NCBI GenBank assembly: GCA_004356825.1
Contig: SMXC01000092.1
Location: 1 to 55,062 of the forward strand
Origin: Caldithrix sp.
GTDB lineage: Bacteria > Zhuqueibacterota > Zhuqueibacteria > Oceanimicrobiales > Oceanimicrobiaceae
DNA length: 55,062 nt
Reading direction: 5' to 3'
In this document: piece by piece, positions 1-55,062 of the stretch
Position numbering within the stretch: the stretch's first letter is position 1
Layout of the letters: the number at the start of each line of letters is the position of its first letter
Notes under the pieces: model-generated
Database searches by the model: none
What the model saw: only the letters and a program-made list of their open reading frames with translations
What the model was told of the DNA's origin: nothing
Position numbers and translations under genes: made by a program

Positions 1-118
1 GACTGCTGACAGTCTCCAAATTAAACACATCCGAAACCGTAAGAAGATCGGAAGGCTCATTTGCCAGCGCTGTCGCGGGCAAGAAAAGTAGAACCAGAAA
101 TAATTGCAGCTTTTTCAT
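1..118 (-). CDS. 5' end of an exported protein, probably S9-family peptidase (runs off window)
   Basis: Manual translation MKKLQLFLVLLFLPATALANEPSDLLTVSDVFNLETVSS: signal peptide, AGGAGG RBS; DVFNLETVSS resembles the start of S9 peptidases. Confidence 0.55.
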   Translation of the reverse strand, partial: MKKLQLFLVLLFLPATALANEPSDLLTVSDVFNLETVSS

Positions 119-192
119 AACGTCCCTCCTTAGTTTGCTATAAATAATGTAACAGTATAATTATATAATTTGTTAGCCGTACCGATATCTCG

Positions 193-460
193 TCACACCT
201 TACTTTCCATACTTCGGCCGCTCCTCATAAATTTCATCTGAATGGGTAGTGAAATATTTTCCAAACATCCGAACATATTCCTCCCACTTTTTATCCGGCC
301 ATTTTTTTTAAAATTCTCCTCATCAATTTTCCCTGCTTCTTCTATATCAGCCCATGTTGCGCATTCCGTTATAAAAACCCAATCGCGAAAATCGCTGCCC
401 CAATGATGGCGAAGGACTTTTGCACTCAAATACTTTGGATTCATATTCTGCAGTTCAACC
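193..460 (-). pseudogene. Truncated, frameshifted remnant of a conserved hypothetical protein
   Basis: KVLRHHWGSDFRDWVFITE...DEENFKK then a shift in an A8 run (302-309) continues WPDKKWEEYVRMFGKYFTTHSDEIYEERPKYGK*; no plausible N-terminus. Confidence 0.5.
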
Positions 461-587
461 GAGACCATCATCAAAAATCCGACAAGAAGAAACTTGCATG
501 TCACTGATGAAACATCTACTGTTGCTAGCAGCTCGCGATTCGCAAATACTGAAATGCCTGGAGAGATTCCTGTTAATGTGTGACTGC

Positions 588-995
588 TTAAGTGAGGTCG
601 GGTCGATTTCGGCTTCTGATCTTAACCAAAAGATAGAAATAAGGGGTTAACTTGCAAGAAAATTTTTTTCGACCTCTTATTTTCAGATAACGCTCTTTAA
701 GAATATTGAGCTCCGCTGTTTTATCGTTAATTTCTGTGTCTGTACTTCTCAATTCCTCTTGGTCTCGGCAGGACTTGCGTTTTTCTTCTAAGTGCGAGAT
801 TTGTTTTAGCAACTCAAATTCCTGCGGCGGAAACCTGCTTTTTTCAAGAAATCAAAGATAATTCTGAACTGGACCGGCGTACGAAAATAATCGCTCAAGT
901 CGAGCGGTTGGCCATTCTCCGGCAGGTTGTCGAACTCGCCTTTTGCAACGGCTTCATTGATTCTTGCTTCTGGCATTTTTTCGAAAATATACCAT
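588..995 (-). pseudogene. DUF1992 domain protein, frameshifted
   Basis: IFEKMPEARINEAVAKGEFDNLPENGQPLDLSDYFRTP..FLKKAGF then shift (~828) to PQEFELLKQISHLEEK; start ATG at 995 is also out of frame by one base. Confidence 0.75.
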
Positions 996-1089
996 TATTA
1001 ATTTGGGTCTTTTTTTTATAGGTAAAAATAGAAAATTACGTTTGTCAATCAATACATTTTTTCGTTCAAAAACTAACTCCAAAAAAACC

Positions 1090-1118
1090 TTGACAAAGAG
1101 CGAAATTTTTGTTACGAT
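1090..1118 (+). promoter_or_regulatory. sigma70-type promoter of ssb
   Basis: TTGACA-N17-TACGAT, followed by AAGGAGAGG RBS. Confidence 0.65.
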
Positions 1119-1164
1119 AATATAATTAATTATAAAAGTTTTCATAAATTAAAGGAGAGGTCTT

Positions 1165-1632
1165 ATGGCTACAGGAAGGGGTAGTGTAAACAAAGTGATT
1201 CTGATCGGAAATTTGGGCTCTGATCCGGAATTAAAGTACACTCCAAGTGGGGCGGCGGTGACGAATTTTAATGTGGCCACCAACGAAGTTTGGAACGACA
1301 AAGATGGCAATAAACAGGAACGCACGGAATGGCATCGTGTCGTCCTGTGGAGGAAGCTGGCAGAAATTGCCGGTGAATATTTAAAAAAAGGTAGTAAAGT
1401 TTACCTTGAAGGTAGGTTGCAAACACGGTCGTGGGAGGATAAAGACGGGGTGAAACGATATACCACGGAAGTTGTTGCGGATAATATGACCATGCTCGAT
1501 GCAAAAAGTGAAGACGGCGGCAGTAGCAGCGGCGTTTCTTCTGCGCCTCCACCAAGCGAGGCGCCCGCAGCCGCTGACTCCGGTGCGCCCGCAGCCGCTG
1601 ACTCCGGTGCGGAAGACGACTTACCTTTTTGA
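1165..1632 (+). CDS. ssb: Single-stranded DNA-binding protein
   Basis: [33 protein letters not shown]-terminal DDLPF. Confidence 0.98.
1561..1611 (+). repeat. Perfect 24-bp tandem duplication in the SSB linker (APAAADSG x2)
   Basis: gcgcccgcagccgctgactccggt twice. Confidence 0.95.
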
Positions 1633-1675
1633 CTGAGATAGTTAAGAATCATGCCTGGAAAGGCAGGACTTCAGG

Positions 1676-1707
1676 AAAAAATCCGAGAGCAATCTCGGAT
1701 TTTTTTT
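1676..1707 (+). terminator. Rho-independent terminator after ssb
   Basis: AAAAAA-TCCGAGA-gcaa-TCTCGGA-TTTTTTTT. Confidence 0.9.
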
Positions 1708-1731
1708 ACTCATAAAACAATGTTTAAAAAT

Positions 1732-1805
1732 AGCCACTGATTAAACACGGGAAAAGATATCCAAGTATGAAAAAATTTGTGTTTCACCCGTGCTAATTCG
1801 TGGCC
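1732..1805. repeat. Degenerate intergenic inverted repeat (GCCACnnATT..CACGG / CCGTG..AATTCGTGGC type)
   Basis: gccactgattaaacacggg ... cccgtgctaattcgtggc. Confidence 0.6.
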
Positions 1806-1827
1806 AAAATACATCATCCCTATTGAA

Positions 1828-2235
1828 ATGGATAACGGTAAACTTACCGAACTTATCAATTCCGCAGAAGCAGCTCAGCAAAGAGCTGTTGCGCCTTATT
1901 CAAACTTTCAAGTAGGCGCGGCTTTAGAAACCGAATCCGGTAAAATTTATTCCGGCTGCAATATCGAAGTCAGTTCTTACAGTTTGACGATTTGCGCCGA
2001 GCGGGTCGCCATTTTTAAAGCGCTTTCCGAGGGAGAAAAAGATTTTACCCAGTTAGTCGTCACCGCTAAAACCAAAGACTTTTGCCCGCCCTGCGGTGCT
2101 TGCCGTCAGGTTTTGATCGACTATGCACCCAACATTAAAATTTTCATGCTCAATTCTGCAGGCGAAGCAAAAGAGACAACAATTGCTGAATTGCTCCCTG
2201 AGGCTTTCACCAGGAACTTTTTATTGGATTCGTAA
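1828..2235 (+). CDS. cdd: Cytidine deaminase (homotetrameric type)
   Basis: APYSNFQVGAAL, GCNIE, CAERVA, PCGACRQ; likely start ATG 1828. Confidence 0.96.
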   Translation: MDNGKLTELINSAEAAQQRAVAPYSNFQVGAALETESGKIYSGCNIEVSSYSLTICAERVAIFKALSEGEKDFTQLVVTAKTKDFCPPCGACRQVLIDYAPNIKIFMLNSAGEAKETTIAELLPEAFTRNFLLDS

Positions 2236-2258
2236 CATTTTTTTGAACCGGAGAACCC

Positions 2259-2317
2259 GTAAGACACCTCTTGTGGGTACCCAAGCAGCGAGGGCAGGCA
2301 CAAAGTCCTGTCCTGCC
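2259..2317. repeat. Degenerate GTAG-type REP-like palindrome pair
   Basis: gtaagacacctcttgtgggtaccc ... gggcaggcacaaagtcctgtcc; two imperfect hairpins. Confidence 0.4.
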
Positions 2318-2340
2318 ATAACCGCAACCCAACAAAGAAT

Positions 2341-2979
2341 TTGAAGAAAAAAGGCATCTTAATCGGCATTGCCGGTGGTTCGGGTTCGGGAAAGACCCTG
2401 GTCGCCGAAACCATTTACAAAGACCTCGGTTCGGACAAGGTCATTTTGCTGAAACAGGACTCTTATTACAAAGATTTGAGTCACCTGCCTTTGGAAAAAC
2501 GCCACGAACAGAACTTCGATCATCCGGATGCCATCGACTCCGAACTTTTTGTCGCACAGGTTAAAGATTTGTTAGCCGGCCGGACGATTGAAGAGCCGGT
2601 ATATAATTTCGTTACTCACAACCGCCACAAAGCGACCAAGACAGTCGGACCGCATTCGATGATTGTGCTGGACGGGATTTTGATTTTAAATAATGTTGAA
2701 CTTCGCGATTTGATGGATATAAAAGTTTACGTTGATACAGATCCGGATATCCGGGTTCTTCGGCGTTTAAAGCGTGATATTCTTGAACGCGGCAGATCGA
2801 TGGAGTCCGTCATCGAGCAGTATGAGCAGAGCGTACGGCCCATGCATTTACAATTTGTTGAACCATCTAAAAGATATGCGGATATTATTGTGCCCGAAGG
2901 CGGATATAATAAAGTCGCAATTGATTTACTAAAAACCAAAATAGAAGCTTTGCTTAAAGAGGAAAACACCGCGAGTTAG
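2341..2979 (+). CDS. udk: Uridine kinase
   Basis: GIAGGSGSGKT, QDSYYKD, NFDHPDA, VEPSKRYADIIVP. Confidence 0.97.
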   Translation: MKKKGILIGIAGGSGSGKTLVAETIYKDLGSDKVILLKQDSYYKDLSHLPLEKRHEQNFDHPDAIDSELFVAQVKDLLAGRTIEEPVYNFVTHNRHKATKTVGPHSMIVLDGILILNNVELRDLMDIKVYVDTDPDIRVLRRLKRDILERGRSMESVIEQYEQSVRPMHLQFVEPSKRYADIIVPEGGYNKVAIDLLKTKIEALLKEENTAS

Positions 2980-2997
2980 CAAACAGTAAGGAGCGGC

Positions 2998-3430
2998 ATG
3001 ACCCGGTTTACCGCAACACGAAGCATTAACGCACGCATTGATTTGGTTTTCAAAACCATATCGGATATCAATAATTTTTCGAAGTCGATCCCCGATGTTA
3101 TAAATGTGAATTTCTATCAGATGTTAAATCAGGTGTCGGAACGCGTTTTCGTGAAACACGGCTGATAAAGGCAAAGAAGCGATGACGGAACTCGAGGTGA
3201 CCGAGTTTGTCGAAAACGATCATGTTCGGTATGTAACGGATAGCCATGGCACTGTTTGGGACACAGTGATGAGCGTTAAAGCGGTAGATGACAAAACCGA
3301 TTTAACCCTGATCATGGATGCGAGACCACATAAATTTATGCAAAAAATGGTGGGTCCAATGATAAAGGGTATGATTTCAAAAGCACTTGAAAAAGATATG
3401 GATTCTGTGCAAGCCTATTGCGAGAAATGA
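2998..3430 (+). pseudogene. SRPBCC (polyketide cyclase-like) family protein with two frameshifts
   Basis: AAGGAG RBS, MTRFTATRSINARIDLVFKTISDINNF..; shift ~3107 gives EFLSDVKSGVGTRFRETRL; shift ~3166 gives KGKEAMTELEVTEFVEND.. to stop 3430. Confidence 0.8.
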
Positions 3431-3476
3431 TCTTCCTGGGCATGTGCACGAAACCAACAGCAAATGGAGACTCAGA

Positions 3477-4046
3477 ATGCTTCACGTTGTTACAAAAGAT
3501 TTAGGATGGATTGAAGTCATCACCGGCAGCATGTTCAGCGGGAAATCTGAAGAGTTGATTCGGAGGTTGAGACGGGCGCAAATCGCGCAACAGGAAGTCG
3601 CGATATTCAAACCTGAGATCGATACCAGGTTTTCGAGTAACCACATTGTTTCACATAATGAGCAGAGGATTCCGTCCATTGCAGTCAAAGACGTCGCCGA
3701 AATTTTCGAGAAATCAAAAGATGCCAAGGTCATCGGCATCGACGAGGGTCAATTTTTTGGTCTGGAGTTGATCGATGTCTGCCAAAAACTGGCGTTTCAG
3801 GGGAAGCGGGTAATCGTTGCCGGGTTGGACCAGGATTACCTGGGACAGCCGTTTGAGCCTATGCCGCAGATGCTGGCCATTGCGGAGTCAATCACAAAAA
3901 CCCTGGCGATTTGCGTTAAATGCGGTAACCCGGCAAATCGCACACAAAGAATAACCCAGGATACGGGTAGGGTTTTGGTTGGCGCCACAGATATTTATGA
4001 AGCAAGATGCCGTACTTGTTATGAACCACCTGAGGAAGCTGAATAA
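3477..4046 (+). CDS. tdk: Thymidine kinase (type II)
   Basis: GWIEVITGSMFSGKSEEL, IDEGQFF, AGLDQD, CVKC...YEARCRTC; start ATG 3477 with GGAGA RBS. Confidence 0.97.
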   Translation: MLHVVTKDLGWIEVITGSMFSGKSEELIRRLRRAQIAQQEVAIFKPEIDTRFSSNHIVSHNEQRIPSIAVKDVAEIFEKSKDAKVIGIDEGQFFGLELIDVCQKLAFQGKRVIVAGLDQDYLGQPFEPMPQMLAIAESITKTLAICVKCGNPANRTQRITQDTGRVLVGATDIYEARCRTCYEPPEEAE

Positions 4047-4153
4047 TTGAACAGGCTGTCATAGCCGAAGTGGCCACACTTCGGGTTCGGTAGGCCGACT
4101 CCGGCGAGTTCTGCTACATTTGGGATATTGAAATTTAAAGGAGGGAAATAAAA

Positions 4154-5464
4154 ATGGAGCGTCTTATCAGTGTTTTCGGATGTTTCGTACTCATCGGTAT
4201 TGCCTGGCTGCTTTCAAATAATAAACGGAAAATTAATTACCGGGTGGTCGTTTGGGGGTTGTTACTGCAATTGGTTTTTGCGGTGATTATTCTCAAAACC
4301 GGCCCGGGACAGGCGGTCTTTGTCTATGCCAATGTAGTGATTACCAGGCTGCTCAGTTTTACGGATATCGGCGCCGAGTTTCTCTTCGGTAACTTGTATC
4401 GCGGCGATCCCGGTGTTGTCAAAGGTTTGGAGGAAGTTTCTCCCCGCCAAGGTTTGCCTCCAGGCCCTTTTCAACTCTGGAGTCCGGGAACAAAATCATT
4501 TGTCAATATTGGAATCTCGTTTGCAATGCATGTTTTGCCGACGATCATCTTTTTTGCATCCCTGATGTCGATTTTGTACCACATCGGCGTGATGCAAAAA
4601 CTCGTGCAGGGAGTTGCCTGGGTGATGGCAAAATTTTTGGGCACGAGTGGCGCCGAGAGCCTTTCCGTTGCCTCCAATATTTTTGTCGGACAAACTGAAG
4701 CGCCTCTGGTCATCCGGCCGTTTGTTGCAAAAATGACCCAGTCTGAGCTGATGGCGGTTATGTGCGGCGGCTTTGCGACTATTGCAGGAGGAGTGATGGC
4801 GGCTTATGTTCGCTTTGGCGCGGATGCGGGACACCTCATGGCCGCCAGTGTGATGTCGGCGCCAGCCGCTTTGGTGATGGCGAAGATTATTTTCCCGGAA
4901 ACCGAGCAGCCCGAAACTGCCGGAACGGCAGAGATAAACGTAGAAAAAACTACCGTCAATGTCGTTGATGCGGCAGCCACAGGCGCTGCCGACGGCCTTA
5001 AATTGGCACTGAATGTCGGCGCAATGCTCCTTGCTTTTTATGCTTTGATTCATTTATTGGATTTTGGTTTCATAAAAATTAGTTCGATTTTTGGTCTGGA
5101 GGAATTTGGCCTGAAGAAAATGCTGGGGTATGCATTCGCGCCATTGGCTTTAGTTATGGGTGTTGAACCCGCCGATGCTTTGAACTTCGGTTATCTTTTG
5201 GGAACGAAGATTTCCTTGAATGAATTTGTCGCTTTTGTGCAATTAGGTGAGTTGAAAGAGACTTTGTCTCCAAGATCATTTACCATCGGTACTTACGCTT
5301 TGTGCGGATTTGCTAATTTTAGTTCTATTGCAATTCAAATCGGCGGCATTGGCAGCATTGCGCCGGAACGAAAAGGGGATCTGGCCAGACTTGGTTTAAA
5401 GGCGATGATCGGTGGCGCCTTGGCTTCGTGGTTGACCGCCACGATTGCGGGGATCTTGATTTAA
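4154..5464 (+). CDS. nupC: NupC/CNT family Na+/H+-nucleoside transporter
   Basis: LPTIIFFASL, NIFVGQTEAPL, GGFATIAGGV, NEFVAF, CGFANFSSIAI. Confidence 0.95.
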   Translation: MERLISVFGCFVLIGIAWLLSNNKRKINYRVVVWGLLLQLVFAVIILKTGPGQAVFVYANVVITRLLSFTDIGAEFLFGNLYRGDPGVVKGLEEVSPRQGLPPGPFQLWSPGTKSFVNIGISFAMHVLPTIIFFASLMSILYHIGVMQKLVQGVAWVMAKFLGTSGAESLSVASNIFVGQTEAPLVIRPFVAKMTQSELMAVMCGGFATIAGGVMAAYVRFGADAGHLMAASVMSAPAALVMAKIIFPETEQPETAGTAEINVEKTTVNVVDAAATGAADGLKLALNVGAMLLAFYALIHLLDFGFIKISSIFGLEEFGLKKMLGYAFAPLALVMGVEPADALNFGYLLGTKISLNEFVAFVQLGELKETLSPRSFTIGTYALCGFANFSSIAIQIGGIGSIAPERKGDLARLGLKAMIGGALASWLTATIAGILI

Positions 5465-5493
5465 AGTTCGGAAGTCTTTTGTTCTATAGATTG

Positions 5494-5532
5494 AAAAAGC
5501 CTCTGATTTTAATTAGTCAGGGGCTTTTTTTT
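5494..5532. terminator. Bidirectional terminator between convergent genes
   Basis: AAAAAGCCTCTGATT-ttaatt-AGTCAGGGGCTTTTTTTT. Confidence 0.85.
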
Positions 5533-6932
5533 ATTCTGTCCCTGATCTGGTCAAATATCAAAAGAAAGTAAAATGGCGAGTACTCCAGCCATTTAACCCA
5601 GGCGGTTTCCTGCCAAATTCCGGTTTTAGAATAGTCGATCAAAATCCAGTAAGACAAGCTGGCCAATCCTGTCAGTAAAATCCAGGCGCGGTTTGGCACG
5701 ACCACGAGAAATGGCAACAGCCAGCAGAGATACCAGGGGTGTGCAGTCGGGCTGAGCAGAAAAAAACCGCCAAAAAATATCAGGCCAAGTTTGAAAACCC
5801 AAACATTCCCTTCTCTTAGGAAGTCTTTTTTAAATCTTAAAATGAAGTAAACAAACAGGCTTGCGAACATAACGCCAATGATTCGTTTTGAAAACTCCAG
5901 AGCGGAATCGGTATTTTGGGTCCAGAATTTTGTGACTGCTGAAAAGATCAAGGAAAAGATTGAATCGTTAAATCGCCATTTGGCGGTGTAGATTAAAAGC
6001 CCGGAAAACAATTTTTCTCCGGCGTCGGCGTAGGGCAAATACAAGAGGGTGGTAAAGATGACAAAAAATAGAAGTAGCACCGACTTATTTTCTCTTTTTA
6101 CCAGCGTAATGAAAGGTAGCAAAAAGACGGCGATAAACTTTGTTAAAAAAGAGAGTACTAAAATAAAATTTGACCACAAAAGCTGTTTTCGGGTTAAGAA
6201 CCAAAGCGCAAGGGTTAGGAGAAAAATCCCGATTATGTCCGCATGCCCGTTGCCGGAAATTTCAACAACAATTAGCGGGTTCCAAACATAGAGTAAGACT
6301 CGCTTCAAACCGAGCCCAAGATTTTTGAGCACCAAAATTAGAATTGCAATCGTTAATAAATCAAGACCCAAAAAGGCGGCTTTGAATGCCAGAAGTGAGG
6401 GGTTCAACTTATAGAGACCCCAAAAAGTAAGTTGACTCACCGGCGGGTAAATCGTTAAGATTTCTTTATGGTTAACATTTGGATAAATGGAATCATCCCG
6501 CAGCGGTTCCAGTTCTTCCGCATCGGGTGCGTAATGATAGGGGTTAATCCCTTGTGAGGCCACCTTGCCGTCCCAAATATAGCGGTAAATATCATCCGAA
6601 AGAGTCGGCGTGGTAAAAAGCAGCGTCAGTCTAAATATTATCCCAAAAACGATTCCAACCGTCAGGAATTCTTTTGTTGAAACTTTTTCTGCGGTCAGTT
6701 TAATCCGGATTTTTTTTAGCCACTGAATGTTCCTTCCATTTTTTTGTTTTGGAACAATATCAAAAAAGAGCGCAGCAGCCGCCAAATAAAATAGAAAAAT
6801 AACGGCGTAGCATATCAAGAAAAGTGGGATCTGAGTTCTAAGATTCTCCATTCCGGCAATCACCAGATAGCAGATTTCTGAACCGAGCGCAAAGCCTAAG
6901 ATTGTTTTGATGTTATGGGTTTTTGGGCTCAT
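5517..6932 (-). CDS. Polytopic GT-C glycosyltransferase (GT87/DUF2029-like)
   Basis: LSDDIYRYIWDG, GINPY, TIYPP, WNPL, GHAD, HPWY motifs; many TM segments. Confidence 0.85.
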   Translation of the reverse strand: MSPKTHNIKTILGFALGSEICYLVIAGMENLRTQIPLFLICYAVIFLFYLAAAALFFDIVPKQKNGRNIQWLKKIRIKLTAEKVSTKEFLTVGIVFGIIFRLTLLFTTPTLSDDIYRYIWDGKVASQGINPYHYAPDAEELEPLRDDSIYPNVNHKEILTIYPPVSQLTFWGLYKLNPSLLAFKAAFLGLDLLTIAILILVLKNLGLGLKRVLLYVWNPLIVVEISGNGHADIIGIFLLTLALWFLTRKQLLWSNFILVLSFLTKFIAVFLLPFITLVKRENKSVLLLFFVIFTTLLYLPYADAGEKLFSGLLIYTAKWRFNDSIFSLIFSAVTKFWTQNTDSALEFSKRIIGVMFASLFVYFILRFKKDFLREGNVWVFKLGLIFFGGFFLLSPTAHPWYLCWLLPFLVVVPNRAWILLTGLASLSYWILIDYSKTGIWQETAWVKWLEYSPFYFLLIFDQIRDRIKKSP

Positions 6933-7026
6933 TTCCCTACGTGTGGTTTCATTTATTACTATTTAAGGATTATTAAAGATGTAAAGTTAGCATTTTTCTT
7001 AAATAACAAAAGACAATTATTTAATT

Positions 7027-7053
7027 TAAGGGCCCCATGCAAAATGTCGATAT
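7027..7053 (+). promoter_or_regulatory. Putative sigma28 (FliA) promoter
   Basis: TAAG-N15-GTCGATAT versus consensus TAAA-N15-GCCGATAA; same variant as 54193-54219. Confidence 0.6.
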
Positions 7054-7102
7054 AAAAATGTCAATTCGCCGATCATCATAACTTTAAAAAGTTCCTCTGA
7101 AT

Positions 7103-7702
7103 TTGCATAGTAAAATCGATACTATTCCCCTGGTAAGCGAGCTGTCAAAACTCTCAATTCGTGAAGTGCTTTTGGCAGCCATTCAATCAACTCAATCCTT
7201 CGGTTTGAATAAAAACATCGGAATCAAGTACCACAAGCCCAGAACAGACGACTGTGTTTTGGGCGATCATGAGCAGCTATTGCAGGTGACGAAGAATTTG
7301 ATTACCAACGCTATTCGATTCGGGAGCAAAGGTGATCAAGTTTTGATAGAACAAGACATCATTCAGGGCAAGCGATACAACGATATTACTGATTTTGTAA
7401 GAGTTGGCATTCGAATTTGCGGACAGGGCATTTCCAAGGAAATGTTCGACATTGTCATTGAAAAATTTCAGAATCTAACCGAACTTTTGCGTGTTAAACC
7501 TCGGGAGACTTCCGGGCTTGAATTATCATACTCGCAGCAGGTGATCAAGAATTTAGGTGGCAACATTTGGGTCAAAAGCCGGCTTGGTAAAGGAATGACT
7601 TTTTATTTTACAATTCCTCTTACACAAAAAGTAAAGAATCGGCGTGAGAGCAAATCAATAAATAGAGTGGATATTAAAAATCCATCATCGGTCAATGTTT
7701 AA
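7103..7702 (+). CDS. Stand-alone degenerate HATPase_c domain protein (no HisKA domain)
   Basis: N box NLITNAIRF, altered G1 (RICGQGI), altered G2 (SGLELS), GGNIWVKSRLGKGMTFYFTIP; in-frame stop at 7085 upstream. Confidence 0.75.
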   Translation: MHSKIDTIPLVSELSKLSIREVLLAAIQSTQSFGLNKNIGIKYHKPRTDDCVLGDHEQLLQVTKNLITNAIRFGSKGDQVLIEQDIIQGKRYNDITDFVRVGIRICGQGISKEMFDIVIEKFQNLTELLRVKPRETSGLELSYSQQVIKNLGGNIWVKSRLGKGMTFYFTIPLTQKVKNRRESKSINRVDIKNPSSVNV

Positions 7703-7741
7703 ATTAACAGAACGAAATGGATAGATTTTAATCAAAAAGTG

Positions 7742-7772
7742 GTAATTTTTTATATAAACCAGTAATTTTTAC
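7742..7772. promoter_or_regulatory. Paired GTAA-N3-TTAC-like boxes, candidate enhancer (UAS)
   Basis: GTAATTTTTTA (7742) and ccaGTAATTTTTACtgg (7762), 20 bp apart. Confidence 0.45.
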
Positions 7773-7962
7773 TGGTCGAAAGTCGACCATGATAGTTGTA
7801 TAAAAAAACATAGACTTAAGATGTACTTTCTATAGGAGATGTTGTCTTTTGGTAGCAAAATGTAATCTAACTTTATAGAACCTTTCAGAGGTTAAAAGTT
7901 ACTAAACATTTGTTTATTTTAAGCTTGGCTTGTTACAAAAATATAAAATCTATCTTAGATTG

Positions 7963-7978
7963 TTGGAATGTATTTTGC
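7963..7978 (+). promoter_or_regulatory. Putative sigma54 promoter
   Basis: TTGGAATGTATTTTGC, GG-N10-GC. Confidence 0.55.
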
Positions 7979-8062
7979 CATAAGTCAGAGAGATTTTGGC
8001 AGGACAAAGGGTCATTATAATTAGTGAGGTAATTTAGTAATTTACAACAATGGAGCCGTGAC

Positions 8063-8995
8063 ATGAAGTCAACTTACCCATCAAACCTTAGAGGGGTTAT
8101 TTCGCAGGGACTGCGAAAATTTCATCTTTTGCTGCTGCTGATCTTTATTTCAAGCCCGGTTTTCGGCCAGCAATTTACACCTATGGGCCGAGACACTTAT
8201 TTCTTTGATTTTCTGACCTTCAAAGCTTTTGATGGCGATAAAACTTTATTAGAAGTCTTCTGTAAAATCCCGTTTAAGAGTTTGAAATTTACTCAGACTC
8301 CATCCGGTCTCATTGCATATTATAACCTTGAGCTCACTCTCTTTAATAAAAAGAATATGCCGATTGAGACTTCAAGTTATACCGATTCAGTTAAAATAGA
8401 CTCGTATCAAGAAGCCAAGAATTTGAGAGCCCATTCGGAAGTTATCCGGTTTACATTTGTCATTAAACCGGACGACTATAAAGCTCATATGATAATTACA
8501 GATAACTACTCACTTGCATTCAAAGGTTTTAGAAGAAATTTGCATGTTCCAAATTACACTGAGAAAGGTTTACAGGCTAGTGATATTCAAATGGCCACTT
8601 CTATCACGACAACCAATCAGCAAACTATTTTAGTCAAAAATGGCAGAGAAATTATTCCGAATGTGGGACACATTTATGGGGTTGACTCTGAAATATTATA
8701 CGTATATTCTGAACTTTATAATTTATCTCATAAGAGAAAAAGTAACTTTAATGAATTTTTGGCTACCTTTACTATTATAGATCAGAATGGCAAGAAGGTA
8801 AAAGAATTCCAGCACAAGCAAAATAAGCCGGGAAAAACCTGTGCATTTAGTTTAGGGATACCCGTTGGTGAGCTGGAATCTGGTCAATATAAACTTGTTA
8901 TGGATGTGATAGATTTAGATAATTCTAAGACTGTAACCAAGGTGACCAATTTTCATATAGTTAAAGACAGGCCAGTGCGAAGGATTGTGATTTAA
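8063..8995 (+). CDS. Exported hypothetical protein, beta-rich, resembling the N-terminal region of GWxTD-domain proteins
   Basis: Signal peptide (LLLLIFISSPVFGQ); SDIQMA, IIPNVGHIYG, LYVYSELYNL, GQYKLVMDVID; no GWxTD motif. Confidence 0.7.
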   Translation: MKSTYPSNLRGVISQGLRKFHLLLLLIFISSPVFGQQFTPMGRDTYFFDFLTFKAFDGDKTLLEVFCKIPFKSLKFTQTPSGLIAYYNLELTLFNKKNMPIETSSYTDSVKIDSYQEAKNLRAHSEVIRFTFVIKPDDYKAHMIITDNYSLAFKGFRRNLHVPNYTEKGLQASDIQMATSITTTNQQTILVKNGREIIPNVGHIYGVDSEILYVYSELYNLSHKRKSNFNEFLATFTIIDQNGKKVKEFQHKQNKPGKTCAFSLGIPVGELESGQYKLVMDVIDLDNSKTVTKVTNFHIVKDRPVRRIVI

Positions 8996-9288
8996 GACGA
9001 AGTTATTCCACCTCAAACATTTGTCTTAATGCGAAAAACCTTATTCGCTTTGCATCCTCGATTTTTGCGGTGATTTATTATTAGTGCTTCCAATAATTGG
9101 TGTTATGTTTTCAGCACTTATAACCTTAAGAGAGCCACGCTATCGCATTCCCTTCGACGGATTTCTTATATTATTAGCCGCACGGACGTATATTGGAGTG
9201 AATAACGAAGATCACTTCATTTTGTATAATGAATTAAATTAATTATTAGAATATCTCTGTGTCTCCGCAAACCTCTGCGGTGAATATT

Positions 9289-9846
9289 TTAATCGATTAA
9301 CATCACCGCACAGGCCAGAGCGGTTGTCCACAAACCATCTTTATGCCCTTTAGCTGACTGGGCGATACTGCGGGTTCTAAACTGGCGATTTTGGTCAGTG
9401 ATATATAATTGCTTGCGTTCGTTCCAGGCCTTATCGGGATCTAATTCAATACCGAGCGTAGAGGCCAACATCGTGGCCGCCAAATCTTCCGCAAAGTCCG
9501 AAGCTTTTTTCTGTGTCTCACCGAAACCATGATATTCACTTATGTAGCCGTATTGTTTCCTGTCAATGGGTTGGGCCAATCCAATAGATGCTGCAATAAG
9601 TCGATTCGGTTCGTTGGTAGACGATTTTGCCATGACCATAAAAGTTATTTGTCCTGGGCTCAACAGTTTAATGCCTTCGATTTTTGAAATAATTTTGCAG
9701 GCGGGAGGGAAAATACTCGATACATTCACGATGTTGCAAAGTTCAATGCCGCAATTCCGAAGCCCTGTTTCGAAGCTTTGGAGTTTATTCCGGTGGTGAC
9801 CAACCCCTTTTGTAAAAAACAGTTTTTTGGGGATTAGCGGGCTCAT
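9289..9846 (-). CDS. pdaD: Pyruvoyl-dependent arginine decarboxylase
   Basis: FFTKGVG, SFETGLR, NIVNVSSIFPP self-cleavage site, YGYISEYH; GGAGG RBS before ATG 9846. Confidence 0.92.
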   Translation of the reverse strand: MSPLIPKKLFFTKGVGHHRNKLQSFETGLRNCGIELCNIVNVSSIFPPACKIISKIEGIKLLSPGQITFMVMAKSSTNEPNRLIAASIGLAQPIDRKQYGYISEYHGFGETQKKASDFAEDLAATMLASTLGIELDPDKAWNERKQLYITDQNRQFRTRSIAQSAKGHKDGLWTTALACAVMLID

Positions 9847-10095
9847 TTTCCCTCCAGCCAAAATATAGAAAACGTTTTTTTAAATTTTTGATAGTACAAA
9901 TTTATTACTCTCTGATCGCTATGGATATAAGGAAGCTTTCCTGCAAAATCAAGAAAAATATAATTATCTTGTAATAAATTTAACCGGTTTAACTTGCTTT
10001 CATTGAATAATTTTAATTACTTTAAGCGATTTGTCAATTTGGACTGTGCCGATGCAAGGCAGGGTCGTACTTCAGGGGACAAACCAACGAGAAAA

Positions 10096-11061
10096 ATGGC
10101 TGGAGTTCATTTTAATAAAATATTTTTTGCAGCAATTTTGTGTTTTGCCGGACTCTTTAGTCCCTCATGCCAAAAAAACAAGACCTTCCTGGTCGAAGAG
10201 GGCCAACGAGAAATCAACGGTACCCAACTCTATACCAAAGTCATGGGTGAGGGCGAGCAGATTGTGATTTTACATGGCGGACCGGGAATGGATCACACCT
10301 ACTTTCTACCGCAAATGGCTGAATTGGCTGAGACGCACAAGTTGATTTTCTTTGACCAGAGAGTGAGCGGTCGCTCTTCACTCGATGTTGATTCAAGCGC
10401 AATTACCATGCGGCATTTTATCGATGATATCGAAGAGATTCGCAAAACTTTTAATTTGGGGAAAATGAATTTGATGGGCCACTCCTGGGGTGGGCTGCTG
10501 GCGATGTTTTATGGGATTACTTACCCCGAGAATCTGAAATCTCTGATGATTCTTAACTCCACCCCCGCAAGTTCGGAGCTGATGGCGAAGACGATGCGAA
10601 GATTCACTCGCGAAGATAGTCTGCAGCGAGTGGAAATCTTAAATTCAAATGCATTTAAAAACCGCGAGTCGATCGCATATGAGAAGTTATTTCGAATCCA
10701 TTTCCGCGCCGCTTTTTACGACCGCAGCCTCGCTGATAGTTTGACGCTTACTTTCCAGCCGGATTTTGCTGAAACCAGCGTAAAACTGCAAAACCTGTTT
10801 AAGGATATTGCGAGTTACGATATTTACCATGACCTGAGTAAAATTAACTGTCCGACTTTAGTCGTTCACGGCGACCATGATAACAATCCGCTGGCAGGCA
10901 GTAAAAAGATTCATGAAAACATTCCCAACTCAAAATTTGTGCTGCTGAAGAATTGCGGGCACTTCCCGTTTGTTGAGACGCCGGACGCGTTTTTTAAAAC
11001 AATCAGGGACTTCTTGCGTCAAGAGAACCCGGACAAGCCGGAAATGTCATCTATCAAATAA
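10096..11061 (+). CDS. Alpha/beta hydrolase, proline iminopeptidase-like, possible lipoprotein
   Basis: LHGGPG, FFDQR, GHSWGG nucleophile, HGDHD, CGHFPF; hydrophobic N-terminus ending SPSC. Confidence 0.88.
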   Translation: MAGVHFNKIFFAAILCFAGLFSPSCQKNKTFLVEEGQREINGTQLYTKVMGEGEQIVILHGGPGMDHTYFLPQMAELAETHKLIFFDQRVSGRSSLDVDSSAITMRHFIDDIEEIRKTFNLGKMNLMGHSWGGLLAMFYGITYPENLKSLMILNSTPASSELMAKTMRRFTREDSLQRVEILNSNAFKNRESIAYEKLFRIHFRAAFYDRSLADSLTLTFQPDFAETSVKLQNLFKDIASYDIYHDLSKINCPTLVVHGDHDNNPLAGSKKIHENIPNSKFVLLKNCGHFPFVETPDAFFKTIRDFLRQENPDKPEMSSIK

Positions 11062-11248
11062 CAAAATCCCAAGCTTGTCCCCCCTATATTCCCGAATAAA
11101 GAGTTCGGGGACAAGTTTGGTCGGGGATAAATCTAAACTGAAAATCACAACCCTAAAAGACAGTCTCCAAGTGCCATGGTTTTTGTTTGAAATTCCGGAA
11201 ATCAGACATTGGATTTATTGGTAATTTAGCTTTTGCAATTGTGCTTTC
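11056..11248. repeat. Degenerate intergenic palindromic element
   Basis: aaataacaaaatcccaa ... ttggatttattggtaatttag ends, inner hairpin cttgtcccc...ggggacaag. Confidence 0.5.
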
Positions 11249-11405
11249 AAGCCGTGCTAAAAGGCTTGTGCCCGAAGGCGTTTATCAGGTAATACAGGAT
11301 TTTATGGTCAGGTACTGACCCCACAAGACACCCCTTTCAACTGAATTTTGTTGGATTATTTTCGCTGTTTTCAGTGTAGATTTTCTCTTAAAGACCAGAG
11401 TAAGT

Positions 11406-11693
11406 ATGAATCAGAAAACACAATTTGAAGAAACTCTAAAAGCCAAACTCAAAGAATGGCAAATTCAGATAGATGAAATTAAGTCAAACGCTCACCGGGT
11501 ACCTGCGCAGTACCAGCTTGAATTCGAGCGCCAGTTGGATCTGCTTTTTGCCAAAAATAATCTTGCCCAGGAAAAATTAGCAAAAATGCAAAACGCCAGT
11601 GATTTAGAATGGGGTGACCTGAAAGTCAGACTGGACGGCATTTGGAACGAGATTGAAAATGCCATCGACAGCGCAACGGCAAAAATTGATTGA
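11406..11693 (+). CDS. Small coiled-coil protein (sll1863-like family)
   Basis: LKAKLKEWQIQIDEIK ... ASDLEWGDLK pattern. Confidence 0.75.
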   Translation: MNQKTQFEETLKAKLKEWQIQIDEIKSNAHRVPAQYQLEFERQLDLLFAKNNLAQEKLAKMQNASDLEWGDLKVRLDGIWNEIENAIDSATAKID

Positions 11694-11757
11694 GGATCCT
11701 CCCCAAAAAAACGAGAAGCGACGAGAGAAAAGGGACGACGCCAACGCTTCTCGCTCA

Positions 11758-13134
11758 TCAAATAGATTTTAATCGCAGCAAATGTTCTTTACTCTTCGGT
11801 AAATTGCCAGTTTTGGAATACAGCGCGGCAAGTCGTTTCAGGATATTAAAATTTTCGGGGTGAAAAGTCAGGAGTTTTTCGTAAATTTCAATCCCTTTGT
11901 GGAAATTCTGCAATTTAATTGCCAGCCAGCCAAGCTTCTCCAGGATGCCAAAATCGTCGGGGGCTTGTTGATGTACGCGCTCAAAAAGTTCTTGAGCTTT
12001 TTGAAAATCTCCGGTTTCCAGGAAGGAATTTGCTTTTCCCGTTAAGGCCAGAAAATTATTTCCGTCCTTCTCGAGCGCCTTTTGAAAGTAATTGTGGGCT
12101 TTCTCCAATTTCTTTGTTTTAAGGTATCGGTTCCCTAAGTTGATATAAATGGCCGTTTCATCAACATACGCTTCGAGCGAAACTTCATTGTAGGATTGTT
12201 TCTGTTTGCCAGTAATATCGAGCACGGATTCAAGGCAGTCGATTTGCCGTAGAGGGTTGTCCAAATAACCGTAGATTTCATAAAGCAGTAGATACGAAGT
12301 TGTCTGGTTTCTGGAAAGCGAAATCGCTTTCGCGGCAAATTGCACGGCTTCCTCATATTTACCCAATTTCGTGTGCACCTCAGTCAGGTTGTTGTAAATT
12401 GAGCAGCGGATATCTTTTGGCAGCCCGCCGAGTTTCAATGCCGTGTTTAATGAAGTCAGAGCTTGCTGGTATTCCTTCTGCAGGATGAGATTTTGTGCCA
12501 GGGTAAAATGGTAATAGGCATTGTTCGGTTCCTCGGCTAATTGTCGCTTCAGGAGCAGAAAATTTCGCTCGCTCTTTGCCTGCATTTCAACTTCGCTTTT
12601 GTTGTAACCCAAATGCATGACTTTAATATTCGTAAACCCCTCTTCGCCCTTCAACTTCGAAACGGACGGGGATATCTGCTCGTGAATTCGTCCGGAGTAT
12701 TGGATTCCGGGCAAGTTACGAAACAACCGGTGCGCCCGACTGATGTGGCCCTTATTATTCTCCTCCTTCGGGCTGTCGATGAGGACGCTGATACACATTT
12801 TGGAATTATTTTCGAGCCAGTGACGCAGTTCCTTTTTTGATTCCGGATCTAGCCGTTCGTCAGCATCCAACTGTAGAATCCAGTCCCCGGATGCGTGTTT
12901 GATACTTTCGTTGCGGGCCGCTGCAAAATTGTCGTTCCAGGGAATGTGGTAAACTTCGGCATCAAACTGTTTGGCGATTTCCACCGTCCTGTCAGTCGAT
13001 CCGGTATCAACTAAGATTATTTCGTCCACGACATCTTCAACGCTTTCCAAACATTCTTGCAAATACTCTTCCTCATTCTTGACGATCATGCAAAGAGAAA
13101 GGCTTGGTTTTTTTGATTTAAGATTTGATTTCAT
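11758..13134 (-). CDS. GT2 glycosyltransferase with C-terminal TPRs (protein O-glycosyltransferase type)
   Basis: LSLCMIVKNEE, VDTGSTD, FAAARN, LDADE, GRIHEQ, HLGY, TPR helices. Confidence 0.92.
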   Translation of the reverse strand: MKSNLKSKKPSLSLCMIVKNEEEYLQECLESVEDVVDEIILVDTGSTDRTVEIAKQFDAEVYHIPWNDNFAAARNESIKHASGDWILQLDADERLDPESKKELRHWLENNSKMCISVLIDSPKEENNKGHISRAHRLFRNLPGIQYSGRIHEQISPSVSKLKGEEGFTNIKVMHLGYNKSEVEMQAKSERNFLLLKRQLAEEPNNAYYHFTLAQNLILQKEYQQALTSLNTALKLGGLPKDIRCSIYNNLTEVHTKLGKYEEAVQFAAKAISLSRNQTTSYLLLYEIYGYLDNPLRQIDCLESVLDITGKQKQSYNEVSLEAYVDETAIYINLGNRYLKTKKLEKAHNYFQKALEKDGNNFLALTGKANSFLETGDFQKAQELFERVHQQAPDDFGILEKLGWLAIKLQNFHKGIEIYEKLLTFHPENFNILKRLAALYSKTGNLPKSKEHLLRLKSI

Positions 13135-13175
13135 TTTGCTTTTTTCATAAGTGTTTTTTTACTTACCTTGTAGAT

Positions 13176-13307
13176 GCTATCCAAAAGTCGAAAATATAGC
13201 CCGAAGGCGTCCCGCCGAAGCTGTTGAGTTCATCTCTTTCGTAAACGCTCGGCGAGGCATGTCCTGAGCTTGTCGGATGGACGCGTCGCTCTATTCTTTT
13301 GGATAGC
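13176..13307. mobile_element. 132-bp MITE-like element
   Basis: 12-bp perfect terminal inverted repeats GCTATCCAAAAG / CTTTTGGATAGC; interior has an inverted homologue at 15789-15881. Confidence 0.65.
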
Positions 13308-13309
13308 CC

Positions 13310-14965
13310 CTACGCAACCTGTCGATTTCTAAGCTCCTGCAACACTCTAGTGTATGCCTTAACCGCGTTTGTAAAATCAGCCCAAAGCAAGGGGTTTTCC
13401 TCGTTCACTTTAGGATTTTTTCTGGCGATTTTAATAGCCCGGTCAAAATAATCCGCAGCCGCTAAATAATCTTTGCAGTCTACACAAAGGTAGCCAAGAT
13501 CCACCATGCCAATCCAAAACTTTGGGTTTAGTTCTACCGACTTTCTGAGCATACTTATTGCCTGAGAACTCTGTTTGCCTCTGCGATAAATTTTACCCAG
13601 GAAATGATAGACCTGGTACAAGTAGGTATCTGATGAACTCGCGAAGAGGTTAAAAACCGGCTTACTTGAAATTTCTTTGTGCTTCTTCAAGTAATTCTGA
13701 AAAGTTTCTTCTGCCAGCTCCGGCTCTTGTTTTTGAAAATAGGCTATGCCGAGAAAATAGTACGGGTCAAGATAGTTTTCATTTATTTTGATTGCGTCCA
13801 GACAATATTGTTTCGCAGAATCGTAATCCTGCTTTTCAACAGAAATGAGAGCGAGGTTATTTAAAAGCATCAAATAGAGGTGCTGTTTCCCGACATTATC
13901 AGCGCTAATTTTCTCGAGAGACTGCTTTGCAAACGACTCCGCCAGATCAAATTCCTTTTTGCCGAGGTGCATCATACAAAGATAAAAAAGCGTCGTCACA
14001 CTGTCGGGATTTTCCTCCAGACGTTTGTATAAGATTTCAGCATTTCGCTTTTTCTTTTTGTCCAGGTAATTCTGATCGAGGTTGTAGCCGTGGTGCAAAA
14101 TATTGATATCCACCGGTAAAACGTCTCCGGATATTTGCAGCACTTCGTGAATCGGGTTAATAAAATAAGAGTCCCGGTTGTTTCGGTAGAGCCGCACCAG
14201 GTAATGCACCGAAGGCTTGTTTTCACCAAACGTTGAAGAAACCCGGTTGTGGAGAGCCAGATAAGCGCCGTTACATGTGTCCTGGTGGACGAACTCCCGC
14301 ACTTTGCCCTGATCTTCCGGGAAAAGCTCCTCATCGGCGTCGAGTTGCAGAATCCAATCGCTTGACGCTTGCTCATTGGCAAAATTTCTGGCCGCGGCAA
14401 AATCTTTTTGCCACTCATAATGAAAAACCTTTGCGCCGAACGCTTGGGCGATCTCAACAGTTCTGTCTTCTGAACCGGTATCGACCACAACGATTTCGTC
14501 AGAAATTGCCTGCACGCTTTTAAGGCAAGTTGCCAAATGTTTTTCTTCATTCTTAACAATGAGACAGGTGGAAAGGGTCACGTCCCTGGGTTTTGCAACT
14601 TTTTTAATTTTTTGCAGATAAGTATTCGTTTCTTTGCGGTTATAATTTGACTTTCGTACTTTTTGAAAACAGGCAAGCGCCTTATTAAAGCGGCAGAATG
14701 CTATGTGAATAAGTCCCAACTCAAAATGGGATTCGCCATGTTTCGGATTGAGCCGTAAGGTCTCTTCAAAACTATTGACTGCCTCAGCGTAGCGGTACTG
14801 CGACCCCTGGATCATGCCGGTTAGGTAGTGGAGTTCATGGTCGTCGGGGTGGACGTCAAGCAAAGCGAGTAGCTCGGTGAGAGCTTGGTCAGTCCTGTTA
14901 GATTTGAACAGGCGAATTATTTGGTCTTTATCTTTTTGTGAATATGGTCTCTTCCTGGAAGACAT
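13310..14965 (-). CDS. TPR-GT2-TPR glycosyltransferase
   Basis: N-terminal TPRs, LSTCLIVKNEE, VDTGSED, LDADE, PIHE, HHGY, C-terminal TPRs. Confidence 0.92.
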   Translation of the reverse strand: MSSRKRPYSQKDKDQIIRLFKSNRTDQALTELLALLDVHPDDHELHYLTGMIQGSQYRYAEAVNSFEETLRLNPKHGESHFELGLIHIAFCRFNKALACFQKVRKSNYNRKETNTYLQKIKKVAKPRDVTLSTCLIVKNEEKHLATCLKSVQAISDEIVVVDTGSEDRTVEIAQAFGAKVFHYEWQKDFAAARNFANEQASSDWILQLDADEELFPEDQGKVREFVHQDTCNGAYLALHNRVSSTFGENKPSVHYLVRLYRNNRDSYFINPIHEVLQISGDVLPVDINILHHGYNLDQNYLDKKKKRNAEILYKRLEENPDSVTTLFYLCMMHLGKKEFDLAESFAKQSLEKISADNVGKQHLYLMLLNNLALISVEKQDYDSAKQYCLDAIKINENYLDPYYFLGIAYFQKQEPELAEETFQNYLKKHKEISSKPVFNLFASSSDTYLYQVYHFLGKIYRRGKQSSQAISMLRKSVELNPKFWIGMVDLGYLCVDCKDYLAAADYFDRAIKIARKNPKVNEENPLLWADFTNAVKAYTRVLQELRNRQVA

Positions 14966-14992
14966 GGTTTTTTGAGGGTTTAATTATCTCAT

Positions 14993-15115
14993 CTGGTGCC
15001 AAGCTCTGCTTTGCAACCCAATTAGAAGTGAAACTCCTGTTTCACAAAGCTCGAGCAGGGGCGAAGCAGAACTTCGCATATCATTGACATTCCCAGGCAG
15101 GAGCTTAGGAATGAG
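14993..15115. repeat. REP/REPIN-like element, C[AG]TTCCCAAGCTC family
   Basis: cattcccaggcaggagcttaggaatgag is the near reverse complement of 23236-23264; inner gaagcagaacttc hairpins. Confidence 0.75.
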
Positions 15116-15149
15116 GAAGATTCGCAAAGACATTTCCGGGTTTCTATTT

Positions 15150-15740
15150 TTACGCCTGAACTACTTCTTCATCAGCCAATTTTTTTAAAGAATTCTTGGC
15201 AAACTTATTTTCAGAATCGATTTCAAGAACTTTCTCTAAAATAAAACGAGTCGAATCAACGTCCCCAATCTCGTAATAAAGCCGCCCGACGTTCAAAAGA
15301 GACTCGATATCATCATGATGGTGTTTTAAAATTTCTTGATAGGCCTCAATTCCTTTTTCATACTCTTTGGTAGTAATATAAATCTCCGCGAGATTTTTTT
15401 GTGCGTCTAAAAAGGACGGGTCAATTTTGACGGCTTTTTCGAAGGAGTCCCTGGCTGACTCGTGGTCACCTAAATTTGCGGCGACAACGCCGAAACTGTT
15501 CAAAATGGCGCCGTTTTCACCGTAAAAATTTAATGCGCGTTCAAAGTATCTTTTGGCTTCTTCATACTTTTCTTCATACTGGTAGATGATGCCCAGGCCA
15601 TAAATCGCTTCGAGATTTTCAGGCTCTCGTTCCAGGGTTTGTTTATAGCTTTCCTGAGCTGCTTTGAAATTGCTTTGTTGCAACAATTGGCTGCCTTCCA
15701 GTAGCTCAACATTTTCAGGTTGTGATTGATTGGATTCCAT
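15150..15740 (-). CDS. TPR protein
   Basis: About five TPR motifs; AGGAGA RBS. Confidence 0.9.
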   Translation of the reverse strand: MESNQSQPENVELLEGSQLLQQSNFKAAQESYKQTLEREPENLEAIYGLGIIYQYEEKYEEAKRYFERALNFYGENGAILNSFGVVAANLGDHESARDSFEKAVKIDPSFLDAQKNLAEIYITTKEYEKGIEAYQEILKHHHDDIESLLNVGRLYYEIGDVDSTRFILEKVLEIDSENKFAKNSLKKLADEEVVQA

Positions 15741-15788
15741 GATTCACTTTCTCCTAAATGTTTTCTTTAAAAATAAAACGGTTCTAAA

Positions 15789-15881
15789 ATAGAGCGACGG
15801 TGTCCATTCGACAAGCTCAGGACATGCCTGGCCGAGTGTTTTTTATGAAAAGCATGCACTCAGAATCCTCAGCGTGACGCC
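15789..15881. repeat. Inverted homologue of the interior of the 13176-13307 element
   Basis: Reverse complement contains ctcggccaggcatgtcctgagcttgtcgaatggac..gtcgctctatt, matching ~13248-13295. Confidence 0.8.
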
Positions 15882-15901
15882 GTCGGATTATGTTTGGTAC
15901 G

Positions 15902-16795
15902 CTAACTAACGAAATCAACTAAGCTGGTTTGGATTACGTTCGCCATCGTCCTCAGAGTAGTGGCCATTGCATTTTCAAGGATTTGCAAGTTCACGATTTC
16001 TTCAAGAATATCTGTGTCTTGGATTTGGGATAAGAAATCCGCGAGATTGATATTCTTGGTTTCAATGAGTTGTTCGGTCAAAGTCAGCCTATTTTGGATA
16101 ACCCCAAATTCCGCCGACAAAGAAGTCACTTGAGTAAGCGCACCGTCCAATTTATCAATAGCATTTTGAATAGCGTCGGTGTCGTTGCTCTCCAGCCCCT
16201 GTTTCAAAGCAATCAGTTCGCTAAAAATGTCAACGCCGCCTGTCGGCGCAAAAACATCGTTGCCGGACTTGTTATATGTCACCTGGGTGTCAAAGCCGAT
16301 AGTACTTTTGATGTCCGCATCGTTGCCGTTATAAGTGACGACGTCGCCGGATCTGGTAAACGGCTTTGTTCCGGTCGTCTGCGTGCCGCCAAAAATAAAC
16401 CGACCTTTGAACCTCGAGTTGCCTTGATCGATTATATTGTCAATGAGTTGGTCGATATTTTTAGCCAAACTCTGCCTCGCCTCGGCGCTTGCTGTTCCGG
16501 AACCTCCCTGAATTGCAATGCTTTTAGCCGTTTCAAGGTCGTCGCTAATCCCCTGCAGGGCGGCTTCGGAATTTGTGGTAAACCCTCTGATTTGGGTAAT
16601 ATTTTTTAAATACCGATCGTTCCGGCTGATCAGAACTTTAAATTGTTGAATTTGAAAAGTTCCGCCCGGATCATCGGAAGGCCTTCGCACTTTCTTTGTT
16701 GTCGCGATGTTGAGCCGCGCCTTATTGGCCATCTGCAGGTTCCTCTGAACCGTCGAAAGCAGATTCTTGGCGATCATGTTGTTGGTTATTCGCAT
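15902..16795 (-). CDS. flgL: Hook-associated protein 3
   Basis: MRITNNM, RRPSDDP, GRFIFGG, QTSLVDF; follows flgK. Confidence 0.95.
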   Translation of the reverse strand: MRITNNMIAKNLLSTVQRNLQMANKARLNIATTKKVRRPSDDPGGTFQIQQFKVLISRNDRYLKNITQIRGFTTNSEAALQGISDDLETAKSIAIQGGSGTASAEARQSLAKNIDQLIDNIIDQGNSRFKGRFIFGGTQTTGTKPFTRSGDVVTYNGNDADIKSTIGFDTQVTYNKSGNDVFAPTGGVDIFSELIALKQGLESNDTDAIQNAIDKLDGALTQVTSLSAEFGVIQNRLTLTEQLIETKNINLADFLSQIQDTDILEEIVNLQILENAMATTLRTMANVIQTSLVDFVS

Positions 16796-16828
16796 AGTTT
16801 ATAACTTATTGGACTCACCTTTCCATCT

Positions 16829-16913
16829 TTCATTCCCGATTCCATTCCAACGTTGAGTTTTGGAATGAGTGAGTGGTTTGACGGAGTTTATCCTGAGCTT
16901 GCCGAAGGGCTCA
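16829..16913. repeat. Composite of REP-like hairpins
   Basis: cattcc...ggaatgag plus cctgagcttgccgaagggctca (related to 13263 and 15808). Confidence 0.55.
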
Positions 16914-18290
16914 CACCATATTCAAAATCGTTTGCATCATCTCATCAACTGTGGTCACGATCCGGGCGGCTGCTGTAAATGCCTGCTGCGCTTCAATTAA
17001 ATTGACCATCTCTTCATCCAAAGAGACACCGGAAACTGACTCCCGGTTATACTCAAGTTTTTCAACAGTAATGGCAAAACTATCCCGAAAGAAGTTCGAC
17101 CCCTGCGCCTGACTTCCGATAGACGAAATCAGTGAATTGTAAAAATCACTGAAGGTAAAATCACCGTCGTTCATAACCAAACTACCTTGCAAATTCGCAA
17201 GCGAGAGCGCGATGTTGTTATTTCCGGGTTCATTCAGAGCATCCGAAGCAGCGATGAGATTTGCATCGGCTATAATTGCCGGATTGAGTTCGAAATCTGC
17301 CGCACCGGTTACATTGGCGTCAAATAAATCCGTTCCGGTGATACCATCGAGGTTGTAACCGGTCGAGTGAATAGTGTTGATTTTCTGCGCTATATTCACC
17401 GCCAACTTATCCAATTGATCCAGATAATCAGCAACCTGAGTGTCTCGGATATCTAAAATTCCCTTAATGGAACCGTTAGTAATACCCGCGACCTGTCCGC
17501 CATTTTTAAACACCACTTTCGGTCCGATCGCTGTTGCAGATTCTACACTCAAAGCCAATTCCTGCGCTTGGGTATCCACGACCAAATGTCTGCCGCCGAC
17601 AATTACATTGATGCCGCCACTGGCATTTTCAATTGTTTTTACATCCACCAATTTCGAAAGCTTATCAAGAAGCAAGGAACGTTTATCGCGCAAGTCGTTC
17701 GCGCTGTCGCCGCCTACTTCTTTATTAACAATTTTTTCGTTCAAGTTAGCAATCTGGGTCGTCAGACGATTGACTTCCTTGACCTTTTGCCCCAGCTCAG
17801 TGTTCAGTTGCTGCCGGTAATCCGTCAATTGTCGGTTAATTCGTTTAAAACCGTTTTTTAAATTCACTGCTTTTTCGCGAACCAAAATCCGGGCGGTGGC
17901 GCTTTCCGGATCGTTTGCCAGGTCATGAAATGAATCAAAGAAATCCTCCATATTTCTGGTGAGACCGAAATCCGACGGCTCTCCGAAAATATCTTCGATA
18001 AAATTTAAGGCGGTGCTTTTAAATTCATACTGGTAAAAATTGGGACGCTCATTCAAGAGCTGCTGGTCGATAAAACTGCTGCGGATACGCTCGATGCCTT
18101 GAATGTTCACACCGGATCCCAAAACCCCTTGGGGCGTGGCGATTGATCTGCCGGCTGAAAGTTCGATACGCCGGCGGGAGTACCCTTCCGTATTGACGTT
18201 GGCGATATTATTACTCGCCACATTCATGGCGCTTTGATGCGCTTGCAGCGCCCGTCGTGCGATTCCAAGTATTCTTGATATGTTAGGCAT
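16911..18290 (-). CDS. flgK: Hook-associated protein 1
   Basis: NNIANVNTEGYSRR, NDLRDKR, SVSGVSLDEEM. Confidence 0.97.
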   Translation of the reverse strand: MPNISRILGIARRALQAHQSAMNVASNNIANVNTEGYSRRRIELSAGRSIATPQGVLGSGVNIQGIERIRSSFIDQQLLNERPNFYQYEFKSTALNFIEDIFGEPSDFGLTRNMEDFFDSFHDLANDPESATARILVREKAVNLKNGFKRINRQLTDYRQQLNTELGQKVKEVNRLTTQIANLNEKIVNKEVGGDSANDLRDKRSLLLDKLSKLVDVKTIENASGGINVIVGGRHLVVDTQAQELALSVESATAIGPKVVFKNGGQVAGITNGSIKGILDIRDTQVADYLDQLDKLAVNIAQKINTIHSTGYNLDGITGTDLFDANVTGAADFELNPAIIADANLIAASDALNEPGNNNIALSLANLQGSLVMNDGDFTFSDFYNSLISSIGSQAQGSNFFRDSFAITVEKLEYNRESVSGVSLDEEMVNLIEAQQAFTAAARIVTTVDEMMQTILNMV

Positions 18291-18441
18291 GTTTTAACCC
18301 AGTTTATGATTCCTAAATAGTGTTCAATTAATTAAACGCTTTTCAAAGAATCAAAAGTCTGATTTTGAGTGTTAGCGTGTTTAAGTGTTAAATAATTTTC
18401 TTTTGTTATCTGGACTTGAACGCTCTAACACTTGAACACTT

Positions 18442-18942
18442 TTAGATCGAGTGATCCAGCACTTTGAATTTACCAACCTTCGCTTGCAGCTTACCATCCT
18501 TTTGATAAATGGAAGCCTTATCATTTCCACCCAAAAGTATTTTTATGCTCTGTTCAATAAATTTCAACGAGTGGTTCAAAAGAAACTGGTTGCTTTTATT
18601 CAGCGTTCGAATTTTTTCAACGAGCGACGTCAATAAATCACGCTGCTCCTCAAGCCGCTGGGCATATTTCCCTTCGACTCCCTCGATGATTTGACTCAAC
18701 CGCGGATTCAGATCATCGAGTGAAAGATTTTTTGCCAACTCCTTTGTTTTTTCCAACCTCTCGGCTTCAATCGATTTGGATTTATGCGCGAGTTTATTTT
18801 CAGTTTGCACATACTTATTTAATCGTTCGATTTGGCCCTCAACTATAGCTCTTTGTTTCGCATGAAGCGTTTTTAATAACTGCTCAAAAGCTTCTATTTC
18901 GCTGGCAATAATCGAAATTAAATCTTCTACAATTGCATCCAT
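18442..18942 (-). CDS. flgN: Flagellar export chaperone FlgN
   Basis: Helical, LNKSNQFLL..SL, YQKDG; directly upstream of flgK. Confidence 0.85.
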   Translation of the reverse strand: MDAIVEDLISIIASEIEAFEQLLKTLHAKQRAIVEGQIERLNKYVQTENKLAHKSKSIEAERLEKTKELAKNLSLDDLNPRLSQIIEGVEGKYAQRLEEQRDLLTSLVEKIRTLNKSNQFLLNHSLKFIEQSIKILLGGNDKASIYQKDGKLQAKVGKFKVLDHSI

Positions 18943-18945
18943 AAA

Positions 18946-19734
18946 CTACATTTCCCGGTAAGCTTTTAAAACTTTCTTCACATAATCCTGCGTTTCTTTA
19001 TAAGGCGGAATAGCATTGTATTTTTCAACCGCTGCCGTACCGGCGTTGTAAGCGCTTAATGCCAGCTCCAAACTGCCACCAAAGTGCTCCAACTGCGTTT
19101 TCAAATAATTGACGCCGCCAAAAATATTCTGTTCCGGATTATACCTGTTCTTAACGCCCATTTTTTCTGCTGTACTTTTCATGAGTTGCATCAAGCCAAC
19201 CGCGCCTTTTTTTGATACCGCTTTTGCATTATAATTGGATTCTACTTTTATGATTGCCTCGACCAGTTTTGCATCGACGCCAAATTTATCGGCTGCTTTG
19301 GTAATAATCGAACGGTCCCAATTGCGGTCAATTTTCTGAGTTGAAATTCGTCGGATTGGACGCAGCCAATAGTCAGCAAGTGTTTTTCCCGATGCCGATT
19401 CTTCCTGTGCGCTGTCCTTATACAGGCTTTTGATTATAATATCGGACAAACCGAAGCCATTCTTGCTCGCAATCGCCTCAGCAATGTTTTCATCGAACAT
19501 GCTGTGGTAGATATCGCTCGATATTCCTTTGCCAAACAAACCGGAATTAATGCTGCGTCGCATGTTGCTCAAAATCTGGGTAATGAAAATAGCTTCGAAA
19601 CTCTGGGCTGCTTTTTTGAGTTTTTCGAACTTCGGGTTAATCGCTTTCTTTTGCGCCAGATCGACGTAATCCGACCTAACACTTGCCGGGTTGTTTGAAA
19701 TTGAGTTTGAAAATTCTGTGCTCATGATTTTCAA
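18946..19734 (-). CDS. flgJ: FlgJ-like rod-binding domain fused to SLT lytic transglycosylase
   Basis: LKKAAQSFEAIF..MR, MFDENIA, GFGLSD (rod binding); VESNYN, AVSKKGAVGLMQLM, AYNAG, ETQDYV (SLT). Confidence 0.88.
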   Translation of the reverse strand: MKIMSTEFSNSISNNPASVRSDYVDLAQKKAINPKFEKLKKAAQSFEAIFITQILSNMRRSINSGLFGKGISSDIYHSMFDENIAEAIASKNGFGLSDIIIKSLYKDSAQEESASGKTLADYWLRPIRRISTQKIDRNWDRSIITKAADKFGVDAKLVEAIIKVESNYNAKAVSKKGAVGLMQLMKSTAEKMGVKNRYNPEQNIFGGVNYLKTQLEHFGGSLELALSAYNAGTAAVEKYNAIPPYKETQDYVKKVLKAYREM

Positions 19735-19878
19735 AAAAATTGAAGTGTTCCCGTTTTTTTTGTGTTCAGGTGCTAATATCCTGAATTATCAGTTAGGGAA
19801 AATAAATCCTTAAACACGATAAGACCCGAACTCGCTAACACCCCCCCAGTCCCCCCTCGAGGGGATATTATAGGGCGG

Positions 19879-20997
19879 TTACATCACCACTAATTCTGCT
19901 TGCAATGCCCCGGCCTCTTTTATCGCTTGGAAAATTGCGATAATGTCCCGCGGCTTTACGCCAAGCTGGTTTAAAGCAGAAGCGATGTCGCTGACCGTCA
20001 CGGTGTTCTTAATCACGATTGTATTTGCTTTATCAATTTGCACCGTCGTCGAAGTAATTCCTTCAACCACGGTTCTTCCGCGCCGGGCAAACGGCGACGG
20101 CTGCGAAATTATCGGTGTCCGTCTCGTGTGGATGGTCAGGTTGCCGTGCGAAACCATGATTTCCGAAATCTGCACATTACCGCCGGCAACAATGGTTCCC
20201 GTGCGTTCGTTCATAACAACCTTCGCGACTCGATCCTGCACAACAGTCAAGATTTCGATCTGCGACATAAACTTCACCAGGTCTCCGGAATTTTTCACAC
20301 GTCGCGGCCATTTGACATAAATCGTTGCTGCATTGACCGGGGTTGCAATATTTGATGCAAACCGCGAATTAATAGCTTTGGCAACCCGGGCGGAAGTCGT
20401 AAAGTCCGGGCTTTGCAGCATAATTCCTAAAGGCGTTTCTACATCAAAAATAGATTGCGTGGCCTTTTGCACAATAGCGCCATTGGGAACCCGCCCGACC
20501 AGGGTATAGTTCTGGCGTATCTTCTCTCCGTCGCCGGTTTCGATGTTAAAGCCGCCGATTGAAAGCGGTCCCTGCGCCATGGCGTAAAGCTCTCCAGCTG
20601 TATTCAACAAAGGGGTTGTTAGAAGCACGCCGCCTTCGAGACTTTTGGCGTCGCCTAATGAAGAGACTGTGACATCGAGCTTGGTGCCAATATTTGCAAA
20701 GGCGGTCAGGTTGGCGGTCACTATGACTGCGGCCACGTTGCGAACCCGGAGTCTATCTGCCGATACGGTAATGCCGAATTTCTCCAGCATATTGGCCACC
20801 GACTGCACGGTAAAAATCGCGCCGCTGGAACCACTGCTGCGGTCGCCTGAACCGTCAAGTCCGATTACCAGGCCGTACCCGATTAAATGCTGGCCGTGCA
20901 TACCTTGAAAAGAGGCAATGTCTTTGATGCGGGCTTGCCCAAAAAGATCAGCAAACTGCAGAGAAAGTATAAGTAAAAATAAATAATTAACTTTCAT
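19879..20997 (-). CDS. flgI: P-ring protein
   Basis: ARIKDI, LIGYGLVIGLDGSGD, GDAKSLEGG, AGALQAEL. Confidence 0.98.
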   Translation of the reverse strand: MKVNYLFLLILSLQFADLFGQARIKDIASFQGMHGQHLIGYGLVIGLDGSGDRSSGSSGAIFTVQSVANMLEKFGITVSADRLRVRNVAAVIVTANLTAFANIGTKLDVTVSSLGDAKSLEGGVLLTTPLLNTAGELYAMAQGPLSIGGFNIETGDGEKIRQNYTLVGRVPNGAIVQKATQSIFDVETPLGIMLQSPDFTTSARVAKAINSRFASNIATPVNAATIYVKWPRRVKNSGDLVKFMSQIEILTVVQDRVAKVVMNERTGTIVAGGNVQISEIMVSHGNLTIHTRRTPIISQPSPFARRGRTVVEGITSTTVQIDKANTIVIKNTVTVSDIASALNQLGVKPRDIIAIFQAIKEAGALQAELVVM

Positions 20998-21060
20998 TAC
21001 TTAAGCCTTTTGTTTGAGGCAAACAATGCAATCGCTTAAAACGATGGCATTGAATAAATT

Positions 21061-21690
21061 TTAATTGGTCGCCGAAATGCCAAAAACCGCAGCCGCACCG
21101 AGTCCCATCACCATGATCCAGGTCGACCAGCGGGCTATCATGCCCGGCCGACTTCTTAGCAAACCATCTTTTTTATAAGCGATTTCTACATTGGCCAGGT
21201 TATAAGAAAAAACTATGTTATTAGAAGCGATATCTTTGGGGCGCACCAGTCCTTTTACATCTAACAAGTAAGACTCGCCGTTTACTTCCAGACGGCGACG
21301 GCCTTGTAATCTTAGATTGCCGTTTGGTAAAATTTCCGTTACGACTGCTGTCAATTTTCCGATGAGTCCGTCTTTTTGAGCTGTGCCAGCTTGATTGCTC
21401 AGGTTGGTCGCGAAGCTGGTAGACGCGCCTATCAAAGGTAAAATACTGGTGAGATTGCCGGTCAAACTACCGTCAGCTTTTAATGAAGATTTGCCTGAAG
21501 TGTTGAGATTCGACTGCTGAGAACCGGTGGTCGATTCAATGATCAGAATAGTCACGATATCACCGATTCCGTGGGCTTTGATATCCGTGTAAAGCGAACT
21601 GTTTTTATATTTATTAAAAGACTGAGTAAATCCATTTTGCGCCAAAAAGCTGAACAAAAAAACAACAATTATTCCCGTAATTCTTTTCAT
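21061..21690 (-). CDS. flgH: L-ring protein
   Basis: SLYTDIKA..GDIVTILI, LPNGNL, GLVRPKDI. Confidence 0.93.
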   Translation of the reverse strand: MKRITGIIVVFLFSFLAQNGFTQSFNKYKNSSLYTDIKAHGIGDIVTILIIESTTGSQQSNLNTSGKSSLKADGSLTGNLTSILPLIGASTSFATNLSNQAGTAQKDGLIGKLTAVVTEILPNGNLRLQGRRRLEVNGESYLLDVKGLVRPKDIASNNIVFSYNLANVEIAYKKDGLLRSRPGMIARWSTWIMVMGLGAAAVFGISATN

Positions 21691-21700
21691 GATAGTCCTT

Positions 21701-22405
21701 TTAAAGATTAACTAAAACCGTTTTTGCATCAATAACTTTTGCCATGTAACTCTTTTTGCTTTCAACACACTTGACCCGGATTTCATCACCAATTCTACCA
21801 TCCTGGCGGGCGATGCCGGGTGTGGTAATTTCAAGCAAGCCCCGTTTAAAATGAATTTCGACTCCACTGCCTCTCGCAATCACCGGCAGTGTTTCGACCA
21901 GATTCTCAGTAATTACATCGCCCGCTTGAATAACCCTCGTGGTTCTCAATCCGCTCAACTCTTTCAATATAGAAAAAGTTTTCTTGGTAAAATTCGTTGT
22001 TTCAAGTCTTGCTAATTTCAGGTCTGCCGGACTTACCACGGCAAATCGCCCTAACCTGTTTTTACTTACTACGACCTTCTCAAAGGTTCTAATTCGAGTG
22101 TTCACGTTTAAAGTTTTGAGGTGCTGCCCGTTTCGAAAAAATCCACACTTGATGAGCTGAAGACCCTTGTGAACCGGTTTGTGCGACGGTAAGACTTTGA
22201 TTTTGTCAAAAACGATTTTTTTGAGACTCTGTTTTTCGAGATTAGGGAACTCTAAAAGCAGTTCGTCTTTGGACAATTGTAATTGGCTCAAGATGTACTT
22301 TTTGATGGTTGCTCTGAGCTGCTCTGTGGTCTGCGTCTGGCTCTGAACTGCATCAAATGGCAGCGCCAACAGTGTTATAATTAAAAGTAGTTTTAGTTGC
22401 TTCAT
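21701..22405 (-). CDS. flgA: P-ring assembly chaperone
   Basis: Signal peptide, SAF-like region, GIARQDGRIGDEIRV. Confidence 0.9.
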   Translation of the reverse strand: MKQLKLLLIITLLALPFDAVQSQTQTTEQLRATIKKYILSQLQLSKDELLLEFPNLEKQSLKKIVFDKIKVLPSHKPVHKGLQLIKCGFFRNGQHLKTLNVNTRIRTFEKVVVSKNRLGRFAVVSPADLKLARLETTNFTKKTFSILKELSGLRTTRVIQAGDVITENLVETLPVIARGSGVEIHFKRGLLEITTPGIARQDGRIGDEIRVKCVESKKSYMAKVIDAKTVLVNL

Positions 22406-22414
22406 AACAAAACT

Positions 22415-23203
22415 TTACCGTTTCAAGTTACTGGCGACTTCCATCATCTGCTCGGCGGTTCGGATGGCCTTGCTGTTGGTCTCGAAAGCGCGCTGAGTGA
22501 CGATCATATCGACCATCTCTTTAACGACGTCCACATTTGATTCTTCCAAATAACCTTGAAGAAGTTGGCCAAATCCTTCTCCGCCCGGGTTTCCTAAGAT
22601 AGGGTCTCCTGAAGCTGCGGTCGCGACAAAAAGATTACCACCGATATTCTTCAGGCCGCCTGCATTTATAAACTTTGCCAGTTCAATTTGTCCAAGTTCC
22701 TCGGGTTCGGTAGCGCCGCTGATGATGGCCGAAACGGTACCATCAATACCAATGTTAATTTGCAGGGCTTCTGGAGGCACTACGATGCCAGGTTCCAGGA
22801 CTAACCCTACCGCATTGACAAGCTGTCCGTCTGAAGACAGTCGAAAGTTGCCGTCCCGGGTGTAAGTTAACGTCCCGTCGGGCTTCTGAATTTGGAAGAA
22901 GCCATCGCCTTCCAAAGCGATATCTAAAGGATTGTCAGTGCGAGCGACATTGCCTTGCATGAAATTCTTTACCGTGCCAATTGGACGGTTACCGTGACCA
23001 ATTTGCAGTTCAGTTGGCAGCTGGGTATTCAATTGGTCGGTTACGCCCGCCGGACGAAGGGTTTGATAAAAGAGATCCTGAAATTCAATGGAGCTTTTTT
23101 TGAAACCCGTGGTGCTGATGTTCGCTAAATTATTAGCGATGTTATCAAGTTTTAAGCTTTGAGCAAACATTCCTAATGAAGCAGTTCTTAAAGCTCTAAT
23201 CAT
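22415..23203 (-). CDS. flgG: Distal rod protein
   Basis: NNLANISTTGFKK, FQDLFYQ, YTRDG, LEESNVDVVKEMV. Confidence 0.97.
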   Translation of the reverse strand: MIRALRTASLGMFAQSLKLDNIANNLANISTTGFKKSSIEFQDLFYQTLRPAGVTDQLNTQLPTELQIGHGNRPIGTVKNFMQGNVARTDNPLDIALEGDGFFQIQKPDGTLTYTRDGNFRLSSDGQLVNAVGLVLEPGIVVPPEALQINIGIDGTVSAIISGATEPEELGQIELAKFINAGGLKNIGGNLFVATAASGDPILGNPGGEGFGQLLQGYLEESNVDVVKEMVDMIVTQRAFETNSKAIRTAEQMMEVASNLKR

Positions 23204-23235
23204 CGGACATTCTCCTGATTTCAGAATTCTAAATT

Positions 23236-23315
23236 CTCATTCCCAAGCTCCTGCTTGGAAAATGTTTATGGATGCTAAGCTCTGTTTCGTATAACATTGC
23301 GCAGCAGAGCTTAGC
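23236..23315. repeat. REP/REPIN-like element, C[AG]TTCCCAAGCTC family
   Basis: ctcattcccaagctcctgcttggaaaatg; gctaagctctg...cagagcttagc. Confidence 0.75.
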
Positions 23316-23337
23316 CTGGTGCGAGGAGCTAAGATGC

Positions 23338-24087
23338 TTAACCCACCCGTCCTATTTCGTTGGCCGCTTTTCCCAAAATGGCGTCCTGCGACTTGATCAT
23401 TTTTTGAGCCATTTCATATTGGTGCATCAAGTCGATCATTGTGACCATTTCGGTAATCGAATCGACATTGGAGCTTTCCAAAAAGCCCTGCTTCACCTCA
23501 ACAGTCTCCAAAGCGGATGCTTCAACGCCTGGCTTTAATTGAAACAAGTTTGAGCCTATTTTGTAAAAATCCGCCGGATTTTCGGTCGATACGGTTTTAA
23601 ATTTATCGATGATGTTGCCATCAAGGAGAATTTCTCCGGATCCGTTTATCACAATATCGGTAGCGAAATTTTCTTGCACATTAATTTCAATCGGGCCTCC
23701 CTCTCCCAAAACCGGATGGCCATCAGAAGTAACCAAAATGCCTTCCTGATTAAGCGTAAAACGACCGTCACGAGTGTAGGCTTCGCCGTCCGGCGTTTCA
23801 ACGGAAAAGAGTCCGCTCCCGGAAATTGCCACATCGAGGGGACGATTGGTACCTTCCAGCGGACCTTGGGAAAAGTCGATTCGAGCCCCGACATACGGGA
23901 CCGAAGTCTCTTCGGAAAAACCCGATCCATCAAGCTCGCTGACCGTTTTCTTCAGCTCTCTGACGAACAGCTCTTCGCGTTTGAATCCCTTGGTACTGAT
24001 ATTTGCCAGGTTATTGGTTATGGTTTCCATTTTTGCCATTTGCATTGTCATGGCATGGCCAGCCATAGCTAATCTGTTTAACATCAA
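23338..24087 (-). CDS. flgF: Proximal rod protein
   Basis: NNLANISTKGFK, DFSQG, YTRDGRF, LESSNV; upstream of flgG. Confidence 0.93.
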   Translation of the reverse strand: MMLNRLAMAGHAMTMQMAKMETITNNLANISTKGFKREELFVRELKKTVSELDGSGFSEETSVPYVGARIDFSQGPLEGTNRPLDVAISGSGLFSVETPDGEAYTRDGRFTLNQEGILVTSDGHPVLGEGGPIEINVQENFATDIVINGSGEILLDGNIIDKFKTVSTENPADFYKIGSNLFQLKPGVEASALETVEVKQGFLESSNVDSITEMVTMIDLMHQYEMAQKMIKSQDAILGKAANEIGRVG

Positions 24088-24127
24088 TTTTCCTTGTGAT
24101 TAAGTGACCCCAAATCTACCTGGCTAA

Positions 24128-24143
24128 AGCAACATGCATGCCA
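24128..24143 (-). promoter_or_regulatory. sigma54 promoter of the flgF operon
   Basis: TGGCATGCATGTTGCT. Confidence 0.85.
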
Positions 24144-24223
24144 TGCTCAAATCATCGATTTCAGTTGTTATTTATTAAGGGATTAAGTGAAAAATACGAA
24201 GCGAGTTGTTCCGCTGGTAACTG

Positions 24224-24254
24224 TTACTTTTTACCAAGTACAAGGAAATATTAC
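24224..24254. promoter_or_regulatory. Paired candidate enhancer boxes for flgF promoter
   Basis: Minus strand GTAATATTTCC and GTAAAAAGTAA, 20 bp apart. Confidence 0.45.
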
Positions 24255-24290
24255 GGGTGACAATAGTCGTTGCGAATCCCGATTTTTTCA

Positions 24291-24389
24291 CCTCGTTCCC
24301 ATGCTCTGAGTGGGAACGTCCGGCCGCAAGCATAGGCGCAGCAGAGTTTCACATTAAATTGCAATTCCCGGGCGGGAGTTTGGGAGAGG
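24291..24389. repeat. REP/REPIN-like element, CGTTCCC family
   Basis: ctcgttcccatgctctgagtgggaacg ... gcagcagagtttc ... ttcccgggcgggagtttgggagagg. Confidence 0.7.
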
Positions 24390-24474
24390 ACAAAAAATTC
24401 CATGAGTCAATTGCTTTCGGGCTATTTACCTATACCCACCGGATTCCACCGCTCCAAGTGATGGAATCGTTTGC

Positions 24475-25773
24475 CTAGTTTAAAGACTGCCTCTGCAAAT
24501 TTTTCAAAAACTCGACACCGTCTCTGCCGATCAACTCTTCTCTGGTCACTTCTTTTGCGACTCGGGAGGATGGCAGAATTGACCCTAAGTCGCGGGCGAC
24601 CTCTGCCAATTCCGGCGGAGAGAGAGACGCCTCCTTTCGAGCATTTATCGGTTCCGAAAAGGATCGAATCCTGGGTTCGAACGCGCGCTGCGTGTTTGCA
24701 AAAAAGTCATTTTTTCGAATGACCTCGGGCTCTATCCTGATTTCTTCAATTTCATTTGATTCTAATGTGGATTTTAAGATTTCGACAAACTCACGGTTTG
24801 TTTGTTTTTCGACAGGCTGTTTTTTGGCCACACTCTCTCTGGTTTGTACAGCGTGTTTGCGTTTTTTGGACCGCCTCACGAAATAAAGAGCCACCCAAAT
24901 CAAATCAATCAGGACAAACGCGGCGACCAGCAAGGAAGCCAATGTGTACTTGCTCATCAGTTGATTCCACTCGGCGTTTCGTTTTTTTGCTATTTTTTGC
25001 AGCTCAGACTTCACTGACTTCAACGAGCTTTGGAGAGGAATGATTGATTCTCTAAGCAACGTTGTTGTGCTGTCATAATTCGCTACGATCTCTCCCGCCA
25101 GTGAATCAATCCTCGCGCTAGAGAGTGTGAGGGAGTCAACTTCAGATGACTCAACCGAGTCGGATGCAACCGAATCGGATGCAACTGATTGCAGAGAATC
25201 GATTTGAGGTGCAGCTGCGATAAGCATTTGCTCATCCGGCTGCGGTTCCGATTGCAAAGTCTTCTCACTTATTTCGGGTTTTTCGCTCAAAATAGAAGAT
25301 GGATAAATGTCCAGTACAATTCGAAACGGCCAGTTTAAGTAATAGTGGTCGACCCGTAGATTAGACATCTTCAAAATCGTCGTGATTGAAAGAAGATTTG
25401 GCGATCGCTTAAAACTTACCTGTTTTAAATAAAGTTCTTTTTGATCCAGGTTAACCTTACCAAAATTTCGAACCGCGTTTACGTTAAGCACATCAATAAT
25501 AATCGAGCCATTTTCAAAGTCTTTTATAACCTGAAATTTCACATCGGAGTCGAATTGAATGACGACCCTGGAGTAGGTTCTGTGAAATCCGGTACGAATG
25601 TCTATCAGGTCTGTGCTTTGAGCGGTCGGCGTAAAAGAGAGCATGCTTACGATCAGCGCTGCCCGGACCGAAACATAGTTTCTAACTAAATTGCGTGCCG
25701 AAGGGCCTGCTTCGGAACGAGGAGATGTCGTATGAGTTTTGGAACGAGATTTTAAATGATTAATAAATGTCAC
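24475..25773 (-). CDS. Membrane protein with N-terminal AMIN-like domain
   Basis: Hydrophobic leader, DIRTGFHRTYSRVVIQFD...PFRIVLDIYP, S/D-rich linker (15-bp tandem repeat ~25152-25186), single TM, basic stop-transfer. Confidence 0.7.
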   Translation of the reverse strand: MTFINHLKSRSKTHTTSPRSEAGPSARNLVRNYVSVRAALIVSMLSFTPTAQSTDLIDIRTGFHRTYSRVVIQFDSDVKFQVIKDFENGSIIIDVLNVNAVRNFGKVNLDQKELYLKQVSFKRSPNLLSITTILKMSNLRVDHYYLNWPFRIVLDIYPSSILSEKPEISEKTLQSEPQPDEQMLIAAAPQIDSLQSVASDSVASDSVESSEVDSLTLSSARIDSLAGEIVANYDSTTTLLRESIIPLQSSLKSVKSELQKIAKKRNAEWNQLMSKYTLASLLVAAFVLIDLIWVALYFVRRSKKRKHAVQTRESVAKKQPVEKQTNREFVEILKSTLESNEIEEIRIEPEVIRKNDFFANTQRAFEPRIRSFSEPINARKEASLSPPELAEVARDLGSILPSSRVAKEVTREELIGRDGVEFLKNLQRQSLN

Positions 25774-25787
25774 TGGATCTATCCTGG

Positions 25788-26027
25788 TTAGACTTGAATG
25801 TCGATAAAATTGCCTTTTCCCAAGGGCTCACGGTCCTTGGCTTCTTTGGTATTTTTGGGTTTTAGAGTCTGTCCTGAAATGATAGCCATGTCGGGCGAAT
25901 CCGCAGAATGCTTCTCATCCGGTTTTTTCTTCTTCTGTTTTTTTTGCTGGTCAGGCAGCTGCCTTTCTCCGGCCGAATTCACATTTGCAGCAGTGGGTAC
26001 CCCTAAAGATACACCGTAGTCATCCAT
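25788..26027 (-). CDS. Small hypothetical protein downstream of fliA
   Basis: AAGG RBS, operonic position, C-terminal KGNFIDIQV. Confidence 0.7.
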   Translation of the reverse strand: MDDYGVSLGVPTAANVNSAGERQLPDQQKKQKKKKPDEKHSADSPDMAIISGQTLKPKNTKEAKDREPLGKGNFIDIQV

Positions 26028-26042
26028 GACAATTACCTTTCT

Positions 26043-26807
26043 TTAAGTACTTGGTTCGAGGATAGCCAGCCTCCGAAGTTCATTCCGGATAGTAAAAATG
26101 GCCTTTCCTAAAAGACGGCTGATTCTTGACTCGGATAAATTCAGCACTTTGCCAATTTCCAGGAGTGTCATTTCATCGTTGTAATACATGAGAACAATCA
26201 GTCTTTGCCGCTCAGGCAGTTTGCGAATAGCATTTTTTACCGAATCGAGTGTATTTTTTCTGCTCAATTGCTCAAAGGGGCCCACGGCGTGATTGTCGGG
26301 GATTGCTTCACTAAGCCGGACCTCTTCACCATCCACATCATGAGGTTGATCGAGAGAAATGCTGAAATTCATTTGTGCCATCTCCAAGACCCGATGACAC
26401 TCTTTCAGGTCCATGCCGATATCATTGGCAATTTCGATATTGGTCGGTTCCCGGTTCAGCTCAAAGGCCAATCTTGAAATAGAACGCTCAATCTCTTTCA
26501 ATTTCGCACGGTCAGACCGGCTGACAATATCAATTTTTCTGAGATAATCCAGAATGTAACCCCGAACCCGCCAGGTGGCATAGGTTTTAAAACTGGCGTT
26601 TTTGTTAATGTCGAAGTCTTCCAAAGCGCGGATCAAGCCGATGATTCCGGAACTGTGAATGTCTTCCAATTCGGTTTTATTTCGAACAGCGAGATTCATG
26701 CGACCGATTACATATCTCACAATCGGCATGAATCCGACAATCACCTGCTCACGGAGTTTCGGGTTTTTAGATTTTAAATACTCTTTAACTAGATCTTCGT
26801 TATTCAC
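26043..26807 (-). CDS. fliA: FliA/WhiG family sigma factor (sigma28)
   Basis: GIIGLI, FKTYATWRVRGYILDYLRKID, LPERQRL, EIGKVLNLSESRISRL. Confidence 0.95.
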   Translation of the reverse strand: MNNEDLVKEYLKSKNPKLREQVIVGFMPIVRYVIGRMNLAVRNKTELEDIHSSGIIGLIRALEDFDINKNASFKTYATWRVRGYILDYLRKIDIVSRSDRAKLKEIERSISRLAFELNREPTNIEIANDIGMDLKECHRVLEMAQMNFSISLDQPHDVDGEEVRLSEAIPDNHAVGPFEQLSRKNTLDSVKNAIRKLPERQRLIVLMYYNDEMTLLEIGKVLNLSESRISRLLGKAIFTIRNELRRLAILEPST

Positions 26808-27051
26808 CCTCGACTTCCTCTGCTACTTTTTCCGGCTGCTCAACTGCTTTCGCCTTAACCGCTTTCTTCGGGGTTGGAGTCAATATAAATCTCACTCCTA
26901 CAAAAAACACGATTAAGATTAAATAAAAGCCTGCAAATACAAAAAGCCCACGCATCATGCTCTCAGAAAACGAAACGCCTGTGACCAGGCAATAAAGAGT
27001 TCCAATGATGGAGACAAAGAGACTAAATTTTATGACGATTTGGGTTATCAT
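26800..27051 (-). CDS. Two-TM hypothetical protein between flhF and fliA
   Basis: Overlaps both neighbours; two hydrophobic segments plus charged tail. Confidence 0.8.
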   Translation of the reverse strand: MITQIVIKFSLFVSIIGTLYCLVTGVSFSESMMRGLFVFAGFYLILIVFFVGVRFILTPTPKKAVKAKAVEQPEKVAEEVEGE

Positions 27052-28169
27052 TAATTTATAATCATATTAGCAATTTGATTTTTGTCCGCTAAAAATATAT
27101 CGTCAGGAACTCTTTGTCCATTAGTGAAAAATGAAATTGGCAGGTCAATTTTTTTGCCGACATTCAGAATATTACCTAACCGGGTGGTTTCATCGATTTT
27201 GGAAATTATCAACCGGTTGACTGGAAGGGTAGAAAAACATTTCGCCGAATCCACCAGAATATCCGGTCGCATGGAAGCGGACAAAACAAGATGAATTTCA
27301 TCGAATGTTTCAAGGTTCAAAAAGCGTTTTAGGTCCTCAAAATGACCTGAATTTAACGGGCTTCTCCCTGCTGTGTCAACTAGAATGACTTGTTGATTTT
27401 TAAATTTATCAACGGCTTGTTTGAACTCTGCAGGCTCATAAACAATTTCTAGAGGCAGCCTGGCCAATGCTGCGAATGTTTTTAACTGGGCCGCGGCCGC
27501 GACGCGATAGGTGTCGATCGTAATCAGCCCGACTTTCTGCTGGCCGAAGTAATCGGGGTTCGTGGCTAACTTAATAATTGAGGTGGTTTTGCCCACGCCG
27601 GTGGGGCCAACCAGACAGATCAGCTTTGGCTTGTTGGGCGGCAGTACCGTGCTGTCGTGAGTATTGAAATAGGTGCTAATTTCGGCCTGCAATTTCTGCT
27701 TAATTCTCAACTGATCATTTGCCTCTGATTTATCCAGCTTTTGAGATACTTTGTGAACCAATTCCGAAGCCAGATCTTCATCAACGCCCTTTTCTTCAAC
27801 TAAAAAACGCAGCGTGTCCGGCAGGATTAACATCTTTGAATAGCGGATGTAATGCGACATATCTTTGATGGTTTCTTTCAGCTGGTTTAACTCCGCTACC
27901 AGCTCGGTTTCAGACTTAGCCGGGCTGTTTTTTTGCGGCGGTTTCAAATCTGCCGGCGTATAAAATAATTTTGCCGACTTTCGTTCCGCAGGCTTTCCCG
28001 GAACAGAGAGCGAGTTATTTTCTGACATGGCGGTCAATTCAAACATGTCGGGCTCGCCCGATTCCTGTTCTGACTTTTTTGTCTGCAAAATAATTGCGTT
28101 GTTACCAAAATTCTCTTTAGCCAATTGAATGGCTTCTTTAACTGTTGGTGCTGTAAATTTCTTAATCAT
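27051..28169 (-). CDS. flhF: SRP-type GTPase FlhF
   Basis: GPTGVGKTT, DTYRVAA, DTAGRS, SKIDET, TNGQRVPDD. Confidence 0.96.
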   Translation of the reverse strand: MIKKFTAPTVKEAIQLAKENFGNNAIILQTKKSEQESGEPDMFELTAMSENNSLSVPGKPAERKSAKLFYTPADLKPPQKNSPAKSETELVAELNQLKETIKDMSHYIRYSKMLILPDTLRFLVEEKGVDEDLASELVHKVSQKLDKSEANDQLRIKQKLQAEISTYFNTHDSTVLPPNKPKLICLVGPTGVGKTTSIIKLATNPDYFGQQKVGLITIDTYRVAAAAQLKTFAALARLPLEIVYEPAEFKQAVDKFKNQQVILVDTAGRSPLNSGHFEDLKRFLNLETFDEIHLVLSASMRPDILVDSAKCFSTLPVNRLIISKIDETTRLGNILNVGKKIDLPISFFTNGQRVPDDIFLADKNQIANMIIN

Positions 28170-30267
28170 AGCTCAATAGTCCTATGCTGCCCATCGTGTT
28201 AACAACAATATTCGGTAATAATTCGGAAATGGATAAAACGTGCAATTCCGGAATCACCGGCTCGAAAAATTTCTTGACAAACCGTCTTACGATTGGCCCG
28301 GTTATGAGAAGCGGTTTACTACCCGAGAGAAGTAGTTCCTGTTTTTTGTCATTGGCCTGTTGATAGAGTTCATTCATGGAATCGGGTGAAAGGCCAAGGT
28401 TGGCTCCGGGTTGCTTGCCTCCCGCAGTTTGCTTCAAAAGAAATTCTTCCAGCCGGGCGTCTAAAGTCATGGCGTGAATTTCACTTTGCTCGTTCTTATA
28501 TAAATTCGTGATAGACTCGGAAATCGCAACTCGCACGTACTCGGTTAACAGCTCAGGGTCCTTTGTCAACGGGACGCGATCGGCTAGTTCTTCCAGTATC
28601 GTGGATAAGTCCCTGATTGGAATATTCTCTTTAAGCAAGTTCCGCAAAACATTTTGAATCGTTCCCACGGTCACAAGATTTGGCACCAGCTCTTCGACCA
28701 CGGCTGAATGTTCTTCCTTGAACTTATCGAGAAGATTTTGGACGGCCTGGCGGTCGAGAATCTTATAAGCATTCCGCTTTATGACTTCCATTAAATGAGT
28801 GGAGACAACGGCGGATGCATCGACCACTGCGTAACCTTTTAATTCCGCCTTCTCTTTTTGTTCTTGATTGAGCCAATATGCCGGCATTTTGTAGGTCGGG
28901 TCAAGGGTCTTAATACCTTCCAAAGCTTCGTCTTCGCCATCAGGTGTCAAAGCCAGATAGTATCCGGTCATCACTTCGCCGGATGCGATCTCGTTGCCTT
29001 TGATTTTGATGACATATTCGCTGGCCTGCAGCTGAACGTTGTCCCGGATGCGAATCGCCGGAACGACGATGCCAAGCTCCTGAGCAATCTGTTTGCGGAT
29101 CATAGTTATGCTGTCGAGCAAATCACCGCCCTGATTCACGTCGATCATCGGAATCAGACTGTAACCGATTTCAATTTCGAGTGGATCGACGTGAAGATAG
29201 CTTTCGATAACTTCCTTTTGCGAAGGTTCGGGCGGCGGCTCTTCTTCCACACTTTCTTCTTTGGATGTTTCGGAAATAATACTTTCGGAAACGTAGCCAA
29301 TGCCCGCGATTACTCCTCCCAAAATCAAAAAGGGCAGGGCTGGCAGTCCCGGGATTATCCCCATTGTAATCAACACACCGCCGGTGAGGTAACTTGCTCG
29401 TGGTTTTGAAAAAAGTTGACTGGACAAAGTTTTGGCCAGATTCTCCTCTGAGGTTGACCTTGTAACGATCATGCCCGCGGAAGTCGAGATCAGCAAAGCG
29501 GGAATCTGTGAAACAAGGCCGTCGCCAACCGTCAGAATCGTGTAAGTTGTAAGCGCCTCTGTGGCACTCATGTTTAATTGCACCATACCGATAATCAATC
29601 CGCCGATGATGTTGATTACTGTAATGAGTATTCCAGCCATCGCGTCGCCGCGGACGAATTTACTGGCACCATCCATGGCGCCGTAAAAATCCGCTTCCTT
29701 TCTTATCTCAGCTCTGCGCTCGCGAGCTTCTTTTTCATCGATGATGCCGGTGTTCAAATCCGCGTCAATAGCCATCTGTTTTCCGGGCATGGCGTCCAGA
29801 GTAAATCTGGCAGCGACTTCGGCAATTCTGCCGGAGCCTTTGGTGATCACCACAAAGTTGATGACAACCAAAATGATAAAAATGACCACCCCGACAACGT
29901 AATTTCCGCCAACGATGAATCCTCCGAATGCCGCGATGACTTCACCGGCGTATCCTTCTCCTAAAATTAAGCGGGTGGAGGCTACGTTCAGAGAAAGGCG
30001 AAATAGGGTGACCAATAAAAGAACGCCCGGAAAGACCGAAAACTCGAGGGGCTTGATTGCATACATGGGCACCAAAAGAATCATCAACGAGGCAGCGATG
30101 TTAACCGCCAGAAGAAAATCCAGCATAAAGCTGGGTAGCGGGATAATCATAAACATGATAATCGCCACCACCGCAATCGCCAGCATGATATCGGTCCGGT
30201 CTTGAACTGACTTAATTAATGATGAAAATCGAGGTTGTGGTTTTTCTTCAGACAATAAAGTCTCCAA
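28162..30267 (-). CDS. flhA: Export gate protein FlhA
   Basis: RIAEVAARFTLDAMPGKQMAIDADL, FYGAMDGASKF. Confidence 0.99.
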   Translation of the reverse strand: METLLSEEKPQPRFSSLIKSVQDRTDIMLAIAVVAIIMFMIIPLPSFMLDFLLAVNIAASLMILLVPMYAIKPLEFSVFPGVLLLVTLFRLSLNVASTRLILGEGYAGEVIAAFGGFIVGGNYVVGVVIFIILVVINFVVITKGSGRIAEVAARFTLDAMPGKQMAIDADLNTGIIDEKEARERRAEIRKEADFYGAMDGASKFVRGDAMAGILITVINIIGGLIIGMVQLNMSATEALTTYTILTVGDGLVSQIPALLISTSAGMIVTRSTSEENLAKTLSSQLFSKPRASYLTGGVLITMGIIPGLPALPFLILGGVIAGIGYVSESIISETSKEESVEEEPPPEPSQKEVIESYLHVDPLEIEIGYSLIPMIDVNQGGDLLDSITMIRKQIAQELGIVVPAIRIRDNVQLQASEYVIKIKGNEIASGEVMTGYYLALTPDGEDEALEGIKTLDPTYKMPAYWLNQEQKEKAELKGYAVVDASAVVSTHLMEVIKRNAYKILDRQAVQNLLDKFKEEHSAVVEELVPNLVTVGTIQNVLRNLLKENIPIRDLSTILEELADRVPLTKDPELLTEYVRVAISESITNLYKNEQSEIHAMTLDARLEEFLLKQTAGGKQPGANLGLSPDSMNELYQQANDKKQELLLSGSKPLLITGPIVRRFVKKFFEPVIPELHVLSISELLPNIVVNTMGSIGLLSYD

Positions 30268-30391
30268 ACATTTACATTATTTCGTTATTGACGTAAGTTC
30301 AGAGATACAGTCTCAGCATGATATTGATCTCCGTCGAAAACGAAAAACGAGAAGCGATTCAGGTATTCCTCGCTTCTCTCTATCGAATTTC

Positions 30392-31456
30392 TCAATTCTT
30401 ATTTTTCATTTGAAAAACATAAGCAAATATTTCCGCAACGGCCTGAAAAAGCTCATAAGGGATTTCCTTACCGACTTCACCAATTTTATAAAGCGATTGC
30501 GCCAAAGGTTTGTTTTCCACAATTTGAATGTCGTGTTTCTGAGCAACCTCCTTGATTCTTTTAGCCAGGTGGCGGGTTCCCTTAGCCAAAATCATCGGCG
30601 CTGTCATCTCTTCTATATTGTATTTAAGCGCCACGGCTAATTCCGTCGGGTTGGTGATGACAACATCTGCTTCGGCCACGGCCGTCATCATTCGCTCGCG
30701 GGATCTGCTCTGCTGCAAGCTCTTAATCTGGCTCTTCACCAGCGGATCACCCTCAGCCTGCTTATGTTCTTCCTTTACTTGTTCTTTGGTCATGCGCATG
30801 TCTTTTTTGTACTGCCACCTTTGGTAAAATAAATCTAGAAGCGCGAGTACAACCAAAGCACCAACGGTCCTGATGCCTACTTGAAAAACAATCGATGCAA
30901 TAAACAAAGCGATCTCCCTGATGTCCCTATAAATCAAAGCAAGATAACTCTCTTTCTGGGATATGATTGTCCAGTAGGCGATTAGGCCGACAATTAAAAG
31001 TTTCAGTATCCCCTTTAAAAGCTCAACGAAAGATTTAGGAGAGACGAATTTCTTAAACCCGCTCAATGGGTTTAATTTTTTGAAGTTTGGCTTCAGCGGT
31101 TTCAAGGTAAACAAAAACCCAACCTGAACCAAATTCACGACAATTCCCGTCAAAGCCAATATCCCCAGCAATGGCGCTATCAATCCGAGAAATGATTTAA
31201 TGCCGAGTCTGAAATAGTAATGAATACTGCCATAAGTAATCTCCATATTTGCGATGTTACGATAGAAGATTGTAAACCCGGAGATCAGCTGCTGGAAAAT
31301 ATGGCTGCCAAGAAAAGAAAGGGTCATTAAACCAAAAAGCAGAATAAAAACGGAATTGAATTCCGCGCTTTTAGCCACATTCCCGTCTTTGCGCGCTTCC
31401 TGAAGGCGCCGCGGTGTCGCGTCCTCTGTTTTTTCTTGAAAGGATTCTTCAGCCAT
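30392..31456 (-). CDS. flhB: Substrate specificity switch FlhB
   Basis: EKTEDAT, EGDP, ADVVITNPTE (NPTH variant). Confidence 0.97.
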   Translation of the reverse strand: MAEESFQEKTEDATPRRLQEARKDGNVAKSAEFNSVFILLFGLMTLSFLGSHIFQQLISGFTIFYRNIANMEITYGSIHYYFRLGIKSFLGLIAPLLGILALTGIVVNLVQVGFLFTLKPLKPNFKKLNPLSGFKKFVSPKSFVELLKGILKLLIVGLIAYWTIISQKESYLALIYRDIREIALFIASIVFQVGIRTVGALVVLALLDLFYQRWQYKKDMRMTKEQVKEEHKQAEGDPLVKSQIKSLQQSRSRERMMTAVAEADVVITNPTELAVALKYNIEEMTAPMILAKGTRHLAKRIKEVAQKHDIQIVENKPLAQSLYKIGEVGKEIPYELFQAVAEIFAYVFQMKNKN

Positions 31457-31512
31457 TTACATGTCACTGGTTTACAGCTGCTTAAACCGTTGAAGGTTTT
31501 AAAAAGTTAATT

Positions 31513-32400
31513 TTATTCAAAAACGTCTAAAAACGCCTCTACTATTTTAGGATCAAAAACTTTGCCTTCATCACTCTCGATAAATTCAAGTGTTTGGTCA
31601 ATTGAGTTTAAGCGTCGATGCGGGCGGTCTGAAGTCCAGGCATCAAAAGAGTCAATCAAGGTAATAATTCGGGAATATTCGTGAATGTCCTTTCCCTCGA
31701 TTTTTCTGGGGTATCCTGAGCCATCGAACCTTTCATGATGTTGCACGGAAGCAACACTGCTCAAACCGTCAAAAGAGCACGGACCAATCAAATGTCTGAA
31801 ACCAATTGTGGTGTGTTCCCTTACTTTTTCCAGTTCAATTTCTTCTAATCTGGAAGTTTTATTTACAATTTCGTTATCGATGAACAACATACCAAAGTCA
31901 TGAAGCAGCGAAGCCAGCACCAGACTCAATAATTTCGCTCTTGGATATTTTAGCTTTTCGCCAATAAGAACTGAATAGGCTGCAACATTGATAGAATGTT
32001 GATACAGATAGTCTTCCTGTGTCTTCAAGTCCAGAATTTTCGGTGCTTTTTGATTCCGGTTATTGACATTCAATAAGATTGACTCGACGAGTGCAATCAG
32101 TTCATTCTTGGCATCCCAAGCCCTTTTCTTGTTGTCCGCCATCAGGTTTGCGAAAATTCTTTTCAGAACAAAAGGAGAAGTAGAAAGAAAGCGATCTGAA
32201 AGAAGATGAGAGGAAGGCTGATTCACTTCCAGGTCACTATTTAACAGGTAGATGCTTTTATATCCCTTCTTCTTAAAGTGACCTAAATAATGAGAATTGA
32301 TCTCAACGCCTTTCCGCAGCAATAAATTGCCGTTCGGGTTATAGAGATTTTTTCCCAGTTTTTGACCCAATACATCCTGGGATAATTCAACGATTTTCAT
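31513..32400 (-). CDS. HD-GYP domain protein (paralog 2)
   Basis: HSINV, LHDFG, HHERFDGSGYP, DSFDAWTSDRPHR. Confidence 0.92.
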   Translation of the reverse strand: MKIVELSQDVLGQKLGKNLYNPNGNLLLRKGVEINSHYLGHFKKKGYKSIYLLNSDLEVNQPSSHLLSDRFLSTSPFVLKRIFANLMADNKKRAWDAKNELIALVESILLNVNNRNQKAPKILDLKTQEDYLYQHSINVAAYSVLIGEKLKYPRAKLLSLVLASLLHDFGMLFIDNEIVNKTSRLEEIELEKVREHTTIGFRHLIGPCSFDGLSSVASVQHHERFDGSGYPRKIEGKDIHEYSRIITLIDSFDAWTSDRPHRRLNSIDQTLEFIESDEGKVFDPKIVEAFLDVFE

Positions 32401-32438
32401 TTTCTACCTGCTGACTTATAATCTGTATTATGTTCAAT

Positions 32439-32530
32439 CTAGTTCGAAAACCCTGCTTTGGGGACGCATTCGGACGCGAAGCTCTGCTTTGCGAAACTGA
32501 TCCATTATTAGAAGCAAACTTCGATCCTCG
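32439..32530. repeat. Degenerate REP-like element (same family as 14993)
   Basis: ccctgctttggggacg; gcgaagctctgctttgc; gaagcaaacttcg. Confidence 0.55.
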
Positions 32531-32554
32531 GGTATCGCATCTGACCAAAAGTCA

Positions 32555-33451
32555 TTACTGGTTGAAATATTTCATAAAGTTCCTCACTACATTCGGGTCG
32601 AATTCTACGCCCGAGTGTGCCATCAAATAGCCGACTGCCTCTTCGATTGAGTGCAATTGACGGTGAGGTCGATCTGAAGTATAAGCATCGTAGAAATCGC
32701 ACACTGCAATGATGCGGGAATATTCATGAACATCGTCACCGGACATACCCTTCGGATATCCTGAACCATCATAACGCTCATGATGCTGCAGCGCTACCGC
32801 CGAGACAATACCTTTCATGAAACACTTGCGGCTTAGATGCTGAAATCCCAGGTCGGTATGTTTCTTGACTTCCTCGTATTCACTCTCGTCCAGCTCACCC
32901 GGCTTATTCAGGATTTCCTGGTCGATAAACTGCATTCCAAAGTCATGCAGTAGGGCCGATAACGCCAAATCAAACAACTTCATTTGGTGGTACTGCAGGC
33001 TTTGCCCAATCAGAATGGAATAAGCCGTCACATTGATGGCATGCTGATACAAATAATCTTCCTGTCTTTTCAAGTCCAGAATGTCCGGCGGCGATTCAAG
33101 CCTGTGGTTGACTTGTCTGATCAAAGAATCCGCCAGCTCGTTGAGGTCCTTTTTCCCATCGGAGATAGTAATTTTACTCGGACTCGTTAGTTTCTGGTAG
33201 ATTTTTTTGAGCTCAATCGGGGTAGTCGAACGAGTTTTTTCAGAAATAATATGACCGTTCAAATCCATACCGGCATCAAGCTCGTCAACGATATAAATGC
33301 TTTTGTAACCAACTTGCTGAATATGGGAAAAATGAAATTCCTTTATTTCCGTGCCAGTTCGTAATAACACTCCGCCTTTAGAGTTGTATAGTCTTTGGCC
33401 CAATTTCTTGCCAATTGCGTCCTGATTTAGCGTTACAACTTGCGCACACAT
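32555..33451 (-). CDS. HD-GYP domain protein (paralog 1)
   Basis: HAINV, LHDFG, HHERYDGSGYP, DFYDAYTSDRPHR. Confidence 0.93.
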   Translation of the reverse strand: MCAQVVTLNQDAIGKKLGQRLYNSKGGVLLRTGTEIKEFHFSHIQQVGYKSIYIVDELDAGMDLNGHIISEKTRSTTPIELKKIYQKLTSPSKITISDGKKDLNELADSLIRQVNHRLESPPDILDLKRQEDYLYQHAINVTAYSILIGQSLQYHQMKLFDLALSALLHDFGMQFIDQEILNKPGELDESEYEEVKKHTDLGFQHLSRKCFMKGIVSAVALQHHERYDGSGYPKGMSGDDVHEYSRIIAVCDFYDAYTSDRPHRQLHSIEEAVGYLMAHSGVEFDPNVVRNFMKYFNQ

Positions 33452-33461
33452 TTTATTTCTC

Positions 33462-34253
33462 CTATAAATAATTTAATATTTCATTCAGATCTCGTTTCCA
33501 GCCGGTTAACACAAATTCAAAAAAGGTGTAAAAGATCGGCAAGGAAATGATAATAACAAACATTCCTACTCCTAACTTCACAGGTAGGCCTATAAAAAAA
33601 ATGTTCATCTGGGGTACAATTCTCGCCATGATTGCCATACTGATCTCAACTAACAGTATCGTCACCATCGCGGGGGCGGCTAATTTAACCCCTATTTTAA
33701 ATATATCGTTAAACATCGTCAGCATCTTTACTTTTGCAGCGCTTTTCAACCACTGATGATTTGTCAAGGGTGCAATTTCAAAGCTTTTGTAAAGCGCTGA
33801 AATAATTAAATGATGACCATTTAGATTCAAAAACAAAACGATCGCCACCAACGAAAATAAATTACCTATCGCCGAAACCTGGGATCCGCTCTCCGGGTCG
33901 ATTAGCTCGGCAATTCCCAGCCCCATTTGATTGCTGATAATTCTGCCGCCAAATTGAAACGCCTCAAAAATCAATTTGGCGCTAAACCCCAAAAACAAAC
34001 CGACTAAAATTTCTTTCACCGCCATTGGCAGTAATAGAGGCAAAGTCAACTCTGACAAATCCTGTTCGGTTCTCAAGGCCGGCAAAATGGCGATGGTTAA
34101 GAATAAAGTTAAAAACGCCTTAACCCGAGCCGGCACGCTCTGGCTGCCAAATATCGGTGCCGTCGACATAAGGGCAGATATTCGCAAAAAGGCCAGCAAA
34201 AAGCCCATGAACTGCTGTTCCGATAGCCCTAATATGTCATTAAAAAAATCCAA
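33462..34253 (-). CDS. fliR: Export gate protein FliR
   Basis: APIFG, KEILVG, QMGLG, LNGHH, RIVPQMNIF; likely TTG start 34253 after AGAGGA. Confidence 0.96.
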   Translation of the reverse strand: MDFFNDILGLSEQQFMGFLLAFLRISALMSTAPIFGSQSVPARVKAFLTLFLTIAILPALRTEQDLSELTLPLLLPMAVKEILVGLFLGFSAKLIFEAFQFGGRIISNQMGLGIAELIDPESGSQVSAIGNLFSLVAIVLFLNLNGHHLIISALYKSFEIAPLTNHQWLKSAAKVKMLTMFNDIFKIGVKLAAPAMVTILLVEISMAIMARIVPQMNIFFIGLPVKLGVGMFVIIISLPIFYTFFEFVLTGWKRDLNEILNYL

Positions 34254-34389
34254 TAATCCTCTTTTGTCATTCGAGCGAGTCCTCCGACTAGCACTCAGCA
34301 TAAACTCCAATACGTTGAGGGGTCTGGTTTAGTAAAAATCAGACCCCCCTTCCCGAAGCGCCGGGTCGAAATGACATTAAAAAACAATG

Positions 34390-34659
34390 TCACTTCGAAA
34401 TTATAGCCATTTGATGATAAAGGCTGGTAGCGAAATCTGTTAAAGTCATCAACATCCATGGCATTGTAAACAATATCACCAAAATAATCACGGCCATTTT
34501 TGGAATAAAGGTCAGGGTCATCTCCTGAATCTGGGTAACTGATTGAAAAATTCCAACCGTCAAACCGACAAACATACCGGCAAATAAAATAGGCGAAGTC
34601 ACCAGTATGGCTGTTTTAATTGTCTGTTGCCCCCAAAATAATACAAACTCAGTCGTCAT
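34390..34659 (-). CDS. fliQ: Export gate protein FliQ
   Basis: GIFQSVTQIQEMTLTFIPK, MPWM. Confidence 0.97.
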   Translation of the reverse strand: MTTEFVLFWGQQTIKTAILVTSPILFAGMFVGLTVGIFQSVTQIQEMTLTFIPKMAVIILVILFTMPWMLMTLTDFATSLYHQMAIISK

Positions 34660-34672
34660 GTTTCTTTCTCCA

Positions 34673-35443
34673 TTAAAAAAGCTGATAACCTGAGACAATT
34701 GATTCCACCACCAGATACCAGCCATCGACAAGAACAAATAAAAGAATTTTAAACGGCATTGAAATCATTACTGGCGGCAGCATCATCATTCCCATTGACA
34801 TCAGGACCACTCCCACTATCAGGTCGATTAGCAGCAGCGGTAAGTATACTACGAATCCTAACTGAAACGCAATTCGCAGCTCACTTATGATAAAAGCCGG
34901 TATCAAAATGTAAGTAGGCAGATCGCTGGATGATTTCGGTTTTTCTATTTTTGCCAAGTTTACAAACAGCATGAGATCTTTTTCTCTAATCTGTTTGAGC
35001 ATGAATTTCCTTAACGGTTGAATGCCGTTTTCCAAAGCTTTTTCGTGGGTAATTTTATCCGCGAGAAACGGCTGTACGCTGGTTTTATTTATCTCAGCGA
35101 AAACCGGCTGCATAATAAAGTATGTTAAAAATAAAGATAACCCTATGACAATCTGGTTTGCCGGAGTCTGCTGGGTTCCCAAAGCCTGCCGCAGGAAATG
35201 GAAAACGATGACCAGCCGGGTAAACGGGGTCGTCATAATCAAAATCGCCGGCGCCAGAGACAGAATCGTAATCAGAAAAAGAATCTGAATCGCGAGCGAG
35301 TAATTCTTCTTTTCTCCCGTGTCTGGGAATTCCACAGTGATTTTGGGCAAACCCTGTGCAAGCAACGGTCCCGCCAACATAAAGCAGAACATCAACAGGA
35401 TTGCTAAAGTAACAAATTTTTTCCAGCCGGGTGCTTTTCTCAT
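34673..35443 (-). CDS. fliP: Export gate protein FliP
   Basis: LSLAPAILIMTT, ALGTQQTP, MGMMMLPP, FVLVDGW. Confidence 0.98.
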   Translation of the reverse strand: MRKAPGWKKFVTLAILLMFCFMLAGPLLAQGLPKITVEFPDTGEKKNYSLAIQILFLITILSLAPAILIMTTPFTRLVIVFHFLRQALGTQQTPANQIVIGLSLFLTYFIMQPVFAEINKTSVQPFLADKITHEKALENGIQPLRKFMLKQIREKDLMLFVNLAKIEKPKSSSDLPTYILIPAFIISELRIAFQLGFVVYLPLLLIDLIVGVVLMSMGMMMLPPVMISMPFKILLFVLVDGWYLVVESIVSGYQLF

Positions 35444-35448
35444 TCCGT

Positions 35449-35964
35449 TTATTTCTTTAAAAAGCTGTTCACCAACTTCCTGAAATTGGCATCAGGATTC
35501 CTTTTCTTTGTCACCAAAGAATTCTTCGTCTCCTCATTCAATTCAGTTGCAGGAATCTGTAGTAAAACAGAAATTTGACCATCTGTAACTCCCAGCAGCA
35601 ACAGGTGGTCGAGCGCATCGACCAGGCAGAGTGATTTTTTAGGGCCGATGACGCTTGAGCTCAAAATTTTGATCGGAGCAGAGTGCCGGCCACCCATGCC
35701 GTTGCCGGAAGCCAACGTTTTATAAGCTCTCAACCCAAAATAGAGAATCAGGCCGATGACAATTATGAACCCGAACATTTTAAAAAACAGGATTATCGGA
35801 TTAATGTCTATATTAAATTCAGGCTCTTGAGCCGGGTCAGGGGGTGATTGCTCATTTTGTTCAATAGATTTTTCTTGTGGGACGCCTGCGTTGACTAAAC
35901 TAAGGTCGGTGAGTGAACAGACCAGAACTATGAAGAGGAAAAGAATTAATCTTCCATGATGCAT
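35449..35964 (-). CDS. fliO: FliO/FliZ protein
   Basis: TM then IKILSSSVIGPKKSLCLV..LLLGVTDGQISVL; position before fliP. Confidence 0.88.
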   Translation of the reverse strand: MHHGRLILFLFIVLVCSLTDLSLVNAGVPQEKSIEQNEQSPPDPAQEPEFNIDINPIILFFKMFGFIIVIGLILYFGLRAYKTLASGNGMGGRHSAPIKILSSSVIGPKKSLCLVDALDHLLLLGVTDGQISVLLQIPATELNEETKNSLVTKKRNPDANFRKLVNSFLKK

Positions 35965-35973
35965 AACTTATCC

Positions 35974-36504
35974 CTATTTTTTTTCCCTCGAAGAACTTAG
36001 TAGTTTGGTCACACGAACGCCAAAATGTTCGTCCACAACAACCACTTCGCCTTCGGCGATTTTGCTCCGATTCACGTAGATGTCGACGGGCTCATCCGCC
36101 ATTTTATTCAATTCGACAACCGACCCCCGGCCCAACTGCAAAATATCACCAAAATTCATATCTCTGCGTCCGAGTTCAACCGTAATCTGCAAGTTAACGT
36201 CCATCAACAAATCTAAATTCTTGTGGGCGGTTTCAGGACTACTTGCAGCCGCTTTTTTTTTAACGGCTTCTTCCTGCTCAACCATTGCCAGCATGGCTTC
36301 CTCAGCAGCTATTTCTTCAGGAGTCTTCTCAGGCCTTTCCCTATCGGCATCGGTCTGAGCTGCTTCCTCTTCTGCCATAGCCATCATGGCTTCCTCCGCC
36401 GCTGCTTCCTCGGGGCTCTTCTCTACCGCCTCGGCCTCTGGCTCAGTACTCGGTTCTTCGTTTTCCTGAGGTTCGGTTACCTCTTCTTTAGCTTCATCTG
36501 CCAT
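35974..36504 (-). CDS. fliN: C-ring protein FliN with acidic repeated N-terminal extension
   Basis: SPOA domain [18 protein letters not shown]...[16 protein letters not shown]. Confidence 0.95.
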
Positions 36505-36535
36505 AATCAGTCAGTCTATAGGGGTCGTTTAATAT

Positions 36536-37039
36536 TTACTGCATGATATATTTTTTAAAGTAAACTTTACTGAACGTTCCTTCTTTCATTCGACTGTTTA
36601 CTAGTTTTAGGATTTCTTTTTTCAAGAGGCTTCTTTTTGATAAATTCAATAACTCCGCATCAGTCTTATTGGTCAATAATGTATTTATTGCATCACGAAA
36701 CCAGATTTCCTTACTTTCTGCTTCGGCAATCACTTTCTCCTCTTTGGCTTCCAGGCCAATTTCCATCACCAAATATCTTTTTCCGGAAGTACTGGAAGGG
36801 TTAACTACAATATCATTAAGTTCAAAAAAGTAACCCACTTCCAAATGATTCGTTTTTTGGGCATTTTTCTCCTTATTGGGATGCTCTAACAAAACGTTGA
36901 ATACCAGGAAATAAGCACCGACAGCCTGTACAATGAGAATGACCGGGATCAGGATGAACTTTAATAAGCCTCCTTTCCCTTTCTTATCATCGGACTTTTC
37001 TCCTGATTCTTGATTTTTTTCGGTATCTTTATTAGCCAT
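36536..37039 (-). CDS. fliL: Stator-associated protein FliL
   Basis: Single TM, DIVVNP, RYL, RDAI, KVYFKKYIMQ. Confidence 0.92.
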   Translation of the reverse strand: MANKDTEKNQESGEKSDDKKGKGGLLKFILIPVILIVQAVGAYFLVFNVLLEHPNKEKNAQKTNHLEVGYFFELNDIVVNPSSTSGKRYLVMEIGLEAKEEKVIAEAESKEIWFRDAINTLLTNKTDAELLNLSKRSLLKKEILKLVNSRMKEGTFSKVYFKKYIMQ

Positions 37040-37060
37040 AATTCTATATCTTTCAATAGG

Positions 37061-37771
37061 TTAATATTTAACGTTTAACAACACTCTTCGATTCTTGGCG
37101 CGATTGCTCGGCGAATCATTAGCGGCAATAGGTTTATGTTCGCCGTAACCGGCAATGATAAGTTTAGCAGGATGAATATTTTCATGGTTCACAAAATGCC
37201 TGACCACATTTAAAGCCCTTTGAATGGATAGCTCCCAATTTGATTGATATTCCTTCGTTTGGATAGGAATGTTGTCCGTATGTCCCTCGACTCTTATTTG
37301 CTTCGCGTCTGCAAGGAAAGTCTTGGCAATTAGAGATAACAAGTTGAAATAGGTCGGCTTGAGCTCCGCCTTGCCGGATTGAAACATCATGTCGTCTTTC
37401 ATCTGAATATAGACTTCGCCCCCTTCTTCTTCGATGCTGATTTTGTCTTCTAATCCTTCCTTCTTAATTTGCTCGCGCATCTTTTCAATGTGATCCAAAA
37501 TACTGTTTTCTTTAATTTGATCGGTATTTTGGGTATTGGGTGAAAACCAGCTTTGATCGGGTAGAAGTTTTTTTTGCACTCCCAGGGTCCCCAGGGCGCC
37601 TTGCAGGGAACCCATCGCCATTTTAAATTTATCCAATTCTATTGAGGAAAAAGACAGAATGAGAATGAAAAAACACATCAACAAGGTCATCATATCGGCG
37701 AAAGTTGCCATCCATGCCGGCGACGACGGTGCATCATCTTCCTCTTCCGGCTTTTTCTTTTCGTCACTCAT
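37061..37771 (-). CDS. motB: Stator B subunit (PomB/MotS-like)
   Basis: WMATFADMMTLLMCFFILILSFS; OmpA-like VEGHTD, SNWELS, NRRV. Confidence 0.96.
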   Translation of the reverse strand: MSDEKKKPEEEDDAPSSPAWMATFADMMTLLMCFFILILSFSSIELDKFKMAMGSLQGALGTLGVQKKLLPDQSWFSPNTQNTDQIKENSILDHIEKMREQIKKEGLEDKISIEEEGGEVYIQMKDDMMFQSGKAELKPTYFNLLSLIAKTFLADAKQIRVEGHTDNIPIQTKEYQSNWELSIQRALNVVRHFVNHENIHPAKLIIAGYGEHKPIAANDSPSNRAKNRRVLLNVKY

Positions 37772-37772
37772 T

Positions 37773-38552
37773 TTAGTCCTCCTGTTTGGCTTCTGCCATA
37801 GCTTTTCGTTCCCCCGGAGGCAGGTAGGTCACCAATTTGTTCTGAATCACTCTGGGGGACTCCTCGGCCTGAATAGAAAGGACGCCCGTTAAGAGCATTT
37901 CCTTAAATTGAATCTCTTGTTCAGAGCGATGCTTTAACTTGCCGGCTATGGGCAGAAAGAAAAGGTTGGCGAATAAAGCGCCATAAAAAGTGGTGATCAT
38001 GGCCATCGCCATACCGGGACCAACGGCAGCGGGATCTTCCAGGTTCTGCAACATTGCAATTAAACCAATCAGAGTGCCGATCATCCCAAAAGCAGGAGAA
38101 TAGGTTCCCATTGCCGTGAACATCTTCTGGCCGATCTTATGTCTTTGCGCCATGAGCGCCAGCTCTCCATCCATGATTTTGTTTAAATCCTCAGCTTCGG
38201 TTCCGTTGATAACATGCTGCAAAGTGACTTTCAGGAAGTCATCATCGACATTGTTCAGGTCTTCTTCAATCGCCAGCAAGCCGTTTGTTCTGGCCTTTTT
38301 CGAGATATCCACAATTTGTTCGATGTATTTTGACGATGACATGATTTCTTCTTTGAGAACCTTTTGCGATATTTTCATGGCACCGATGACATCTCCCATT
38401 GGGAAATTGACCAGTGTGGCAGCAATTGTTCCCCCAAGAACAATCAGTAATGATGGAATGTCAATGAATGCCATAATGCTACCGCCCATGAACATTGCAC
38501 CTATCACAACTCCCATGCCTGCAACAATACCGACAAGTGTCCCTTTGTCCAT
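37773..38552 (-). CDS. motA: Stator A subunit (PomA/MotP-like)
   Basis: ARTNGLLAIE, PAFGMIGTLIGL, ITTFYG. Confidence 0.96.
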   Translation of the reverse strand: MDKGTLVGIVAGMGVVIGAMFMGGSIMAFIDIPSLLIVLGGTIAATLVNFPMGDVIGAMKISQKVLKEEIMSSSKYIEQIVDISKKARTNGLLAIEEDLNNVDDDFLKVTLQHVINGTEAEDLNKIMDGELALMAQRHKIGQKMFTAMGTYSPAFGMIGTLIGLIAMLQNLEDPAAVGPGMAMAMITTFYGALFANLFFLPIAGKLKHRSEQEIQFKEMLLTGVLSIQAEESPRVIQNKLVTYLPPGERKAMAEAKQED

Positions 38553-38663
38553 GAATTCTATTTCCTTAATTAATTCCGGGCATCACGCCTCTGCTAATCC
38601 AATCCTGGTCAAGGAGGCAAGAGAAGGTGTTGCCCGGAAGTTTATTAAATCCGTCTAATTAAA

Positions 38664-40301
38664 TTATCTCTTCAACTGGGTAACTTCACTTAAAAACTGA
38701 TCGCTTACCGTAATCACCCGGGCGTTTGCTTGAAAAGCACGCTGGGCAATAATCATATTGGTAAATTCTTCCGCTAAATCAACATTAGCGGCTTCCAAAG
38801 TTCCCGAAAGGATAGACGCGGTTAAATCCTCGCCGGCTTTGCCAACCGCAGGGCTTCCCGTCGTGCCCGATGTCTGGTAAACATTGTTGCCAACGTGAAT
38901 CAAACCTTCCGGGTTGTTGACCTTTGCCAGAGCAAGTTGTGCGATCATTCTGCTTCGACCATTTGTAAAAGCACCCACAACCCGACCTCTTTCGTCAATG
39001 GAATATGCATTTAAAGTGCCATGTGCCTGGCCATCCTGGAACGGCATGATTACCGAGGATTGTCCGGCGAATTGTGTCAGCCCGCTGAACCCGGTCGTAT
39101 TTTCAAAATCGAGATTCAGGACGACATCATTTGCGCCATTGCCGGGAGTAAAGTTTAGCAAAGGTTCGCCATTATCATAAACGATGGTATCAAAAGAACC
39201 GTTAGCAGTAAAAGTTATGGTTCCGGTGCTGCCTTCATTAATTACTTCATTGTCCGAAAAGGATACTTCAAAGGTCCATTCACCGGCATTTTCGGTTTTA
39301 GTGAAGGTGACGCTCAACGTGTGTTTCGAACCCAAACTATCAAATATTTCAGCGGAAGATGAGGTCTTGGGAGAAAAGCCTTTTTGTGTATTGACGAAGC
39401 CGGGCAGATCGATCACCCCGGTGTTACCCGAATCTGGAGACAACGAAATGGTGGTATTACTTTCACCGAAGTTAAAATCGGTCATGACAATCCGCCCATT
39501 CACCAAACTAGCGGTACCTGTGAAGGCCGCCGTTATAGCCGTAACCAGGTCATTTACCGTGGTACCATCATTACCTGCACCGTAGGTAAATGTAGCGGAA
39601 ACAGCCGAACCATCTGAATTCGTCCCGCTAATTTGGATAGTATCTCCATCAACAAGAGCCGTGGTTGTTTGAGTTAGATCATTTAAAAGGTCCGTGCCAA
39701 CCGCACTCGTCCCACCGGCGACCGTGAAGGTTTGATTGGCTGTCCACTTCTCCTTGATCGCTGTTGCAGTGGCGTCTAAATTACCTGAAATTGCCAAATT
39801 TTGAGTAGAGATGGCCGGTGAGATAACCGATGCGTCGAAAGTGATATTGCCTAATTGAGCTGTCGCTGATAAATCACCTTTCAAATCTGCGGTCCAACCT
39901 TGAACGGTCAGGCCATTTGCATTCACAAGACGGCCATTGCCGTCAAAGTGCATATTCCCTGCACGAGTGTACAGCTGAGTGTTACCATCGCTGAGGACAA
40001 AAAAACCGTCGCCATCAATCCCAAGGTCGGTTTGTTTACCCGTGGTCTGAAGAATTCCCTGGCTGAAATCCCGCTCGATACTATTGGCGCGAACGCCCAA
40101 CCCGACGAAGAGCGCGTTCTGCGTTCCGCCGGATGCTGATTCCGTGGAAGATTGAATCAACTGACTCAACTCTTCCGCGAAATTGATCCGCGAGGTTTTA
40201 AAACCGATGGTGTTAATATTGGCGATGTTATTACCTATAATATCCATCTTCAACTGGTTGTTTGATAAACCAGAAACACCTGAAAACAATGCTCGCATCA
40301 T
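38664..40301 (-). CDS. flgE: Hook protein (545 aa, extra domain)
   Basis: IGNNIANINTIGFK, YTRAG, FDSLG, LEAANVDLAEEFT..QRAFQANAR. Confidence 0.97.
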   Translation of the reverse strand: MMRALFSGVSGLSNNQLKMDIIGNNIANINTIGFKTSRINFAEELSQLIQSSTESASGGTQNALFVGLGVRANSIERDFSQGILQTTGKQTDLGIDGDGFFVLSDGNTQLYTRAGNMHFDGNGRLVNANGLTVQGWTADLKGDLSATAQLGNITFDASVISPAISTQNLAISGNLDATATAIKEKWTANQTFTVAGGTSAVGTDLLNDLTQTTTALVDGDTIQISGTNSDGSAVSATFTYGAGNDGTTVNDLVTAITAAFTGTASLVNGRIVMTDFNFGESNTTISLSPDSGNTGVIDLPGFVNTQKGFSPKTSSSAEIFDSLGSKHTLSVTFTKTENAGEWTFEVSFSDNEVINEGSTGTITFTANGSFDTIVYDNGEPLLNFTPGNGANDVVLNLDFENTTGFSGLTQFAGQSSVIMPFQDGQAHGTLNAYSIDERGRVVGAFTNGRSRMIAQLALAKVNNPEGLIHVGNNVYQTSGTTGSPAVGKAGEDLTASILSGTLEAANVDLAEEFTNMIIAQRAFQANARVITVSDQFLSEVTQLKR

Positions 40302-40331
40302 GGTGTTGGTCCTCCAAGTTAATTAATGATT

Positions 40332-40386
40332 ATCCACTGCTTCAATCGTTCCACAGTGGAGGACCTCCCCAATGGGGGCCAGTCCC
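40332..40386 (-). ncRNA. Candidate two-hairpin cis-regulatory RNA in the flgE leader
   Basis: GGACU-gg-CCCC-cauu-GGGG-a-GGUCC directly followed by UCCACUGU-ggaacgauugaa-GCAGUGGA; no U tract. Confidence 0.5.
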
Positions 40387-40391
40387 GTTAA

Positions 40392-40781
40392 TTATATTAT
40401 TAAAGCGCTATCTATATTGGTAAAAACTTTACCCATTTCCAGCGGCGATTTCTCGACCGCGGTTATCACAGTCCTATTCTTTATATTGACAATCATCGCC
40501 AGATTGTCCATCACAACCAACCCCTCCTTACCGCCTTTCTCAGCCATGGTCTGCACCGCCTGATTCAGCTTAGAAATATGGTGCTGTGTCAAAACAATGT
40601 TGCGCGAAGCCAGCCGGTCAGAGGCATGAGCGGAAAATTTGACCGCCGGAGCTTGACCCGACAGCTTGCTTTTTAAAACATCAGCAAATGCAGTCCGGCC
40701 GGTTTCCGCCGTTTGACGGACTCCGGAATTAGGTAAAGCCGGTTGGACAGGAATGGAATTTTGTAAATGTTTGATTTCCAT
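40392..40781 (-). CDS. TIGR02530 family flagellar operon protein
   Basis: FADVL, VKFSAHASDRLASRNI, KGGKEGLV, NRTVITAV, VFTNIDSA; between flgD and flgE. Confidence 0.9.
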   Translation of the reverse strand: MEIKHLQNSIPVQPALPNSGVRQTAETGRTAFADVLKSKLSGQAPAVKFSAHASDRLASRNIVLTQHHISKLNQAVQTMAEKGGKEGLVVMDNLAMIVNIKNRTVITAVEKSPLEMGKVFTNIDSALII

Positions 40782-40783
40782 GG

Positions 40784-41503
40784 TTAGCTGCCATTTCCAA
40801 TTGATTCTCTTCTCACTTGACTTTCAGCAGCACCCGGGTTGAAGCCGATTTCAAATACATCAGACATGTTGACTTCAATATCGCCCAGGATCAGCATGGC
40901 AGCGCCGTTATTGTAGCGAATGCCGTCAATCACTCCGGTAGTAAAAGTCAACGCGCCAACATCATTTCCGCTGCCATCTTGAGCGGTAACTGAGAATTGA
41001 TAAACGCCATCAGAAAGTTCATTGCCGGAATTGTCTTTGCCGTCCCATTCCAATGAATGGTCTCCGCTGGTCTGGCCGCTTAACTCTAGAGTCCTTACGA
41101 CAACGCCATTTGCATCGGTAATATTAATTGTTACTTTCTGTGCCGCGGATGCAAGACGGAAATGAATTTCCGTATCCTCGCCAGCACTCTTGTTGAGGGA
41201 GTTGCCGATCGCTTTGATTTTGTTTCCAATCAAGGTGGTTGCCAAGGTATTGTTCAACGCCTGGTTCAGGAGCAAATCCATCTCCAGGTTGTTTTGAAGA
41301 TTGGTGTTGATGTTTTGCAGCTGCTCGAGTGAGCTAAATTGCGCAAGCTGTGCTGCAAAATCTTCCGCTTTGACCGGGCTAAGCGGATCCTGATTTCGCA
41401 ATTGCGCCACAAGGAGTCTTAAAAAATCGTCCTTGCCCAGGGTTGCGTCCGGGCCGGCGCCAAAAAGAGTCTGCGGTTGATTTACCACTGGTGCTATGTT
41501 CAT
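40784..41503 (-). CDS. flgD: Hook cap protein
   Basis: [36 protein letters not shown]. Confidence 0.97.
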
Positions 41504-41556
41504 TGAGTTGTCTCCTTTATTCGAAATGACATTTAGTATCTGTACTTATTTTCATG

Positions 41557-44313
41557 CTATGCTAAAACTTCTATAGAATTATAACCAAAATCCCTTTGCC
41601 TGCTTATCGGGAGCGTTTCTTTTGCATAAGCGGAAACCGGGTGTTCAGAATTCAAATTTTGTTCTCTAAACTCTCTTTCATTTTCTGCAGTCTGCCACTC
41701 ATCAGCATTATCTGATTTTTCATTTTTAACAGACACCTCCAACTTGCCGACTTCAATCCCTTCTTTCAGCATCTGATCCAGAAGCGGTCGAAGCTGGCTT
41801 TCCAGCATTCGTCTAACCTCACTGTTATCAACATTGATATGCAGGTTAATTTTATCTTTGTGCTTCACCGCATCTATCAGAAAACTTCCGAGTTTTTCGA
41901 CATCAAGTTGGATTTGAAGTTTCTGTCGCCCGGTGTTTGATTGCGAGCTGGTGAGTTCCAGAATTTTTTTAATCATTTGTGGCAAATGTGAACGCTCAAC
42001 GGTGCCCGAAGCCATTAATTTGCCACCCAGAACGTCGAAGTTGACATTGTTACTGGTCAACACAGGCTGAATTGCATGCTCACTTTCGCTCAAGTTTGGA
42101 TCAATGTATTCCGCTGAATCACCTTCAATATTTTCGAGAATTTCACCAAGGAATTCCCTGGTGTTGCTTAAGTCATTTTTGAGTTTAAACTTATTTTCCT
42201 GCTGAGCTAATATGCCTCTGTCTTGCCGGGAGTCCTTTCCTCGAACGCTAACTTTACCTTTATCTAATTTATTCGATGGCTTTAACCTGTTGTTGGATAG
42301 TTTGTTGGAACGGTTTTTCACGGGAGTTGCCGGGCCTAATAAGACCTCTATGAGTTCTGTAAATTTCTTCAAGGCAGTCGGCTGGGTCGATTCTTTTGGC
42401 TGTAAAATGGGTTTTTCTTTAGCAGCAGTTTCCAAAGTTTCGTCCACCCGGGAGTCAAGTTTAAGATTCAAAGCTCCTTTGTTCTTTCCAGTTTTAACTT
42501 CTTTGACTTTCAATCCTGATTTTGCGAGATGCTGAGTCAGCCAATCTCTGGCTGGAGATGAATTCGTTTGAAGCAGCACATTTCCATCTTCAACATTTTT
42601 GCTGATCGCGACAGCGATTTTTCCGAAATTCTCAACCTCCATTTGTACCTGAATCTGGTTTTGCCCGGCTTTCGATGAAATTTGCGAAATGGATTCGACT
42701 ACTTCACGGATGCTCTGAATTGCTTGCGAGGTGGTGAGCTTAGAGTTCAGTTTGAACTGCCCTTGAAAGCCTTTGATCTTTTGGCTGGTACTGACCTCTG
42801 TAACCCGGATTTCAAGATTTTGAATCTTTCGCCCCAAACGTTTTGAAAGCAAATTCCTGGCGGAGTCTGAATCTACATTTAGCTTAACAGAGGTTTTTCC
42901 GGCCGAGGTTTCGACATCTGCCTCGATGTCGCCGAGGGAGTCGGTTTGTAATCCAAATTTAAGTTTGCTCGATACTTTCTGAGAAGCTGCAGCAACTGAT
43001 TTGATAACTTTCTCAACTATCTCTACAGCTTGGGACGGTTTGATTTTAGCTCCTGAATTGGCCAGCGGCGCAAAGCTCGATACTCTTTTACCTGCATTTT
43101 CCCCAGCGTTTCTAATAAATATTTTCAAGTCAGATGCTTTTACAACCAGAGCGCTCAATTGTTTTCGAAGCACCTTACCGGCCGATTGAGAACTGACGTC
43201 AGCCTTCAGTTTTATTTTGCCTTGGCCGCTATCAATCTCTACCGATACTTTACCCAATGCGTCTATATTTAAATTCAATAATTGCCTGGGATTTTTAACA
43301 ATTGCATGCGTACCACGAACCTCAGCAATTCTTCTCTGAATTGTTTCCAATGCGTGTCTCATCGAGACCTTAGGTATTTGGCGATCCCTGACCAGACCCT
43401 TCTTGATCTCTATTAATTTGTCCGACGTTTGGATTACTAAGGGCGCAGCCTGCTCAGGTTTTGCTATAATAAATTTGAGGCTATCTTCGGTAAAACCTGT
43501 GGATTTCAGGAATCCAGTCTTGAAATTATCAAGCGTTTGTCTAGATGGCAAACCAACCTGAACCAACAGCTTGCCATTCACCGTTTTAAAATCGATAGAG
43601 ATCTTCCCAATCGACTCAACGTTTAACTCAACTTTCTGCCCCGGGTCATTGGCCTTCACCGGCAGTTTGTTGCTGACCTCAACCCACTCTTTAATCACTC
43701 CAAAAGCTTGAGTGGCAGAGAGCTGACCGTCTAATGCTAACTGCTGGAAGTTGCGGGCTGAAAGCTGATTACTGACGGTTGATTGTCGAGGGTTGATTGC
43801 TGAAAACTGTGAGCTGAAAGCCGATTGCTGAAAACCAAAAACCGACCCCAATTCAACCTGGCCAAATAATGGTGTCAATTCTGCGATTAATCTGTCTGAG
43901 GTTTTGAGCTGCTCCTCATCGAGTCCGACCTTTAATCGATTCTTTACCGGCTCGATTTCGAAAGAAATTTTACCAAGGAATTTGGAGTTATATTGGAAAG
44001 CTAATGGCTTTTGAGATTTACCCGCCTGCTCTTTGAAACTTTGTGCAACTTGTTTGATCGAAAGCAATTCTGAGTGTTCTAAACCGCGGGCCCTAAAATC
44101 GGCGAATTGTTTTGCCATTGAATTCAGAAAGCTCAAGGAAGCCGTTCCCTTTTTATGAGAATTCGGGAGGACGCCAAGACTTGAAGTCATGAGCTGTTGA
44201 AAATTTAGAGACCCCCGTTTCACACCCAAAGTTGCCGCCATATTATGACCGATCTTGGGACTTGCCGCCAGATCCTTTGCTGTCTTTGGAATTTTAGGTA
44301 AGCTGTTCAGCAT
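41557..44313 (-). CDS. fliK: Hook-length control protein, very long, with repeated FliK-C-like modules
   Basis: Position before flgD; C-terminal IQLDVEKLG..INLHINVDNSEVRRMLESQL..LL..GIEVGKLEVSV; five further similar modules. Confidence 0.82.
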   Translation of the reverse strand: MLNSLPKIPKTAKDLAASPKIGHNMAATLGVKRGSLNFQQLMTSSLGVLPNSHKKGTASLSFLNSMAKQFADFRARGLEHSELLSIKQVAQSFKEQAGKSQKPLAFQYNSKFLGKISFEIEPVKNRLKVGLDEEQLKTSDRLIAELTPLFGQVELGSVFGFQQSAFSSQFSAINPRQSTVSNQLSARNFQQLALDGQLSATQAFGVIKEWVEVSNKLPVKANDPGQKVELNVESIGKISIDFKTVNGKLLVQVGLPSRQTLDNFKTGFLKSTGFTEDSLKFIIAKPEQAAPLVIQTSDKLIEIKKGLVRDRQIPKVSMRHALETIQRRIAEVRGTHAIVKNPRQLLNLNIDALGKVSVEIDSGQGKIKLKADVSSQSAGKVLRKQLSALVVKASDLKIFIRNAGENAGKRVSSFAPLANSGAKIKPSQAVEIVEKVIKSVAAASQKVSSKLKFGLQTDSLGDIEADVETSAGKTSVKLNVDSDSARNLLSKRLGRKIQNLEIRVTEVSTSQKIKGFQGQFKLNSKLTTSQAIQSIREVVESISQISSKAGQNQIQVQMEVENFGKIAVAISKNVEDGNVLLQTNSSPARDWLTQHLAKSGLKVKEVKTGKNKGALNLKLDSRVDETLETAAKEKPILQPKESTQPTALKKFTELIEVLLGPATPVKNRSNKLSNNRLKPSNKLDKGKVSVRGKDSRQDRGILAQQENKFKLKNDLSNTREFLGEILENIEGDSAEYIDPNLSESEHAIQPVLTSNNVNFDVLGGKLMASGTVERSHLPQMIKKILELTSSQSNTGRQKLQIQLDVEKLGSFLIDAVKHKDKINLHINVDNSEVRRMLESQLRPLLDQMLKEGIEVGKLEVSVKNEKSDNADEWQTAENEREFREQNLNSEHPVSAYAKETLPISRQRDFGYNSIEVLA
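43757..43840. repeat. 12 x 7-bp degenerate tandem repeat (GCTGAAA/GCTGATT) inside fliK
   Basis: gctgaaa gctgatt actgacg gttgatt gtcgagg gttgatt gctgaaa actgtga gctgaaa gccgatt gctgaaa accaaaa. Confidence 0.75.
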
Positions 44314-44879
44314 TATTTTTTAGTCCGGGCTAATTCATTCATTAGCTTGCCGGCTCGTTCCGGTTTCAACGATTTCAGAAGATTTACCTTGTCCTTTTTC
44401 TTCGCCTTGTCATAAAGTATTTTGACCACTTGATCCGATAAGTTTTCAAGTATCAGACCTAAAACATCGGCTTTCATCGAACTCAAGGTTCTTGATAATT
44501 CTTGAAGTTCCTTATCATTGTTCGCCGCTTTTGCGTTAAAATTTTTAAGTTCTTCAATTTTCTTTTTCAGTTCTTTTTCATTTTTGTTTACCTTTTCGAG
44601 CCGCCATTTCTGCTGCAAAATCATTTCATCGCGTTCTTTCAGTTGCATCACATACTCAGCCAACTGGTTTAACATCCCGCCGACGACCGCCGCCAGGGAA
44701 TCGATTTTTTCAACATAAGAGGAATCGTCGGCTATGATGGCGTCCCGGTGATACTCCGTATAATTGAGAATCGGCACTGCCTCTGTTTTTTTAATGACCG
44801 TGTCCTTACGCAAATAAATAAACGCTACCATGCCGGCGAAGGCTATGAAATAAAAAGATACCCAAAGTACAAGTTTCAT
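44313..44879 (-). CDS. MotE/YlxF-like protein (MgtE-N-like C-terminus)
   Basis: N-terminal TM, coiled coil, LSSMKAD..ILENL..LLKSLKPERAGKL; typical position between fliJ and fliK. Confidence 0.75.
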   Translation of the reverse strand: MKLVLWVSFYFIAFAGMVAFIYLRKDTVIKKTEAVPILNYTEYHRDAIIADDSSYVEKIDSLAAVVGGMLNQLAEYVMQLKERDEMILQQKWRLEKVNKNEKELKKKIEELKNFNAKAANNDKELQELSRTLSSMKADVLGLILENLSDQVVKILYDKAKKKDKVNLLKSLKPERAGKLMNELARTKK

Positions 44880-44944
44880 TTCATGTTCCCTTTAGGACGG
44901 TTACCGGGTCCAGCGCTTGAATCGCTGCAATCGTTCCTGCCCAA

Positions 44945-45382
44945 TTAATTTGACCGATTTCTCTGCCTTGCAATTTCATCAATAAAATCCTGCTCAATTC
45001 TATTTTCTTCGTGAATCGCTTCGACGGTTTTTCTTTCTTTGAGTTTTTCAAGAGCCTTTCTGTCTTTAGATGCCTCCAAAAGGTGCTGCCTTTTCGTCTC
45101 TAAATCTGCCGCCAGACCTGTGATCGTTTTATATTTGTCAGCAACGGCCTGATTAAGCGTTTCAAGATAAGCCTGGTTACCTCTAAACTGATTCACTTCG
45201 GCTTTTTTTAGCCTGTTCATGCTCTGGGTAAAACCATCTCTTTTGTTTTCTAACTGCTCCAATTCTTCGTTCTCAATTTGCAGATGATGCTTTGTACCTG
45301 CGAAATCCTTTTGCCGACTTTTTTCGATCACCTCCCGAACGTCTAAAACTTTTTGCAGGCGAAATTTCTTTTTTGCGTTCAA
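44945..45382 (-). CDS. fliJ: Export protein FliJ
   Basis: KFRLQKVLDVR, RKALEKLKE, EQDFIDE. Confidence 0.93.
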   Translation of the reverse strand: MNAKKKFRLQKVLDVREVIEKSRQKDFAGTKHHLQIENEELEQLENKRDGFTQSMNRLKKAEVNQFRGNQAYLETLNQAVADKYKTITGLAADLETKRQHLLEASKDRKALEKLKERKTVEAIHEENRIEQDFIDEIARQRNRSN

Positions 45383-45445
45383 TCTTCATATCCAAATCAG
45401 GTGTTCGTTCGAGCAATTCGACCCGACACTTGTGGAGTAAAGTAA

Positions 45446-46804
45446 TTATTCTTGTAAATTCATCTTCTCAGTAGCGACAGTACTTTTTGAATTTGACAAC
45501 AGCTCCTCCAACTTTTTCACAGACTCTTCCAGGGTTGTATTTTCGAACATGTCCTGTTTGTTAAAATCCCGAATCTTATCAATCATCGAAATCGCGTAGT
45601 CAATTCGGGGGTTACTACCTTTCACGTAAGCCCCAATATTGATCAAATCTTCCGCCTCCTCATAAGTCGCCAGGATTTCTTTCACCTTATTAACATTTGC
45701 CAAATGCTTTTTTGAAATCACATCAATCATCACCCGGCTGATGCTTTGCAGCACATCAACTGCCGGATATTGGCCTGCAGTTGCCAGTTTTCGGGAAAGG
45801 ACGACATGTCCATCCAGAATTGAGCGGACGGTATCTGCAATCGGGTCATTCATGTCGTCCCCTTCTACCAGAACCGTGTATAAACCGGTAATGCTGCCTT
45901 TTTTGAACTTTCCTGCTCGTTCCAGGAGACGGGGTAAAAAAGCAAAAACAGATGGAGTGTATCCTTTGGTCGTCGGCGGTTCACCAATTGCCAGGCCGAT
46001 TTCTCTCTGCGCCATTGCCACCCGGGTAACCGAATCCATCATCAGCATGACGTTCAGTCCCAGGTTTGCAAAATATTCAGCGATAGCGGTGGCCACCAGC
46101 GCTCCTTTAATCCGCAGTAGTGCCGCCTGATCCGAGGTCACTGCGACGACCACCGATCGTTTTAAACCTTCTTCGCCCAGATCTCTTTCGATAAAATCTC
46201 TAAGTTCGCGGCCCCGTTCGCCGATTAATGCAATCACGTTGACATCGGCGCTTGAGTTGCGGGCAATTATACCCATGGTGACGCTTTTGCCAACGCCGCT
46301 GCCGGCAAAAATGCCAACTCTCTGACCTAATCCGAAAGTAAGTAAGCTGTCAATTACCTGCACACCGGTGGAGATAGCTTCATTAATCCGCTCCCGCTGC
46401 AGAGGGTTTGGCGGCAGGTTATGCACAGGTTGTAAAACCTTGGCGTTAATTGCACCCTTGCCGTCGATGGGTTTACCCGTTCCGTCGACAACTCTTCCCA
46501 GAATTTCAGGGCCGACTGCTACTGAAAACGGCTCATTGGAAACAGAGACGTAACTGCCGGGATGCAGGCCTACCGTTTCTTCAAGTGGCATGAGCAAAAC
46601 ATTGTTGTCTCTAAAACCAACGACTTCTGCAGGTATGTTTTTACCATTTCTGGTTGTAATGCGGCACATTTCGCCAACTGAAGCAACCGGCCCTGCTGAT
46701 TCGATGACCAGCCCGGTAACCTTTACCACTCTGCCAAGCATTTTATAAGGCCGCATGCTTTCTAACTTATCGAAGTATTTGTCAAAACGGGTCGCTGTCT
46801 GCAT
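45446..46804 (-). CDS. fliI: Export ATPase FliI
   Basis: GIFAGSGVGKS, IGERGRE, MDSVTR, GEPPTTKGY. Confidence 0.99.
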   Translation of the reverse strand: MQTATRFDKYFDKLESMRPYKMLGRVVKVTGLVIESAGPVASVGEMCRITTRNGKNIPAEVVGFRDNNVLLMPLEETVGLHPGSYVSVSNEPFSVAVGPEILGRVVDGTGKPIDGKGAINAKVLQPVHNLPPNPLQRERINEAISTGVQVIDSLLTFGLGQRVGIFAGSGVGKSVTMGIIARNSSADVNVIALIGERGRELRDFIERDLGEEGLKRSVVVAVTSDQAALLRIKGALVATAIAEYFANLGLNVMLMMDSVTRVAMAQREIGLAIGEPPTTKGYTPSVFAFLPRLLERAGKFKKGSITGLYTVLVEGDDMNDPIADTVRSILDGHVVLSRKLATAGQYPAVDVLQSISRVMIDVISKKHLANVNKVKEILATYEEAEDLINIGAYVKGSNPRIDYAISMIDKIRDFNKQDMFENTTLEESVKKLEELLSNSKSTVATEKMNLQE

Positions 46805-46812
46805 GATTATTA

Positions 46813-47487
46813 TTATTGAATAAAAAGGCTTTTGATTTCCTGAAATTGCGATTCAATTCTTGCGTCTAATACCCCATAATCAGATTCCACTAAACAATCG
46901 CTCATATTTAGCGTCGGATCTTCTACAATCGAAATTTCGACCGGTTTTTTAATTTGTTTTAGTATTTCTGTTTTATATTTCTCCACCACTTCGCCTGTTT
47001 CCCGATGAACGCGAAGCGTATATTTTGTCGAATTGGAAAACAGCTTCAGGCTCTCTGCAACAACCTGCTTAAGTTTATCCTTGTCACACTTAAGAGTTGA
47101 AAATTCCCTGCTGCCGATAAGTTTTTCCACAACTTGCAGGGCAAATGAAAGTACGAATTGTTCAGAACTTTCAATCAATTCTTCCTGCTGGCTTCGAATC
47201 GACTCTGTTAGACTCGCAAACCGATCAATCTCTTTTTGAATCTCTGCAACTCCCTGCTTGTAACCTTTTTTCTCGCCTGCTTGTAAACCGTCCTGATAAC
47301 TGCTTTCTCTTGTGGTCTTTAGTTTTCTTTGCAACATTTTTAATTGTTTAAGATAATCTTCCGGCTCAGTAAAAGAATCTGCATTTACTTTTGTTTGCAT
47401 TGCCAAGACTGCGACATCATTGCTGTCAAGAGTTGGCACTTTATGATTTTTGATGCCTGCCTTTATCTGTTGTGATTTAATTAGCAT
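46813..47487 (-). CDS. fliH: Export protein FliH
   Basis: GxxxG repeats (GLQAGEKKGYKQG), CLVESDYGVLDARIESQ. Confidence 0.9.
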   Translation of the reverse strand: MLIKSQQIKAGIKNHKVPTLDSNDVAVLAMQTKVNADSFTEPEDYLKQLKMLQRKLKTTRESSYQDGLQAGEKKGYKQGVAEIQKEIDRFASLTESIRSQQEELIESSEQFVLSFALQVVEKLIGSREFSTLKCDKDKLKQVVAESLKLFSNSTKYTLRVHRETGEVVEKYKTEILKQIKKPVEISIVEDPTLNMSDCLVESDYGVLDARIESQFQEIKSLFIQ

Positions 47488-47489
47488 AA

Positions 47490-48506
47490 CTAATCCACAT
47501 ACTCGTCTCCATCGGTCTGACTCAAAGTAATTTCGCCGCGGGTTTCCATCTCTCTGATATTTTCGACAATGTTGACCTGCGCTTCCTCTACTTCGCGGAG
47601 ACGCACCGGACCCATATATTCGATTTCTTCCGCCAAAGCTTCCGACGCCTGCTGCGACATATTGGCGAATATTTTTTCTTTTAAGTCATCGGAGACAACT
47701 TTTAAGGCCATGGCAAGGGATTTGGAGTCAATGTTTTTGAGTATCTTCTGAATATCTTTATCCCGTAAGGTCGTTACATTTTCGAATACGAACATGAGAT
47801 TCTTAATTTCTGTCGCCAACTCCGGATCTTTTTGAATGAGTGTTTCCAAAATGTTGGTGTCAACCCCGCGGCTTGCAGAGTTTAAAATCTCGGCTAATGC
47901 TTTGGCGCCGCCACTTTTGCTCATCCGCGAACCGAAGGTTCCGCCCATTTGAGTCGTTAAAGCTTCCTCGATTTCCTGAAGCAGTTCCGGGGACGTTTTT
48001 CCCATGGTGGCCAGGCGGTAAGCGACCTCGCCTTGTAACTCTGTCGACAACTCGCTGATAATTCCCGCAGCTTGAGCGTATTTCATATTTGCCAGAATCA
48101 AGGCAATGGTCTGCGGATGTTCTTTTTGTAAATAGTTTAGGAGCTCAGCGGGATTAATCGACTGCAGCAATCTGAAACCGGTCACCTCAGTGGCAGATCT
48201 AACTTTTTTAATCAGTTTTTTTGCTCTGTCCAAACCATAGGCGCTTTCGAGCATATCCTGGGCATAAGTCAAACCACCTTTGGTGACAAATTTGTCGGCC
48301 AGCATCATTTCATAGTAATCCAGGACTATCTGGCTGACGATTTCGGATGGCAGGTTCTTTAGTTTAGCGATCTCAATTGTCACTTTCTCGACTTCATCAT
48401 CAGGAAGCAGTTTGAGCAAAGGCACGGATTTTTCTACGCCGATAGCAACAAGAAATACCGCGACTTTCTGAGGTCCTGTGAAAGTTTTAATATTGAATTG
48501 CTGCAT
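47490..48506 (-). CDS. fliG: Rotor protein FliG
   Basis: GPQKVAVFL, EHPQTIALIL, MFVFE, MGPVRLREVEEAQ. Confidence 0.98.
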   Translation of the reverse strand: MQQFNIKTFTGPQKVAVFLVAIGVEKSVPLLKLLPDDEVEKVTIEIAKLKNLPSEIVSQIVLDYYEMMLADKFVTKGGLTYAQDMLESAYGLDRAKKLIKKVRSATEVTGFRLLQSINPAELLNYLQKEHPQTIALILANMKYAQAAGIISELSTELQGEVAYRLATMGKTSPELLQEIEEALTTQMGGTFGSRMSKSGGAKALAEILNSASRGVDTNILETLIQKDPELATEIKNLMFVFENVTTLRDKDIQKILKNIDSKSLAMALKVVSDDLKEKIFANMSQQASEALAEEIEYMGPVRLREVEEAQVNIVENIREMETRGEITLSQTDGDEYVD

Positions 48507-48511
48507 AATCG

Positions 48512-50071
48512 TTATTCATCATCCCCATAAAGCCAATATTGTAAAATGTTTGCCGCCCTTGCTGGCTCCGACTGAGTAAACTCGGTAACATCGCCGGTAA
48601 TTTTTTCTTGCAGCTTTAATCTCTCTTTGGCCTCGTGAGATAATTTCTCGTTGTAATAATCGTCGGCATCATCCTCGGTCAGCATTTTCTGTTTTTTGTC
48701 AGCAGACTCTAAGCTGCTCAAAAGCTGGCCGCGTTGTCTTTTCATGTACTCGTCAAGTCCGAGCTTCTTGAAGAAGGATCGCAGCATAAAAAGCACTAGG
48801 ATAGCTCCGAGTCCCATCAGCGCAAATTTTATGATTTCATTGCGGTTCTCTTCTTGCTCGATCGATTCCAGTAGCTCCTTTTCACGATTAACTGTCGTCT
48901 GGTCAAAAGTCAGTTGGTTGACCACAATCTGATCATTTCGGTCATTTTGAAAACCGACCGAACTTTTGACTATTTCGGTAATCTTTTGAATTTCTTCGAC
49001 GGGACGAGGCACATTAATTTGATTGCCGTCTTGATCGACATCAGTAACACCATTTACAAAAACCGCAATTGAGAGATGCTTTATGTCACCGACACTGTTC
49101 TCGTATTGCTCAGTAACCTTGTTGAGCTCGTAGTTTGTAATCGAATTTTCACGCTGGAAATGAGTTGTGTCTGTACTGCTCGAACGCTCTTCATTTTTCT
49201 CTTCACTGAGCACAGCCGAATTTTCCGGATCTACTTTTTCTGTAGTTCGTCTGATCTTCTCGAAGTTCAAAGCAACAGAAATCTGGATAATTGAGTTGTT
49301 CACTCCAAGGACTTTATCCAACATTGACTGCGCTTTCTTGGCTAAATATTTTTCGACTTTTTGCTGAAGGTCATACTGACTTCGGCTCATGCCAATCTCA
49401 TCATCGTTGGACTCATTGTTTGTAAGGACATTGCCGAATGTGTCAATGATAATGATATTTTCTGTTTTGAGACCTTCAACGCTGCCGGCGATCAGTTGCT
49501 GAATTCCCGAAACCTGCTGTCGCTCTAAAGCAGAACGCGATCTTAGTTTAAGAATAACAGAGGCAGTTGTTTGGTTTTCCTCATCCTCAAACAAAGCTCG
49601 TTCCGGCATCACTAAGTGAACCCGAGCTTTCATCACCGCATCGATTTGATTTATAGTATTTGCCAGTTCGCCTTCAAGCGCACGTTTGAGATTCACTTTT
49701 TGCATGAAATCAGTGAGACCCAAATTATTCTTATCGAACAGTTCATACCCAACGGCGCCGGTGCTGATCATATTTTTACCGGCATATTTTATGCGCAGTT
49801 CATAAACATCCTTTTTCGGAACGAGAACGGTTGTGCCGCCATTTTTTAATTTGTAAGGAATACCGTTGCCTTTCAAATCATCGAGAATGTTGGAGACGTC
49901 TGAGGCATCTAAATTTGAGTACAACAGGCCATACTCCGGCCGGTTTGCCCAGGTCAAAATCATAAACATACAAATGATAGCAATTACCGTGAGTGCGGAA
50001 AAACCAATCTTTTGACCCGGCGTTAGCTGGCTTATTAGTTGCTTAATTTTTAGAATGAGTGCACTATTCAA
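48512..50071 (-). CDS. fliF: MS-ring protein
   Basis: LYSNL, VGYELFD, RALEGELANTI, ARVHLVMP; two TM. Confidence 0.98.
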   Translation of the reverse strand: MNSALILKIKQLISQLTPGQKIGFSALTVIAIICMFMILTWANRPEYGLLYSNLDASDVSNILDDLKGNGIPYKLKNGGTTVLVPKKDVYELRIKYAGKNMISTGAVGYELFDKNNLGLTDFMQKVNLKRALEGELANTINQIDAVMKARVHLVMPERALFEDEENQTTASVILKLRSRSALERQQVSGIQQLIAGSVEGLKTENIIIIDTFGNVLTNNESNDDEIGMSRSQYDLQQKVEKYLAKKAQSMLDKVLGVNNSIIQISVALNFEKIRRTTEKVDPENSAVLSEEKNEERSSSTDTTHFQRENSITNYELNKVTEQYENSVGDIKHLSIAVFVNGVTDVDQDGNQINVPRPVEEIQKITEIVKSSVGFQNDRNDQIVVNQLTFDQTTVNREKELLESIEQEENRNEIIKFALMGLGAILVLFMLRSFFKKLGLDEYMKRQRGQLLSSLESADKKQKMLTEDDADDYYNEKLSHEAKERLKLQEKITGDVTEFTQSEPARAANILQYWLYGDDE

Positions 50072-50091
50072 GGGGCTTTACCTAAATTAGT

Positions 50092-50388
50092 TTAAACCGG
50101 CATCCGGTTAACTTCTTGGTAAGCCTCAAGAAGTTTGTTGCGCATTTCCATCATAAATTGAAAGCTGAGCTGAGCTTCCTGGCCCGCTGCCATTACTTCG
50201 TGAAGATCTATGTTTTTACCAGCGATAAAATCCTTGGTAGATTGCGCCGAAACCTTTTGAAGTTCATCAACTTGATTTATCATCCCCTTTAGAGTATCCG
50301 CGAATTTAGGCGATTCGTTCTTTTTAAGCGGTTGACTATTTTGTTTCGCGAGTTGTGTGATCTGTTGTAAAGCATCAATTTTTGGCAT
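50092..50388 (-). CDS. fliE: Basal body protein FliE
   Basis: DLHEVM, RNKLLEAYQEVNRM. Confidence 0.96.
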   Translation of the reverse strand: MPKIDALQQITQLAKQNSQPLKKNESPKFADTLKGMINQVDELQKVSAQSTKDFIAGKNIDLHEVMAAGQEAQLSFQFMMEMRNKLLEAYQEVNRMPV

Positions 50389-50405
50389 TTTCTCTGACCT
50401 TGAAA

Positions 50406-50702
50406 TTAAATCTTTATATCAATAATTTGCCCCAACGGAGCGGTTTCTTTAGCTGCTTTTTTGTCCGGCTGATAAAACTTTAACATCGCTGCTTTGGCCT
50501 TTTCCACAGGTTCCGACAATTTTATCTGATTCACATGATTCAGTTTTTTCTGACTTGTAGCTTGCGCCTTTCCCCCGTTTGCAAAAATCTTCTGCAAAGG
50601 TGATTGCTCGACCCCGCGGCTTTTTAGCGCCGGCTTTGTTCTGTCAGCCGGTTCAGTCGGCCGGGTAATTGTTGGAAATTGTACCACTTTAATCTCTGGC
50701 AT
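50406..50702 (-). CDS. Small hypothetical protein between flgC and fliE
   Basis: Fills the gap exactly; C-terminal LGQIIDIKI. Confidence 0.7.
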   Translation of the reverse strand: MPEIKVVQFPTITRPTEPADRTKPALKSRGVEQSPLQKIFANGGKAQATSQKKLNHVNQIKLSEPVEKAKAAMLKFYQPDKKAAKETAPLGQIIDIKI

Positions 50703-50713
50703 TAGTTAGCTTT

Positions 50714-51214
50714 CTAAATCTCCAGCGAACGTTTAGCCAAATTCTTTGTTGCATTCATCACCGTGATATTTGCCTCATAGGCCCGGCTTGCGGAAATTAA
50801 CTCCAACATTTCGGTTACCACATTGATTTCCGGATAAGTCACAAACCCTTCCTCATCGGCGTCCGGATGATTCGGTTCATATATTTTCTTAAACACATCT
50901 ATCTCCTTGATTTCGGTTTTGATCCGGCTTGTACCATTCGGGCCAACTCCGGAGGCAGTGTAACTGCGTTTGGTAATATGTTGAGCGCTGGAAGTTTGCA
51001 GTTTAATTCTGGCTCTGTCAAGCGTTCTGGAAAAATGGAACTGCGGTGAGACAGCTTTTCTTGACAAAACTTTCCGTTTGTAGGGCGTACCGTCCAATGT
51101 GCGTGTTGTGTTTGCGTTGGCAATGTTTTCTGCGGTTGCTGAAAGCTGCCTTTTTTCAGCGCTTAGTGCTGAAGCGCTGATATTAAATGTTGAAAAGAAA
51201 TCTCTGATTCCCAT
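50714..51214 (-). CDS. flgC: Rod protein FlgC
   Basis: ENIANANTTR, YEPNHPDAD..G, ASRAYEAN. Confidence 0.97.
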   Translation of the reverse strand: MGIRDFFSTFNISASALSAEKRQLSATAENIANANTTRTLDGTPYKRKVLSRKAVSPQFHFSRTLDRARIKLQTSSAQHITKRSYTASGVGPNGTSRIKTEIKEIDVFKKIYEPNHPDADEEGFVTYPEINVVTEMLELISASRAYEANITVMNATKNLAKRSLEI

Positions 51215-51223
51215 TTTGTTCTC

Positions 51224-51616
51224 CTATCTTGAATGACCGCGAATAGCCGAACGAATAAATTCGTAAGCGCCACTCAATTTTCTTGTTGCGAACTCGAACC
51301 GGATCTGGTTTTTAGCCAACTCCGCCATTTCCTGTTCAATATTTACTTTTTCATTTTGGGTTGAAATTTTTGGCTGGATGCCTAGAACATCGCCGCCAAT
51401 AGTCATGTGCCGCGGGTCACTTTTCACGCCGACCGGTGCGCTTCTTTGCATGGCCCGCTGCAACTGGTTTTCAAAATCTACTTTATAAGGACGGTACCCC
51501 TTGGTTTGAACATTCGCGATATTTTTGGCGATTGCATTGTTTCTTTCCGAGTACGCGCTCAGGCTTTTCTTCAATAATGGCACCGTAGCCATTTTACTCA
51601 ATAGATTGAACGTCAT
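51224..51616 (-). CDS. flgB: Rod protein FlgB
   Basis: NIANVQTKGY, VNIEQEMAELAKNQI; AGGAG RBS before ATG 51616. Confidence 0.95.
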   Translation of the reverse strand: MTFNLLSKMATVPLLKKSLSAYSERNNAIAKNIANVQTKGYRPYKVDFENQLQRAMQRSAPVGVKSDPRHMTIGGDVLGIQPKISTQNEKVNIEQEMAELAKNQIRFEFATRKLSGAYEFIRSAIRGHSR

Positions 51617-51645
51617 GGTAACTCCTATTTTGTCACGCACTACCA

Positions 51646-51662
51646 GGCAAGTAATATGCCAA
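51646..51662 (-). promoter_or_regulatory. sigma54 promoter of the flgB operon
   Basis: TTGGCATATTACTTGCC. Confidence 0.85.
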
Positions 51663-51806
51663 ATAGTGAAAACTCACAAAATGGACTCTTAATTAAGAAT
51701 AACGTTTTTCTAACGCTTTATTTATTTGGAGTTTATAGCGGGTTTGGAGTGTCGCAAGGCAATTCCAGTGAGCACTGATTAATCCAATGACATATAAGTG
51801 CGAGTA

Positions 51807-51838
51807 GTAAAAACTTCGGGTGGTGTGGTAGTTTTTTC
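51807..51838. promoter_or_regulatory. Paired candidate enhancer boxes for flgB promoter
   Basis: GTAAAAACTTC (51807) and GTAGTTTTTTC (51828), 21 bp apart. Confidence 0.4.
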
Positions 51839-51993
51839 TAGATTTAAAGCGACCCGGCTGAAGCAAACTTTGCTCTCGTTCTCTCTCAAATGCGTCAATC
51901 GATGAGCTGGAGTCATTCCCGCGGCGAGGAGAGATTGGCATGAAGTTTAGGAAAGAGATATTAAAAAGTTAGGAAATAAATTTTGAAAGAATT

Positions 51994-53376
51994 CTACTCG
52001 GAGTCGTTTTCAAGTTCCAATCTGTACTGCAGAATTTTAGTCCGAAGTGTTTTGAGAGTAATACCGAGAATTTCAGCGGTTTTGGTTTTGTGATTATTGT
52101 GGCGTTTAAGTGTGCTGCTGATCAGACGTTTTTCCATTTCATTGATAGATAAATCTTCGCTTAGTGCTGAGTGCAGGCTCTTTTTCTGATTGGCTTCCAA
52201 CCAGTGGTCTGGCAGGTGAGTTTTTTTGATTCGGCCGCCCTCACGGCAGCTCAGCACGCTGCGCTGGATGACATTTTCAAGCTCACGAACATTCCCCGGC
52301 CAGTTGTAGTTGGAAAAATGAGCTATAACTTCCTCGTCCACTTCAGTGACATTCTTCGAATATTTCTCAGAATACTTTTTCACGAAATGATTACACAAGA
52401 ATGGAATATCATCTTTACGTTCACGCAATGGCGGAATTCGTACCGAAATTACATCCAGACGGAAAAACAGGTCCTGCCGGAACTTTTCTTCTGCAATTGC
52501 TTTCTGCACATCACAATTTGAAGTAGCAATAATACGCACATCAGTTCGTCTAATCTCGGTACTGCCCACCCTGGTAAATTCTCCCTCTTGCAAAACTCGT
52601 AAGAGTTTGGACTGTAAATGTGTAGGCATTTCAGTGACTTCGTCCAAAAGCAGGGTGCCCTCATGCGCCTCCTCAAAAACTCCCTTCACGGTCCGGATGG
52701 CGCCGGTAAAAGCGCCCTTTTCATGACCAAAGAGTTGACTTTCGATCAGGTTTTCGGGGATGGATGCACAATTCACTTTGATAAACGGTTTCGCTTTTCT
52801 TACGCTGTTATAATGAATGGCCGAGGCGATCAATTCTTTCCCGGTACCGTTTTCGCTTTGAATAAAAACCGCAGCGTCGCTTTCAAAAGCAATTTCAAGC
52901 GACTCGGTAAGTTCTCTAATTTTTTGATTTTCACCAATAAAATTTTTCAGGGAATACTTCTCTTTCAGGGCTCGCCTCAGACTGTTGTTTTCTTCCTCCA
53001 GGTCCTTGGTCTTAAAATATTTTTCAAGGCAAAATTTGATTTCATCTAAAGAAAAGGGTTTGGTGATGTAATCGTAAGCGCCTTTTTTCATCGCCTCAAC
53101 AGCTTGGTCGATGGTGCCGAATGCAGTCATCATAACGACTGGTGTTGAGGGCGATGTTTTTTTAATTTTCTCCAGAACCTCCATTCCGGAAATGGTCGGC
53201 ATGCGGATGTCGGTAAGTACCATATCGAAGGATTGCCGGGCGAGCTGCTCCACTGCTGATTCTCCCTCGGTTACAAGCGTCGCATCAAAATTCCACTTTT
53301 GCAGCGCCTCCTCGAGAGACGAACCGATAAGCGGCTCATCGTCCACGATCATAATTCTTTTTTTGGCGTTCGTCAT
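51994..53376 (-). CDS. sigma54-dependent response regulator (REC-AAA+-HTH; FleR/FlrC/FlgR-like)
   Basis: VDDE, TDIRMP, GHEKGAFTGA, LLDEV, WPGNVRELEN, Fis-type HTH. Confidence 0.95.
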   Translation of the reverse strand: MTNAKKRIMIVDDEPLIGSSLEEALQKWNFDATLVTEGESAVEQLARQSFDMVLTDIRMPTISGMEVLEKIKKTSPSTPVVMMTAFGTIDQAVEAMKKGAYDYITKPFSLDEIKFCLEKYFKTKDLEEENNSLRRALKEKYSLKNFIGENQKIRELTESLEIAFESDAAVFIQSENGTGKELIASAIHYNSVRKAKPFIKVNCASIPENLIESQLFGHEKGAFTGAIRTVKGVFEEAHEGTLLLDEVTEMPTHLQSKLLRVLQEGEFTRVGSTEIRRTDVRIIATSNCDVQKAIAEEKFRQDLFFRLDVISVRIPPLRERKDDIPFLCNHFVKKYSEKYSKNVTEVDEEVIAHFSNYNWPGNVRELENVIQRSVLSCREGGRIKKTHLPDHWLEANQKKSLHSALSEDLSINEMEKRLISSTLKRHNNHKTKTAEILGITLKTLRTKILQYRLELENDSE

Positions 53377-54164
53377 CTGTCCCCCGGTAGAATTACTGTG
53401 ACAGTAATTCCATGTTGATTTTGCTTTAAATGAATTTTGCCCCCGTGTTTCTCAAGAATTAGCCGGCTCGTTGGAAGTCCCAATCCCATGCCATTTGTTT
53501 TCGTTGTATAAAAAGGGTAGAAGGGTTTTTCCTCATTGTCTTCCGCAAGTCCCTGACCTTGATCAGAGATGCATAAGACAATTTGATTCTTTTGCTGTTT
53601 TTCCACCATCGCTATTTTTATCTCGCCGCCTTCCGGCATAAACTCAACTGAATTTTGAAGAATATTTTGTAATCCCTGCAGCATCAAATGTGAATCCAAA
53701 GTCAGAAAGATTTCGTTCATCGGCAAATGCAAAGAAAAGGCGTATTTGTTTTCATCGAGTTTGAATTCTTTTTTAATGTTCTCAATCGCCCTGTGGATGA
53801 TCTCCGAGAAATTACAATTCATCGTTTGCAGAACAACCGGCTTGCTGAATACGATGAGATTCTCTACGATGTTATCGATGCGATCGATACCTTGTAAAAT
53901 TCCCTGAAGGCTGCTTGACTGCATGATTTCCTGGTTATCCGAAAGGAGGTGGGCAAAATTAGCAATCCCGCCTAATGGGTTGCGGATTTCATGTGCCAGG
54001 TTACCGGCCATCTCTTTCAGGTATTCCCGCGGCACGATTTGAGTATCCTGGTAAGCCCCGAGCTGCTGCCACAACTTGCCATATGACTTCTGAATATCTC
54101 CAATCGATGAATTAAAACTTTCGAAGCTTTTTTCTATTTCAGAAATGAGTGTCTTTTCTTCCAT
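53373..54164 (-). CDS. Cytoplasmic histidine kinase without sensor domain (FlgS-like)
   Basis: Short coiled coil, AHEIRNPLGG, DQGQG, PFYTTK..GMGLGL; no TM. Confidence 0.92.
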   Translation of the reverse strand: MEEKTLISEIEKSFESFNSSIGDIQKSYGKLWQQLGAYQDTQIVPREYLKEMAGNLAHEIRNPLGGIANFAHLLSDNQEIMQSSSLQGILQGIDRIDNIVENLIVFSKPVVLQTMNCNFSEIIHRAIENIKKEFKLDENKYAFSLHLPMNEIFLTLDSHLMLQGLQNILQNSVEFMPEGGEIKIAMVEKQQKNQIVLCISDQGQGLAEDNEEKPFYPFYTTKTNGMGLGLPTSRLILEKHGGKIHLKQNQHGITVTVILPGDR

Positions 54165-54192
54165 GATAAGCTACTGTTAGGTGACTGCAATG

Positions 54193-54219
54193 TTATCGAC
54201 GGAAAGTTGGCTTCTCTTA
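54193..54219 (-). promoter_or_regulatory. Putative sigma28 promoter of the kinase/activator pair
   Basis: TAAG-N15-GTCGATAA ending 28 bp before the ATG. Confidence 0.65.
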
Positions 54220-54322
54220 ACCCGTTTTCCTTGACAAAAATCTTATTTTTGAGTTATTTAAACAGTGTTTTTAGATCAGCACATCTAACTATAGAATGTT
54301 AGACTTCTGCAAAATAGCTCAA

Positions 54323-54560
54323 ACGGACACAGAGAAGACTAAGGAACGCAGAACTTACAGAGCAAAAGCTTTAAATAAACGAGAAAACAGAGATGCCCGG
54401 CATGGAAGAGTAAACTTTTTTTCTGTAGTGAGAAGCCTGTAATAAGCATCTTTCAAGCTATCAGCTTTTCAGTCATCAGCTTGTAGCTTTTAAAACAGAT
54501 AATATTTGAAAAATAAATTAATCTCTGAGTTCTTTGTGATTCTCAGCGTTCTCTGTGTCC
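54323..54560. repeat. Intergenic inverted repeat enclosing a heptamer run
   Basis: ggacacagagaa...cagag / ctctg...ttctctgtgtcc; agctatc agctttt cagtcat cagcttg at ~54456-54490. Confidence 0.6.
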
Positions 54561-54605
54561 AAATTGTTTTTTACTCAAAATAATGTAAAAAAGGAGATTG
54601 AGAAA

Positions 54606-55062
54606 ATGGTGTGGAAATTAATCGCAATCAGTCTGACTCTTCGGTGCTTTATTCCCGGACTTTATGCACAGGATTTTCAGGTCGCCGTTAACTTTTTATT
54701 AGGCCAACCCAAAGACGAATTTAAAGAGAATGTCGAAGATTTTGGATTTGGCATCGGCGGTATGTTTGCCTTCCGTCCCGGTAATAGCCCGCTCCTGATC
54801 GGAGTCGACGTCGAGTACATGATTTACGGCAGCGAGACCCGCAAAGTGCCTTTTAGTCTCACCATCCCCGATGTAAACGGTTGAAGTTGAAACGCGAAAC
54901 AATATTTTACTCACCCATGCATTGTTGCGCCTGCAAGGCAACAGTGGAATCTTTCGACCCTATCTCGACGGGCTCATCGGCATGCATTACTTTTTCACGG
55001 AAACTAAAGTCAGCGATGAAGATGATTTCGGAGAAGAACCCATCGCTTCGTCTTTAAACCAC
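54606..55062 (+). pseudogene. Outer-membrane beta-barrel-like protein, frameshifted, runs off window
   Basis: Signal peptide, FGFGIGGMF, VPFSLTIPDV then one extra A (~54876); other frame continues TVEVETRNNILLTHALLRLQ..RPYLDGLIGMHYFFTET. Confidence 0.75.

Follow-up and report, generated by a model that had tools for sequence, protein, structure and literature searches.

The window, that is, the whole stretch of 55,062 nucleotides analyzed (contig SMXC01000092.1 of a Caldithrix sp. assembly), carries a flagellar gene cluster whose features are collected in Table 1. Two long runs of co-directional genes each stand behind a motif of the sigma-54 type, as a sequence-only reading of this DNA had claimed for flgB and flgF. 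The longer run opens with flgB flgC orf98 fliE fliF fliG fliH fliI fliJ orf188 fliK flgD flg_new flgE motA motB and continues with fliL fliN/Y fliO fliP fliQ fliR HD_5 HD_5 flhB flhA flhF orf83 fliA orf79 orf432, which bears out the placement of fliA downstream of the flgB promoter in that reading. The ATG at 51616 is the likely start of flgB, because the GTG at 51640 lies just 5 nt beyond the predicted promoter. In the other run, from flgF to flgL, neither flgK nor flgL is preceded by a site of the sigma-28 type.

Table 1. Genes and predicted regulatory features of the flagellar cluster (positions are those of the window).
Feature	Position	Strand	Description
flgF...flgL run	15902..24087	-	gene order
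Predicted sigma-54 promoter of flgF-flgG-flgA-flgH-flgI-flgJ-flgN-flgK-flgL	24128..24143	-	TGGCAT-N5-TTGCT
Co-directional run flgB...orf432	24475..51616	-	gene order
orf79	25788..26027	-	small Lys-rich protein directly after fliA
fliA	26043..26807	-	FliA/WhiG family, TIGR02479 212.7 bits (cut-off 189.6)
Terminator-like hairpin then T-run between flhB and flhA	30337..30381	-	z = -2.2
Predicted sigma-54 promoter of flgB operon	51646..51661	-	TGGCAT-N5-TTGCC
Sigma-54 enhancer-binding response regulator (EBP)	51994..53376	-	REC, AAA+, HTH_8
Soluble, sensor-less histidine kinase	53373..54164	-	263 aa; HisKA + HATPase_c
Predicted sigma-28-type promoter (sequence match)	54193..54219	-	TAAG (-35) 54219-54216; 15-nt spacer 54215-54201; GTCGATAA (-10) 54200-54193

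Upstream of flgB lie the genes of a two-component pair. The kinase has its H-box, HEIRNP, at residue 58 and no membrane segment, and the EBP has Asp56 in its REC domain, GAFTGA at 221 in its AAA+ domain and a helix-turn-helix of the HTH_8 family. The EBP gene overlaps the stop codon of the kinase gene by 4 nt, and the two are translationally coupled. Kinase and EBP stay together at 13 of 14 loci in relatives, a sigma-54 motif is found at the same place before flgB in 9 relatives, and the order EBP, sigma-54 motif, flgB recurs in nine of the ten loci that reach far enough (in the exception, G011, flgB was not found). Neither protein reaches the NCBIfam cut-offs for known flagellar regulators (FlgS, 74.6 vs 600 bits; FlgR, 323.4 vs 750; FlbD, 321.4 vs 750); their top family matches are AtoS/AtoC-like, likewise under cut-off. 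No FleQ-type master regulator scored above cut-off, and there are two sub-threshold matches to the Pfam FleQ domain. Judging by adjacency alone, this EBP would serve the flgB and flgF promoters, whose sigma-54 motifs are conserved; EBPs are numerous in the genome, and sigma-54-like sites occur in its intergenic regions 66 times.

At the far end of the flgB run, fliA is directly followed by orf79, which matches no family and keeps that position in all eight relatives examined. Transcription from the flgB promoter may not fully drive fliA, because of the terminator-like hairpin between flhB and flhA, which is a possible site of attenuation before flhA-fliA. The hairpin was found in the genus of the window only (G001, the other genome of the genus, has it); of five relatives examined, three have almost no gap between flhB and flhA, and G004 has a longer one. 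Generic scans for sigma-70 promoters and terminators across the cluster did no better than on shuffled sequences.

The sigma-28 promoter consensus of E. coli/Salmonella and B. subtilis consists of a -35 element TAAA(G), a spacer of about 15 nt and a -10 element GCCGATAA. In the 390-nt intergenic region upstream of the kinase gene, 28 nt before its ATG, stands TAAG-N15-GTCGATAA, present as first read from the sequence and matching 10 of the 12 specified bases of that consensus. A genome-wide scan had been suggested as a check; it turned up a single exact match to all 12 specified bases in the assembly of 4.36 Mb, but base composition alone predicts 0.75 occurrences per genome, so uniqueness is no proof by itself. 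The weight of the case for a promoter lies in the position of the motif and in its conservation. Within the genome, a looser form, TAA[AG]-N14-16-NNCGATA, occurs in the 200 nt preceding 43 of 3573 crude open reading frames (1.2%), and the strict form in those preceding 8. Scored with a position weight matrix (PWM) built on the sites of nine relatives, the kinase site, at 21.4, is third best genome-wide, and the runner-up on the minus strand within the cluster reaches 10.9.

A query of genome contigs with the kinase gave a single distant, unrelated match, and the orthologues considered here were taken from a separate genome search. The loose motif stands 27-194 nt upstream of 10 of 14 orthologous kinase genes in relatives, as compared with the background of 1.2%, and the conservation that the earlier reading had looked to is thereby found. 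These relatives are kin, so the ten cases are not independent events. The site of an eleventh orthologue is weaker (PWM 12.6, empirical p 0.007), and three (G014, G022 and G003) have no motif. The form common to the family is T(T/A)AAGTG-N12-13-G(T/A)CGATAA. The same-genus genome keeps the -35 and -10 elements and differs in the spacer; the two genomes also share a conserved block of some 40 nt ahead of the -35 element. Otherwise, the upstream sequences of the orthologues cannot be aligned, and the upstream neighbor genes differ from locus to locus. As a control, a gene encoding an RR-HATPase_c_2 protein, which carries the motif in this genome, has it in none of seven orthologues. It is thus highly improbable that the kinase motif is a chance match with no function: the composition of the genome would readily supply one exact motif, and the other single matches within it are not conserved, but the kinase motif persists at most orthologous loci while the spacer sequence and the distance to the start codon vary around it. 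The site is best described as a predicted promoter of the sigma-28 family, the sole recognizable promoter of the kinase/activator operon.

Flagellin genes in the family carry the same type of site, (T/C)AAGTG-N12-13-G(T/A/C)CGATAA. A -10 element of the CGATA type with a -35 element (T/C)AAG precedes seven of the ten flagellin genes examined in five genomes; of the other three, two stand second in a tandem, and the third has a locus that ends 74 nt upstream. In G015 (4.7 Mb), the exact sequence AAGTG-N12-13-GWCGATAA occurs three times, before the kinase gene, a flagellin gene and an EAL-HDOD gene. In none of five genomes did the consensus form TAAR-N14-16-GCCGATAA outnumber its reversed control. 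An attempt to use GCCGATAA and G(T/A)CGATAA as motif classes marking two sigma-28 paralogues foundered on counts that were too small, and an element repeated in intergenic regions was dropped from consideration at 2-10 exact copies in the genome.

Other promoters were sought before the kinase gene. No sigma-70 consensus appears on the coding strand upstream of it, and a simple pattern search of 15 loci found neither a sigma-70 consensus (within 350 nt) nor a sigma-54 consensus. None of the public runs listed as containing the region is recorded as RNA. In two runs labeled "metatranscriptomic WGA", the contigs cover genes and intergenic DNA alike and carry no information on transcript start, strand or level; of two RNA-seq runs, one gave a single contig of 197 nt in flgB/flgC and the other gave none.

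The conservation of the predicted sigma-28-family promoter makes plausible the topology in which sigma-28 leads to kinase and EBP, these to sigma-54 promoters, and these in turn to fliA. Suppose that the promoters are used as predicted, that the sigma factor at the sigma-28-type site is the FliA of the cluster, that the EBP acts on its neighbors and that co-transcription extends to fliA. The sigma-28-family promoter would then transcribe the kinase/EBP operon, and the sensor-less kinase would phosphorylate the EBP, which would open the flgB and flgF promoters to sigma-54. Transcription from flgB would continue, at least in part, through flhA and flhF to fliA, and FliA would read both the flagellin promoters and the promoter of the kinase/activator operon. 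Flagellar synthesis would in this way raise the level of its own starting activator, a positive feedback in two steps. If FliA is held by a FlgM-like factor encoded after fliD, the feedback would fire late, after completion of the hook-basal body, rather than at the start. We give this positive loop, the best of the readings, a probability of about one half. Counted against the loop are the kinase motif kept by G005, a genome with no flagellar FliA, the three motif-free orthologues among 14, the hairpin and a second FliA/WhiG paralogue.

The sequence-only reading went further and proposed an inverted hierarchy, in which FliA, unrestrained in an organism lacking FlgM, acts early rather than last. 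Part of its basis holds: the Pfam FlgM model finds no match in the cluster, as that reading had noted, nor in the whole assembly (94.7% complete) or in the same-genus genome, and the kinase gene shows no promoter of the sigma-70 type upstream. The lack of FlgM probably does not extend to the organism, however. In at least seven relatives, including the same-genus G001, a conserved FlgM-like protein of 114-127 aa is encoded after fliD and a chaperone-like gene. The search for FlgM was thus negative in the assembly itself and produced a candidate in relatives, one that stays below cut-off: the Pfam match spans nearly the whole model with E-values of 4e-4 to 0.01 for two proteins scanned and 0.002-0.05 in whole-genome scans, and the scores (16.5-21.1 bits for the two proteins, up to 23.1 in genome scans) fall short of the 25-bit cut-off of PF04316. 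When the alignment of the FlgM-like proteins was run as a profile against solved structures, FlgM was not among the matches. The assembly lacks fliS and fliD as well, i.e., the entire block to which the FlgM-like gene belongs, and this absence is most likely an assembly gap, because G001, whose proteins are 86-90% identical to those of the window, has the FlgM-like gene after fliD. The candidate probably holds FliA back. Moreover, fliA lies at the far end of a run driven from a sigma-54-type promoter and so could not come first without other input, and FliA keeps a late role, because flagellin genes share the promoter type of the kinase. The inverted order is for these reasons very unlikely.

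The original proposal of a loop fares better, in that the promoter is conserved, but it did not consider that a different sigma factor may read it. A FliA/WhiG paralogue encoded on another contig (C172:6915-7679), 33% identical to the FliA of the cluster, outscores it on the FliA/WhiG model (262 vs 212.7 bits) and is found in most genomes of the family. It has a sigma-54-type motif, TGGCATAGAACTTGCG, 74 nt upstream and adjoins a gene for a response-regulator EBP with a sigma-54 motif of its own. This paralogue, rather than the FliA of the cluster, could read the kinase promoter, giving a linear cascade from the second EBP and sigma-54 to the sigma-28 paralogue, then to the kinase and EBP, and through sigma-54 to the flagellar genes and FliA, which would serve flagellin. 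Such a cascade would explain how the system first switches on. G005, which has the paralogue and neither an FlhA match nor a flagellar FliA, still has the kinase orthologue, intact and with its motif (score 20.8). Perhaps that site is the remnant of a recent deletion, because flgN and a TPR gene directly follow the kinase gene there. Also, G016 has a strong site and no paralogue was found (the genome is 89% complete), and the AAGTG...GWCGATAA form, common to flagellin promoters, is not enriched in three relatives with the paralogue only (AAGTG-N12-13-GWCGATAA matches 0, 1 and 1 times in the three without flagellar FliA, outside any motility context). On balance, the linear cascade is possible though unlikely. 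It is distinctly less probable still that the sigma-28 site provides merely an auxiliary boost and that the kinase and EBP are expressed mainly from a housekeeping promoter that escaped recognition, as PD3 stands beside PA in the B. subtilis fla/che operon. The intergenic region leaves room for one, the block conserved within the genus upstream of the -35 element may mark something, a pure loop requires some starting input, and the housekeeping consensus searched may not be that of this phylum, so that a further promoter may be there; against this, the simple pattern drew a blank at all loci, and it is the sigma-28 site that the family has conserved. The opposite idea, that the flagellar regulon of this family has no housekeeping-sigma entry at all, is doubtful as well. 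A closed loop of sigma-28, kinase/EBP and sigma-54 would in that event form a heritable on/off motility switch, ignited by the non-flagellar, WhiG-like paralogue, itself under sigma-54/EBP control and reading the same promoter. If true, the master switch would be composed solely of alternative sigma factors.

To our knowledge, flagellar hierarchies have been worked out in detail in few phyla only, and a search of open-access literature (main texts) brought up none that deals with the regulation of flagella in Calditrichota or Caldithrix. The present outline would be the first based on sequence for an uncultured marine-sediment lineage: a Bacillus-like mega-operon with fliA near its end, driven by sigma-54, and a two-component activator behind a conserved, predicted sigma-28 promoter. 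Motility in this organism probably feeds back positively on its own expression, and if the loop is real, one would predict bistable or self-sustaining motility, made from a different set of parts than in Bacillus.

Cytoplasmic kinases paired with REC-AAA+-HTH activators beside flagellar genes, and rod and hook genes under sigma-54 promoters, are familiar from the general scheme of FlgSR of Campylobacter and Helicobacter, FlrBC of Vibrio and FleSR of Pseudomonas (PMC3930126; PMC7064773). The pair considered here differs from FlgSR and FlbD in scores far under the NCBIfam cut-offs. It also appears to stand behind a sigma-28-type promoter rather than one dependent on sigma-70 or on FlrA/FleQ, and the export apparatus, the MS ring and fliA as well lie behind a sigma-54-type promoter. 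No description of a dedicated sigma-28 promoter directly before a gene of the flgS/flrB/fleS type was found in the open-access literature (main texts).

The sequence-only reading had taken it as known that such pairs act above sigma-28, and as a general rule this is too simple, given the sigma-28-dependent feedback described in P. putida and B. subtilis. In P. putida, FliA-dependent read-through from PfliC into fleQ-fleS-fleR is called positive feedback by the authors (bioRxiv 10.1101/2021.08.29.457346). There, as predicted here, FliA-dependent transcription reaches the sigma-54 activators of early flagellar genes, but it does so by read-through from a flagellin promoter, with fleQ and fleSR having promoters of their own, whereas the Caldithrix pair has a dedicated predicted sigma-28-type promoter immediately ahead of the kinase gene, in a genome where no master regulator of the FleQ type scored above cut-off.

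In architecture the cluster resembles that of Bacillus, where the fla/che operon runs flgB flgC fliE...flhB flhA flhF, with the sigma-28 gene (sigD) near the end. The same long-operon order is found in the window. Work on B. subtilis describes a sigmaD-dependent promoter PD3 of fla/che and a sigmaD-dependent swrA promoter, with SwrA-DegU~P activating PA of fla/che, and it links the resulting positive loop through an activator gene to bistable motility (PMC3874003). Since sigma-28 feedback onto early regulators is thus already in print, the general flagellar scheme is not overturned by the circuit proposed here. The Caldithrix circuit, drawn from genomes alone, has no recognizable housekeeping promoter beside its sigma-28 site. 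Its operon promoter is of the sigma-54 type, in place of sigmaA, and its activator is a two-component kinase with an AAA+ EBP, in place of SwrA and DegU. In both organisms, a sigma-28-type promoter precedes the activator of the long operon and, in Caldithrix by prediction, closes a positive loop.

Directly before the gene for the histidine kinase that is coupled to a sigma-54 activator (an enhancer-binding protein, EBP) lies the sigma-28-type motif that the sequence-only reading had described, 28 nt from the ATG. It scores 21.4 with a position matrix, against 10.9 for the next best coding-strand site in the whole cluster. The matrix was made from nine relatives' sites, and for those nine only the match to a loose form of the motif counts; the site of Caldithrix sp. 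itself, that of the same-genus genome, and those of the last four loci did not enter into it. Across the cluster, flgK, flgL, and motA are not preceded by any site of the sigma-28 type. In the 390-nt region 5' of the kinase the coding strand has no sigma-70 consensus, and within 350 nt upstream in 15 loci there is neither a sigma-70-like nor a sigma-54-like pattern (these were simple patterns, from which the housekeeping promoters of this phylum may depart). The kinase site is probably a working sigma-28-family promoter, with a probability of about 0.8.

The 12 specified bases occur once in the Caldithrix sp. genome, where composition predicts 0.75 occurrences, so the single occurrence means little by itself, and whatever weight the site has comes from its position and conservation rather than from uniqueness. 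Of 3573 crude ORFs of this genome, 43 (1.2%) have the loose form, TAA[AG]-N14-16-NNCGATA, in the 200 nt before them, and 8 have the strict form. Conservation before orthologous kinases, which the sequence-only reading had proposed as a check, is found: a search of 40 relatives' genomes gave 14 full-length kinases (42-86% identity), and the loose motif stands 27-194 nt before the start in 10 of them, against that background of 1.2%. An eleventh, in G012, has CAAGTC-N-GACGATAT (matrix score 12.6, empirical p 0.007). Three others (G014, G022, and G003, the most distant) showed no motif before the kinase. The relatives are kin, and the ten are not independent trials. Despite this, we would argue for selection on the motif, because the genes 5' of the kinase vary from locus to locus, as do the distances from motif to start, and because the -35 and -10 elements are identical in Caldithrix sp. 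and its same-genus relative while 5 of the 15 spacer bases differ. The upstream regions of these two align only over the proximal 100 nt or so.

Two controls bear on the motif. An RR-HATPase_c_2 gene with a good motif (contig C339 of Caldithrix sp.) has seven orthologues, none with the motif within 450 nt. Flagellin genes, by comparison, have a CGATA-type -10 and a (T/C)AAG -35 in 7 of 10 cases (5 genomes); of the three without, two are second in a tandem pair and one belongs to a locus cut 74 nt upstream. In the 4.7 Mb of G015, exact AAGTG-N12-13-GWCGATAA occurs three times: before the kinase, a flagellin gene, and an EAL-HDOD gene.

The window is contig C213 of an assembly of 4.36 Mb (358 contigs, 94.7% complete), and its minus strand has one flagellar cluster, running from 54164 to about 15900 as judged by Pfam, NCBIfam, and gene gaps. 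Neither a membrane segment nor a sensor domain occurs in the 263 aa of the kinase, whose H-box, HEIRNP, is at residue 58; the regulator combines Asp56 with GAFTGA (at 221) and an HTH_8 domain.

Features of the flagellar cluster in the window and of related loci on other contigs of Caldithrix sp.
Feature	Position	Strand	Remark
Sigma-28-type site before kinase	TAAG 54219-54216; GTCGATAA 54200-54193	-	15 nt between elements
Histidine kinase, 263 aa	54164-53373	-	Pfam/NCBIfam
Sigma-54 enhancer-binding response regulator, 460 aa	53376-51994	-	4-nt overlap with kinase stop
Sigma-54 promoter before flgB	51661-51646	-	TGGCAT-N5-TTGCC; motif scan
flgB, flgC, orf98, fliE, fliF, fliG, fliH, fliI, fliJ, orf188, fliK		-	follow regulator
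orf98	50406-50702	-	small, Lys-rich
flgD, TIGR02530 gene, flgE, motA, motB, fliL, fliN/Y, fliO, fliP, fliQ, fliR		-	follow fliK
Two HD_5 genes, flhB, flhA, flhF, orf83, fliA, orf79, orf432		-	follow fliR
HD_5 (HD-GYP-like) paralogue pair	31513-33451	-	between fliR and flhB
Hairpin and T-run	30381-30337		just 3' of flhB
orf83	26800-27051	-	small, membrane; overlaps flhF stop and fliA start
fliA	26807-26043	-	
orf79	25788-26027	-	small, Lys-rich; directly 3' of fliA
Sigma-54 promoter before flgF	24143-24128	-	TGGCAT-N5-TTGCT; motif scan
flgF, flgG, flgA, flgH, flgI, flgJ, flgN, flgK, flgL		-	last run, after a 387-nt gap
TPR-glycosyltransferase genes	11758-14965		end of cluster
Sigma-28-type site	7026-7054	+	TTAAG-N-GTCGATAT; matrix score 16.4
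ORF, 199 aa	7103-7702		HATPase_c sole domain; 48 nt after the site
FliA/WhiG-family paralogue, 254 aa	C172:6915-7679 (locus region 5116-7679)		TIGR02479
fliM	C36:1969-2544		outside cluster
Flagellin promoter (locus L091)	C220:410-438	+	GCAAGTG...GTCGATAA
ORFs 3' of flagellin genes	C220:2580-6173		

The sigma-54 promoters that the sequence-only reading had placed before flgB and flgF were both recovered by motif scan, and the position of the former makes ATG 51616, with AGGAG in front, the most likely start of flgB rather than GTG 51640. Kinase and EBP are adjacent in 13 of 14 loci, and the order EBP, TGGCA(C/T)-N5-TTGC, flgB, flgC recurs in all nine loci that extend far enough and contain flgB; in a tenth (G011), flgB was not found within 4.6 kb. 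The fliA gene does lie in the run downstream of the flgB promoter, as had been claimed, with the flagellar genes up to it co-directional and separated by gaps of at most 154 nt. In the window's own genus a hairpin with a T-run follows flhB (-29.4 kcal/mol over the 96-nt stretch, z = -2.2); among five relatives, G001 (of the same genus) has the hairpin, G004 a gap of about 140 nt, and G012, G002, and G015 an almost contiguous flhB-flhA. Given the co-directional genes, the small gaps, and the near-contiguity of flhB and flhA in relatives, the family as a whole is likely to co-transcribe flgB to fliA, with possible attenuation in this one genus. Scans of the cluster recognised no alternative promoter before flhA or fliA.

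Several neighbouring features deserve mention. The HD_5 pair interrupts the flagellar export genes. orf83, kept before fliA in the 8 relatives examined, occupies the slot where many bacteria have flhG. orf79, whose position is kept in 8 of 8 relatives, has a conserved N-terminus, M-x-D-Y-G-x-x-L-G-V-P, and a D-x-V-x-I-S stretch; it shares with orf98 a C-terminal end, G-x-x-(I/V)-D-(I/V)-x-x, and neither has a family match. For the ORF at 54555-54884, a frameshift in the window or a difference between strains is possible: contigs of two public runs lack one base at 54875 and have an extra T after 54904. A PorV homologue was also encountered, which fits the wider Bacteroidota-related group. Opposite the flagellin promoter of Caldithrix sp. 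is a sigma-54-like TGGCAT-N5-TTGCC directed away from the flagellin genes; since its GG is not kept in the same-genus genome, the overlap may be coincidence. The methyltransferase-, aminotransferase-, and glycosyltransferase-like ORFs 3' of the flagellin genes (also G001:C299, locus L090) are likely a flagellin glycosylation island.

Caldithrix sp. has, besides the FliA of the cluster, a paralogue on contig C172, 33% identical to it and the better match to TIGR02479 (262 vs 212.7 bits). The paralogue gene has TGGCATAGAACTTGCG, of the sigma-54 type, 74 nt upstream, a response-regulator EBP gene with its own sigma-54 motif on the 5' side, and GAF and RR-PAS-HisKA genes on the 3' side. Most of the family's genomes carry it, some without flagellar genes and three (G007, G010, and G018) with no match to flagellar FliA; cluster-type FliA is restricted to genomes with a kinase orthologue. 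The kinase promoter could be read by the paralogue instead of by cluster FliA, and G005 would fit this: the genome (99% complete, 70 contigs) has no FlhA match and no cluster-type FliA, and it keeps an intact kinase orthologue whose motif scores 20.8. With flgN and a TPR gene directly 3' of the kinase (loci L032 and L061), the place resembles a scar left by deletion of the flagellar cluster, and its site may be in use or a relic. The form of the motif at the kinase, however, is common to flagellin promoters, which counts for cluster FliA. Also, the exact pattern is absent from G018 and matches once each in G010 and G007, in one case before hemA and in the other within a gene on the opposite strand, and G016 (89% complete) has a strong kinase site and no paralogue that could be found.

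The cluster is indeed without flgM, as had been noted, and Pfam FlgM finds nothing in the whole Caldithrix sp. assembly. Extending that absence to the organism is not supported. Scanned over the 40 relatives, the same model gives matches, all sub-threshold (E 0.002-0.05), in at least 11 of the family's genomes, to open frames 115-127 aa long; the search for FlgM elsewhere is negative at home and yields sub-threshold candidates in relatives. Seven such sequences (six extracted and the same-genus copy) align well and are 51-66% identical to the first, and the two proteins scanned cover nearly the whole model (E 4e-4 and 0.01, under the 25-bit cut-off). In G004, G012, G015, and G001, the gene lies downstream of a FliD-size ORF (Pfam FliD_C in both of those scanned) and a chaperone-like gene of 123-130 aa; one G001 contig holds two FliS-like genes, fliD, the chaperone-like gene, and the FlgM-like gene. 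Most simply, this block sits in the unassembled 5% of the Caldithrix sp. genome, since the five G001 proteins have no tblastn match in the assembly at E 1e-3, nor do Pfam FliS and FliD_C, though identity between G001 proteins and the window's is otherwise 86-90%. Searched as a profile against solved structures, the FlgM-like family returned no FlgM match, and it stands as a candidate FlgM only.

The circuit would run as follows. A sigma-28-family holoenzyme would transcribe the kinase/EBP operon, as the conserved motif suggests; the phosphorylated EBP, by adjacency and conserved synteny, would open the flgB and flgF promoters; the transcript from flgB would, from gene order, extend to fliA; and FliA would read the kinase/EBP promoter and those of flagellin, where the motif is present and its use presumed. 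We put positive feedback through cluster FliA at even odds, and the loop of the sequence-only reading is plausible but unproven. The inverted hierarchy that went with it, FliA acting early and free of FlgM, finds no support, given the FlgM-like gene in relatives and the likely assembly gap. If the FlgM-like protein acts as FlgM does elsewhere, feedback would come late, after completion of the hook-basal body, and would sustain or restart the early genes without inverting the sequence of expression. The loop might be ignited by basal transcription, by a promoter that went unrecognised, or by the sigma-28 paralogue.

The topology of such a circuit is not new. In B. subtilis (PMC3874003), sigD is found close to the end of the fla/che operon and SigmaD drives PD3(fla/che) and a swrA promoter, while the main fla/che promoter is activated by SwrA with DegU~P; the authors tie these loops to a bistable motility switch. 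For P. putida, positive feedback on early regulators is described, by read-through from PfliC into fleQ-fleS-fleR that depends on FliA (bioRxiv 10.1101/2021.08.29.457346). A review from 2014 on RpoN-dependent flagellar regulation (PMC3930126) has, in the portion consulted, no comparable case, nor did a search of the main texts of the available literature yield one. The kinase and regulator would work like FlgSR, FlrBC, or FleSR, and with scores far under those curated cut-offs they are not assigned to these families. Caldithrix sp. resembles B. subtilis in its mega-operon and differs in having it behind a sigma-54 promoter, with a two-component EBP as the presumed activator. What appears to be new is the way the parts are combined: sigma-54 over a mega-operon of the Bacillus kind, a two-component EBP, and, immediately 5' of the kinase, a dedicated sigma-28 site that is the sole recognisable promoter there and is conserved across an uncultured bacterial family.
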